Assembly (NCBI RefSeq): GCF_006345805.1
Contig: NC_043014.1
Span: 49,538,001-49,602,000 of the forward strand
Direction: 5' to 3'
From: Octopus sinensis
Lineage: Eukaryota
Length of the DNA stretch: 64,000 nt
Shown: one piece after another, positions 1 through 64,000 of the stretch
Position numbering within the stretch: position 1 is the stretch's first letter
How the letters are laid out: every line of letters begins with the position of its first letter
The notes under the pieces: generated by a model
What the model saw: the letters and a program-made list of their open reading frames with translations, nothing else
What the model was told of the DNA's origin: nothing
The model's database searches: none
Translations under genes and position numbers: made by a program

Positions 1-824
1 GGGGGCCAGGTGAGGCTGGCAACGGCCACGAACGGATGGTGCTTTTATGTGCCACCGGCACGGGGGCCAGGCGAGGCTGGCAACGGACACGAACGGATGG
101 TGCTTTTACGTGCCACCGGCACGGAGGCCAGTCGGGGCGGCGCTGGCAACGGCCACAATCGGATGGTTCGCTTACTTGTCACCGGCACTGGTATCACAGC
201 CGCAATTTCCATTGATGTTGATCGACTTCGATTTTGGTTCTGCTTTCTGATATCTGATTTTGATTTTTTGATTTTCACTTGCCTCAACAGGTCTTCACAA
301 GTGGAGTTTTGTGTCCCAAGAAGGAAAGGTATGTATAAGTCGACTGGCTATATACCAGGTAGAGGCCAAGGGTTATGGCCTCACTAGTCTTGCCGGGTCT
401 TACACACACACATATATACAGAGACAAATTACGTATGACAACAAAAGAGGTAGACCTCAGTATCATTGGAAATTGATACTTGTATCATTCAACAAATATG
501 TGTGTGTGTGTATAAGGTTCAATATTGTACGAAAAACAAAGACAGGCATAGGTGAGGAAACAACAGTTTGACACTCAGGAAAAATAGAAATTTCTTTGAT
601 GTTTCGAGCCTAAGATCTTCTACAGAAAAGAATGAGGATCATAAACATATATATATATGTATATATATGTGTGTGTGTGTATATATATATATCTGTAAAA
701 TAATATGTGACAATTATTCAATAGCCAAGATAAAACTCTGAGTTTCAGATGCCGAGGTGATAAATTTCCTCTATTTACATAATATTGAGGTCTCTTTCTT
801 TTTTTTGTTATCTTACCGTTTTTA

Positions 825-866
<42 letters not shown>

Positions 867-1266
867 GTATTATGAGCATTTATAGAACTCAGTCCTATAT
901 AAACTCAACAAACAATTAAAGATGGAGAAGAGAAGGTGTTAAAAGTTTTTAAAAATTTTTATCCATGCATACGATCGTTTCAAATGGTAACACCTACATG
1001 TAAGAAAACATGGAAGAGATTAAATTAATTACAATTAAATTAATTTAATTACATATTACCATTCTCCTCAGATGCATGCGTGTGTATGTATATATATATA
1101 TATATACACACACATATATATAAATTATACACACACACCACACATATATACAGAGACAAATTACATATGACAACAAAAGAGGTAGACCTCAATATCATTG
1201 GAAATTGATACTTGTATCATTCAACAAATATATATAAGAGTGTGTGTGTGTGTGCATGTTTCTTAC

Positions 1267-1410
1267 CTCATAGTTTTTGGTTTTTGATTCTTCTGCTCTT
1301 TCAAAATGAGACAGGGTGTATGAAGAAGGCAACGAGACGGACAACATATTGCGGCAGGCGACCAGATAGCCTCTCAGATGTTCATCGTTCACTCGGCAGT
1401 AGTAACCTCG
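1267..1410 (-). CDS. INTS8: INTS8 exon 9
   Basis: RGYYCRVNDEHLRGYLVACRNML...KTKNYE (compare human HCTIDEKRLAGYCQAC); GTAAGA donor. Confidence 0.87.
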
Positions 1411-1921
1411 CTGCAACAGACAATTGGACATCCACAGATGGAATTACAAATATGAACCAACAGATACACGTTATGACATACTCGTATATTACTACAGCAC
1501 TCTAGTGTAAAGTTTGAATGAATTCAGTTGGGTAGTTCTCGAGTTTTAGTGATACACACATACAGACACATAGACAGACATTCTCAGTTATATATATATA
1601 CAAATAAGAAAATGGAGAAACATATTTAGTTTCTTCATCAACTTTCAGATATTATAATGTTGGATTATTGTTAAATGAATAAATAATCCAACATTATAAT
1701 ATCCAAAAGTTGATGAACGAGATGAATTTGTTTCTCCATTTTCTTATTTGTATTATAAATTTACGGTAAAATATTTCTTTACCTTCACCCGTTTAATACA
1801 ATAAATGAATTAATTGCATTGCAATTAAAAACATTTATGTATTAAGAATCTGGGTACTTTACCAACAGTATATTGGATAAATGCTATCTCATAGTGGGTT
1901 ACACCCATAACCCCTATCTTA

Positions 1922-1985
<64 letters not shown>

Positions 1986-2397
1986 TGTGCACTCCTTCTC
2001 TATCACACTTAATCTTTCATCAGCTGACACAAGATCACCTCCAACGTCACATACCCTCTCAAAGGGTCATTGTCTTGCAAGTTAATTGGTGACCCTGCTA
2101 GTGCTGGTGCCACATAAAATGCATCCAGCCCACACTGTAAAGTGGTTGGCATTTGGAAGAGCATTCAGCTGTAAAAAAAACCATGCCAAAACTGACCTCA
2201 CCTGTGCTGGTGCCACACAAAATTACTCTGTCCACCCTGCTGGGTGGTTGGTGTTAGGAAGAGCATCCAACTGTAAACACCATACGAAAACAGACAGCAA
2301 AGCATGGTGCAGCCTTCTTCCTAGCCAGCTCCTGTCAAACCATCCAACCCATGCCAGCATGGAAAGCAGCCATTAAATGATGATTATGATGATGATG

Positions 2398-2428
<31 letters not shown>

Positions 2429-4581
2429 TATATAAAAGGGTAAAAGTCCTTCCCAAGTCATATAGACTCATACAGATGGTCTCCTGTTTCTCTTTGGGTG
2501 AGATGCCAGTCTGTTGCAGAAATATCATTTTTGCCAGCTGAATGAACTGGAGCAACATGGAATGAAATGTTTTACTCAAGAACACAATACATCACCCATC
2601 CCAGGAATTGAAACCGCAATCTTACAGTCACGAGTCCAACACCATAACCACTAAGCCATGCGCCTCCACACACACACACAGAAAGTACAATAGATATACA
2701 TACATATTGATAACACAACATATATATATACATAAATAAATATACATATTGATAATAAATCAGACATAATCATCATCATCATTGTCTAGCAACTATTGTC
2801 CATGCTGGCATGGGTTGGACGGCCTGAGGAGCTGCACCAGACTCCATTCTGATTTGGCATGGTTTCTACTGCTTGATGTCCTTCCTAACATGCCAACCAC
2901 TTTACAGAGTGTGCTAGGTGCTTTTATGTGGCACCACACAGGTGCTTTTACATGGCATCATGGAACAGAATGCATGCCAAAGAATTGCAGGGTGATAGAA
3001 TTGGTTGAAATCTTTTGTGGCAGTGCCCCAGCATGGCCACAGTCCAATGATTGAAACAAGTAAAAGAATTAAAGGACATACTCACTGGTACAAAAGATTC
3101 TTCTGTGATCTTGAACATTTCATATGCTTCAGAATATTCTTCTAACTGGAAAAAGTACATCCCCAAAGAATAGGACACCTGAAAAACATTGCATAAACCA
3201 TTTAAAAAACATGTTTTCTACATTACTTTGACAGAGTTGTGACAAGATATTAGGCGTAGGAGTGGCTGTGTGGTAAGTAGCTTGCTTACCAACCACATCG
3301 CTCTGGGTTCAGTTCCACTGCGTGGCACCTTGGGCAAGTGTTTTCTGCTATAGCCTTGGGCCGACCAAAGCCTTGTGAGTGGATTTGGTAGACGGAAACT
3401 GAAAGAAGCCTGTCGTATATATATGTGTGTGTGTGTGTTTGTGCATCTGTGTTTGTCCCCCCAACATCGCTTGACAACCGATGCTGGTGTGTTTACGTCC
3501 CCGTAACTTAGCGGTTCGGCAAATGAGACTGATAGAATAAGTACTAGGCTTACAAAGAATAAGTCCTGGGGTCGATTTGCTCGACTAAAGGCAGTGCTCC
3601 AGCATGGTCGCAGTCAAATGACTGAAACAAGTAAAAGAGAGTACCCAGTTAGATTATCACCCTGGCATGGCTGTGACTAGAAATTGGAATGTATATCTAC
3701 TTCTGAGAATATTGTCCAAGTGAGTGTTGGTGATGATGTGACATCTGTCAGAATTGAACCATCAGATTACAACTTAGAATATTCAGCTCTGGAAGCGGAT
3801 AATGACTGGAAGGAGAACGATCCCAGTTTAGTTCAGGTAAGAACAAAAGTGGAAGAACCTGCAAAGACTTTCTTAGAATCTTGGAAAGATACTCTGTCAG
3901 ATCCTCTCCAAGATGCTGAGCATTTTGAGTACTGAAGACCAAACGCCTGATGATGTAAAACCCAAAGACCAAAATGTCGGTACAGACTCATAAGGGCTGG
4001 TTTTCTGGTTTCCATGGCATATGTACTCCCCACCTGAACAGGACACCAGTCCATTGCAGGGTTATTCATTTTTGCCAGCTGAGTGGACTGGGGCAACGTA
4101 AAACGAAGTGTTTTGTTCAAGAATACAACGCATCGCCCGGTCCAGGAATCGAAACCACAATCATACAATCATGAGTCCAACACACTAACTACTAGGGGTT
4201 ATATTAGGGTACCAGTTACGTTATCACCCTGGCATGGCTGTGACTAGAATGCCGCCCACCCTTCTCAAGTCATACAGACTCATAAGGGCTGGTTTTCTGG
4301 TTTCCATGGCATATGTGCTCCCCACCTGAACAGTCTGTTGCAAGATTATTCATTTTTGCCAGCTGAGTGGACTGGAGCAACATAAAACGAAGAGTTTTGT
4401 TCAAGAACACAACATAGGCGCAGGAGTGGCTGTGTGGTAAGTAGCTTGCTAACCAACCACATGGTTCCAGGTTCAGTCCCACTGCGTGGCATCTTGAGCA
4501 AGTGTCTTCTGCTATAGCCCCGGGCCAACCAATGCCTTGTGAGTGGATTTGGTAGACGGAAACTGAAAGAAGCCTGTCGTA

Positions 4582-4626
<45 letters not shown>

Positions 4627-7600
4627 ATGTTTGTGTGTCTGTGTTTGTCCCTCTAGCATTGCTTGACAACCGATGCTGGTGTGTTTATGTCCCCATCACT
4701 TAGCGGTTCGGCAAAAGAGACCGATAGAATAAGTACTGCGCTTACAAAAGAATAAGTCCCGGGGTCAAGTTGCTCGATTAAAGGCGGTGCTCCAGCATGG
4801 CCGCAGTCAAATGACTGAAACAAGTAAAAGAGTAAAAAAGAGAAAAGAGAGTATCATCCGGTCCAAGGATCGACACCACAATCTTACAATCATGAGTCCA
4901 ACAAACTAACCACTAGGATACCAGTTAGGTTATCACCCTGGCATGACTGTGACTAAATATTAGGGTACTCAGTTAGAAAACAGGAGTTGAATAAAGGTGG
5001 CTTCAATAACATAAAATTCAACACTGAAGTATAATATAAAGGAGACAACACTTAAGTGGAATATTCCATTTTCTACTACAAAATATCATCTTAACTGGAT
5101 ATCTGTGCTGTGTCAATTACTGTAGCAATTTGAAGAGAAATTCATCAACTAAACTAATTACCTGAGTTTTAAATTCATTCACCGAAACATTGACACAGTG
5201 ATCGGAAACATTCTCCAATGGATCAGTATTTTCAGTGGGAATTGAAAAATACGATAATGTTGGAACTTTAATATTCCGACAACACTGAAGAAATGTCTGC
5301 AGATTTTCAACAGAACTTTTTATTTGATCTTTCAACTGGAAAAAAAAGAGGCGAAAATAAACATAACTCAAAATAAAGAACAACATAAGAAAATGTAATA
5401 AAGGTAATTTAAAAATATAGTTAACATGTAATTGGGAAATGTAACAAAAAGTAATTAAAAAGAGAAAGTGATATTAATTAAATGTGTACATTTGTCATTG
5501 TTTATGAGACTCCAGATTTTAGAGCTAATTAACTTTATCACCTGTGCCGGTGGCATGTATAAAAAGATTCGAGCGAGGTCGTTGCCAGTACCACATGACA
5601 GGTGCCTATGCCGGTGGCATGTAAAAAGCATCCACTACACTCTCGGAGTGGTTGGCATTACGAAGGGCATCCAGCAGTAGAAACTCTGCCAGATCAAGAT
5701 TGGAGCCTGGTGCAGCCATCTGGTTCGCCAGCCCTCAGTCAAAATCGTCCAACCCATGCTAGCATGGAAAGCGGATGTTAAACGATGATGATGATGATGA
5801 CAGATTTAATATTTACATCTACACATATATATGCACACACATGGATATACATACAAATATACACACATATTTACATACATACATATCAGGCAAGGTTGTA
5901 TGGTAAGAATCAACAACATGGTTCTGGGTTCAGTCCTACAGTGTGGCACCTTGGGCGAGTGTCTTCTGCTATAGCCTCAGGATGACCAATGCCTTGTAAA
6001 TAGGTTTGATAGACAGAAACTGAAAGAAGCCCATTGTGTGCGTGTGTCTTTGTGTCTGTGTACCCCCCCATCGCTTGACAACTGGTGTTGGTGTGTTTAT
6101 ATCCCGTGACATAGTGGTTTGGCAATAGGCTAAGTAGGAAGCTTTAGAAAATAAGTTCTGGGGTTGATTCGGTTGACTAAAATTCCATCAAGGTGGTGCC
6201 CCAGCATGGCCACAGTCTAATGACTGAAACAAGTAATATATAAAAGACACACACACACACACAATCAATACAGCATCAATATTTCAAAAAGTAACGGAGA
6301 TGGTGATCATGGAATAGAGGAATGCCTGACTTACAAGTCGAATTAGAGATTCATTGATACCTGCCAAGGTAAACATAGTTTCTTGTACTCCAGGTCTGCA
6401 GAAATGAAAAAAGAAAAACAAAGTTAAAACCCACGTCAGCAGCCATTTACTTGTTCATATTAAAACAGGTCATACAGTGCATACAGGGTGCTTTTTAATT
6501 TCATGCCACTGAAACAAGTGAGGTCACCAAGTTGCAAGACAAGAAAAAAAAAACAGGAAAGAGAAAAGACCCCATGACTAAGTGGGGAGGGTGCTATTAG
6601 AAAGGGGTCAGGTGCTGAGAGACTAAAATATGATAGAAGGGCCAGAAGAGGTGTTATGCAATAGAGGAGATACATGGCTTCTCCACATTAAAAGGGTGAA
6701 TAGTTGGTTGGTTGGCATCTTTTTTGTCTCAGGAGACAATGGAGTTGCGCATAAAATAGTCTAGTCCAGCTTTTACACTTCATGTCCTAATACATTTCCT
6801 GCTGTGGCTGTGTAGTCCTATCCTGGACAAACACTCCCTCTGGCAGGTGCCGCAAATGTAATAGTGAATAGTAATAATGTAAAATATATGTGATTGCTGT
6901 TAGTCTTTCCTGAAATCAGTTTGAGACTATTTAGAAAAGAAACACTTACACAGATACAAAACTTGTCTTTTGTGGACGGTTGGGAAAAGTATCCATAACA
7001 ACTGTTTCGATACTCCTGAAAAAAAAAGAGTAATAATTAGATAAACATATGCATTTATATATATATACACACTCAAACACGTGTGTGTGTGTATGTATAC
7101 TTACTTTACTTACTTTACTTTTACTTGTTTCAGTCATTTGACTGTGGCCATGCTAGCATTGCTTGACAACCGATGCTGGTGTGTTTACGTCCCTGTCACT
7201 TAGCGGTTCGGCAAAAGAGACCGATAGAATAAGTACTGGGCTTACAAAGAATAAGTCCCGGGATCGAGTTGCTCAATTAAAGGCGGTGCTCCAGCATGGC
7301 CGCAGTCAAATGACTGAAACAAGTAAAAGAATAAAATAAAGAATAATAAAAATATAATTCTTTGTGGAATATTATAGACAAGGGGTAAAAAGGATTTGTG
7401 TTCCAAAAACGTATGAATAAGTATTTACCATCTGTGAAACAGCTGCATGGAAAACGCAGCCTCGTCACTCAAATTGTCGTAATCCTGAACTGTATTAACT
7501 TTCTCGATGCTTCCACTCCCCACACAGGTCCTCACCAGTTCAAGCAGCAAGGTCTGGGTCATGGTTAATGGAAGGCTGTAAAGAAAAAGGAACAAAAAAG

Positions 7601-10600
7601 ACAAACAGACAGACATTATAGAAACCACCAGTGAAACATATATTATTATTGAAATTATATATAAAAAAACAAAATAACAAAATGGGACAAGAACGCAAAA
7701 CACACAAAAAGACGACACAAAAAACGGACGGGTCATTCGAAGCCTCTAATCTTCAGTCAGGAACCGGATCATCCTAGATTAGAGGCTTCGAATGACCCGT
7801 CCGTTTTTTGTGTCGTCTCTTTGTGTGTTTTGCGTTGTTGTCCCATTTTGGTTTTTTTGGGGGTTTTTTATATATAATTTTTATACATATATTATTGCGG
7901 TGTAACGTACACCTTGTTCTCTTATGTATGTATTATTATTGAAGATGGTTTTCATAGAACAATGAAAGCCTTATGTTCTCACTAAAGCTTCTAGAAATAG
8001 CAGCTAAGTCATACTATAATAGCATTTTGGAAAGAGTGATTAGGGGCCTGTAATAAAGACAGAAGAAGCTACAAAAGAAACACAGTTTTGATACAGACCT
8101 TTTACTTAAAACTTCCAAATCCCACTTAAGAAATGCAGCAACTTTCAGAGCAAGAATCTTCAAGGCTTTGACCTTTTTGTTAAACCCTGGCATCTTTATT
8201 TCTGGTAGCAGAAAATAAAACAGAAGACCATATCAGAAAGCATTTGACAATTTATATTTCTACATTCAATACTATATGACTGACTCTCTTAATATCCGTT
8301 AACGTTCAGATTAATCCACCAAATGCAAAGCTTATATATTCACATTGTTTTGAATTAATCGTGTATTGTCTTACAGCTGTGAGATTTCAGTGGTTGATGC
8401 CAGTGCCCCCTGATTGGCTCCCATAGCATGTAAAAAGCACCCACTAAACTCTTGGAGTGGTTGGCGTCAGGAAGGGCATCCAGCCGTAGAAACATTGCCA
8501 GATCAGATTGGAGCCCGGTGCAACCCACTGGCTTGCCAGAACTCAGTCAAACCGTCCAACCCATGCCAGCATGGAAAGTGGACATTAACGATGATGATGA
8601 TTATTTTTAGAATGACATTGTCGGGTAGATATAAGAGGCTAGATCTGGCCAGTTTGAATATAAAACAAGGGGAATATTTGGGCCTCATATGGCCGGTTTA
8701 AATGCTAAAGGATTAAGGCATGGCTTTGTGGTAAAAAGTTTACTTCCCAACCATAAGGTCTCAGGTTCAGTCCTCCTGCATGCAACCTTGTGCAAGTGTC
8801 TTCTACTATAGCCCTGGTGTATTTAGAAGACAGAAACTTAAACGAAAGACAATTGTATGCATGTATATTTATGGAAATTGTAGTTGTGATACTCGTGCCA
8901 GGGGCACATAAAAAGCACCATCCGAATGTGGGCTATGCCAGTGCCATCTTGACTGGCTCCCGTGCTAGTGGAACATAAAAAGCACCAACTGATCATGGCT
9001 GTTGCCAGCCCCCTCTGGCACCCACTACGTTCATGGAGTGGTTGGCATTAGGAAGGGCATCCAGCTGTAGAAACGCTGCCAGATCAGACTGGAGCCTGGT
9101 GCAGCCATCTGGATCACCAGAGTCCAGTCGAACTGTTCAACCCATGCTAGCATGGAAAGCGGACGTTAAACACTGATAATAATGATTATGTGTCTGTGAG
9201 TCCTTGTTTTGGCATCGCACTTGTAAATGAGTGTCAATGTCATACAAGCAAGATCTTTCATTTCTATGGACAACCAAAACCTTATGAGTGAATTTGGTAG
9301 AGAGATATTGAAAGGAGCCCATCGTATATATGTGTGTGTATGTAAATGTGTATTACTGTCTCCTTGCTTCAACTTCATGTGATAATAGTAAACAAACGTA
9401 ACCGCTATGCAGTCAGTATGTTTCGTTTCCAATCTTCTGTGGAAATATGTCTGGTATTTGGGAACATTACCTTACTTGGAAACAGGAAGGAGATCTGGCT
9501 GGAGAAAATCCACATTGATAAATTGCATCCAACCCATGTAACTACAGGAAATGTGGACGCACATGGCCTAGTGGTTAGAGCAGTGAACTCGCGGTCAAGG
9601 GATCGCAGGTTCGAATCTCAGTCTGGGTGATGTGTGTGTTTATGAGCGAAAACACCTAAGCTCCACGCAGCTCCGGCAGAAGGTAATGGTGAACTTCTGC
9701 TGACTCTTTCGCCACAACTTTCTCTCACTCTTTCCTCCTGCATTTTGCAGCTCACCTGCGACGGACCAGCGTCTCGTCCAGGTGGGGAACCTATACGCCA
9801 GGAAACCAGCCTTTATGAGCAAGGCATGGCTCGAGAAGGAACAAACAACTATGGGAAATGGACATTAAAATGATGATGATGATATTTCTAGTGTTGGTAA
9901 AGATTTTGTGATTTTAAGATTAAACACAGAAAAAGAAAATTTGTGTTTGATGACTTACCTGGAATATCTTCTGATTTGATGTCAGCAGATCCTGTATGGT
10001 TGTTACTCAATTCCGAATTGGTTTTATTGTGAGTAGGGAGAGCAGCATTGCTGTGAGTTTCAGCCTGTTGCATGAAAAGGACTATCATTTGTCCTGGGGT
10101 TGGATCTTTAAAAGAAAATGGAAATGGTTGAAGAGACTGGGAGAAGTGAAGAACTGAACAATGTCAACATGGTAATAATTCTTTCTTCTTATAGAAGGCG
10201 TGAAATTTGTGGGGAGGGACTAAGTCAATTACATCGATTCCAGTGCTCAACTGATACTTACTTCATCGATCCTGAAAGGATGAAAGGCTAAGTCGACCTC
10301 GGCGGGATTTGAACTCAGAACATAGAGACGGACGAAGTACCGCTAAGCATTTCGCCCGGCGTGCTAACGTTTCTGCCAGCTCGCCGCCTTATAACATGCT
10401 AATAATGCCAACATATTATGGGAGTCACGTCAACGTATTTTAGAAATATTACTATATTGAAGCAATAATATCCATATAATAATAATATCATTAACTCATT
10501 CATTAAGTTAATGGTCCAATATATATATAGCGATTTCATCTTTCACATTCTACTATACTAGAATTTGTACACCTGCTCAGAGATGATCTGAGCGATATCA

Positions 10601-11079
10601 CAACATTGATATTGAGTATAGTACCTCTGAAACTGAGTGATATTAGACAATAATATAGTGTGATATTAAAACAATATTTGGTGATCTCATAACAACGATA
10701 TTGAGTAATATAAGTTGTGGTGCACCTGAGCACTGTATACAATAATTTCATTATTATCATTATTATGATATTATTATAACAGACAATAATATTGGATATC
10801 ATATGGATATCATAGCAATAAGCTACGTAATATTATAATAGTAACACTGGGTAATATTAAACAAAGATATTGGATGTTATTATGACAATGGTTGTCAGTG
10901 ATGTGATGGCAAAGAAACTGTGCGGTATTGTGTAAGGTGACCAACGTACCTGGGTTGAGTTCATTCAAATGTTTTTCGAGTAAAGATTCGTCTAAGAGGA
11001 ATTCAAACCAGGCGACCGCAGGCAGGGTTATGGGCCCCATGCCAGGTCGGCCTGACGAAGACATCACACATTCACTCAT
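1267..11079 (-). CDS. INTS8: Integrator complex subunit 8, 5' part (9 exons: 11079-10950, 10105-9959, 8201-8099, 7575-7429, 7015-6950, 6395-6335, 5335-5162, 3178-3086, 1410-1267); continues beyond the left edge
   Basis: Joined exons give 1065 nt in one open frame with GT-AG introns and matching phases. Peptides AWFEFLLDESLLEKHL, DPTPGQMIVLFMQQA, KILALKVAAFLKWDLEVL and LKDQIKSSVENL match vertebrate INTS8 as I recall it (WFEFLLEESLLEQHL, DPAPVQLIVQFLEQA, KLLALKVAAHLKWDLDIL); no database search was run. Confidence 0.93.
3086..3178 (-). CDS. INTS8: INTS8 exon 8
   Basis: VSYSLGMYFFQLEEYSEAYEMFKITEESFVP (compare human VCYDLGAAYFQ); GTGAGT donor. Confidence 0.87.
3253..3641 (+). mobile_element. tRNA-headed SINE family A (further copies at about 4417-4850+, 26325-26738-, 30222-30915-, 33815-34208+, 38410-38812-, 46875-47278+, 54145-54548+, 62985-63380+)
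   Basis: A/B-box-like head GGCTGTGTGGTAAG...GGGTTCAGTCCC, internal (TA)n(TG)n, and tail GAAACAAGTAAAAGAG; near-identical copies across the window. Confidence 0.9.
5162..5335 (-). CDS. INTS8: INTS8 exon 7
   Basis: LKDQIKSSVENLQTF...SVNEFKTQ; 174 nt, phase 0/0. Confidence 0.87.
6335..6395 (-). CDS. INTS8: INTS8 exon 6
   Basis: PGVQETMFTLAGINESLIRL; TGCAG acceptor, GTAAGT donor, phase-consistent. Confidence 0.8.
6950..7015 (-). CDS. INTS8: INTS8 exon 5
   Basis: SIETVVMDTFPNRPQKTSFVS; TTTCAG acceptor, GTAAGT donor. Confidence 0.85.
7429..7575 (-). CDS. INTS8: INTS8 exon 4
   Basis: LPLTMTQTLLLELVRTC...FSMQLFHRW; pyrimidine tract plus CAG acceptor, GTAAAT donor. Confidence 0.88.
7655..7880. repeat. 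Inverted repeat with arms of about 100 bp and a 23-nt spacer
   Basis: ...GGTCATTCGAAGCCTCTAATCT (to 7752) vs AGATTAGAGGCTTCGAATGACC... (from 7776). Confidence 0.92.
8099..8201 (-). CDS. INTS8: INTS8 exon 3
   Basis: IKMPGFNKKVKALKILALKVAAFLKWDLEVLSK; absent from the ORF track; phases fit both neighbours. Confidence 0.9.
9959..10105 (-). CDS. INTS8: INTS8 exon 2
   Basis: AG acceptor and GTAAGT donor; DPTPGQMIVLFMQQAETHSN...DIKSEDIP. Confidence 0.88.
10950..11079 (-). CDS. INTS8: INTS8 coding exon 1
   Basis: ATG at 11079; MSECVMSSSGRPGMGPITLPAVAWFEFLLDESLLEKHLNELNP, then a phase-1 GTACGT donor. Confidence 0.9.
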
Positions 11080-12409
11080 TGTCGAAGGAATGTTGTGAAA
11101 TAACAGCTAATTAAGAGTTAATTATGCCATTAATTGATATATTCCTGGCTTTTATGGGTTTGCAAAGAATTACCACCCGGTTCCTTCGTCTCAAAAACAC
11201 ACTTGCATACAAAGTCAGATAACTATTCACATGGTTCACATACTTAGTAAATTCGTATGTTGTGGTTTTTAAAGTGCTTTATTCTATTTTCTGTCTCAAA
11301 TATGAAGCTTAGAATATTTTTGGGAAAGAAATTGAACCACTATACTGTGAACAACTTTTACAAGCGGCATTAAAAACTAAAGATCAAATTAAAACCAAAT
11401 AAATTGAAATGGCTGTAACCGGGAATCGAAACCGGGTGGCGGAACAACCGGCTTGTTCGGTAACGGCATTGTTTTACATAATTCGTTCAGTGTCAATAAA
11501 GAAACGTTTTTAAAAATGTAAGAGTAACAAGATCTTATATTGTCTCCAATGTGATATGTTCTCGAAAAATAACTAAAAATTAAAATAAACTTTGATGATT
11601 TTTTAAGAGCAGAAGTTGTTTGGGAGGAAAGAAAAAGTAAGAGTTACCTCCCATAGCAATGGGAACTTTTTTTTAACTTAAATGGTATTTTGGTAAGAAT
11701 ATTTTTTATCAAAGTGAAAATAACTTTTGATAAGGACAAAAAAAAAGAGAGAGACAGGGCAAAGAAAGAAAATTAAAGAATAATTAAAATTTCTACTACC
11801 CACTCCAAAAAAATTAGATGTATGACATATTAATATTTTATATTCAATATTTCATCTATTTAATAAGACAATCTATACTTCATTTCATTTTACTATATAT
11901 ATTATTTATACTATATATTCTATATTCTACATTAAAACTATAAAGAATATAAATAAAACATAAAAACAGACAGTTAGAATTTCTTTGGGTAACATATATA
12001 TATATATATAAATTAAATTAGATAAAACCACTATTAGGGAACTCAAACAGTGATTTAATTTATATTTATACTGTGAAATTTGATTTAATCCTAAATCTAA
12101 TTTTTCCCTGTAAGTTTGGATATGCTCCCTAATATTATTATTATTATTATTATATTATTATATATCGAAATTTAAAATGTTTGAATATCAAAATATATAA
12201 TCAGAAATAAAAATATAACTATTAAAAAAATGTAGTTATTTTACAAGAAAAATAAAAATTCCTTTATTTGTCAAAATATACTCCTTTTAAATACGTAATT
12301 AATTTTTAAAACAATTTTTGTATTCTTGTTTTGGGATCAAAAAAGTACGAATGACAGATTAAGAGTTTGCATCTTTATTTTCGAACAAGTCTCGTGGTGA
12401 CGACTCGAC
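11080..12409. promoter_or_regulatory. Intergenic region between divergent INTS8 and Morgue starts; putative bidirectional promoter
   Basis: 1.33 kb between opposed ATGs, with none of the common SINEs. Two short CpG-rich patches (about 11410-11490 and 12385-12425) flank an extremely AT-rich spacer. Transcription starts are not observable. Confidence 0.55.
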
Positions 12410-12481
12410 ATGACGGCCGTCGGGTTTTGTAAAATGAGTTTAAAGTTCCATGTCGATGTTTGGGAATTTCTAGAACCCGAG
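12410..12481 (+). CDS. morgue: Morgue probable coding exon 1
   Basis: ATG in a CpG patch; [24 protein letters not shown], then a phase-0 GTAATG donor matching the phase-0 acceptor at 18076. No recalled homology, and the ATG at 12434 is an alternative start. Confidence 0.6.
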
Positions 12482-12774
12482 GTAATGTCTCTAGCCACAT
12501 TATACATTTATCCATGCTACGTTATACGCTCTGTCAAGCCTCGTAGAGATTTGTGGCCGGGCTTTTTGCTATTTCATCTAAAATGCTTGCTTCATTAGGG
12601 GAGGTTTTCAAAATTCTTTAATTGTTATTTTTGTTTTTGTCGATTTGTGTTTAAGAATTGATGTTTTCTCGTTAATTGAATAATTTCCTGATGCACAATT
12701 AATGCTACTTTACACACACATACACCAAATACATTTATGCGTATATACGTATTGGCGATCTTTCTCCAGATCGC

Positions 12775-12808
<34 letters not shown>

Positions 12809-13003
12809 ATACTTATGAAAGATGCTTTCTACGTTTTAAGTTTATAGTAAAACCCCACTTAATCTATTAACCTCCGTTTTTGTAGTTTTTCACTGTAATC
12901 TAGTATTATAGAGGACAACATAGCGAGTATATATGTATGTATATGTGTGTGTGCATATATATATTTATATATATATATATGCACATATATATATATATAT
13001 ATG

Positions 13004-13044
<41 letters not shown>

Positions 13045-13619
13045 AGAGTTTACGAAAAAAACGAAAGACGAAGACAAGGTGGTGTACAAAACAAACAGAT
13101 GTATTAGTATAAAGCTCAGGAATAGAGCTTTTTACGTTTCGAGCCTACGCTCTTCTTCGGAAAGGGACACAGAAAAAACAAGGAGAGAATATATATATAT
13201 ACATACACACACGCATACGCGGATGAGCTTCTACCAAGTGGTTGCTAGTCCGACAGATAATAGCAGCCAAATTTCTTTATTCCACATACCCCCATCGTCC
13301 TAATCTGAGAAAGACCCATTGTAAAGTAACATTCCTTAGATACAATTAAAAACATGGACTGTCATGCATTTGACGATACTCGACACGGTTGACTTGGGGT
13401 TAAACAACACACACACACACACACGTGTGTGTGTTATTCGTTTACATAGTTTTTAATAGTCGTAAATTATGTCTAAATATATTGTTTGTTTATCAAAACC
13501 ATCACTCGAGATACGAACATCTTTCTAGACAGTAAAAAACATGTCCATGTTTGCGTGTATTATTATGCATGTAGTGCTGTATTTTTCCGTAACGTTTCCT
13601 TGATTTCGTGTAAAGAATC

Positions 13620-13655
<36 letters not shown>

Positions 13656-16600
13656 TCCTTGTATTGTTTGTCTTGTACTCTGTTTTTTCGTTGTTAAAAA
13701 AAGTTCGTTTCCATGTTTGTTTTTATGTTTTCGTTTCTCGTCGAGTTCTACGTCTAATTGTGGTGTCCTGTACTCATATATATTTATATGCATGTATATA
13801 CACATGTAGATGTAGGTACGTACATATATGTATGTATGCATATATTTTATTTATTAAATTATATATATATATATATATATATCCGTAATAATGAAGGGTG
13901 AAATTAATTAATTTGGAAAAATTATCAATTACACCAAGTAGTCTTCGGCATGTAAAAGCCTCATTCGAGGAAAATTTAAGTAATACTAAGCAATAAGGGT
14001 TTAGCAACGAGTTGCCTTACCACATACCGAATTTAGAAATAGCAGTCAAAGGGTTATAGCTATTTAGCTATAACCCTTTGACTGCTATTTCTAAATTCGG
14101 TATGTGGTAAGGCAACTCGTTGCTAAACCCTTATTGCTTAGTATATATATATATATATATATATAGTGTGTGTACACATATAGAGATCACCCAAAATCTT
14201 TTACAAGACTTGTGTTTGTCAAGTGAAGAGTCATTTTTTTTTATAAGAATATATTCACTCTACGTTATGTATTGAGTACTTCACCTTAAATTGCAGTTCT
14301 TGTATGTTTCTAAGTGGGAACATACAACGAATATAATTACTTCTCACACATTCGTTTTCCGTGCTCCTATCCATAAGTCGACGTATCTTCACATTCCGAG
14401 ACAGTTCTGACGCACGGCTTTATAGCCTCTCTCATATTATTCCCTGTGGCATGATTTCTGCTACTGGACACTCTTCTTAATACCAGCATCTTTATAGAGT
14501 TTTCTGAATACAGTTTATCATGGCCACTACTGGAGACTATGCCACCATCATTGTTTTAGTGTCCACTTTTGCATGCTTGTATGGGTCAGAGATTTCTGAG
14601 GCAAATTTTTCTGTGGTCTGATGCCCTTCCTGTTGCCAACCCTTACCTGTTTTCGAGCAAACCCTATGGCCAGACATGTTTCCATAGACTATTAGAATTC
14701 TTATAGTTATATGCGTGTATATATGTATGTATATATGTATTGGTGTGTGTGTGTGTTTGTTTCTCTTTGTCTTGACATGTAAGAGTTGTAATCCGATTGT
14801 CACCGTCATACAAGCTTACAAGCTGTGTCATTCATTTACACGATTCCAGGACGAGTAGACACATGTACACACACACACGTGTGTGTACATGTAGGTGTAT
14901 GTATATATATATAACAGGTTTCTTTTAATTTCCACCTGCCAATTCACTCAAAAGCTTTGGTGAACTGGGCTGTGGTAGAAGAAACTTGCCCAAGGTGCCA
15001 CACTGGGACTGAACCTGAACCTCTGTGGTTGGGGAGCAAACTTTCTTAACCACACAACTACACCTGCACCTAAACATGTCCTCAACAAAATTGAAAGGTC
15101 ATCTCAAACTCTACATTTTCTCCTTTTGTTCAACAACCACTTTACAGAGAATATTGGGTGTGTTTTATTAAGGTACTGGTACAAGTGCATTCACCTTGTA
15201 CCTGGTTGCATGCAATATTTGTGATGTGAAAAATGAGTCAAAAGTAGTGGGTAGGGGCACCTAGAAATAGTAGCCAAATCTCCCTCAAAATCACACACTA
15301 CTCATCTTCAAAAGGGAAGCAGACATCTATCCATACTTTTCTGTCTTCAGGGGTAAAAAAAAGGTGTTAGTGGAGGTCACATTTGGAATGTATTGTCCTA
15401 ATATATTACTTACTGAAGAAGAAGATTGGATGGTCATAGCTGGAATACCTTTCATTATAAGTCTGTTGGATCAGAGCTGACCTGGGGCTAAACACCCAAT
15501 GTTTAGCTGTATGGCAAGAACTTTGCCTCCCAGCCACATAGTTCCCGGTTCAGTTCCACTGTTTGGCACCTTGGGCAAGTGTCTTCTACTATAGACTTGG
15601 GTTGACCAAATGTTTGAGTGGATTTGGTAGGTGGAAACTGAAAGAAGCCCATCGTATGTGTGTATGTCTGTCTGTCTGTCTCCCACCACCACTTGACAAC
15701 TGGTGCTGGTTTGTTTACATCCTCATGACTTAGCAGTTCAGCAAAATGGTCTGCTAGAATAAGTGCCAGGCTTAAAGAAATAAGTCCTGGGGGGTCAATT
15801 CATTTGACTAGAAATTCTTCAGGGCGGTGCTCCAGCATGGCCACAGTATAATAACTGAAACGAGTAAAAGATAAAGGACAAAAATCCTTACTAAATGCTG
15901 TCTTTAAAGAAGAATGCAAGCAATGTTTGGTATTTGTATTCGGCAGACAGAAGCCAGGTTGGTAATTGGGGTGACTATCTGTTAAATGGTGTTATTATTA
16001 TGAAACCTCTGTGTGGTTGGTCAGCCTGCAGAAATAGCAGCCAAATCACCTTCAAATTTCACCCTACTTACTATTTTAACCCTTTTGTTACTAACCCGGC
16101 CAAAACCGGCTCTGGCTCTGTGGTAAAATGTCTTGTTTTCATAAGTTTTGAATTAAAATCTTCCACCAAACCTTAGTCACAATTTATGTTCCTAACACTA
16201 GCTGAATGATAACTAAGTTATTTTACTAAATTCCTTGTTATATTTAAAGTAATTGAAAGAAACACAGAGCATCTCAACAGAAATACAGTAATGAAAGGGT
16301 TAAAATATATAATAGAGAAACAATTCTTAACCCTTTTAATACCAACCCAGCTGAAACCACTTCTGGCTCTGTAGTACAAATGTCTTGTTTTCATAAGTTT
16401 TTAATTAAAATCTTCCACCAAACCTAAGTCACAATTTATATTCCTAACACTAGCTTAATGATAACCAAGTTATTTTACTAAATTCTTTATTATATTTAAA
16501 GTAACTGAAAGAAACACAGAGCATCTCAAAATAAATACAGTAAGGAAAGGGTTAATACTAGAAATAACAAGGGTCATTTGTGATCCCTTTCAATGATTAA

Positions 16601-19600
16601 ACTCTTTTTCAGTAGCATGAAGCTTGTGAAAATTAGGATGTTGCACTTCTATAAGTTTTCAATGAAAGACTGTGTCCGAAATGCTATGCCTTTACTCTTT
16701 AACTTTTTTTTCCTTCTCCGAACATCAAACTAATAATATTTATTTCTTTATTGCCCACAAGGGGCTAAACATAGAGGGGACAAACAAGGACAGACAAAGG
16801 GATTAAGTCAATTACATTGACCCCAGTGCGTAACTTGTACTTATTTAATCGACCCCGAAAGGATGAAAAGCAAAGTCAACCTCGGCGGAATTTGAACTCA
16901 GAACGTAGCGGCAGACGAAATACCTATTTCTTTACTACCCACAAGGGGCTAAACACAGAGAGGACAAACAAGAACAGACAAAGGGAGTAAGTCGATTACA
17001 TCGACCCCAGTGCGTAACTGGTACTTATTTAATCGACCCCGAAAGGATGAAAGGCAAAGTCGACCTTGGCGGAATTTGAACTCAGGACATAGCAGCAGAC
17101 GAAATACCTATTTCTTTACTACCCACAAGGGGCTAAACACAGAGAGGACAGACAAAGGGATTAAGTCGATTACATCGACCCCAGTGCGTAACTGGTACTT
17201 ATTTAATCGACCCCGAAAGGATGAAAGGCAAAGTCGACCTTGGCGGAATTTGAACTCAGAACGTAGTGGCAGACGAAAATGCTGCTAAGTATTTCGCCCG
17301 GCAGGCAAACGCTTCTGCCAGTTCGTTGCCTTGATTCAAACTAATAATATTTATTGTGATCACCTCTTGGGCTTTTGCTATTTGCATTTGCTTTGCTTTA
17401 TGTGTATATATGTGTATGTGTGTGCTCAACACTGCATTTGGTGGATAAATATTTTTTATGGATTTATAATGCTACCAATGGTTTCAAGTGACTCACTTGA
17501 AAATTGTGGAGATTTTTTCCAAATGAAACTGTTGGTAGTATTAGTCATCCACGAATAAAGACTGTATATACAGGAGGGGGGAGAAGGGGAAGTTTCTGTT
17601 ACTATTTAATTATATATTTCTTTATTGCCCACAAGGGGCTAAACATAGAGGGGACAAACAAGGACAGACAAAGGGATTAAGTCGATTACATCGCCCCCAG
17701 TGCGAAACTGGTACTTTATTTATCAACCCCGAAAGGATGAACGGCAAAGTCGACCTCAGCAGAATTTGAACTCGGAACATAATGACAGACGAAATACCGC
17801 TAAGCATTTCGCCCGGTGTGCCAACGTTTCACCCAGCTCGCCGCCTTATTAATAAGGCTACCAATGGTTTCAAGTGACTCACTTGAAAATTGTGGAGATT
17901 TTTCCAAATGAAACTGTTGGTAGTATTATTGATCCACAAATAAAGACTGTATATATGGTGGGGGAGAAGGGGAAGTTTCTGTTACTATTTAATTATAATA
18001 ATCATGATGATTGATGAACTTGACACAAAATGTTTCTCTTTTTATTTCTTCTTTTTCTCCTTGTCTTCCTTTCAGTACCCCACCTGTTCCATGTGCAGTG
18101 GGTTCTATAGCAATAACTTTGGACAGCCTATATGTGGAACATGCCATTTATTCTTGTTCTCTTATGACATCAACAAAGATGAGGACGAACAACAAGTCTA
18201 CACAGAAGTAAGTAGAAATTCTCTCTATTTCTTGGAGGGGGCCACTGTAGAGGAAGGGGGCGGAGTCCTCAAGAAATCAAGTCCAAAACGTTATTTCAAC
18301 CCCTGTTTTTGGTAGGGGTTTTTTATGGCTGTGCGAGAGGTGGAAAGAAAGATTCTGAACCTTTACATGACCTCTGATACAGGTGTTGGGGGTGAAGCAG
18401 CTTATCAAAGAAAAACTGCTGAGATACTTTCAGGTCAGACATCTGGCCTGAATTCTTGCAAGAATGGACATGGTCAAAACCACCCAACCGACATCCTTCC
18501 ATCATCATCATCTCTTTTCTGTACTTGCTTAGGTCGGACAGAGTTTCATTGAAGTATAAGAAATGACTGGATCTCCTTCTTGCTGTTGACCCTCATCTCT
18601 TTCCAAGCAAGAGAATATTTCCCCATGTTTGTGCAGAATATTGGAAATTAATGTGGCTTTAATGACAGACAATCATTTACAACTGTCATGTGATGTCAAG
18701 ACAAGGTACACAAACATACACACACACACACATACACATTATATATATATGAGCACCATCCGAGCGTGATTATTGCCAGAGCAGCTAACTGGCTTCCGTG
18801 CCGGTGGCATGTAAAAAGCACCATTCGAGTGTGATCGTTACCAACGTTGCCTTAATGGCACTTGTGCCGGTGGCACGTGAAAAATCATTTGAACGAGGTC
18901 ATTGCCAGTGCCGCTGGACTGGCTCCTGTGCAAGTGGCACGTAAAAAACATCATTTGAGCGTGGCCGTTGCCAGTACCACCAGGCTGGCCCTCGTGCAGG
19001 CGGTACGAAAAAGCACCCACTACACTCTCGGAGTGGTTGGCGTTAGGAAGGGCATCCAGCTGTAGAAACTCTGCCAGATCAGATTGGAGCCTGGTGCAGC
19101 CATCTTGTTTGCCAGTCCTCAGTCAAATCATCCAATCCATGCTAGCATGGAAAGCAGACGTTAAAGGATGATGATGATGATATATATGGTAGGCTTCTTT
19201 TCAGTTTTTGTCTACCAAATCCACTCACAAGGCTTTGGTTGGCCCTGGGTTGTAGTAGAAGGCATTCATCCCAGGTGCATGTGATGAGACTGAACCTTTA
19301 ACAATAATTCTTTTATAAATTTTTTCAGTGATTTTTTTTTTTTTTCCGTTTTTTCTCCACTTCCAGAAAGCCGATTCAGATGATTCTGGCAATGAGGAAC
19401 CAGATGCCGCAGCTGATTTCTACACTCAGAAAGATAAAAGAACTCACGTAGTGAAATCCCATTCTCACAAAATGGACAAACTAACCGAAAGGATTACTTC
19501 TCTAACTATTGCTCGGGACACTGACAAAGAATCTATTCCTGAAGGTCTTGTAGACTCTCTGCCACCCGAAGGTACCAAAATTCTTAACCCTTTACCATTC

Positions 19601-21850
19601 AGTGATTTCTCCATCATCTCTCTTAACCCTTTTGATACCAACATGCCCTGAACTACTCTTAGTTTCATGTTACAAAATTCATGTTTTAAAATTATCTAAA
19701 TTAAAACCTCCCATCAAAATTTAATGTTAGGTCATCTTCCAAACTCCAGCTTTATAATGAGAAAAGAATTTTTACTGACAAGTAAACAAGAAGTAATAAT
19801 AATTCTATCCCCCTAGCATTGCATGACAACCGATGCTGGTGTGTTGACGTCCCCGTCACTTAGCGGTTCGGCAAAAGAGACTGATAGAATAAGTACTGGG
19901 CTTACAAAGAATAAGTCCCAGGGTTGAGTTGCTCGACTAAAGGCGGTGCTCCAGCATGGCCGCAGTCAAATGACTGAAACAAGTAAAAGAGAAAGAGAAA
20001 AGAGAATCAAATAAATTAGTGCATGTGTTTATTGGCAAAATGTGAAGCTTACAATCGTGAGGCTGTGAGTTCGATTCCCAGACCAAGCTGCATGCTGTGT
20101 TCTTGAGCCAGACACTTTATTTCACATTGCTCCAGTTCACTCAGCTGTAAAAATGAGTTGTGATGTCACTGGTGTCGAGCTGCATCAGCCTTTGCCTTTC
20201 CCTCAGATAATATCAGTGGCCCTCATGCTGGTGGCACCCACTACACTCACGGAGTGGTTGGCGTTAGGAAGGACATCCAGCTGTAGAAACTTTGCCAGAT
20301 CAGATTGGAGCCTGGTACAGCCTTCAAGCTTGCCAACCCATGCCAGCATGGAAAGCAGACGTTAAACGACAATGATGATGATAATGATGATAGACAAATA
20401 GATGTAAATCTCTCTTCTTGAGACAGCATTCACCTGGGGTAGGTTGAGCTGGCTTCATTCACCCTCAATGCTGCATCTCTTACAAACGCCAACCAGGCCT
20501 GGCGATTTGAGGCTAATGACCACATGATCTCCAACCACTCCTTATTCCAGCGGCGAACGCCATAGATATGGGGCCTAGATTGGGTTCCAGATCAGCCTTG
20601 ACTGTCATCAGTCAGGTTTTTCATTGTCCACCACATTGCTTTTGCCAACGGGGCAACTGCTTCGTAGATGAATTCTCTTGGCTGATGATGGAGGGCATGA
20701 CCCAGCCAACGCAGACGTCTCATTAGGATGACTTGTCGGAGGGAGGTGATTCTGCACTGGTGTCGCACCGAATTCATCATCATCATCATCGTTTAACGTC
20801 CGTTCTCCATGCTAGCATGGGTGACAAAGTGATGCCATCGGACACAAAGGATGCAGCGTAGACAGAGGTGATCGAAGGATTCTAGTCGCTTAATATCTTC
20901 CACCCTCATCGGCCATGACTCGCTGCCATAAAGGAGAATCGTTTGCACTAGATATAAATACATCACTATTACTACTAAGTTTCATCTCTCTCATCTCTAC
21001 TCACCATTATTAGTAGTTTCTTCTATATCGTTTCTATTTACCTACTATTACCGGTAGCTTCCCCCGTCTCTCATTTATTTATCTATTCCTCTTTACACAG
21101 TATTACTGGTAGTTTTCCGTCACCTTGACGATATCTCACGATGGATGGCCGGCAATGTATGTTCGAGATGGTGGCAGATCCTCGATGCCGAAACTACACA
21201 AACCCAGTGGAAACATTTCATCAGCCTCCGTTGGCCTCTTTTCCGACCGTATTACAAAGTGAAGTGTTGGAAAACGATATATTCAAAACTGTGAGTATTC
21301 TTGAAATCAATACAAATCTTGTCATTTTATTTAATGTTTTACCAAAACCTCTCTGTTGTGGAACCTGATGCCTGAAGATATGTTATACACAGGGGAGTTG
21401 GTTTCAGTGACTAGATGTGACTTCAAGGTCTGTTGTTCCAGTGATCATATGTTCTTACCATACAGCACACAGTGGTATGTTGTGATAAGAAGCAGCGAGC
21501 TGGCAACTCCTCATATCTTCTGTGTGTATATATAATATATATAATAAAATTATTGTATACAGTGCTCATGTGCACCACAATTTGTCAGAAAGTGCGTATA
21601 AAGCATTTGCAGTAATGTACAAATGTCTGGAAAGCGAACAATGTATGAGTCAGATACATGCTTGTGTGTGTATGGAGGGGAGAAAATCAGGCGAATCTCA
21701 GGAAGCATGGAAGTTTTGAAGGATGCAGTGCTCCGACAACTAACAACTGATGCCGGCAGTTTGTTCCATGCTTCAGCAACTCTCAGCATGAAAAAATGTT
21801 TCCTAAAGTCATGGGAGCTGTGCTGTTTTCTGACTTTGTAAATATGTATG

Positions 21851-21889
<39 letters not shown>

Positions 21890-24800
21890 TAAGATAGATA
21901 TGTAGACAGACAGACGCACACTTTCTGTTTCTATCTTCTAGACTGACTCACATGGTTTTGGTAGGCCCAGGGCTATAGTAGAAAACAATTTTCTAAAGTA
22001 CCATGCTGGAACTATGTGGTTGAGAAGTAATCTTGCCACACAGCCAAGCAGATCATCTTCATTTAGTTTCTGCTTTCCATGCTGGCATGGGTTGGACAGT
22101 TTGTCTACAACTGGTAAGCTGGAGAGCTGGACCAGGTTCCAGTCTGGTTTTGGTTTGGTTTCTACAGCTGGATGCCCTTCCTAACACCAACCACTCCAAG
22201 AGTGTAGTGGGTGCCTTTTATGTGTCACCGACACAGGTGCTTTTATGTGTCACCAGCTCTGGTGCCTTTATGTCACTGGCACCATCCACAACTACGATCT
22301 CACTTGGCTTAATGAATCTTCTCAAGCACAGCAAATCGCCACGCATGATATAGTGTTGGGCCCACGACCATATGGTCTTGAGTTTGATTCCTGGATCAGG
22401 TAGCATATTATGTCCTTAAAAGAAGGCGCTTCATTTCAACTTTGCCTGGTCAGCTGAAAATTAATATTTATTTCTATTTCTTTACTGCCCACAAGGGGCT
22501 AAACACAGAGAGGACAAACAAGGACAGACAAAGTTATTAAGTCAATTACATCGACACCAGTGCGTATCTGGTACTTAATTTATCGACCCTGAAAAGATGG
22601 ACGGCAAAGTCGAACTCGACGGAATTTGAACTCAGAACGTAACGGCAGACGAAATATGGCTAAGCGTTTCGCCCGGCATGCAAACGATTCTGCTACGATT
22701 CTGCTAGCTCGCCGCCTTTGAAACTTAATACCAGCCTGTGTTGGTGTAGCCCTCTCTTTCCCTCCAACATGCTTGGTGTTCCACTGAAACATACATCAAG
22801 GGATGGGAGGACCAAGGGACAGTCTGTGTCTTCTCACATCTACATCATCATCATCATCATCATCGTTTAACGACCGCTTTCCATGCTAGCATGGGTTGGA
22901 CGATTTGACTGAAGGCTGGCAACCAGATGGCTGCATCAGGCTTCAATCTTGATCTGGCAGAGTTTCTACAGCTGGATGCCCTTCCAAACACCAACCTTCT
23001 CTGAGAGTGTAGTGGGTGCTTTTTACATGCCACCGGCACGGGGCCAGTCAGGCGGTACTGGCAACAACCTGGCTCGAATCTTTTACACATGCCACCGACA
23101 CAGGTGCCAGTAAGGCGATGCTGGTAATGAACACACTCAATGGTGCCTTTCATGTGCCACTGGCACGGAAGCCGGTTAGCCACTCTAGGTACCTAAAACA
23201 ATTAAGAAAAGCATCATCATCATCGTTTAACGTCCGCTTTCCATGCTAGCATGGGTTGGACGGTTCAACTGGGGTCTGGGAAGCCAGAAGGCTGCATCAG
23301 GCCCAGTCTGATCTGGCAATGTTTCTACGGCTGGATGCCTTTCCTAACGCCAACCACTCCATGAGTGTAGTGGGTGCTTTTTACGTGCCACCGGCACAGG
23401 TGCCAGACAGAGCTGGCAGACGGCCACGGACGGATGGTGCTTTTTACGTGCCACCGGCACAGGGGCCAGGCGAGGCTGGCAACGGCCACGAACGGATGGT
23501 GCTTTTTACATGCCACCAGCACAAACCACAAATCACAAACCACAAAGTCAGACATGCTTGTGAATGATGGCTGTGGTTCTTTGGTATGTGTCTGTGTGTC
23601 ATTGGATAAATATGTACCAGAATGTATTTTCGTTTAGCTTAGTCATCTTGGTTTATCATTTTTCTCCTTTGCAGACTAGAGAGTTCACCATGCCGTTATT
23701 GTTTGGAAAGTATGATGCTTCAGGTAACCGAAACTCCTTGTTTTATATATTTATTTATTTTATTTTTTATTTCATTTTTCTGTTACGTTGCCAAGAAATT
23801 TGGCACAGTTCCCTAATGATGTTTAACCCTTTCGTTACCAACCCAGCTGAAACCAGCTCTGGCTCTGTAGTACAAATGTCTTGTTTTCATAAGTTTTGAA
23901 TTAAAATCTTCCACCAAACCTTAGTCACAATTTATGTTCCTAACACTAGCTGAATGATAACTAAGTTATTTTACTAAATTCTTTGTTATATTTAAAGTAA
24001 TTGAAAGAAACACAGAGCATCTCAAAATAAATACAGTAACGAAAGGGTTAAAGTTGTCTCCCCCACTCACACCCCACACTTGTGAGATAATGTGCTTGAT
24101 CTTCAGTTTGGATATGGGTGAGGAAGGGTTAAGGTTAGAGTTTAGCAATGACATACTTGAGCATACTGCTGAGTATGAAGGCTCATGGCTCAGTGGTTAG
24201 AGTATCAGGCTCACAATCATGAGGTAGTGAGTTCGATTCCTGGACCGGGCTTTGTGTTTTGTTCTTGAGCAAGACACTTTATTTCACACTGCTCCAGTTC
24301 ACTCATCTGTAGAAATGAGTTGTGACATCACTGGTGCCAAGCTGTATATCAGCCTTTGCCTTTCCCTTGGATAACATCGGTGGTGTGCAGAGGGGAGGCT
24401 GGTATGTATAGACAGTTGCTGGTCTTCCATAAACAAACTTGCTTGGACTTGTACTTCAGAGAGGAACTTTCTAGGTGAAATCCTATGGTCATTTATAACC
24501 AAAGGGGGTTTTTACCCTTTACCCTGAGAAATAAGACTCAACATAGGGAACAAGATGGGAAAGACAAAGCCTGAGTGTTTGAAGAGCATTTAGATAATTA
24601 ACGAAGAGGAGCTTTCCATGCTAGCATGGGTTGGACGGTTTGACTGAGGACTGGCGAACCAGATGGCTGCATCAGGCTCCAGTCTTGATCTGACAGAGTT
24701 TCTACAGATGGATGCCCTTCCTAACAACAACCACTCCGAGAGTGTAGTATTGGATGTTTTACGTTCTGAGTTCAAATTCCGCCGAGGTCGACTTTGCCTT

Positions 24801-25516
24801 TCATCCCCTCGGGGTCGATGTAATCGACTTAATCCCTTTGTCCTTGTTTGTCCCCTCTATGTTTAACCCCTTGTGGGTAGTAAAGAAATATATAATAATA
24901 ATGAAATTATTGTATACAGTGCTCAGGTGCACCACAACTTGTCAGAAAGTGCGTATAAAGCATATGCAGTAATGTACAAATGTCTGGGAAGTGAACAGTG
25001 TATGAGTCAGATACATGGCTTGCGTGTGTATGGAGGGGAGAAAATCAGGTTTAGTGTTGGTGAATCTCAGAAAGCATGGAAGTTTTGAAGGATGCAGTGC
25101 TCCGACAACTAACAACTGATGCCGGCAGTTTGTTCCATACTTCAGCAACTCTAGCGTTTAACATCCCTTTGAAGGAATTAGGTCCTTATTTCTACTATAT
25201 ATATATATATCACCATGACCAATGACCAACCAGACTATCAGATGTTGCTACACATCGCTGGTCACAATGCGCTTCGCATTGTTTTAGCTTTCAAATGATG
25301 CCACCCCACTGGCTAAGCGAGCAGGCCAACAGAAGAAAGAGTGAGAGAAAGTTGTGGCGAAGGAGTACAGCAGGGATCGCCACGAGCCCCTGCCGGAGCC
25401 TTGTGGAGCTTTAGGTGTTTTCGCTCAATAAACACTCGCAACGCCCGGTCTGGGAATCAAAACCACGATCCTACGACCATGAGTCTGCTGCCCTAACCAC
25501 TGGGCCATTACACCTC

Positions 25517-25553
<37 letters not shown>

Positions 25554-25749
25554 TATAGAAGGAGCTTCTACAGGACTAGAACTGTTTCATTCAGATGAAA
25601 TCTTCAGGAAGCTTCAGGGCTTCCTGAAGATTTCATCTGAATGAAACAGTTCTAGTCCTGTAGAAGCTCCTTCTATAAAATAAATTACTTTACTCTGCTA
25701 TGTATTGAGTACCTTATTTACTGTGGTTAACCCGACTCAACCCGGGACC

Positions 25750-25792
<43 letters not shown>

Positions 25793-26505
25793 ACAATTGA
25801 GGGTAAAATTAATTAATTAATCAATTTCACCAAGTGTTCAGTATGTAAAAGGACCTATTTAAGGCAAATTCAAAATATTACATTATATAATTATATAATG
25901 TAATATATAAATATATATATACACACATACACAACAGGCTTCAATACAGTTTATTGAATTTCATTTATGAGCCATTAGTAGACCCAAGGCAATAGTAAAA
26001 AACACACATACAAAGTACTGCACAGTGGGATGGAACCTGCTACTATATTGTTGCAAACTTCTTAACCAGCCAGCCTGCCATGCTTGTGTCTATAAGACAT
26101 TATAACGTTTAGTTTTTGTTTGTACCTGGCAGGTTTCTAAACCAGCATGGTCCATATGTAACACAGTAAGTACCTCTGTTAGCTTCCATGCTTTCTTACA
26201 TAACACATGCTAACCAGTTACCTGACATGTGTTTCTAAACTGCTCAGTTTTCAAATTGCTATTATTGACTTTGGGGTTTTCTTTTTTTGTCTTTGCTAAT
26301 TAATGATTCGCTAATTTTGTTCCAGTCATTTGACTGCGGCCATGCTGGAGCACCACCTTTAATCGAGCAACTCGACCCCGGGACTTATTCTTTTTGTAAG
26401 CCCAGTACTTATTCTATCGGTCTCTTTTGCCGAACCGCTAAGTAACGGGGACATAAACACACCAGCATCAGTTGTCAAGCAATGCTAGGGGGACAAACAC
26501 ACACA

Positions 26506-26574
<69 letters not shown>

Positions 26575-29435
26575 TACGACGGGCTTCTTTTCAGTTTCCG
26601 TCTATCAAATCCACACACAAGGTTTTGGTCGGCCCGAGGCCATAGTAGAAGACACTTGCCTAAGGTGCCACGCAGTGGGACTGAACCCGGAACCATGTGG
26701 TTGGTAAACAAGCTACTTACCACACAGCCACTCCTGCACCTAGAGACCGATAGAATAAGTTCTGGGCTTACAAAAAGAATAAGTCCCGGGGTCGAGTTGC
26801 TCGATTAGAGGCGGTGCTCCAGCATGGCCGCAGTCAAATGACTGAAACAAGTAAAATGAGTAAACTCATTATTTTCTTCAGCGTTTTAACATCTGACGGC
26901 AGGAGTGGAACTGGTCTAAACCAAATCTGATTCCACTCCCACTCTGTCTCTAATGCTGTCCCCTCTGCCTCCAGTACCAGCCACTCTGCTCTAGTGGTGA
27001 CCCTTGACAGCATGAAATGTAAATTTGACTTTGTTGGGATTTGAACTCAGGGTTTCAACCTGCATACACTTCACCATCATTTTATTTACTTCCCATTTAC
27101 CAGAAGACACTCTTCTTCCTCTATATGAAAAGTGTATTTATGTGTGTGGGTCTGGGTGTGGATTTGAGCTTCTTCGACTGTTTCTGAGTAATCCAATAGG
27201 GCAACAGCCAGAAGCTTTATACATACGTCTATCCGTCCGTCAGATGGATGGACAGACGTTAAATGAGGATGATGATATATCATCATCATCATCATCATTT
27301 AACGTCCGCTTTCCATGCTAGCATGGGTTGGACGATTTGACTGAGGTCTGGCGAACCAGAATCCAATCTGATCTGGCAGAGTTTCTACAGCTGGATGCCC
27401 TTCCTAACACCAACCACTCCGAGAGTGTAGTGGGTGCTTTTACGTGCCACCGGCACGAGGGCCAGTTTGGTGGTACTGGCAACGGCCACGCCCAAATGGT
27501 GCTTTTTACGTGCCACCTGCAGAGGAGCCAGTCCAGCGGCACTGGCGACGACCTCACTCGATATTTGTATATACACACACATACACACAAGCACAGTCTT
27601 TTCATATAAAGAGGAAGAAGGATTCTTTATTACCTCCAAGAGTATCAGTTCCCTTAACTCCTTTACTCACATCAAGTCCTAACCACTAAGCCATCACTTA
27701 CTCCACCTCCCAGCATTAATCTTTATCTAAATGCTCAATTATATACCATTTGCAACAAACCATTAAAGACATTTTCATAGTCTTCAGTACCTAGCTGCTT
27801 ATGTACAACTTTAAAGGTCTTGTCCTTAACCCTTTAGTGTTCAGATTACTCTGTTAATTGTAATATGTTTTTCATTCAAATTGTTTTGAATTAATCATGC
27901 ATTATCTCAGAGCTTTGCGGTTTCAATGATGTGATTGCTTATTTTTAGAATGTCAATGTAAGCTAGGTGTGAGAGGCTAGATATCACCAGTTTGAATATA
28001 AAACATGTAGAATATCTGGGCCAGATATGGCTGGTTTAACCCTTTAGTGTTCAGATTATTCTTTCAAACATAATGCCTATTGATTCACATTGATTTGAAT
28101 TAATCATGCATTATCTCATATCTTCAAGATCTTGATGGTGTAATTACTTCATGTAGAATAACATTGTAGGGTAGGTGTGAGGGCCTGGATCTGGTCAGTT
28201 TGAACAAAAACAGATTAAATTTTTTGGCCAGATATGGCCGGTTTAAATACTAAAGGGTTAAACACTAAAGGGCTAAATCAGACTACTAGGAACCCTTTTT
28301 GGGAACCTGTGCCCTACTCTTTTTGTCACTAATTCTTTTTAGTAATCACTTACTGCTTGTTCCTCATTTTTGTCATTAGCATCTTAGCTGTGTTCATCTT
28401 CTGTAATTGGTGTCTAATTCCCCGTCTTTGTATGTATTATATATAAAAACAGGTAGTTGTGTATTTGTTCAAACTGGCAAAGGGTAAGAAAAGCTTCAAG
28501 ACAATTGGAATGAAACAATGTTGTAGATACTTATTTCATTACTACCCACAAGGGTACTACCTACACAGAGAGGACAAACAAGGGCAGACAAACGGATTAA
28601 GTCGATTATATCGACCCCTGTGCGTAACTGGTACTTAATTTATCGACCGTTATTTGTCGGGTCTTCGCAGTCACAGCATATCTCCAGAGGTCTCGGTCTT
28701 TCGTCATTGCCTCTGTGAGGCCCAACGTTCGAAGGTCATGCTTGACCACCTCATCCCATGTCTTCCTGGGTCTACCTCTACCCTGGATTCCTTCAACTGC
28801 CTGGGAGTGGCACTTCTTCACACATCTCTCCTCATCCATCCATAGTACATGACCTTACCAGCGCAGACGTCTCTCTTGCACGCCACATCCGATGCTTCTT
28901 ATGTCCAGCATTTCTCTCAGGGCGCTTACACTCTGTAACTGGTACTTAATTTATCGACCGTTATTTGTCGGGTTTTTGCAGTCACAGCATATCTCCAGAG
29001 GTCTCGGCCTTTCGTCATTGCCTCTGTGAGGCCCAACGTTCGAAGGTCATGCTGTGAGGCCCAACGTTCGAAGGTCGTGCTTGACCACCTCATCCCATGT
29101 CTTCCTGGGTCTACCTCTACCCTGGATTCCTTCAACTGCCTGGGAGTGGCACTTCTTCACACATCTCTCCTCATCCATCCGTAGTACATGACCATACCAG
29201 CGCAGACGTCTCTCTTGCACGCCACATCCGATGCTTCTTATGTCCAGCATTTCTCTCAGGGCGCTTACACTCTGTCGTGTGTGCACACTGACATTACACA
29301 TCCAGTGGATCATGCTAGCTTCATTTCTTTCAAGCCTACGCATGTCCTCCGCAGTCACAGCCCATGTTTCACTACCGTGAAGCATGGCAGTTCGCAGACA
29401 TGCGCCGTACAATCTACCTTTCACTCTGAGCGTTG

Positions 29436-29474
<39 letters not shown>

Positions 29475-30704
29475 ATAATTTTTCTTTTTTATCTGCAGAG
29501 CACACCTCCTATCAAAGAGAATTCCTGGCGTCACAGAAGATTACGAAGTGAATTGAAGACCTTAAAGACAGACCCACCTGAAGGTATTCAAGCAACACCA
29601 TTAGACCAAAACTGCTGCCATTGGCAGGCTTCAATCACTGGACCCCAGGGAAGTCCATATGAAGGCGGTCAGTTCTTATTGTACCTACAGATTCCAGACA
29701 GGTGAGTTGAAACATTTCTAGGACATTCTTTTATATCATAATATCAGATTTATAATGAATGCTGTTGTTTAGTCCTGACCATGTGGATCTATGACCAAAG
29801 ACATTCCAACTGTGACTATCCCGTCTTTAATTCGGGCATAGCATATCTGGGAGCACACTATCTAATGTACAGTATAGTAATTAAAATGAGTGGCTATAAT
29901 TGTTTTTTTTTTGTTGTTGTTTAGCCCTGGGTCAATCCTGGTCATGTGAACCTCTATTCAAAGGTGTTCCAACTGTGAACACAGTGCAGTTGTTTAGCCC
30001 CCAAGTCAATTCTGATCATGTAGATCTAAGCTCTGTATTCCTACCATGACCATCACTTTTGTATAGATGGTTATTATATATAAGACATATTGTGAAGGCA
30101 CGTGGCTTAGTGGTTAGGGTATTCAGTTCGCAATCATAAATTCGATTCCTGGTGGTGTGTTGTGTTCTTGAGCAAGACACTTCATTTCACATTGCCCCAT
30201 TTCACATTTCACACACAATATACTCTTTACTTTTACTTGTTTCAGTCATTTGACTGCGGCCATGCTGGAGCACCGCCTCTAGTCGAGCAAATCGACCCCG
30301 GGACTTATTCTTTGTAAGCCCAGTACTTATTCTATCGGTCTCTTTTGCCGAACCGCTAAGTGACGGGGACATAAACACACCAGCATCGGTTGTCAAGCAA
30401 TGCTAGGGGAACAAACGCAGACACACAAACACATACACACACATACATATATCATCATCATCTAACGTCCGCTTTCCATGCTAGCATGGGTTGGACGGTT
30501 CAACTGGGGTCTGGGGAGCCCGAAGGCTGCACCAGGCCAGTCAGATCTGGCAGTGTTTCTACAGCTGGATGCCCTTCCTAACGCCAACCACTCCGAGAGT
30601 GTAGTGGGTGATTTTATGTGCCACCGACACAGGTGCCAGACGAGGCTGGCGAACGGCCACGCTCGGATGGTGTTTTTATGTGCCACCGACACAGGTGCCA
30701 GACA

Positions 30705-30757
<53 letters not shown>

Positions 30758-31532
30758 TATATACATATATATACGACAGGCTTCTTTCAGTTTCCGTCTA
30801 CCAAATCCACTCGCAAGGCATTGGTCGGCCCGGGGCTATAGCAGAAGACACTTGCCCAAGATGCCACGCAGTGTGACTGAACCCGGAACCATGTGGTTGG
30901 TTAGCAAGCTACTTACCACACAGCCACTCCTGTGCCTCTGTGTGTGTGTGCTAGGTTTCTTCCAGTTTCCATCTACAAGGCTTTGGTCAGCCTGTGGATA
31001 TACACTTGCTCAAGATGCCACATGGTGGAACTGAATCGAAGACCACATGGTTGGGAAGCAAACTTCTCGACCACGCAGCCATACTATTAAGTATTCATCT
31101 AACCCATGCTGACATAGCAAAATGAACATAAAGCAAATGAACGCATGTGTGTGTATGTGTATGTGTCTCTTTCTATTGTCATTATATCTTACAGTGTTTC
31201 TCCATCTGTTTTTTTTTTCCAGTTACCCCATGAAACCCCCAAAAGTGCGTTTTATCACGAAAATATTCCATCCCAACATCAGCCGCCACGGAGACATCGG
31301 TCTTGATTCTATTCACCACAACTGGAGTCTGGCATTGACTATTTCCAAAGTTCTCATTAGCATCCAGTCCCTGTTGACCGATCCTTACTGCCACGTGTGT
31401 ATGGAGCCAACGATCGGTCGACTTTACGTGAGCGGCCGACAGGAGTTTGAGCGGATTGCCCGGCTGTGGACCTGGAAGTATGCCATGCACGACTATCTCA
31501 TGCCAACTGACATAAATATGAACGGATTGTGA
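12410..31532 (+). CDS. morgue: Morgue-like protein: Cys4 zinc finger, F-box, and E2-variant domain with Gly replacing the catalytic Cys (7 exons: 12410-12481, 18076-18207, 19367-19571, 21101-21290, 23675-23723, 29499-29701, 31223-31532)
   Basis: Exons join into 1161 nt (386 aa plus stop) with GT-AG introns and matching phases. Motifs are CSMC-x12-CGTC; F-box [15 protein letters not shown]...VCSRW; UBC fold GSPYEGG...[29 protein letters not shown], where canonical E2s have HPN...G-x-ICLD. This domain combination defines Drosophila Morgue. Confidence 0.9.
13983..14144. repeat. Perfect palindrome with arms of about 80 bp
   Basis: 13983-14062 is the reverse complement of 14065-14144. Confidence 0.95.
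16077..16555. mobile_element. Two adjacent piggyBac-type MITEs (third copy at 23824-24050)
   Basis: Each copy of about 225 bp is TTAA|CCCTT...AAGGG|TTAA with a shared internal sequence. Confidence 0.8.
16740..17335 (-). mobile_element. Tandem trimer of Nin/Deu-domain-like SINE family C (other copies at about 10200-10395, 17615-17850, 22470-22720, 35935-36170, 44985-45210, 58620-59090)
   Basis: Core GAGTTCAAATTCCGCCGAGGTCGACTTTGCCTTTCATCCTTTCGGGGTCGATAAATTAAGTACCAG; superfamily assignment is from memory. Confidence 0.8.
18076..18207 (+). CDS. morgue: Morgue exon 2 (zinc finger)
   Basis: TTTCAG acceptor, GTAAGT donor; [27 protein letters not shown]...VYTE. Confidence 0.88.
19367..19571 (+). 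CDS. morgue: Morgue exon 3
   Basis: [13 protein letters not shown]...VDSLPPE; phase-1 donor. Confidence 0.85.
20420..20770 (-). mobile_element. Degenerate RTE-like LINE fragment
   Basis: [18 protein letters not shown]. Confidence 0.6.
21101..21290 (+). CDS. morgue: Morgue exon 4 (F-box)
   Basis: [28 protein letters not shown]...[21 protein letters not shown]; ACAG acceptor, GTGAGT donor. Confidence 0.9.
21545..21845 (-). mobile_element. CR1-like LINE 3' end (second copy at about 24895-25155)
   Basis: [31 protein letters not shown] followed by a TAA-rich tail. Confidence 0.8.
23675..23723 (+). CDS. morgue: Morgue exon 5
   Basis: 49 nt, [16 protein letters not shown]; TTGCAG acceptor, GTAACC donor; bridges phase 2 to phase 0. 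Confidence 0.82.
25551..25760. mobile_element. Penelope-like pseudo-LTR fragment with a 62-bp perfect inverted duplication, flanked by (TA)n
   Basis: 25551-25612 is the exact reverse complement of 25619-25680, with a 6-nt spacer; contains the hammerhead motif. Confidence 0.65.
25619..25667 (+). ncRNA. Type I hammerhead ribozyme motif (Penelope-associated); identical opposed copy on the minus strand at 25564-25612
   Basis: Stem I GCTTC/GAAGC; core CTGAAGA; short stem II TTC/GAA; GAAA; stem III ACAG/CTGT; GTA cleavage triplet. Stem II is closed by a non-canonical U-U. Confidence 0.7.
27826..28260. mobile_element. Second piggyBac-type MITE family, tandem pair (relatives at about 33020-33244 and 54560-54712)
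   Basis: TTAACCCTTTAGTGTTCAGATT...AATACTAAAGGGTTAA. Confidence 0.7.
28641..29435 (-). mobile_element. RTE-clade LINE 3' fragment with a tandem duplication
   Basis: LHGSETW...[20 protein letters not shown]...[13 protein letters not shown]...DRDLWR; the 3' segment occurs twice. Confidence 0.9.
29499..29701 (+). CDS. morgue: Morgue exon 6 (start of UBC/UEV fold)
   Basis: [25 protein letters not shown]...[18 protein letters not shown]. Confidence 0.93.
31223..31532 (+). CDS. morgue: Morgue exon 7 (UEV active-site region and stop)
   Basis: [54 protein letters not shown]...TGA at 31530-31532. Confidence 0.94.
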
Positions 31533-31599
31533 AAATTTTCAGTTGCTGTCTACTTGCCTGCTTGCCTCGGTTGAACAAGGCCGATTACTAATAGACTAA

Positions 31600-31759
31600 T
31601 ATGTGTGTGTGTGTGTGTGTATTGTATGTATATGAATGTTTGTGTGTGTGTGAGTGTATGTAAATATAAATGTGTGTGTGTGTGTGTGTGTATATATATC
31701 TATATATATATATATAAATCTATAGATATATACATATATATATATAAATCTATAGATAT

Positions 31760-31791
<32 letters not shown>

Positions 31792-32100
31792 AATCTATAG
31801 ATATATACATACATATATATATAAATCTATACATATATATATATTATATATATATAAATCTATACATATATATATAAATCTATATATATATATATATATA
31901 TATATAAATCTATAGATAGATAGATATATATATAATCTATAGATAGATAGATAGATATATAAATCTATAGATATATATATATATATATATATAAATCTAT
32001 AGATATATATATATATAATATATAAATCTATAGATAGATAGATATATATATAAATCTATAGATAGATATATAAATCTATAGATATATATATATATAAATC

Positions 32101-32131
<31 letters not shown>

Positions 32132-32135
32132 CTAT
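31600..32135. repeat. Compound (TG)n / (TA)n / TATAAATCTATAGA microsatellite just after the Morgue stop
   Basis: Directly visible. Confidence 0.95.
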
Positions 32136-32187
32136 CCATTTATTAAAGTTGAGGCTCCACTCTGTCTCTACTCAGAGTTTTGCACAT

Positions 32188-32250
<63 letters not shown>

Positions 32251-33951
32251 TCTGGCCATCTTTGTGGAACATTGCCGAAGAAATTCACATAAGCAGGAGA
32301 AAAAAAGGAAGCCTCAGTTTTTGTACAAACGAATAAACTGTGTTAGCATGTATTGAGTACATTTTTGTTCTTGTTTGTACGTCCAATACATGTACCTCGG
32401 GCAGAGAGACGTGATTTATTTAAAGCCCTCCTCTGCGTAATTTATATTTCAATGAATTTTCTCTGAGTATTATTTATTTTTATTATTATTATTATCAGCG
32501 TGACCGAGGCGGTGAGCTGGCAGAGTTCTTAGCACGTCGGACTAAATGCTCAGCAACATTTTGTCCGGCTTAGCGTTCTGAGTTCAAGTCCCATCAAGGT
32601 TGACTTTGCCCTTTCATTTTTTTTAGGGTCAGTAAAATAAATACCAGTGAAGTATTAGGGTTGATGCAATAATTGGTTTTCTCTCCTCTCAAAACTTGTC
32701 CCTGTGTCCCTTTTTTTTTTTTTTTTTTTTTTTATTTATTAAGGGGCAGTGAACTAACAGAATTATTACTGTGCCTGGCAAAATGCTTGGCAGAATTTCC
32801 TTTCAGCTCAGCATTCTAAGTTCAAATTCCACCAAGTTCAACTTTGCCTTTCATTCATTCAGGGTCAGTAAAATAACTACCAATGAAGTACTGGGGTCAA
32901 CATAATTGATTTGCCCCTCCCCTCAAAAATTGTTTGCCCAAGTGACAAAATTTTTTTTAATAATTTGGTGCCCCAGCATGGCCGCGGCCTTCGGGCTAAA
33001 ACATTTTTAAGGATTTAAGGAACCCTTTAGTGTTCAGATTATTCTACCAAACATAATGCTTGTTGATTCCCATTGATTTGAATTAATCATGCATTATCTC
33101 ATATCTTCAAGATCTTGATGGTGTAATTACTTCATGTAGAATAACATTGTAGGGTAGGTGTGAGAGCCTGGATCTGGTCAGTTTGAACATAAAACAGATT
33201 AAATATCTTGGCCGGATATGGCCGGTTTAAATACTAAAGGGTTAAGGCAGTGAACTGACAGAATTCTTACTGTGCCAGAGAAAATGCTTCATGGCATTTC
33301 TTCAGCTCAAAGTTCAAATTCCACCAAGGTTGATTTTGTTTTACATCCTTTCGGGGGTCATTAGAATAAGTACCAGCTGAACTCTGACGTTGATGTGATC
33401 AACTAACCCTCCCCACTCAAAATATTTTAGGGCCTTTTGCCTTTTGTAGAAAGAATTATTTATTTTCATTATCATTATCAGCGCATTTGCTCGACTAAAA
33501 GGTGGTGCTCCAGCATGGCCACAGTCAAATGACTGAAACAAGTAAAAGAGTAAAGAGAGCATTGAGGATGGTTAGATTGGCAGAGTCGTTAAAGCATTGA
33601 GCAGAATACCTTGTGGTATTGGTTCCGGTTCATTACATTCATGCCTAGGTAAACTTTACTTTTCATCTGTCTGAAGCTCACAAAATATAGTACCAGTCAT
33701 GTACTGGGACCAGTGTAACTGAGCAACACCCCACACTTCTAGATGGTTAGCTTGGTCCCTAACTTGAAGTAATTAGCAATTTGAAGATGGGGAGCTGGTA
33801 GAATCATTAGCATGAGGCGCAGGAGTGGCTGTGTGGTAAGTAGCTTGCTTACCAACCACACCTTGGGCAAGTGTCTTCTACTATAGCCTCGGGCCGACCA
33901 AAGCCTTGTGAGTGGATTTGGTAGACGGAAACTGAAAAGAAGCCCGTCGTA

Positions 33952-34001
<50 letters not shown>

Positions 34002-34513
34002 TTTGTGTGTCTGTGTTTGTCCCCCCAACATCACTTGACAACCAATGCTGGTGTATTTATGTCCCCTGTTACTTAGCGGTTCGGCAAAAGAGACCGATAG
34101 AATAAGTACTGGGCTTACAAAAGAATAAGTCCCGGGGTCGAGTTGCTCGATTAAAGGCGGTGCTCCAGCATGGCTGCAGTCAAATGATTGAAACAAGTAA
34201 AAGAGAGAGTATGTGGATGAAATGCTGCTAAGCATTTTTGTCTGACTCAATGATCTAAGTTCAAACTCTGCCGAGATCAACTTTACCTTTCATCCATTTC
34301 TAAGTACCAGTGGTGTACTGGGTTCGACATAATCAACTTCTCTCTCTCCTCAAAAACTGCTGGCCCCGTGCCAAAATTTGAGACTATTATTACTATTATA
34401 GGATATTATTTACCTTGGATCGTCGGGTGACCTGCTGCGCTTGAGGAGACCTATTGAATCAAGTACATCAACATCAAAATAAAAATCAAATAGAAATTGT
34501 TGTTGTGATACTC

Positions 34514-35210
34514 GTGCCGGTGGCACGTAAAAAGCACCATCCAAACGTGGCCGATGCCAGCCTCCTCTGGCCCCTGTGCCAGTGGCATGTAAAAAGCACC
34601 ATCCAAACGTGGCCAATGCCAGCCTCCTCTGGCCCCTGTGCCGTGGCATGTAAAAAGCACCATCAAACGTGGCCGATGCCAGCCTCCTCTGGCCCCTGTG
34701 CGGTGGCATGTAAAAAGCACCATCCAAACGTGGCCAATGCCAGCCTCCTCTGGCCCCTGTGCCGGTGGCATGTAAAAAGCACCATCCAAACGTGGCCGAT
34801 GCCAGCCTCCTCTGGCCCCTGTGCCGGTGGCATGTAAAAAGCACCATCCAAACGTGGCCAATGCCAGCCTCCTCTGGCCCCTGTGCCGGTGGCATGTAAA
34901 AAGCACCATCCGAACGTGGCCGATGCCAGCCTCCTCTGGCCCCTGTGCCGGTGGCATGTAAAAAGCACCATCCGAACGTGGCCGATGCCAGCCTCCTCTG
35001 GCCCCTGTGCCGGTGGCATGTAAAAAGCACCATCCAAACGTGGCCAATGCCAGCCTCCTCTGGCCCCTGTGCCGGTGGCATGTAAAAAGCACCATCCAAC
35101 GTGGCCAATGCCAGCCTCCTCTGGCCCCTGTGCCGGTGGCATGTAAAAAGCACCATCCGAACGTGGCCGATGCCAGCCTCCTCTGGCCCCTGTGCCGGTG
35201 GCATGTAAAA
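34514..35210. repeat. 62-bp tandem array (11 units) inside a SINE body
   Basis: Unit GTGCCGGTGGCATGTAAAAAGCACCATCCAAACGTGGCCGATGCCAGCCTCCTCTGGCCCCT; continues into the usual CACTACACTC...GGAAGGGCATCCAGCTGTAGAAAC SINE segment. Confidence 0.95.
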
Positions 35211-38200
35211 ACCACCCACTACACTCTTGGAGTGGTTGGCGTTAGGAAGGGCATCCAGCTGTAGAAACACTGCCAGATCAGACTGGAGCCTGGTGCAGTC
35301 TAGTAATCAACTGGACCCCTACATCAAAATTTCAGGCCTTATGCCTATAGTAAAAGGATTATTATTATTATTATTATTATTTTAATCATCATCATCATCC
35401 CCTTCAGTATGGTGGACTGGCAGAATTGTTTGAGGGTCTGACGAAATAACATGCGGCTTTTCTTCCTGTTTTTTTTTTTTATATTCTGAGCTTAAACCCA
35501 GCCAAGGTTAACTTTACTTTTAATCCCTTTGGGATGGGGAGGGGTTCGCTAAAATAGGTACCAATCAAATACAAGGGTTAATATAATCAACTAACCCCTT
35601 AAAAATCCATATTAGAAGCAGTTATTTTGGGGCTGTGGACAGATGAAAATGGTAGGCCATTGGTCTGAAGCCCCTTGCAATATTCAGTTCTTTCCCTTTA
35701 TATCCTGAGTTCAAATCTTACCATGAAAAACTTTGTCCTTTCTGGGCCGGGGGCATTTAATAAATAAAGTGCCAGTGAAGCACTAAAGGTTGATATATTT
35801 TTACTGTTCTCTCTCACTCTCTCTCCCCCTTGGTAAAGTTCCTGGTTTTATGCTAACATTAAAACTCATTATCATCATTATTAAGGCAGTAAAGTGGCAG
35901 AATCGTTAGCATGCCAAGCAAAATAATTAGCAGTATTTTGTCCATCTGGCAGAAACGTTAGCACACTGGGTGAAAGGCTTTGCGGTATTTCATCTGCCGT
36001 TCGGTTCTGAGTTCAAATTCCGCCGAGGTCAACTTTGCCTTTCATCCTTTCGGGGTCGATAAATTAAGTACCAGTTACGCACTGGGGTCGATGTAATTGA
36101 CTTAATCCATTTGTCTGTCCTTGTTTGTCCCCTCTGTGTTTAGCCCCTTGTGGGTAGTAAAGAAATAAGTATTTTGTCCATCTTCATGTACTGAGTTCAA
36201 ATTCTACCAAGGTCGACTTTGCCGTTCATCATTTCAGGGTCGGTAAGATAAGTACCAGCGGAATACTGGGGTTGACATAATCAACTCTTTGATCCCACCT
36301 CACCCCGCACCAGGATTTCTGCCCTTATGCAAAAATTTGAAACCATAAGTATTATTATTATTATTATTATTAAAAAAACAGCAAGCAGGCAGAATTGTTT
36401 GTGTGCCGGACAACATGCTTAGCTCATTTCTCCCAGCCTTACATTCTCGGTTCAAGTCATGCCTTGGTCAACTTTGCCTTTAATTTTTTTAGTAGGGGTC
36501 AATGAAATATAGTGCCAATCAAATACTAGGATCCCTGTAATCAGCTATCCTCTTGCTGGCCCTGTGCTGAAATTTAAACTATCAAGGCAGCTGGCAGCAT
36601 TGTTAACACACTGGACAAAATAATAGTATTTTGTTTCTGCCTTCACAGTTCAAATGCTGCCAAGATCAATTGTGGATTTTGTCCTTTGGTGGCGGGGGTT
36701 CAATAAAATAGTGCCAGTTGAACACTGAGGATTTGGGTGTTGTAATTGGCTAGCCCTCCTTTCCAAATTTCAGCTCTTATGCTCATAATAGAAAGAATTA
36801 TTATTAAGGTGGTAAGCTGAGGGAATCATTAGCTCGTTGGACAAAATGCTAAGCATTTCTTCTGGGGTTTTTTATGTTCTGAGGTCTGCTTTACCTGTCA
36901 TCGTCTCGGGGTTTATGAAACGAAGTGCTGGTAAAGCACTGGGGTTGATGTAATTGATTAGACCCCTCCCTGACAAAATTTCAGGTCTTGTGCTTGAAGT
37001 AAAAAGAATTCTTATTAAGGTGGTGATCTAACAGAATCCTCAGCATGGAAGGTGAACTGCTCAGCAGCATTTTTTCTGGCTTTTTGGCTGTGTGATTAAG
37101 AAACTTGCTTTTCAGTCATGTGGTCTTGGGTTCAGTCCCACTGTGTGACACCTTGGGTATGAGTTTTCTGCAGTAGGCTTGGTCCACCCAAAACTTTGTG
37201 GGTGGATTTGGTAGGCAGGAACTGAAAGAAGCCCTTGGTGCCCCAGCATGGCCGGAGCCTTCGGGCTAAAACATTTTTAAGGATTTATACTGTGTTCAGA
37301 TACCACCAAGGTTGACTCTGCCTTTCATCTTTCCTGAGTCAATAAAATAAAATACCAGTCATATACTGGCCATAATGTAATCAACTACCCTACCCCCTCT
37401 CCCCTAAAAATTGCTGGCTTTGTGCCAAAATTAGAATTATTTTTGTTACAGGCATCCCCTGTTTTGTGGAAGTGTGCATTCATGAAAAATCTTGCATGGA
37501 GTTCTCCAATATGAAATGCATTTTCGCTTTGATTTTCTTTGGAAAATTGGCAACCAAATAAAGGAATTAAAATTCACAAGACAAAAACTCCATGTTGACA
37601 CAAGATTTTTCTTAAGGGCACAATAATTTATTCCATAAAATGGCTCTTTCTCAGAACATGGACAAATGGATGTATCTTTTTTACTGTGTCGCAGGTAAAT
37701 ATATTTTCCCATTACCTGATAATATATTTATAATTCTAATTGTACATAATATTTTTCTGCTAGTTCTACTGCTGTTCCATGATGTATATTTAATAATCTG
37801 CAGAAGAGACCAAATCATTTCGATGCTTGTTCCACTGCTGCCATTTATTCATAAACCTTTAGCACATTGTAAGTGCATCACGTCACTATATGAGTTTTCT
37901 CCCTTGTAGTAACAGCAGTGGTAGGGGAAACAATTCTAGAGAAAATGCAGTGTGCTAACGGTTAATATACGAAGAGACCAATTAGCTTTGATCATCTTTA
38001 ACGAGGAAGATCATCTGAATTTTTTTTTATTTCTATTTTGTGTCCTAAGAAAATTTTACTGTTTTTTTTATTAATTAATTAATCTCATCTTTAGATAAGG
38101 TTAATTAAGTCCGAAATTATAATTTATATTAATGATTTGTCTCAAATATTTAGAAATTTAATTTTTCTTTAAAATTCTTTTTAATGCAAATAACAATGTA

Positions 38201-39169
38201 AAAAATTGTAAAATAAAATTTCCATCATTAAATTGTAATGTTTTTTTTGTCTTTTTTTTGTGAATAGTAACCTTAAATGTTTGTTGTATTCTGACATTAG
38301 AAGCTGATAGGCAATTTGAGACCAAAAAAAACCCAAAGGGTTTTGGACACGTGTGTATGTGCCTATGTATATATACTCATTTTGCTTTGTAAATATGTCT
38401 ATACATGTCTTTTACTCTTTTACTTGTTTCAGTCATTTGACTGCGGCCATGCTGGAGCAGCGCCTTTAATCGAGCAACTCGACCCCGGGACTTATTCTTT
38501 TGTAAGCCCAGTACTTATTCTATCGGTCTCTTTTGCCGAACCGCTAAGTAACGGGGACGTAAACACACCAGTATCGGCTGTCAAGCAATGCTAGGGGGAC
38601 AAACACAGACACACAAACACACACGCACACACACATATATACATACATATATACAACGGGCTTCTTTTCAGTTTCCGTCTACCAAATCCACTCACAAGTC
38701 TTTGGTCGGCCCGAGTCTATAGTAGAAGACACTTGCCCAAGGTGCCACGCAGTGGGACTGAACCCGGAACCATGTGGTTGGTAAACAAGCTACTTACCAC
38801 ACAGCCACTCCTTTATATATGTGTGTATGTGAATCCATAATCATGCTGAATGCGAATGTATTATGTATGCATGTGTGTGTGTAAATATATATTTGTGTGT
38901 GTGTGTGTGAGTTCAGGGGGATATATTATCTGGGCGTGTACCCCGATAGTTCTCAATTAAATTCCAAAGGCATAGCAAAATATTATTTTACCAAAACCAA
39001 AAGATATTCACAAACTGTTACTCAGAGTTGCACATGACTGGTCGTCAGATAGTTGTGATTATCATAAGTGTCTGATGAAACTGACTAACAATTATTTACA
39101 TTGGACAGATAGGTGCCACCCCCTCAAAATAAGGGTAGATAAGAAAGTTCGTTTTCGGCACTTGATGCT

Positions 39170-41238
39170 TTGGGAACCAGGCAAAAATTGCTGCAGCTCG
39201 GCTGGGATGTGTTACCCCACCCGCCATATTCACTAGATATTGCTCCTTCGGATTTCCACTTATTCAGGTCTCTGCAGAATAGTCTTAATGGTAAAAATTT
39301 CAATTCCTTGGATGATGTAAAAAGATACCTTGGTGAATTCTTTGCCATGAAACCACCTCAATTCTGGGAAGAGGGATGAATTCTTTGCCATGAAACCACC
39401 TCAATTCTGGGAAGAGGGATGAATTCTTTGCCATGAAACCACCTCAATTCTGGGAAGAGGGATGAATTCTTTGCCATGAAACCACCTCAATTCTGGGAAG
39501 AGGGATGAATTCTTTGCCATGAAACCACCTCAATTCTGGGAAGAGGGATGAATTCTTTGCCATGAAACCACCTCAATTCTGGGAAGAGGGATGAATTCTT
39601 TGCCATGAAACCACCTCAATTCTGGGAAGAGGGATGAATTCTTTGCCATGAAACCACCTCAATTCTGGGAAGAGGGATGAATTCTTTGCCATGAAACCAC
39701 CTCAATTCTGGGAAGAGGGATGAATTCTTTGCCATGAAACCACCTCAATTCTGGGAAAGGGATGAATTCTTTGCCATGAAACCACCACCTCAATTCTGGG
39801 AAGAGGGATGAATTCTTTGCCATGAAACCACCTCAATTCTGGGAAGAGGGATGAATTCTTTGCCATGAAACCACCTCAATTCTGGGAGAGGGATGAATTC
39901 TTTGCCATGAAACCACCTCAATTCTGGGAAGAGGGATGAATTCTTTGCCATGAAACCACCTCAATTCTGGGAAGAGGGATGAATTCTTTGCCATGAAACC
40001 ACCTCAATTCTGGGAAGAGGGATGAATTCTTTGCCATGAAACCACCTCAATTCTGGGAAGAGGGATGAATTCTTTGCCATGAAACCACCTCAATTCTGGG
40101 AAGAGGGATGAATTCTTTGCCATGAAACCACCTCAATTCTGAAGAGGGATGAATTCTTTGCCATGAAACCACCTCAATTCTGGGAAGAGGGATGAATTCT
40201 TTGCCATGAAACCACCTCAATTCTGGGAAGAGGGATGAATTCTTTGCCATGAAACCACCTCAATTCTGGGAAGAGGGATGAATTCTTTGCCATGAACCAC
40301 CTCCTCAATTCTGGGAGAGAGGGATGAATTCTTTGCCATGAAACCACCTCAATTCTGGGAAGAGGGATGAATTCTTTGCCATGAAACCACCTCAATTCTG
40401 GGAAGAGGGATGAATTCTTTGCCATGAAACCACCTCAATTCTGGGAAGAGGGATGAATTCTTTGCCATGAAACCACCTCAATTCTGGGAAGAGGGATGAA
40501 TTCTTTGCCATGAAACCACCTCAATTCTGGGAAGAGGGATGAATTCTTTGCCATGAAACCACCTCAATTCTGGGAAGAGGGATGAATTCTTTGCCATGAA
40601 ACCACCTCAATTCTGGGAAGAGGGATGAATTCTTTGCCATGAACCACCTCAATTCTGGGAAGAGGGATGAATTCTTTGCCATGAAACCACCTCAATTCTG
40701 GGAAGAGGGATGAATTCTTTGCCATGAAACCACCTCAATTCTGGGAAGAGGGATGAATTCTTTGCCATGAAACCACCTCAATTCTGGGAAGAGGGATGAA
40801 TTCTTTGCCATGAAACCACCTCAATTCTGGGAAGAGGGATGAATTCTTTGCCATGAAACCACCTCAATTCTGGGAAGAGGGATGAATTCTTTGCCATGAA
40901 ACCACCTCAATTCTGGGAAGAGGGATGAATTCTTTGCCATGAAACCACCTCAATTCTGGGAAGAGGGATGAATTCTTTGCCATGAAACCACCTCAATTCT
41001 GGGAAGAGGGATGAATTCTTTGCCATGAAACCACCTCAATTCTGGGAAGAGGGATGAATTCTTTGCCATGAAACCACCTCAATTCTGGGAAGAGGGTATT
41101 TTCAAGTTAAAGGAAAGATGGAGACGCATTGTGCAACAAAATGGTTCATATTTGGTTGATTAAAAACGTAAAGGCAAATATTTATTGACCTTTTTCTTTC
41201 CTTTAAAAATTGGCATGAACTTTCCGGACAACCCAATA
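39170..41238 (+). mobile_element. 5'-truncated mariner transposon; transposase C-terminus split by a tandem array
   Basis: LGWDVLPHPPYSLDIAPSDFHLFRSLQNSL (YSPDLAPSD motif); resumes after the array as GIFKLKERWRRIVQQNGSYLVD* (stop 41161-41163); TIR-like end GAACTTTCCGGACAACCCAATA. Confidence 0.88.
39334..41096. repeat. 43-bp tandem array, about 41 copies
   Basis: Unit TGAATTCTTTGCCATGAAACCACCTCAATTCTGGGAAGAGGGA; 1763 bp / 43 is about 41; no spacers. Confidence 0.97.
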
Positions 41239-42029
41239 TATATACACACAACATTCACATACATATATACACATACACACACATACATATATACACATAC
41301 ACACACATATACATATATGCACACACATACATATCTCTTTTGCTTTTACTTGTTTCAGTCATTGGACAATGACCATGCTGGAGCACTACCTTTAAGGCCT
41401 TAGTCCAATGATTCCCAAATTTTTCAGGCTGCAAATCCCTTAGCCCCTGGACTACATTCCTAGCACACACCCTCACAAACATAGATCACTTTCTGCAGCA
41501 AATTCAAAACTGTATTTCATAAATAAAACTTAATCCATTATTTGGGGGGGGGGGTTTACATCCACGGCCCTCTTTTGGCAATCCCCTTATTGTCCCAGTT
41601 TTCTTCAATGCCTTCCAGCAGGGCAGTACTGCCCACTTTGGGAACCACTGGTTTTGTCAAACAAATCAACCCCAGTTGTCAAGTTGTAAATTGTTGGTGG
41701 GGGACAAAGACACACACACAGCGGGGCTGAATGCAAAAATACATGGTTACAAGGTGAACTGCTCCACCACACAGCTATGCGTGCATCTACAGTAACAAAT
41801 AATAACAATAATCCTTTCTTCTACAGGCACAAGGCCTGAAATTTTGAGGGGAGGGAACTTATCAATTACATCGACCCCAGTGTATAACTGGTACTTAATT
41901 TATCAACCCTGAAAGGATGAAAGGCAAACTCGAGCTCAGCAGAATTTGAACTCAGAACATGAAGACAGACAAATAAAATAATAATAATAATAACATTTTA
42001 TAAAGAATGATGTAACTCTTCACAAAGGT

Positions 42030-43808
42030 AAATAGATAAGAAGAGCATGATGTGATTGCAATAGATTGGTTATTGAACGGTTTGAATGATATTTTGACAG
42101 CTCACCTATCTTTTTCAAATTCAAAATGTAAAATGAAAACGACTGCAGAAACACAGAAATTCAAAGACATAAATGAGGAAATTCTGTGTTCCCATTTTGA
42201 TAGAATGACATCACCAGTTTTCAATTTTGTAACTGGTAAAAGGCGAAAGAAAAATGAAAAGGAAAAATATTTAGTCAAACCATTTTGTGTAAATGTGATG
42301 AAATTCACCTGTCATTTTATTCATTCCTCCAAGGCACGATGTTAGTAATTCACAAATATATTTGTCCTCATGAATTTTGAAAACTGAAAGTGTAGATTCA
42401 GAATGTTTTCCGAGAATGTGTACTTACAGGTGTTCCTCAAAATTGCAGCCATTTGATGTAAAATGTTTGATAAGTTCTGTCGAACTACTGCTTATATGAC
42501 TGATGTCATACCTGTGCAGGTCAAATCTTTTGTTTAATTGTTCTGTCATACAACCAATGTAAACCAAGTTGTGTCTGGTACATTCTTCTGTGTACACCAA
42601 ACAGGAATCTTTACACATCCTACCTTCCATATAAATCCTAACATTTCTGTTAGGATTCAAGATGAGGGCTTACCTCACATGCGGCTGTTTTTCAAGGTAC
42701 ACCGTTCAGAAACTCCAATGTTAGTTTTCTTGGAGTCAGATATAGTTGTTTAATAATATTTCTCTTATATTTTTATTCTGTCTAAAGGCTACAATAGTCA
42801 GCTGAGGGAATATTTGTTTGAAACAAGGGTATCTTTCTGCAATATGCTGGTAACTTTCACAAAACACTTTTGAAATGCCAAAGAAAATTTCTACTCCTTT
42901 TGCTACAGGGAGTAGAAAGCCATCTGGTCACTCAGAAATTTTGGCTGTACAACAATCATATCTGTTGCAAACTGGGTGCATTGGAGGAAATTTTCCAAAC
43001 TTTTTGTGCATTTTGGAGAGACCATAAAATACAAAATTTTGTGTACACCAAAAGGGAATCTGTACACACCCCAGCTTCGATATAAATCCTAACATTTCTG
43101 TTATGATTCAAGATGAGGGCTTACCTCACTTGTGGCTGTTTTTCAAGGTGCAGTGTTCAGAAACTCCAATGTTAGTTTTCTTGGAGTCAGAAATAGTCGT
43201 TTAATAATATTTCTCTTATATTTTTATTCCGTCTAAAGGCTACAATTCCGTTTAAAGGCTGAGGGAATATTTGTTTGAAACAAGGGTATTTTTCTGCAAT
43301 ATGCTGGTAACTTTCACATAACACTTTTGAAATGCCAAAGAAAATTTCAGTGCCAGTTAATCACTTTCTACTCCTTTTGCTACAGGGAGTAGAAAGCCAT
43401 CTGGTCACTCCGAAATTTTGGCTGTACAACAATCATATCTGTTGCAAACTGGACACATTGGAGGAAATTTTCCAAACTTTTTGCGCATTTTGGAGAGACC
43501 ATAAAACACAGGTGTTCTTTGTGCTGACTACAAAAATCCTGGATTCAGTCATGTTTATGAAATTGTTTTCCTCAATTTCCAGAATTATTTTGTCAAGTTC
43601 CCTTTTACCAGTTACAAAATTGAAAACTGATGATGTCATTCTATCAAAAATAGGAACACAGGATTTCCTCGTTTATGTCTTTGAATTTCTGTGTTTCTGC
43701 AGTGGCTTTCATTTTACATTTTGAACTTGAAAAAGACAGACAAGATGTCACAATATCATTCAAACTGTTAAATAAACAATCTGTAACAATCACTTCAAGC
43801 TCTTCTTA
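42030..43808 (-). mobile_element. Degenerate Penelope-like retroelement (GIY-YIG endonuclease end) with inverted terminal repeats of about 210 bp
   Basis: Linker FKQIFPQP..IVAFRRNKNIREILL; GIY-YIG-like CLVYTEECTRHNLVYIGCMTEQLNKRFDLHR...KHF; C-terminal EDKYICELLT...GGMN. 42030-42243 is inverted relative to 43590-43808. Internal duplication about 42590-43040 / 43041-43508. Confidence 0.8.
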
Positions 43809-43851
43809 ATAATAATAACAATAATAATAATAATAATAATAATATCAATAA

Positions 43852-44108
43852 TTATCGCTAAGCTAATATGGCAGTCCAGAAATATAGGACGAATGCTGCC
43901 GTTGATTAGCTCCAAGAAGCCATCGCCTCTAGCTAGCTATGTGACACACAAACCTGTGGAGGTTCGTGTGTCACATAGCTAGCCAGAGGCGATGGCCTCT
44001 TGGAGCTAATCAACTGCAGCATTCGTCCTAGAGGCGATGGCCTCTTGGAGCTAATCAGCGGCAGCATTCGTCCTATATTTCCGGACTGCCATATTAGCTT
44101 GGCGATAA
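43852..44108. repeat. Foldback element with a 45-bp duplication in the right arm
   Basis: Arms meet at a GTGG loop (43956-43959); 43985-44029 repeated at 44030-44074. Confidence 0.9.
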
Positions 44109-44406
44109 CTATTAATATCCAGTACCGCTGCCGTAGTCTCCTTTGGAGAGACTTAGAAATAATAATATTTCTATGATAATAATAATAATAAACTGACACT
44201 AATTTTTCTATAGCAGCCAGTCTAGCTTTAATAGTTGGAAAATATACAGGGTTAGGCCATTAAAACTGGGACAGAATCAGTGTTTCATTAAAGACAAGAG
44301 ACTTTTGCCTAGAGACAATGCAACATTCTGAATAAGTGTTTGTTTTTCTTTTTGTGTTTTCTTTTTTTTTTTTGGTAAAAGGGGGTGGAATAGTTTTTAT
44401 TTTCTG

Positions 44407-44412
44407 TTTATT
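44407..44412 (-). terminator. Candidate CRBN polyadenylation signal
   Basis: AATAAA on the minus strand about 100 nt after the stop codon. Confidence 0.35.
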
Positions 44413-44513
44413 GGAGAAGGGAGGGGGTAAAGTGAGGATTGGTTTGTTTTGTTTTTTAATTTTTGTTTTTTTTCTTTTTGACTTTTTTTTTCCCCCACAA
44501 GACAAGCGTTCTT

Positions 44514-44670
44514 TCATAACACTAAGACATCGGTGTCGTTTATTCCAGGAATAAGAGAGGCACGACACAGACCCCAGAACTTTTGCGGAGAGAGTTTGCG
44601 TTTGGCAGCCGTGAAACGCCAGCCCATGTGTGAACCACACTGACTGCAGTTGATTATCGTCCAAGCATAT
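44514..44670 (-). CDS. CRBN: CRBN last coding exon (CULT part 2 and stop)
   Basis: [51 protein letters not shown]. Confidence 0.95.
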
Positions 44671-47600
44671 CTGCAAAAGAACAACACAAAGATATATAAA
44701 AAACGTAAAAAAGAAAAAGGCCAACAACATCGTTTAGTTTATTATTTGCGAGTTTGACAGACCCTAATTTGAAGAAAGGATTTCATAATCCTTCTCTAAC
44801 AATGTTGCTGTTTATTCTCACCAAAGGCACAGGTATGGCTATATGGTTAAGCAGTTTGCTTCCCAGCCTTATAGTTTGGGGTTCAGTCCCATATTATGGC
44901 ACTGAATTGGATAAATGTCTTTTACACCAGCCCTGGGACAACCAAAGCCTTGTGAGTGGTTTTGCAGAACAGAAACTTAGAGAGGCAGAATCGTTAGCAT
45001 GCCAGGCGAAATGCTTAGCAGTATCTCGTCTGCCACTGAGTTCTGAGTTCAAATTCCGCCCGGGTCGACTTTGCCTTTCATCCTTTCAGGGTCGATAAAT
45101 TAAGTACCAGTCGTGCACTGGGGTCGATGTAATCGACTTAATCCTTTTGTCTGTCCTTGTTTGTCTCCTCTATCTTTAGCCCCTTTGTGGGCAATATAGA
45201 AATAAGAAACTAAGAGAAGGCCATCATATTTATATATGAAATCATCACCACCACCATTGTCATTTTAACATGCAATTTTATTTGCTTGCATGACTTGGAA
45301 GGAATTTTGTTGAGGTGAATTTTCTGTGGTCAGATGCCCTTCCTGTCACCAACCTTGTTTCCAAGTTAAGAACTTTTCCTACAACAAGACATGTTTTCAC
45401 AGAAGATGAATGAAGGACGCTGCTTGCATGATGGCAACATTTATTTACAAGTAGCACACAATGGCCAGGCAAGGGAGACAGTAACAAGTACATGCATGTG
45501 TATGTGTGTATGTGTGTGTGTGTGTTTTATGGCTAGATGCCCTTCCCAACACCAACCGCTTTATAGAATGTACTGGATGCTTTTACGCAGTACCCAACAG
45601 CATTGTTCACTGATCTGTTCTTAGTTTGAAAAAAGGCAAAAAGAGAAACTAAATACATTACCCAGGGAACCAGCTGTTTTCAGTTGAGGGTTGTCCAATG
45701 AGAGTAAGTCCTTTTGCTTTATGTACAGTAACTGTCTCGTGCACGTGACCTCCGGGATTGACGTACGCTGCCAGCGGCCCTTCCAGTGACATGCTGAATA
45801 CGTCGCTCTTGTTTGCCACTTCCAAGTCACACTTGCGGCAACAAAGGATTGAACACTACAACAAACAACAACAACAAGAAAAACATCAACAAAGACACTG
45901 AGATTGTTTTGTTTTTGATTTTTTTTTATATGAAAAGATGTGAATTGTGTGGTAAGAAGTTTGCTTCCCAACCATACGGTTCCGAGTTACCTCCCTTAGA
46001 GTGACATAAAAGGTAGATAGGAACATACTATTGTATAAATCTCTCTCTATATAAAGCTGAAGTTGTCTGTGTATGGCAGGTTTGGTAGCCTTCAACTAAC
46101 ACTATCTCCTCAGAGACCCTGCGGTGCAAGTTGACCAAAATTGAGAGTATGATAGAAGAAGGCCAAATTGGACCATGTTAAGACCAAAAATTATTTACAT
46201 CAAAAAGGTGCTTCTTTTCTATGAAAATCCCTATTTTTTACGATTTTTTTGACAGCTGTGTCACCATTTTTTGGTGTATTTCAACCAGAAAAATGTTCAC
46301 TTAAAGAGAATAACAAGCTACATAATGCAAAATTTTTACTTTTCAAAAATTCCAATTCTAAAGGGTCGAAACAAACCTGAACAACGCCAGGCGATACTGC
46401 TAGTAGGTAAATAATGTTCTGATCAGTTCTACTACCAATCATTATCACCACCAGTTGTCTTATTCCTGAAGATGTACATTATCCTCAGCTGAACTTGAAC
46501 TAAAAGGGTAAAGGGGGAAGACTCCCTCCCTTCAGTCATGAATGACCATGAAATTGCACCTAGAAAGGCAAAGGGGCCAATACAGCTTGGCACCAGTGAC
46601 ATCACAACTCGTTTCTACAGATGAGTGAACTGGAGCAACATGAAATAAAGTGTCTTGCTCAAGAACACAACACTCAGCCCGATCCAAGAACTGAACTCAC
46701 TACCTCGTGATTCTGAGCTTGATGCTCTAACCACTGAGCTATGCTCCTTCACAAGGATTTAAACAAGGAACTAGGAAATATTTCTAAACAAAAGATAGTT
46801 ATAAATCAGTCCAATAAACCATTGTTTTACTATGCAGATAGAACCTGAGGTAATGGAGAGAATGAATGCAAGAGATTGGCTGTGTGGTAAGTAGCTTGCT
46901 TACCAACTACATGGTTCCGAGTTCAGTCCCACTGCGTGGAATCTTGGGCAAGTGTCTTTTGCTATAGCCTCGGGCCGACCAATGCCTTGTGAGTGGATTT
47001 GGTAGACGGAAACTGAAAGAAGCCTGTCGTATATATGTATATATATGTATGTGTGTGTATGTGTTTGTGTGTCTGTGTTTGTTCCCCTAGCATTGCCTGA
47101 CAACCGATGCTGGTGCGTTTACGTCCCCCGTCACTTAGCAGTTCAGCAAAAGAGACCGATAGAATAAGTACTGGGCTTACAAAGAATAAGTCCCGGGGTC
47201 GATTTGCTCGACTAAAGGCGGTGCTCCAGCATGGCCGCAGTCAAATGACTGAAACAAGTAAAAGAGTAAAAGAGTAAATAAGTAAATAAACAAGAAGTAT
47301 TTTTTTTCCCACATACATTCTGCATGATGCTAAGTTCACAGCGCAATCTCTGAACAGCACTATCAATGCTGAGTAGATGAATCCGCCGGCTGTCGTCCAG
47401 GGGGAGATTCTGAAGAACCCAATAAGAGAAATCCACAGGATCCATTCCAGATACTTCTGTTTTCAGACTTTCATTCCAGCTACACAGTTCTTTGCGTATA
47501 CGTTGAATCAGATTCTCCTGCAAAAACACATGAATAGCAATTTCAACACCAACTAAACACTTTTGTTGCTGACAGGAGATTAAAAAAAAAAAAATAAGAA

Positions 47601-50600
47601 AAACGTTTTATTTTTGGAGACCCAAGACCCAGAAATTACTTTTACATGGAGACGTTAATTCAGAGTTGCTTTTCTGCATTTTATTTACTCAGTGCATATT
47701 TTACATGGGAATCATCATCATCATCATCATTTAACGTCCGTTTTCCATGCTAGCATGGGTTGGACGGTTCAACCGGGGTCTGGGGAAACCAGGAGGCTGA
47801 ACCAGGCTCCAATCCAATCTGGCAATATTTCTACAGCTGGACGCCCTTCCTAATGCCCAACACTCTGTGAGAGTAGTGGATGCTTTTTACATGTCACTGG
47901 CACAGGGGCCAGAGGAAGCTGGCAATGATCACGATCGGTTGGTGCTTTTTACGTGCCAATAGATGTATATATATCATCATCATCATCATCGTTTAATGTC
48001 CATTTTCCATGCTAGCACAGGTTGGACGGTTCAACCGGGGTCTGGTAAGCCATGGAGGCTGCACCAGGCTCCAGTCTGATTTGGCAGTGTTTCTACAGCT
48101 AGATGCCCTTCCTAACACCAACCACCCCATGAGCATAGTGGATGTTTTTTTACGTGCCACCAGCACAGGGGCCAGAGCAGGCTGGCAAACAGTCACAATC
48201 GGTTGGTGCTTTTACGTGTCACCGACACAGACGCCAATCAGGCGTCGCTGGCATCTGCCACATTCGGACGGTGCTTTTTACGCGTCACCGGCACGGGTGT
48301 CTTAACTACAATTTCCATAAAATAAAATAGAATAAAAGGGTAAATAGTGAAGATGGATAAATAACAGACGAAAGGGTCAGCATTGCTCATGAAGGATACC
48401 TTGTTGGGATGTATCCAGTTTATTGAGATGCAGACAGTTAATTGTGATACAGTTACCAGGATACATTCACTTCACAAGGATAGACACAGCTAAAGGGATT
48501 ACACGTTGGTTAAGTAGAATACCAGGATATACACAGTTTTCTCTCCTTGTTTCTCTCGTTGTTTTCTCTATGTCCCTTTCTGTAGAAGAGCGTAGGCTCG
48601 AAACATAAAAGACTTTTTCTATTCCTGAGCATTATACTAATACATCTGTTCGTTTTGTACACCACCTGTCTTTGTCTTTCGTTTTTTTCATAAACTCTCC
48701 CTATACACAGTTAATTAGGATAAGCACAGTTAAAGGAATACATGTAGGTGATAGATGGTTAACTAGGATGCACATAGTTAAAGGGGACAGATATTGTTAC
48801 CGAGAATACTAAGATGGTGAACAAAGAAACAAATGGTTAAACAAATGCACACAGTCAGATGTTCTCTGTTTTAAAGAAAAGGTTTTGGCCAATTCCTTCG
48901 ATATTATCCTCTCTCAAACTTTAATAAAAGGATAAACCAACTTCAAGTGAATACACAGCTTCTTCTTCTTCTACTGCCACTACTACTACTACTACTACTA
49001 CTTACCGTGTCATACATTTTGTACACCCAAGGAGGCCATTGTGTGAAGTAGGAGGATGTGAATTTGTCCAGCTAGAAAAAATATACAATGAAAGATGAAC
49101 AGTAATAATAATAATAATAATAATAAGGTTAATATGACATAGATGTTTAGAACTATTAAATTTAAACATGAAATTCTAGCGGCGGCGGCACAGTGCCCAA
49201 TGACTGAACCAAGTTAAAAAAAAAAGAAAAGAAAAAGAAACAAACTTGAAAAGAAAAGGTGCTCTTAGTGCTCCACTGGCACAGTAACGATCACGTTTGA
49301 ATGGTGCTTTTTACGTGCCGCCGGCACGGAAGCCAGTCAGCTGCTCTGGCAGTGATCATGCTCAGATGGTGCTCTTAGCGCTCCACTGGCACGGGTGCCA
49401 GTCATCGAAAAGGACATGAAAAATTTAAAAGAAGGCACCCAGCTCTTCTCCTCTCCAAAAACACAATCAAACTCGATGGTTGCTACTCAAAGAGAAAGAA
49501 TCTTACCTGTTTATTGGTCAACATGTTGACTTTTCTCAAGATTTCGCCATTTCTGTCGACTGCTGTTTTCACGACCAAATCCTGCTGTGTGGGGCAACAA
49601 CAGAACTTGTAGTGGCTCTGTGGTCGAGCGCCATCTAGATAGTCAGACTGAATCTTCTCAGGTAATATATGCACCTTGGCCATCAAGATTCTGGAAAAAA
49701 TCGGTGAAGAGGGAGGGAGAGCAGGAAGAGATAAAGAGGAGGGAAAAAAGAAAAAAATAGAACACAAAATTAATTTAATTTTTAAGTATTTCTGTTTCAA
49801 TTGTTTCTCATGATTTACTGAAAGGCAAAGAGAATGGCTAGGATATGATGGTGGGGTGGTGGTGGTGATGGTGGTGGTGGTGATGGTGGTGGTGGTGAAG
49901 GTGGTGGTGGTGGTGATGGTGGTGGTGGTGATGGTGGTGGTGGTGGAGGTGGTGAAGGTGGTGGTGGTGATGGTGGTGATTGTGGTGGTGGTGGTGGTGG
50001 TGGTGATTGTGATGTTGGTGGTGATGGTGGTGATGGTGGTGGTGGTGGTAGCGGCTGTAGATGGTGTTTTTGTTGTTATTGTTGTTAAGCAACAAGACGG
50101 GTAAGGGTGATTAGGTGATGGTCTAGGGCAGTGCTTTTCAACCTTTTTTGCTGGAGCGGAACCCCAAGAAAACATTTCACTGGCTTGAGGAACCCCTGTG
50201 CAATAATTTAATTGTCTTATGCACACATATCTGCACAGGAGAATTAAAAATTACTGTCGATTTTAGCAGTTTTGTAACTTCTTGCGGAACCCCCTGGACT
50301 GTACTGGTGGAACCCTGGTTGAAAACCACTGGTCTGGGGCTTAGGGGCAGGAGACCCCAGACCTTGGAAAAAAAAAACTTTGGTCGTCTTGTTGTAGTCA
50401 AGGGCTCTTCGTTGACGCCCAACACCACTGGGAGGTGGCCCTCGAAGTCGCTGGAAATGGAGATCTCCAGGTCCAAATTCTTGGACGGCTGTAGGTGGTG
50501 TGGTGATGGTAGTGAGAGTGACAATGATGACAATGGTGATAGTAGTTGCAATGATGATAGTGGTAGTGATGATGACAGTTGTGATGATGACAATGGTGGT

Positions 50601-53600
50601 GGTGGTGGTGGTGTTAGGGTGGTTCTCGAGTAATTGGAAAGAAGTGAGTTTGAACAAATCTAACCTGAGCAGGACATTTGTTCATAGACAACACACTATC
50701 ATCATTTCATTTAAAATCCCTTTTCTATGCTGGCATGGATTGGACAGTTTAACAGGAGCCTGCAAGCCCAGAGGGCAGCACAAAGCTCTACTGTCTTCTT
50801 CAAAATGGTTTCTATGGCTGGATGCCAACCATTTTACAGAATGTACTGAGTACTTTTTAAGCGGCACCAGCAGTGGAGGTGCAATGGTCCAGTGGTTAGG
50901 GCAGCGGACTCGCGGTCGGAGGATCGCAGTTTCGATTCCCAGGCTGGGTGTTGTGTGTGTTTATTGAGCGAAAACACCTAAAGCTCTACGAGGCTCCGGC
51001 AGGAGGTGGTGGCGATCCCTGCTGTACTCTTTCGCTCCAACTTTCTCTCACTCTTTCTTCCTGTTTCTTGTCCCCCGACTTCCTATGCAACCGCTGAGCC
51101 TGGATGCGCATTCATCCATCCGTCGATGCTCTCGGTGTCGGGGGTTGACCTGCTGTCTCTTCTGCGGGTCTTACGAATAGCAAAGGACCACGTTTCGGAC
51201 TTTTCCTACTACTGGGACAAAGACCGCTTCGCTCAACAAACAAACAAGTAGCACCAGCACCAGTGTAGCTCAGAGATCAGGGTGCAAGACAAGACCCCCT
51301 CAAATAAGTAGGGGGTAGTATTGGGGGAGGTGGCTTTGTGTCAGATGATGAGAGAGGTTAGAATCTAAATAGAGGGACAGAAACAGGTGTTTTGCAATAA
51401 ATAAGGTACATGGTCTGTGGCTGAGAAGAAATGTCCAATGAAATACCAGTGCAACAACCAATAAAGTACAACAAATATGGCAGTGTGACACTGGGATGGC
51501 TCTGAGTGACACCTTAGATGAATAGCATCTACCACAGCCATGGGTGAACCAAAAACGTTCTGAGTGAAAAGGACACGGGCCTTACTGTGCTATCTCTAGC
51601 ACTCTTTTTGCCGTCTCATTCATTTTAAAATTTATTCTGCTCCAGTTATTAGATCTACTTGCTTCTGGTGTTGAAGCTATTGTCTAACCAATGCCAGCAT
51701 GAGGGATAGACATTAAGAGAACCATCCAAACAACCATCCGAACGTGGTCGTTGCCAGCGCCACCCCGACTGGCCTCATGCCGGTGGCACGTAAAAAGCAC
51801 CATCCGATCGTGGCCGTTTGCCAGCCTCGCCTGGCCCCTGTGCCAGTGGCACATAAAAAGCACCAACTGATCGTGGCCGTTTGCCAGCCTCGTCTGGCAC
51901 CTGTGCCGGTGGCACGTAAAAAGGAAACAAACTACACTCACAGAGTGGTTGGCGTTAGGAAGGGCATCCAGCCGTAGAAACACTGCCAGATCATACTGGG
52001 CCTGGTGCAGCCTTCTGGCTTCCCAGACCCCAGTTGAACCGTCCAACCCATGCCAGCATGGAAAGCGGACGCTAAACGAAGATGATGATGATGATGATGA
52101 TGAAAGGGAAGAAGGGAGTCGCTTTAACCTTGCCAGAGACAAGATAATCTCTCTCTCTGGTGCTGTGGAACAAATGATTCGAGACCATATTTAGATGTAG
52201 AAAACTCTTTGGGAGGAGGAGACTTACCCATGTGTCTGACGATGGAATTCGATCACTCGAAACCTTTGGCGTCCTCGAGCCTTCATTTTGACAGTAGCTA
52301 TACCGGATTGATTATCAGTTTCATCTTTAATGGAATAAATCTCAGCTGTGGTGCCAATACTAGCCATGGAAGAAGAGTCATCATCTGGAGAATAACTTTT
52401 GGTAAAAAAAAAAAAAAAAATGAGAAAACAAAGAGAAAAAACAAACATATGGAAACTCATTTCTTTCTTCACATAGTGTATGTGTGCGATTGTGCTTGTT
52501 GGTGTTTTTATGTGTGTATGTGTTCATGTGTTTCAGTGTGTATTTGTTTATATGCATGTGTGTATATGTGTATATTTTTGCGTATGTGTGTGTATGTGTG
52601 TGTATGTATACACAAAGAATTTGGGACTAAGTAAAAGCAATTTAAACAATATTAATTTCTAAACATTGGCACAAGACTACACAATTTGTAGGAGAGGATA
52701 TATATAAGGGTTTATATATAAGTGGGGTGCTGAAAAGTTCCTGGTTTTGGGTAAAAGAAACTACAGGAGGATCAGTTAATTATGGTTTTATTCAACATAT
52801 TCCCTTCTCAGATTCACACACTTATTGCAGCAGTTCTTCGGTTTTTCTAATCCCTGTAAAAGAACTCAGAAGTTTGGGTCTCCAACCAGACCTTTTGTAA
52901 TACCCTTAAAAGTTCCTAGTTTTGGGTAAAAGAAAATACAGGAGGACCAGTTAAATATGATTTTATTCACCATATCCCCCTCTCAGATTCACACTTATTG
53001 CAGCGGTCCTTCAGTTCTTCTAACCCCTGTAAAAGAACTCAGAAGGTTGGGCCCTTCCAACCAGGCTTTTCAAAGTACCCTTAAAGCCAGGAACTTTTCA
53101 GCACCTTTCATAATCACCTATGATGATGATGATGATGATGATTGTGAATTGCATTGATACTTTTATTCTATCAACTCGTGGGAGGGTGGTAAACAAAGTT
53201 GATACAATATGGAGATATTACGATGCCCTTAGCAAAAACATTAAGTTAAAACTTCTAAAAACCTAGGTCTGACCAGTGACATTGTTTGGGTATGGAGTAT
53301 GGACCCTAACAGGAGTTGACATCAACTGACTGAGAGTGCTACAGGTAAGGGGTGTGCATCAGTTGAGCAGCCAAAAGATCAAATAATTCAACCCAGGGGC
53401 AAGGTGAGAACCCAGGTGAGAACAAGACATAAAGTTGGTGATGATGGGACAATGAGATCTGGACTATTTTGGCCACATTACTGGGGCTGAGACCTATATG
53501 TACCCCTCCTTCCATCCTTGGGGGCTACACAGATAGAAAACAGGTTCATGGGGGACAAACAAGAAGATGGAGTAATAATATTGAGGATTGAATGGAATGT

Positions 53601-55838
53601 ACAAGGGCTGCGAAATAAAGATGGCAGTGTGTGGTGAGGAGTGATAGTCATGTTTGAGAACCCCTGCTCGTTAGCTACGAGGATGAATATAATCAATTAA
53701 AATCAGTGTAATGCAAGGGAGATTTGACTGCTATTTCTCACTGAAAGTACACAGGTTAAAAACAAAAAAAAAAAGGACCAAGGGTCACATAATGAAGCAG
53801 TAAGATACCTTGTGGTAATAACTCCAAAGGTTTTGTCCTTGTCCAGAAGATTTTTCATCATGGCAACTGTGTGGGACTGAAATAGATGCAGAGGTATCGT
53901 CTGTCCTGGCACCAGGATGACACTGGGTAGGGTGATGATGGGCAAAGATATACAAGCTTCATCATCGTGAATTGTCCGGCCACGCACTTCTTCGAGATCT
54001 TCACCTAAATACTAAACGCAATGGAAAAATAAAAAAAACAATGAAAATATTTTATATTTCAATTTCAGTTTCATTATTTTTTTTTTTTATTTAACTGTTG
54101 TAAGTATAAAATGCATGCAATATTAAGAGACAATTTTCACAAATAGGCGTAGGAGTGGCTGTGGTAAGTAGCTTGCTTACGAACCACATGGCTCCGGGTT
54201 CAGTCCCACTGTGTGGCACCTTGGGCAAGTGTCTTCTACTATAGCCTCGGGCCGACCAAAGCCTTGTGAGTGGATTTGGTAGACGGAAACTGAAAGAAGC
54301 CCGTCGTATATATGTATATATATATATATGTGTATGTATGTGTTTGTGTGTCTGTGTTTGTCCCCCCAACATCGCTTGACATCGATGCTGGTGTGTTTAC
54401 GTCCTCATAACTTAGCAGTTCGGAAAAAGAGACCGATAGAATAAGTACTAGGCTTACAAAGAATAAGTCCTGGGGTCGATTTGCTCGACTAAAGGTGGTG
54501 CTCCAGCATGGCCACAGTCAAATAAATGACTGAAACAAGTAAAAGAGAATGAATCATGCATTATCTTGTAGGTTCAAAATTTTGATGATTGATTGTTTAT
54601 TTTTAGAATGACATTGTAGGATAGGTGTGAGAGGCCAGGTCTGGACACTTTGAACATAAAACAGAAAAAATGTTTCAGCCAGTTATGGCTGGTTTAAATG
54701 CTAAAGGGTTAAAATATAACAAATAAAAATTAAACAGATTTTCCAAAGGTTGATACTTACAAAAAATTAATTTTTTAAAAAATAATTTTCAAATAATTTC
54801 TAATTTAAGCACAAGACCAACAATTATGAAGGTAATCTGGTCAACCCTAGTACATGACTGGTACTTTATTTTATTAATGCTGAAAGGATGACCTCAGAGG
54901 GATTTGAACTCAGAACATAAAGACCCAGAACAAGTATGGCAAGGCATTTTGCCCAATGTTCTAATGATTCTGCCATAATAAAATATTGTTAAAATTATGT
55001 AAGAATTTTACTTGGTCAATACCAACATTATATATGTGTGTATATGTATCATCATCATCATCATCGTTTAACGTCCGTTCTCCATGCTAGCATGGGTTGG
55101 ACGGTTCGACCGGGGATCTGGGAAGCCAGAAGGCTGCACCAGGCTCCGGTCTTATCTGGCAAAGTTTCTACAGCTGGATGCCCTTCCTAACGCCAACTAC
55201 TCCGAGAATGTAGTGGGTGCTTTTACATTCCATCGGCACGAGGACCAGTCTGCCTCAAATCCACCTCCATATCTGCCTCTAACCAGTGACATTGTACGGG
55301 TATGGAGTATGGACCCTAACAGGAGCTGACATCAACTGACTGAGAGTGCTACAGGTAAGGGGTGTGCATCAGTTGAGCAGCCAAAAGATCAAATAATTCA
55401 ACCCAGGGGCAAATGAGAACAGGTGAGAACAAGACATAAAGTTGATGATGATGGGACAATGAAATCTGGACTATTTTGGCCACATTACTAGGGCTGAGAC
55501 CTATATGGTCTGAACCTTACCATCTTCGAAACAAAAGGGGAAGGGAATATTGCATAATGTGAATTTGGCTGTAGCACTTTGCCTAAAAATAAGATGAAAT
55601 GGTCATGGCAGGAATGTTTTGCATCAACAAGAAACACAAAAAAAAAAGACAACTGAGAAGAAGAATGTAATTACTGAATGTGCAACGGGTAAAGACTTGT
55701 CAAAGGTTGTATTAAACAACGGACGAGCAGAAGGTCGACTCCTGCCGGACGCTGCTTGTTGTTGTTGTTGTTGTAGTTGCTGCTGCTCATCTTCATCATT
55801 GTCAGTATCTACATCAATGCTCTCTTCGTCTTCATCTT
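44514..55838 (-). CDS. CRBN: Cereblon, CRL4 substrate receptor (8 exons found: 55838-55675, 54011-53809, 52395-52228, 49690-49507, 49071-49006, 47517-47317, 45855-45662, 44670-44514); first coding exon not located
   Basis: Frame-consistent GT-AG exons encode [84 protein letters not shown] and HMGWRF, which are LON-like and CULT domain motifs of CRBN. Confidence 0.95.
45662..45855 (-). CDS. CRBN: CRBN exon (CULT/thalidomide-binding domain, part 1)
   Basis: [64 protein letters not shown]; lies in a different frame from the ORF-track call. Confidence 0.95.
46040..46403 (+). mobile_element. Non-autonomous Helitron
   Basis: A|TC 5' end, subterminal hairpin CCTG-AACAACGC-CAGG, CTAG|T 3' end. Confidence 0.7.
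47317..47517 (-). CDS. CRBN: CRBN exon (helical bundle)
   Basis: [14 protein letters not shown]...[17 protein letters not shown]...[14 protein letters not shown]. Confidence 0.93.
49006..49071 (-). CDS. CRBN: CRBN 66-nt exon
   Basis: [22 protein letters not shown] (compare human ANLTSWPRWLYSLYD); CTAG acceptor, GTAAG donor. Confidence 0.9.
49507..49690 (-). CDS. CRBN: CRBN exon
   Basis: [18 protein letters not shown]...LTNKQ; GTAAGA donor. Confidence 0.9.
49845..50050. repeat. (GGT/GAT)n trinucleotide tract in a CRBN intron
   Basis: Directly visible; similar tracts at about 50497-50612 and 63615-63700. Confidence 0.95.
50129..50331. mobile_element. hAT-type MITE
   Basis: TIRs CAGTGCTTTTCAACC / GGTTGAAAACCACTG; 8-bp target duplication GTCTAGGG / GTCTGGGG. 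Confidence 0.85.
50878..51250 (+). mobile_element. tRNA-headed SINE family D (relatives at 9495-9850+, 25215-25520-, 55950-56325-)
   Basis: TGGTCCAGTGGTTAGGGCAGCGGACTCGCGG...GTTTCGATTCCC head, then the shared GTGTTTATTGAGCGAAAACACCTAAAGCTC body. Confidence 0.8.
52228..52395 (-). CDS. CRBN: CRBN exon
   Basis: [14 protein letters not shown]...[21 protein letters not shown]; GTAAGT donor. Confidence 0.93.
52721..53110. mobile_element. Mariner-type MITE with an internal tandem duplication of about 175 bp
   Basis: TIRs GGTGCTGAAAAGTTCCTGG / CCAGGAACTTTTCAGCACC with TA flanks. Confidence 0.8.
53809..54011 (-). CDS. CRBN: CRBN exon (LON-like domain start)
   Basis: [20 protein letters not shown]...[13 protein letters not shown]...DKTFGVITT. 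Confidence 0.93.
55675..55838 (-). CDS. CRBN: CRBN exon (acidic/polyQ N-terminus)
   Basis: TACAG acceptor (phase 1); [31 protein letters not shown]...[11 protein letters not shown]; GTAATT donor. Confidence 0.88.
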
Positions 55839-56494
55839 CTGTAATGAAAAAAAAAAAATGTCCTTTCTTAATTATTGCTAGTATTTACAAACAAGCGACC
55901 AAGAAAAAGAAAACTACTCAAAGCAATAGAGAAAAATACATTTCTGTTATTAGAGTGGAAGCACTCCGTCGGTTACGACGACGAGGGTTCCGGTTGATCC
56001 GAATCAACGGAACAGCCTGCTCGTGAAATTAACGTGTAAGTGGCTGAGCACTCCACAGACACGTGCACCCTTAACGTAGTCCTCGGGGATATTCAGCGTG
56101 ACAAGGCTGGCCCTTTTGAAATACAGGTACAAGAGAAACAGGAAGTAAGAGTGAGAGAAAGTTGTGGCGAAAGAGTACAGCAGGGATCACCACCATCCCC
56201 TGCCGGAGCACGTGGAGCTTTTAGGTGTTTTCGCTCAATAAACACTCACAACGCCCGGTCTGGGAATCGAAACCGCAATCCTATGACCGCGAGTCCGCTG
56301 CCCTAACCACTGGGCCATTGCACCTCCTCTCTGTTATTAGAACCATCATGATGGTATGTGGTCTTGCGGTTAGAGTGTTACACTCGTGATCATAAGGTCA
56401 TGGTTTCAATTCCAAACCAGGCAGTACATTATGTTCTTGAGCAAAACACTTTATTTCATGTCACTCCAGTCTATTCAGCTGGAAAAAATAAATA

Positions 56495-57612
56495 CCGTAA
56501 ATCCTCGAGTATAATCCGCATTTTTTCCCCCAAAATTTAAAGGTCAAAATCCCTACTGCGTACCATATACGAGGTTAAAAATGAAAATTATTTTCTAAGC
56601 AATGTCCGAGTCTTTGCTGTCTGGCAATGTTTATTCATACACATTTTGTGATGTCGGGCACGAAAATACCTTAAGCTAAGCCTGAAAGCAATGAAGTCAT
56701 AAAAGAATCATCCATAACTTGCAGTAAGCAACATTTATTAAATGTTATTACTGTTATTTCTTTATTTTCTGCAAACAAAATGCACAAAAAAGCTACACGT
56801 TTGCATTATGTTATATATACAATAATAATAAAGGACGTTACTGTATACAATTTTACAAACGAAGGACGTTATATAGACCTTGACTCAAGTTAGAGAAGGG
56901 GTGCGTATTATACACAAGGTTTAGGTTTTTCAGAGGTACAGCCCCTTCAAAATCCTCTGCGTATTATACTCAAGGGCGGACTATAATCGAGGATTTATGG
57001 TTTGCATTATGTTATATATACAATAATAATAAAGAATGTTACCATATACATTTTTACAAACCAAGGACGTTATATAGACCTCCTCGACTCAAATTAGAGA
57101 AGTGGGTGCATATTATACACAAGGTTTAGGGTTTTCAGAGGTACAGCCCCTTAAAAATCCTCTGCATATTATACTCAAGGGCGGACTATAATCGAGGATT
57201 TATGGTTTGCATTATGTTATATATACAATAATAATAAAGAATGTTACCATATACATTTTTACAAACCAAGGACGTTATATAGACCTCCTCGACTCAAATT
57301 AGAGAAGTGGGTGCATTTATACACAAGGTTTAGGGTTTTCAGAGTACAGCCCCTTAAAAATCCTCTGCGTATTATACTCAAGGGCGGACTATAATCGAGG
57401 ATTTATGGTTTGCATTATGTTTATATACAATAATAATAAAGAATGTTACCATATACATTTTTACAAACCAAGGACGTTATATAGACCTCCTCGACTCAAA
57501 TTAGAGAAGTGGGTGCATATTATACACAAGGTTTAGGGTTTTCAGAGGTACAGCCCCTTAAAAATCCCCTGCATATTATACTCATGGGCGGACTATACTC
57601 AAGGATTTATGG
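56495..57612. mobile_element. Non-autonomous Tc1/mariner-superfamily (pogo/Tc2-like) element with TA target duplication; right end of about 203 bp quadruplicated
   Basis: TA|CCGTAAATCCTCGAGTATAATCCGC ... GCGGACTATACTCAAGGATTTATGG|TA; repeat units start at about 56800, 57001, 57206 and 57409. Confidence 0.85.
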
Positions 57613-59831
57613 TAGTACCTATAATTCAAAGGGTCAAACTGAATCTCCCTGAGAACTACATTAAGTGTACACGTGTCTGCGGTGTACTCAGCCACTCACA
57701 TATTAATTTCACAAACTGACTGTTCCATCAATTGGATCAATTGAAGCCTGTCTTGTTGTAACTGACAGAGTGACCGTTATGTGTCAGATGGTTTAACAAG
57801 GTCCAGCTGATCTGATGGCCTTCATCATGCCCCAGTGTCTCCTTGGACATGGTTTCTATGTCTGGATGCCATTCCTAACACATAGACGTCTATCTTAATG
57901 CTGTGCTTCCCAATTTCACAGTTTGGGATTAAGTTCCACAACCTGGTAAAAGAAAACTAGAAGAAGCCCATCATGTATGTGTACGTGTCTGTATGTGTAC
58001 GTGCGTGGGTGCATGTGTCTATGTGTACGTATTTGTATGTGTGTGTGTATGTATATGCGTACGTGTATGTATCAATGTATCTGTGTGTGTGTGTGCATGC
58101 ATGCCTCTGTGTGTGTCTGTGTGTGTGTGTGTGTGTGCGTGTGTCTGTATGTGTACGTGTTTGTGTGTATGTGTCTGTATGTATACATATTTGTATGTGT
58201 GTGTGTATGTATATGCATACATGTATGTATCAATGTATTTGTGTGTGCGTGCATGCATGCATGTGTGCGTGTGTGAAAATCCTTATATGGCATCCCATGG
58301 TAATTGTAAACGAAGATTCCTGCTGCGCAAGTGATGTTGTTAGTTTCCAGTAGTCTGTGAAAAACATGCCTGGCAATGGGAAAACGTTAGTTTGCTCAAT
58401 AACAGGGGAGGGTTGGTGACAGGAAGGGTCTCTCGCTGTAGAAAATCTCCCTCCACCCAACAAATTCCATCTGACCCATGCAAACATGGAAAAGTAGATG
58501 CTACATGACACTACATGATGATGATGGTGATTTAGTCCATCATTAAGACAAATGACTTTTGTAATTTTACAACAAGAATTACAACAGTTAGTTTCTGCCC
58601 CCATTAGTGAGCTGGCAGAATCATTAACACATTGAGGCAACGAGCTGGCAGAACAGTTAGCACACTGGGCGAAATGCGTAGCCGAATTTCGTCTGCCGTT
58701 ACGTTCTGAGTTCAAATTCCGCCATGGTCGACTTTGCCTTTCATCCTTTCAGGGTCGATAAATTAAGTACCAGTTACGCACTGGAGGCGATGTAATCGAC
58801 TTAATCCCTTTGTCTGTCCTTGTTTGTCCCCTCTATGTTTAGCCGCTTGTGGGCAATAAAGAAATAAGAAATGTTAGCATGCTGGGCGAAACGCTTAGCG
58901 GTATTTCATCTGCCGTTACATTCTGAGTTCAAATTCTGCCGAGATCAACTTTGCCTTTCATCCTTTCCAGGTCGATAAATTAAGTATCAGTTACGCACTA
59001 GGGTTAATGTAATCAACTTAATCTCTTTGCCTGTCCTTATTTGTCCCCTCTATGTTTAGCCCCTTGTGGGCAATAAAGAAATAAGAAACGTTAACACATT
59101 GGGTGAAATGTCTAGTGGCATTTATGTCCATCTGTACGTTCTGAGTTCAAATTCCACTGAGGTCAACTTTGCCTTTTATCCATTCCAGGGATGATACAAT
59201 AAGTACCAGTTGAATACTGGGGGTTGATGTAATTGACTTACCCTTCTCCTGAAAATGCAGGCTTTGTGCCAAAATTTGAAACCAATAATTAAGCAATTAC
59301 TGGTTTTTTGTGATTGATTAATTTTGTTACATGGTTTAGTGAAAGGAAGAAGGGCAGCGCCCTGAAAGTATTTTCAGAGCATTCTAAGACAGACACAAGG
59401 AGGTCGGAATCAACGGTAAGACATTCTACAATCTGTGAGCCCAGATGAACCTTAAACCAGAACATCAGACAAATATGGAAGCAGCTATATTGAACCTGTC
59501 TTGAACTCATCTGTTGGCCATATATGGAATGAAGGCTGCTACAACACTGACTGTAGTACTGTAGCATGGCCACAGATCCTTGACTGCAACCAGAAAAAGA
59601 ACACAAGACTATACACACAAAAAAGAACAGTATATGTATATACACCCACACACATAATTGGTTTTCATATGATGGCTGTGTGGTTAAGAAGTTTGATTCT
59701 CAATGACATGAATAAGGGTTCAGTCCCACTGTATGGCACCTCGAGCAAGTTTTTTTTTCTACTATAGCCTTGAAATGAACAATACTTTGTGAGTGAATTT
59801 AGTAGATGGAAACTGAATGAAACTTACCATA

Positions 59832-59868
<37 letters not shown>

Positions 59869-59919
59869 ACATACATTTACGCACAAACACACACACGAGA
59901 TATTACATACTAAGTAAAA

Positions 59920-60210
59920 AACATAGATGCTGAATGCAGATGAAGTGCAATGGATGGAAATAGATGAAGCAGGCCAGCTCCACTGGATGGGTAATGTTGG
60001 TATAGAAGTAAGGTGATGGAAATACTATGGACATGTGATGGGTACAGAGGGGTTGACAGTTGGGGTCAAAGAACAATCCAAGTGAATGGAACTTACAGAA
60101 GAAAAATACTGAGAAAGCTGATCTTTGGAGGGCAAACTTGATGAAGGAGGAGCTGATAGGGGACTGGAATAAGTGGTGACATGCTGTATGGAGAAGACCT
60201 AACCAACCCA
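59920..60210 (+). mobile_element. Highly degenerate RTE-like fragment
   Basis: Residual R.W..GHV-like motif with many stops. Confidence 0.4.
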
Positions 60211-60900
60211 TAACAAGCATAGAAAAACTAACCAAAAACATCACGACACACCCTCACAAATATACACACTCACACACACACACACACACATACACACATA
60301 CACAAACACACATTTTTCTGGCCTCTCACACCAACCTACCATGTCATTCTAAAACTAAGCAATTACACTATTAAAATCTTGAAGCTACAACAAAACATGT
60401 GATTAATCTCAAACAATGTGGATAAATAAGCAATATATTTGACCAAGGAATCAGAATGCTAAATGGTAAAGCCAGCCATATCCAGCCCAAGTATTCTCCC
60501 TGTTTTATGTTCAAGTCAGCCAGATCTAGCCTCTCACACCTGCCTTACAATGTCGTTACAAAAATAAACAATCACATCATTGCAATCACAAAGCTACAGA
60601 GCAATACATGGTTAATTCAAGGCATGATTAATTAATTCAAAGCATTACATTTGACAGATTAATTTGAATGCTAAAAGGTTAATGAACACACAGACTAAGA
60701 ATTGTTGAGTTGGAATGAATGCCAGCAGTGTATAAATAAATAATTAAATGGAGCACTTCGTTAGTGATTTGTGAAGCAAAAAATGTTAAGTAATTATCTA
60801 CTTAAATATTGATGAATGTAACAGATGTGTGTATACTTTTGATGTGTGAGGTAATATGATAGTCCGAAAGCTTCATCAAAATGCTTATATATATATATTA

Positions 60901-60942
<42 letters not shown>

Positions 60943-61020
60943 ATATATATACATACACATCGGTATATATATATAATATATATATATATATCAATATATA
61001 TACATACACATCGGGTATAT

Positions 61021-61069
<49 letters not shown>

Positions 61070-61099
61070 AATGTATATATATATGCATGTATGTATCAA

Positions 61100-61141
<42 letters not shown>

Positions 61142-61169
61142 TGTACGTATCAATGTGTGTATATATATA

Positions 61170-61700
61170 TATCTATATATATTTGTATCTTTGTGGTACC
61201 AGTACCGGTGGCACACAAGAAAACCATCCGAACGTGGCCGTAGCCAGTACCGCATCGATTGGCCTCCGTGCTGTGGGCACGTAACAAACACCATCCGATC
61301 GTGGCCGTTCGCCAGCCTCATCTGGCACTTGTGTTGGTGGGACATAAAAAACACCATCCGAGCGTGGCCGTCTGCCAGCCTCGTCTGGCACATAAAAAAC
61401 ACCATCCGAGCGTGGCCGTTCGCCAGCCTCGTCTGGCACCTGTGTCGGTGGCACATAAAAAACACCATCCGAGCGTGGCCGTTCGCCAGCCTTGTCTGGC
61501 ACCTGTGTCGGTGGCACATAAAATCACCCACTACACTCTCGGAGTGGTTGGCGTTAGGAAGGGCATCCAGTTGTAGAAACACTGCCAGATCTGACTGGCC
61601 TGGTGCAGCCTTCGGGCTCCCCAGACTCCAGTTGAACCGTCCAACCCATGCTAGCATGGAAAGCGGACGTTAAATGATGATGATGATGATGATGATGATA
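61170..61700 (+). mobile_element. SINE family B with (GAT)n tail and variable internal units of about 62 bp (other copies at about 1-300, 5535-5800, 18750-19180, 22845-23525, 27270-27560, 30450-30700, 47715-48320, 51700-52105, 55050-55250)
   Basis: Shared CACTACACTCTCGGAGTGGTTGGCGTTAGGAAGGGCATCCAG...CCAACCCATGCTAGCATGGAAAGCGGACGTTAAACGATGATG. Confidence 0.88.
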
Positions 61701-62169
61701 TATATATATATATATATAAAAAAACATGTCCCAACTCTTTTCTACCATGGTCTTAAAAAACATGGAAGTAAAAGTAAATTTTTTTTTTAAAAAAGGCCTA
61801 AAATTCTAAATCAAAACAAAAACAACTTTCAGAGTGCAGAAACTAGACTTCTCACCACCTCGCTCTCTCATTCTCTAACTCTCTCTCTCTGAGGCACATG
61901 CATACACACACACACACACACACGTATGTGCACGCACACATAACATACACAGACCAACGTACACACACGCGTGTGCATAAACAGACATACCGCGTAACAG
62001 TCTATAAAAATAATGAAGGGTGTAATTTACAAAACATCAAAACTACTAGAATCACTTACCAAGATGTAGAAATCTCAATGATAGATGGAGCTTCCGAAGA
62101 ATTTTTTGCATTGTAATACATTAACCTAAAGTGGTATAAACATAGAATTGAAGAGTAAGATTGAACGAA

Positions 62170-62195
62170 ATGAACACGACGTGTATATATGTATG

Positions 62196-62255
<60 letters not shown>

Positions 62256-62307
62256 CATATATATATGTATGTATGTATGTATATATATATATATATACAT
62301 ATATATG

Positions 62308-62356
<49 letters not shown>

Positions 62357-62407
62357 TATGCATGTATAGAGAAGTGTATATAGGCTTTTAGGCATGTTGT
62401 GTGTGTT

Positions 62408-62454
<47 letters not shown>

Positions 62455-62512
62455 ATATATGGTATATGTGTATGTGTATATATATATAAGTATATATGGT
62501 ATATGTGTATAT

Positions 62513-62547
<35 letters not shown>

Positions 62548-62638
62548 TATGTTTCTATGGTATATATGTATATATGGCATATATGTATATATGGCACACA
62601 CACACATATATATGTATAAATAAAATATATGTACATGC

Positions 62639-62669
<31 letters not shown>

Positions 62670-62670
62670 C
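62170..62670. repeat. (TA)n/(TG)n microsatellite block (also at about 57970-58270 and 60885-61180)
   Basis: Directly visible. Confidence 0.95.
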
Positions 62671-63641
62671 ATAGCTGTTGTGCGCAGTAGTGATTTGTGG
62701 AAATAAGTAGCTTTAAGAAAGAAAGAGAGAAACAAAAGCTGCTTTAACTATGGGAAGGTGACATGATTGGGTGTGATCTAGCAGGTAGGTTTATGATCTA
62801 ATAATAGTTGTAGAGGCTCTAGTGGTCCTGCGACCTGCTAGAAATAGCAGCCAAATATCTTCTTAAATGACACCCTAAAAAAGATAATGGAAGGACACAT
62901 TAAACAAAGTAGTCCAAGATATACAATGCCTGAAAAGATAACAAGGCGGTCATAGCTGAGTAGAAAAAAATATTTTCATGACAAGTAGCTTGCTAACTAA
63001 CCACATGGTTCCAGGTTCAGTCCCACTGCGTGGCATCTTGGGCAAGTGTCTTCTGCTATAGCCCCGGGCCGACCAATACCTTGTGAGTGGATTTGGTAGG
63101 CGGAAACTGAAAGAAGCCCGTCGTATATATGTATATATATATATATGTATGTGCATGTGTGTGTTTGTGTGTCTGTGTTTGTCCCCCTAGCATTGCTTGA
63201 CAACCGATGCTGGTGTGTTTATGTCCCCGTCACTTAGCGGTTCGGCAAAGGAGACCGATAGAATAAGTACTAGGCTTACAAAGAATAAGTCCTGGGGTCG
63301 ATTTGCTCGACTAAAGGCGGTGCTCCAGCATGGCCGCAGTCAAATGACTGAAACAAGTAAAAGAGTAAAAGAGTAAAGAGTTCAACTCAATCAAAGCTGA
63401 CTTTGGGCTAAATAGCAACACTTGTTGCTTAACCTCAGTTCGAACTTATGATCAAGGCTTTCCAATCATAACCACCCACCCTGTTTTTTATTCATGTATC
63501 TTGTGTACCTAGGACCACACCGTTCAATATGCCACTACCATTTTTTCATGACAGCAGTTTATGATTTGAAGGAGACAAGGACACCTAGCTGCTATTTCTG
63601 GCTTAGAAGTAGTGGTTGTGGTGGTGGTGGTGGTGGTGGTG

Positions 63642-63692
<51 letters not shown>

Positions 63693-64000
63693 TGGGTGGG
63701 TGGTACTACTACTGATAGTTGCAGATGGAGGTTGGTTGAGATGAACATTGATTCTTAATGGAAGGAGACAGAAATAATTGAACCCTCCCACTCGTAGCCA
63801 CCTGAGATTTGACCCAAGTTCTACCATACAATCTTCAGTCCCTGTTTCCTTTGTGAGACCCTAGAACAGCAGTTCTCAACCACAGCTCCGAGGGACACAT
63901 GCAGCCCTCGGGCATCTTTCCAGCAGTTATCAAAGTGATCAAAGTCTTCCCTCTAAAAAATAGTTTGTTTTTTCTTTAATTGACTTGGAGATTTTACTTA

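What the first reader, a model, noticed from the sequence alone, without database searches (positions are those of the whole stretch)
12410..31532. Complete Morgue-type F-box plus catalytically dead E2 fusion gene hidden across 19 kb
Seen: seven exons, two of them not captured in frame by the ORF track, build one protein with a CxxC-x12-CxxC finger, an F-box and a UBC fold reading [13 protein letters not shown] (Gly at the thioester Cys position). Known: Drosophila Morgue has this architecture and Cys-to-Gly change, promotes DIAP1 turnover in apoptosis, and occurs patchily in invertebrates but not vertebrates. Inference: a cephalopod SCF adaptor with a built-in pseudo-E2 whose function in molluscs is, to my knowledge, untested. 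An extra CRYC motif (exon 5) and CHVC (exon 7) could be further metal sites.
Basis: partly seen in the sequence, partly recalled or inferred. Interest (0 to 1): 0.7.

Follow-up and report, generated by a model that had tools for sequence, protein, structure and literature searches.

The report
Octopus Morgue gene: F-box plus dead E2

Summary
Seven + strand exons between 12410 and 31532, all with GT-AG introns, splice into a 1161-nt frame of 386 aa. The protein has a CxxC-x12-CxxC finger, an F-box and a UbcH5-like UBC fold. Codon GGT (31299-31301) puts Gly where the thioester Cys should be.

The protein is identical to Octopus sinensis XP_029647648.1 (LOC115221585 isoform X2) and O. vulgaris CAI9737957.1, so it is not hidden. 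Intronless 1.5-kb contigs from sequencing-run assemblies, whose closest named match is a cuttlefish protein, break at the predicted junctions. Their coding differences are mostly synonymous (pS 0.92, pN 0.06).

Relatives named "morgue / modifier of rpr and grim" and 120 relatives from molluscs to hemichordates share the architecture. Gly is present in 121 of 121. All sequence-level defining features of Morgue are met.

The most likely function, by homology, is a SKP1-binding adaptor. Its inert E2-like domain would bind K48 polyubiquitin and/or RING partners such as IAPs. This is untested in molluscs.

That is a modest lead for a second metal site, which I could not test.

This is a new, unnamed member of a known family, and interest is low.

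The parts
12410..12481 (+). Exon 1: ATG and residues 1-24 ([24 protein letters not shown]). The donor is gtaatg.
   Evidence: It is identical to the N-terminus of XP_029647648.1. Cuttlefish and related cephalopod proteins have an N-terminus of the same length.
18076..18207 (+). Exon 2: residues 25-68. It carries the C4 zinc finger C28-x2-C31-x12-C44-x2-C47-H48, at 18085-18147.
   Evidence: The four Cys and the His are present in every aligned orthologue, and the spacer is 12 in 116/121. The boundaries match transcript contig L002.
19367..19571 (+). Exon 3: an acidic, disordered linker (residues 69-130) and the start of the F-box (LVDSLPPE, from 19553). It ends in phase 1.
   Evidence: AlphaFold pLDDT is below 50 for residues 64-67 and 81-104.
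21101..21290 (+). Exon 4: the rest of the F-box (to about 21183) and the Trp-rich helical linker, with W151, W160, W173, W181 and W193.
   Evidence: Pfam F-box-like covers residues 131-164. The region aligns to the Skp2 F-box. The five Trp are conserved in 111-121 of 121. The block boundaries match L002.
23675..23723 (+). Exon 5 (49 nt): [16 protein letters not shown], with the invariant CxxC (C206, C209) at 23691-23702.
   Evidence: C206 and C209 are present in 121/121 orthologues. The exon is 100% identical in O. vulgaris.
26133..26165 (+). Optional 33-nt cassette exon ([11 protein letters not shown]) between exons 5 and 6. It gives the 397-aa isoform X1.
   Evidence: It is flanked by ag and gtaagt and is identical in O. 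vulgaris. It is absent from the cuttlefish protein and from the transcript-like contigs' proteins.
29499..29701 (+). Exon 6: the N-terminal half of the UBC fold (helix 1 and strands 1-3; the Pfam UQ_con match begins at residue 230 = 29538).
31223..31532 (+). Exon 7: the C-terminal half of the UBC fold. It holds HPN (31269-31277), Gly310 codon GGT (31299-31301), CHVC (31389-31400) and the stop TGA (31530-31532).
   Evidence: Gly310 is 121/121, HPN 120/121, H306 121/121, C343 119/121 and C340 105/121. The exon is 100% identical in O. vulgaris.

Best explanation
This is the octopus orthologue of Morgue. One gene of seven coding exons, plus one optional 33-nt exon, encodes a 386-aa protein. The protein has an N-terminal C4 zinc finger, a disordered acidic linker, an F-box with a Trp-rich helical extension, and a C-terminal UbcH5-derived UBC fold.

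In that fold the thioester cysteine is glycine. The domain therefore cannot carry ubiquitin on the canonical active-site residue and acts as a UEV (pseudo-E2).

The mechanism is inferred by homology with Drosophila Morgue. The F-box binds SKP1 and brings the protein into a cullin-RING (SCF-type) ligase. The inert E2-like domain, helped by the zinc finger, serves as the recognition module. It would bind K48-linked polyubiquitin and/or dock like an E2 onto RING proteins such as IAPs, promoting their ubiquitination and proteasomal turnover.

Shown here: the gene structure, the domain content, the Gly substitution, orthology and strong purifying selection. Inferred, not shown: SKP1 binding, ubiquitin or IAP binding, and any role in octopus cell death.
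For: - Gene model: the exons are in frame with six GT-AG introns.
- Database identity: the protein is identical to XP_029647648.1 and CAI9737957.1. The same locus in O. vulgaris is called as one gene between INTS8 and downstream DNA.
- Transcript support: intronless 1.5-kb contigs from four sequencing-run assemblies encode a 90%-identical 386-aa protein. Their blastn blocks end at my exon boundaries to within 3 nt, an overhang I attribute to chance extension.
- Selection: against that transcript pS is 0.915 and pN 0.062. Against O. vulgaris there are five coding differences, all synonymous.
- Domains: UQ_con 6e-42 and F-box-like 1.6e-6. The UBC part aligns without gaps to UBE2D2, with Gly at Cys85. 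The AlphaFold model superposes on UbcH5 with TM 0.95 and rmsd 1.3-1.6 A.
- Compactness: pTM 0.79, despite about 100 low-confidence residues, implies that finger, F-box and UBC are predicted as one compact body (my inference).
- Orthology: relatives are named morgue, and 121/121 have Gly.
- Drosophila data: Morgue binds SkpA through its F-box and binds K48 polyubiquitin through several regions. In vitro it associates with DIAP1 (PMC3787007).
- RING-contact positions of UBE2D2 remain hydrophobic or unchanged: F62 is M287, P95 is L320, A96 is A321 (alignment; the role of these residues is from my own knowledge of E2-RING structures).
Against: - No octopus RNA or protein data were available to me. 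Transcript support comes from a related cephalopod and from RefSeq models.
- In Drosophila the F-box is dispensable for the over-expression phenotypes, and G421A/C/S substitutions had no effect. [quoted passage not shown]
- HPN and Asp312 are retained, which is unusual for a purely inert UEV.
Confidence: 0.85

Rival explanations
1. It is the same gene, but it works mainly outside SCF complexes. On this view Morgue is a polyubiquitin-chain reader, or a UEV-type partner or inhibitor of active E2s (E4-like or deubiquitination-linked), and the F-box plays a minor or tissue-specific role.
For: In Drosophila, deleting the F-box did not change Morgue-induced lethality or enhancement of cell death. 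[quoted passage not shown] K48 polyubiquitin co-purified, and a yeast two-hybrid link to a deubiquitinase is cited (PMC3787007).
Against: The F-box and its five Trp are conserved across phyla (F142, L145, D147, W160, W173 and W193 invariant). SkpA is the main in vivo interactor in flies. Such conservation is hard to explain if SKP1 binding were unimportant.
Confidence: 0.25
2. The UBC domain is not dead. A conserved cysteine beside the former active-site cleft (C343, or C206/C209 from the linker) serves as a relocated nucleophile, helped by the retained HPN motif.
For: HPN is kept in 120/121 and Asp312 in 121/121. C343 is present in 119/121 and aligns with Pro118 of UBE2D2, in the loop that borders the active site. 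C206 and C209 are invariant.
Against: There is no precedent known to me. C343 is Ser in two orthologues. In flies, putting Cys back at the Gly position changed nothing in the assays used. HPN also has a structural role. I could not measure the geometry.
Confidence: 0.03
3. The model is an artefact that fuses two neighbouring genes, an F-box gene and an ordinary E2 gene.
For: 19 kb of repeat-rich introns separate the parts. Exon 5 is only 49 nt.
Against: Intronless contigs from sequencing-run assemblies carry the whole 386-aa frame. The same collinear architecture occurs in 121 orthologues from at least five phyla. Splice phases match only in this arrangement.
Confidence: 0.02
4. It is a decaying pseudogene, or the Gly is a sequencing error in an otherwise active E2.
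For: None beyond the missing Cys.
Against: The frame is intact. Synonymous sites are saturated while pN is 0.06. Exon 7 is identical in a second assembly. Gly is invariant in 121/121.
Confidence: 0.01

Closest known systems
Drosophila Morgue (modifier of rpr and grim, ubiquitously expressed) and its invertebrate orthologues
   Same: The domain order is the same: C4 finger, F-box, UEV. It shares the CX2CX12CX2C spacing, the five-Trp F-box region, Gly at the E2 active site and a retained HPN. Arthropod proteins named morgue are 50-60% identical over more than 70% of the octopus protein.
   Different: The octopus protein is short (386 aa) because the linker between finger and F-box is brief; many insect proteins are 500-570 aa. 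It has an optional 11-aa insert before the UEV. No functional data exist for any mollusc in the searchable literature.
UBE2D / UbcH5 (Drosophila effete) class of active E2 enzymes
   Same: The UBC domain is about 50% identical and aligns without gaps. The predicted fold superposes at rmsd 1.3-1.6 A. HPN, Asp87 and Trp93 equivalents are kept.
   Different: Cys85 is Gly. The loop N114-P118 is replaced by Y-C-H-V-C, and Asn81 is an invariant His. The domain is fused behind an F-box.
Classical UEV proteins (Mms2/UEV1, TSG101 UEV domain)
   Same: They also have a UBC fold without the catalytic cysteine and are used for non-covalent ubiquitin binding (as summarised in PMC3787007).
   Different: According to PMC3787007, no other UEV has Gly at the active-site position. 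From my own knowledge, those UEVs have also lost HPN, and the Mms2/UEV1 type are free-standing partners of Ubc13. Morgue's UEV is UbcH5-like and covalently tied to an F-box.
Canonical F-box substrate receptors (e.g. Skp2, FBXL5)
   Same: It shares the LPxE(V/I)LLxIFxxL F-box core that binds SKP1, seen in weak sequence alignments to the Skp2 (E = 0.07) and FBXL5 (E = 0.3) F-boxes.
   Different: The substrate-binding module is an E2-like fold rather than LRR, WD40 or another repeat domain.

Membership tests
Morgue | N-terminal C4 zinc finger with CX2CX12CX2C spacing | tested here: met
   C28-SM-C31-x12-C44-GT-C47 at window 18085-18144. The same spacing occurs in 116/121 orthologues. The feature is as defined in PMC3787007.
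Morgue | Central F-box, typically with five conserved tryptophans | tested here: met
   Pfam F-box-like scores 28.2 bits against a cut-off of 24.3, over residues 131-164. W151, W160, W173, W181 and W193 are present and conserved in 111-121 of 121.
Morgue | C-terminal UBC (E2) fold | tested here: met
   UQ_con 6e-42 over residues 230-366. The Foldseek TM-score to UbcH5 is 0.95.
Morgue | Glycine in place of the E2 active-site cysteine | tested here: met
   Gly310 (GGT, 31299-31301) aligns with position 85 of UBE2D2. It is Gly in 121/121 orthologues.
Morgue | All three modules on one polypeptide or transcript, in the order finger, F-box, UEV | tested here: met
   There is one in-frame seven-exon model. 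The identical RefSeq protein exists. Intronless transcript-like contigs of a related cephalopod carry the whole frame. No octopus cDNA was available.
Morgue | Orthology: closest relatives outside the clade are annotated Morgue proteins rather than ordinary E2s or F-box proteins | tested here: met
   Full-length hits (E 1e-120 to 1e-134) are named 'morgue' or 'modifier of rpr and grim' in insects and crustaceans. D. melanogaster Morgue itself was not among the 120 rows listed, so a reciprocal best-hit test against the fly protein was not run.
Morgue | Binds SkpA/SKP1 through the F-box | not testable with these tools
   This is shown only for Drosophila (PMC3787007).
Morgue | Binds K48 polyubiquitin, associates with DIAP1/IAP and promotes cell death | not testable with these tools
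   Drosophila data only. No mollusc study was found.
Active E2 ubiquitin-conjugating enzymes (UBC superfamily, catalytic members) | Catalytic cysteine that forms the ubiquitin thioester | tested here: not met
   Gly stands at the aligned position. The protein has the fold but is not a catalytic member, although several databases label its orthologues 'E2 ubiquitin-conjugating enzyme'.
Active E2 ubiquitin-conjugating enzymes (UBC superfamily, catalytic members) | HPN motif upstream of the active site | tested here: met
   H300-P301-N302 at 31269-31277, conserved in 120/121.
SCF substrate receptors (F-box proteins) | Assembly with SKP1-CUL1-RBX1 and substrate ubiquitination | not testable with these tools
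   Only the F-box sequence signature is shown.

The most novel reading that the evidence does not exclude
The 'dead' active-site region of Morgue may have been rebuilt into a second zinc site. The invariant linker pair C206/C209 sits at the start of a helix just before the UBC fold. It would join His306 and Cys343, which replace Asn81 and Pro118 beside the UBE2D active-site cleft. This CCHC centre would clamp the F-box linker over the cleft, and the invariant Gly310 would be needed for space. That would explain why this UEV alone has Gly, and why finger, F-box and UEV are predicted as one rigid body. The conservation is shown here. The geometry and the metal binding are not.
Probability: 0.3. 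Interest if true: 0.4.

Novelty: new member of a known kind. Interest (0 to 1): 0.2.

Why it matters
It matters little beyond annotation. The octopus locus LOC115221585, listed as 'uncharacterized protein' or mislabelled as an active E2, can be named Morgue. The family is shown to be intact and under strong constraint in cephalopods.

Two side points may help people who work on Morgue. First, full-architecture orthologues exist in hemichordates, so the gene predates the protostome-deuterostome split and was lost on the way to vertebrates. Second, a linker CxxC, His306 and Cys343 are as conserved as the hallmark Gly. This suggests a testable second metal site at the former catalytic cleft.

Morgue's biochemical mechanism is still unsettled in flies. 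A compact 386-aa mollusc orthologue could be a convenient protein for structural work.

Tried and rejected
- Second metal site: I predicted the structure to measure distances between C206, C209, H306, C340 and C343. The tool returns no coordinates, so the test could not be made. Correlated loss was uninformative, because C206, C209 and H306 never vary and C340 is lost on its own in 16 sequences.
- Zhou et al. 2009 (Mol Biol Evol), the paper on Morgue's phylogenetic distribution, is not held. Its content is cited only through PMC3787007 and my memory.
- Searches for Morgue in molluscs or cephalopods found nothing relevant.
- blastn of the transcript contig did not pick up the short, divergent exons 1 and 5. 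These rest on protein-level identity.
- The N-terminal half (finger, F-box and linker) has no solved relative beyond weak F-box matches. TGF-beta and cytochrome hits at E above 0.1 were dismissed as chance.
- Nested gene on the opposite strand: only repeat-derived and retrotransposon-like ORFs were found, with no Pfam hit. Rejected.
- Gene-fusion artefact, pseudogene and sequencing error were considered and rejected (see the rival explanations).
Full report
**What is in the sequence**

The window is eukaryotic, with long repeat-rich introns and microsatellites. Reading the DNA at each segment gives seven exons:

| Exon | Coordinates |
|---|---|
| 1 | 12410-12481 |
| 2 | 18076-18207 |
| 3 | 19367-19571 |
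| 4 | 21101-21290 |
| 5 | 23675-23723 |
| 6 | 29499-29701 |
| 7 | 31223-31532 |

Each intron begins GT and ends AG after a pyrimidine tract. The splice phases fit (0, 0, 1, 2, 0, 2). The joined sequence is 1161 nt, 386 codons plus TGA.

The claimed motifs are all present:
- CSMC-x12-CGTC lies in exon 2.
- [13 protein letters not shown] spans exons 3 and 4.
- CRYC lies in the 49-nt exon 5.
- [13 protein letters not shown] lies in exon 7, with GGT at 31299-31301.
- CHVC lies at 31389-31400.

**It is a real gene, and it is already modelled**

An exact-sequence look-up finds the 386-aa product in the public collection. It appears as XP_029647648.1 (uncharacterized protein LOC115221585 isoform X2, Octopus sinensis) and as CAI9737957.1 (O. 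vulgaris).

The O. vulgaris chromosome record OX597833.1 carries the gene as one unit beside INTS8. That record is 91-98% identical to the window across the aligned blocks. I take the window to be O. sinensis or another O. vulgaris-group assembly.

RefSeq isoform X1 has 11 extra residues. These map to a 33-nt cassette exon at 26133-26165, flanked by ag and gtaagt, and identical in O. vulgaris.

I had no octopus RNA. However, four assemblies of public sequencing runs hold intronless contigs of about 1.5 kb. They encode a 90%-identical 386-aa protein whose closest named relative is a cuttlefish (Acanthosepion pharaonis) protein. The blastn blocks of one such contig end at my exon boundaries to within 3 nt, an overhang I attribute to chance extension. 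F-box and UBC exons are therefore joined in mRNA of a related cephalopod.

Against that transcript, synonymous sites are saturated (pS 0.915) while pN is 0.062. Against O. vulgaris, the five coding differences are all synonymous. This is strong purifying selection. It rules out a pseudogene, and it rules out a sequencing error at the Gly codon, because exon 7 is identical in the second assembly.

**What it is**

Pfam finds UQ_con (6e-42, residues 230-366) and F-box-like (1.6e-6, above its cut-off, residues 131-164). The UBC part aligns without gaps to human UBE2D2 at about 50% identity, with Gly310 at the position of Cys85.

An AlphaFold model built on 121 orthologues has mean pLDDT 80.6 and pTM 0.79. 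Its UBC part superposes on UbcH5 structures with TM 0.95 and rmsd 1.3-1.6 A. About 100 residues are low-confidence, so a pTM of 0.79 implies that finger, F-box and UBC fold are predicted as one compact body. That is my inference.

The homology search returns full-length relatives from:
- gastropods, bivalves, annelids, nemerteans and a priapulid;
- chelicerates, myriapods, crustaceans and insects;
- two hemichordates.

Many arthropod entries are named 'morgue' or 'modifier of rpr and grim, ubiquitously expressed'.

**Membership**

PMC3787007 lists the family's hallmarks: a CX2CX12CX2C finger, an F-box with five conserved Trp, and a UEV domain with Gly at the active site. It states that no other UEV has Gly there. 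In my alignment of 121 orthologues:

| Feature | Conservation |
|---|---|
| Finger Cys and His | Present wherever aligned |
| Finger spacer of 12 | 116/121 |
| W151, W160, W173, W181, W193 | 111-121 of 121 |
| Gly310 | 121/121 |
| HPN | 120/121 |

All sequence-level defining features are met. The biochemical ones cannot be tested here: SkpA binding, K48 polyubiquitin binding and DIAP1 association.

**How it most likely works**

The mechanism below is inferred by homology. The F-box binds SKP1 and recruits the protein to a cullin-RING ligase. The inert E2-like domain, together with the finger, is the recognition module for K48 chains and/or for RING proteins such as IAPs.

Positions that contact RINGs in UBE2D2 stay hydrophobic or unchanged: F62 is M287, P95 is L320, A96 is A321 (alignment; the role of these residues is from my own knowledge).

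There is a caveat from the fly work. The F-box and the Gly are dispensable for the over-expression phenotypes. The authors state that true SCF function and a direct action on DIAP1 are not established. A non-SCF, chain-reader role is therefore a serious rival, at about 0.25.

**The extra cysteine motifs**

In CHVC, C343 is present in 119/121 and C340 in 105/121. His306, which replaces Asn81 of UBE2D2, is invariant.

C340 and C343 align with Pro115 and Pro118 of UBE2D2, in the loop beside the active-site cleft. A second CCHC zinc site that ties the F-box linker to the former cleft is therefore plausible. I could not test it, because no model coordinates are returned.

**Comparison and novelty**

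The closest known relative is Drosophila Morgue and its orthologues. The UEV domain derives from the UbcH5/effete class of E2s.

The family was described in flies. According to PMC3787007, it occurs in Lophotrochozoa, Platyzoa and Ecdysozoa. I found no paper on Morgue in molluscs or cephalopods. So the statement that its function there is untested stands, as it does for most octopus genes.

The gene is not hidden: an identical protein is already deposited.

**Verdict**

This is an unnamed but already modelled member of a known family, and interest is low.

Noticed in passing
window 1-11106, - strand (first coding exon about 10813-11079): The upstream neighbour is INTS8 (Integrator subunit 8) on the opposite strand. 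Its start codon at 11079 lies 1331 nt from the Morgue ATG, so the two genes are head-to-head and probably share a bidirectional promoter region.
   Followed up: partly
window 47215-54011, - strand: Exons of a cereblon (CRBN) orthologue lie downstream. They carry LON substrate-binding domain pieces, and two joined exons match human cereblon at E = 1e-29. Its 3' end points towards Morgue, so the two genes converge. It is another ubiquitin-ligase receptor; I assume the adjacency is coincidence.
   Followed up: partly
window 26133-26165, + strand: A 33-nt cassette exon adds [11 protein letters not shown] between the invariant CxxC and the UBC fold (RefSeq isoform X1 in O. sinensis and O. bimaculoides). 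It is identical in O. vulgaris but absent from the cuttlefish protein and from the transcript-like contigs' proteins. It may be an octopod-specific way to lengthen the F-box-to-UEV linker.
   Followed up: partly
window 3251-3639, 4415-4832, 38410-38812, 46868-47271, 54138-54548, 62983-63380; apparently similar copies inside the Morgue introns (e.g. 26475-26808, 30390-31034): A repeat family of about 400 bp, which looks SINE-like to me, has many copies on both strands. The listed copies are 86-94% identical to copies in the O. vulgaris locus. With (TA)n/(TATG)n microsatellites it fills much of the introns and generates most of the spurious ORFs.
   Followed up: no
window 28606-28839 and 28926-29424, - strand (intron 5): Two adjacent, partly duplicated ORF remnants (…[16 protein letters not shown]…[19 protein letters not shown]…[17 protein letters not shown]…). 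To me they look like the C-terminal part of a non-LTR retrotransposon ORF2, but there was no Pfam hit.
   Followed up: partly
proteins P0047 (Glandiceps talaboti) and P0082 (Saccoglossus kowalevskii): Hemichordates have full Morgue orthologues with the finger, the F-box, the linker CxxC and the active-site Gly. The family is therefore not confined to protostomes. It must predate the protostome-deuterostome split and have been lost in the line to vertebrates.
   Followed up: partly
database names: Many Morgue orthologues, including the O. vulgaris entry, are labelled as active enzymes. Examples are 'E2 ubiquitin-conjugating enzyme', 'UBE2O', 'SUMO-conjugating enzyme UBC9' and 'E2-17 kDa'. All of them lack the catalytic cysteine, so this is a systematic annotation error.
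   Followed up: no
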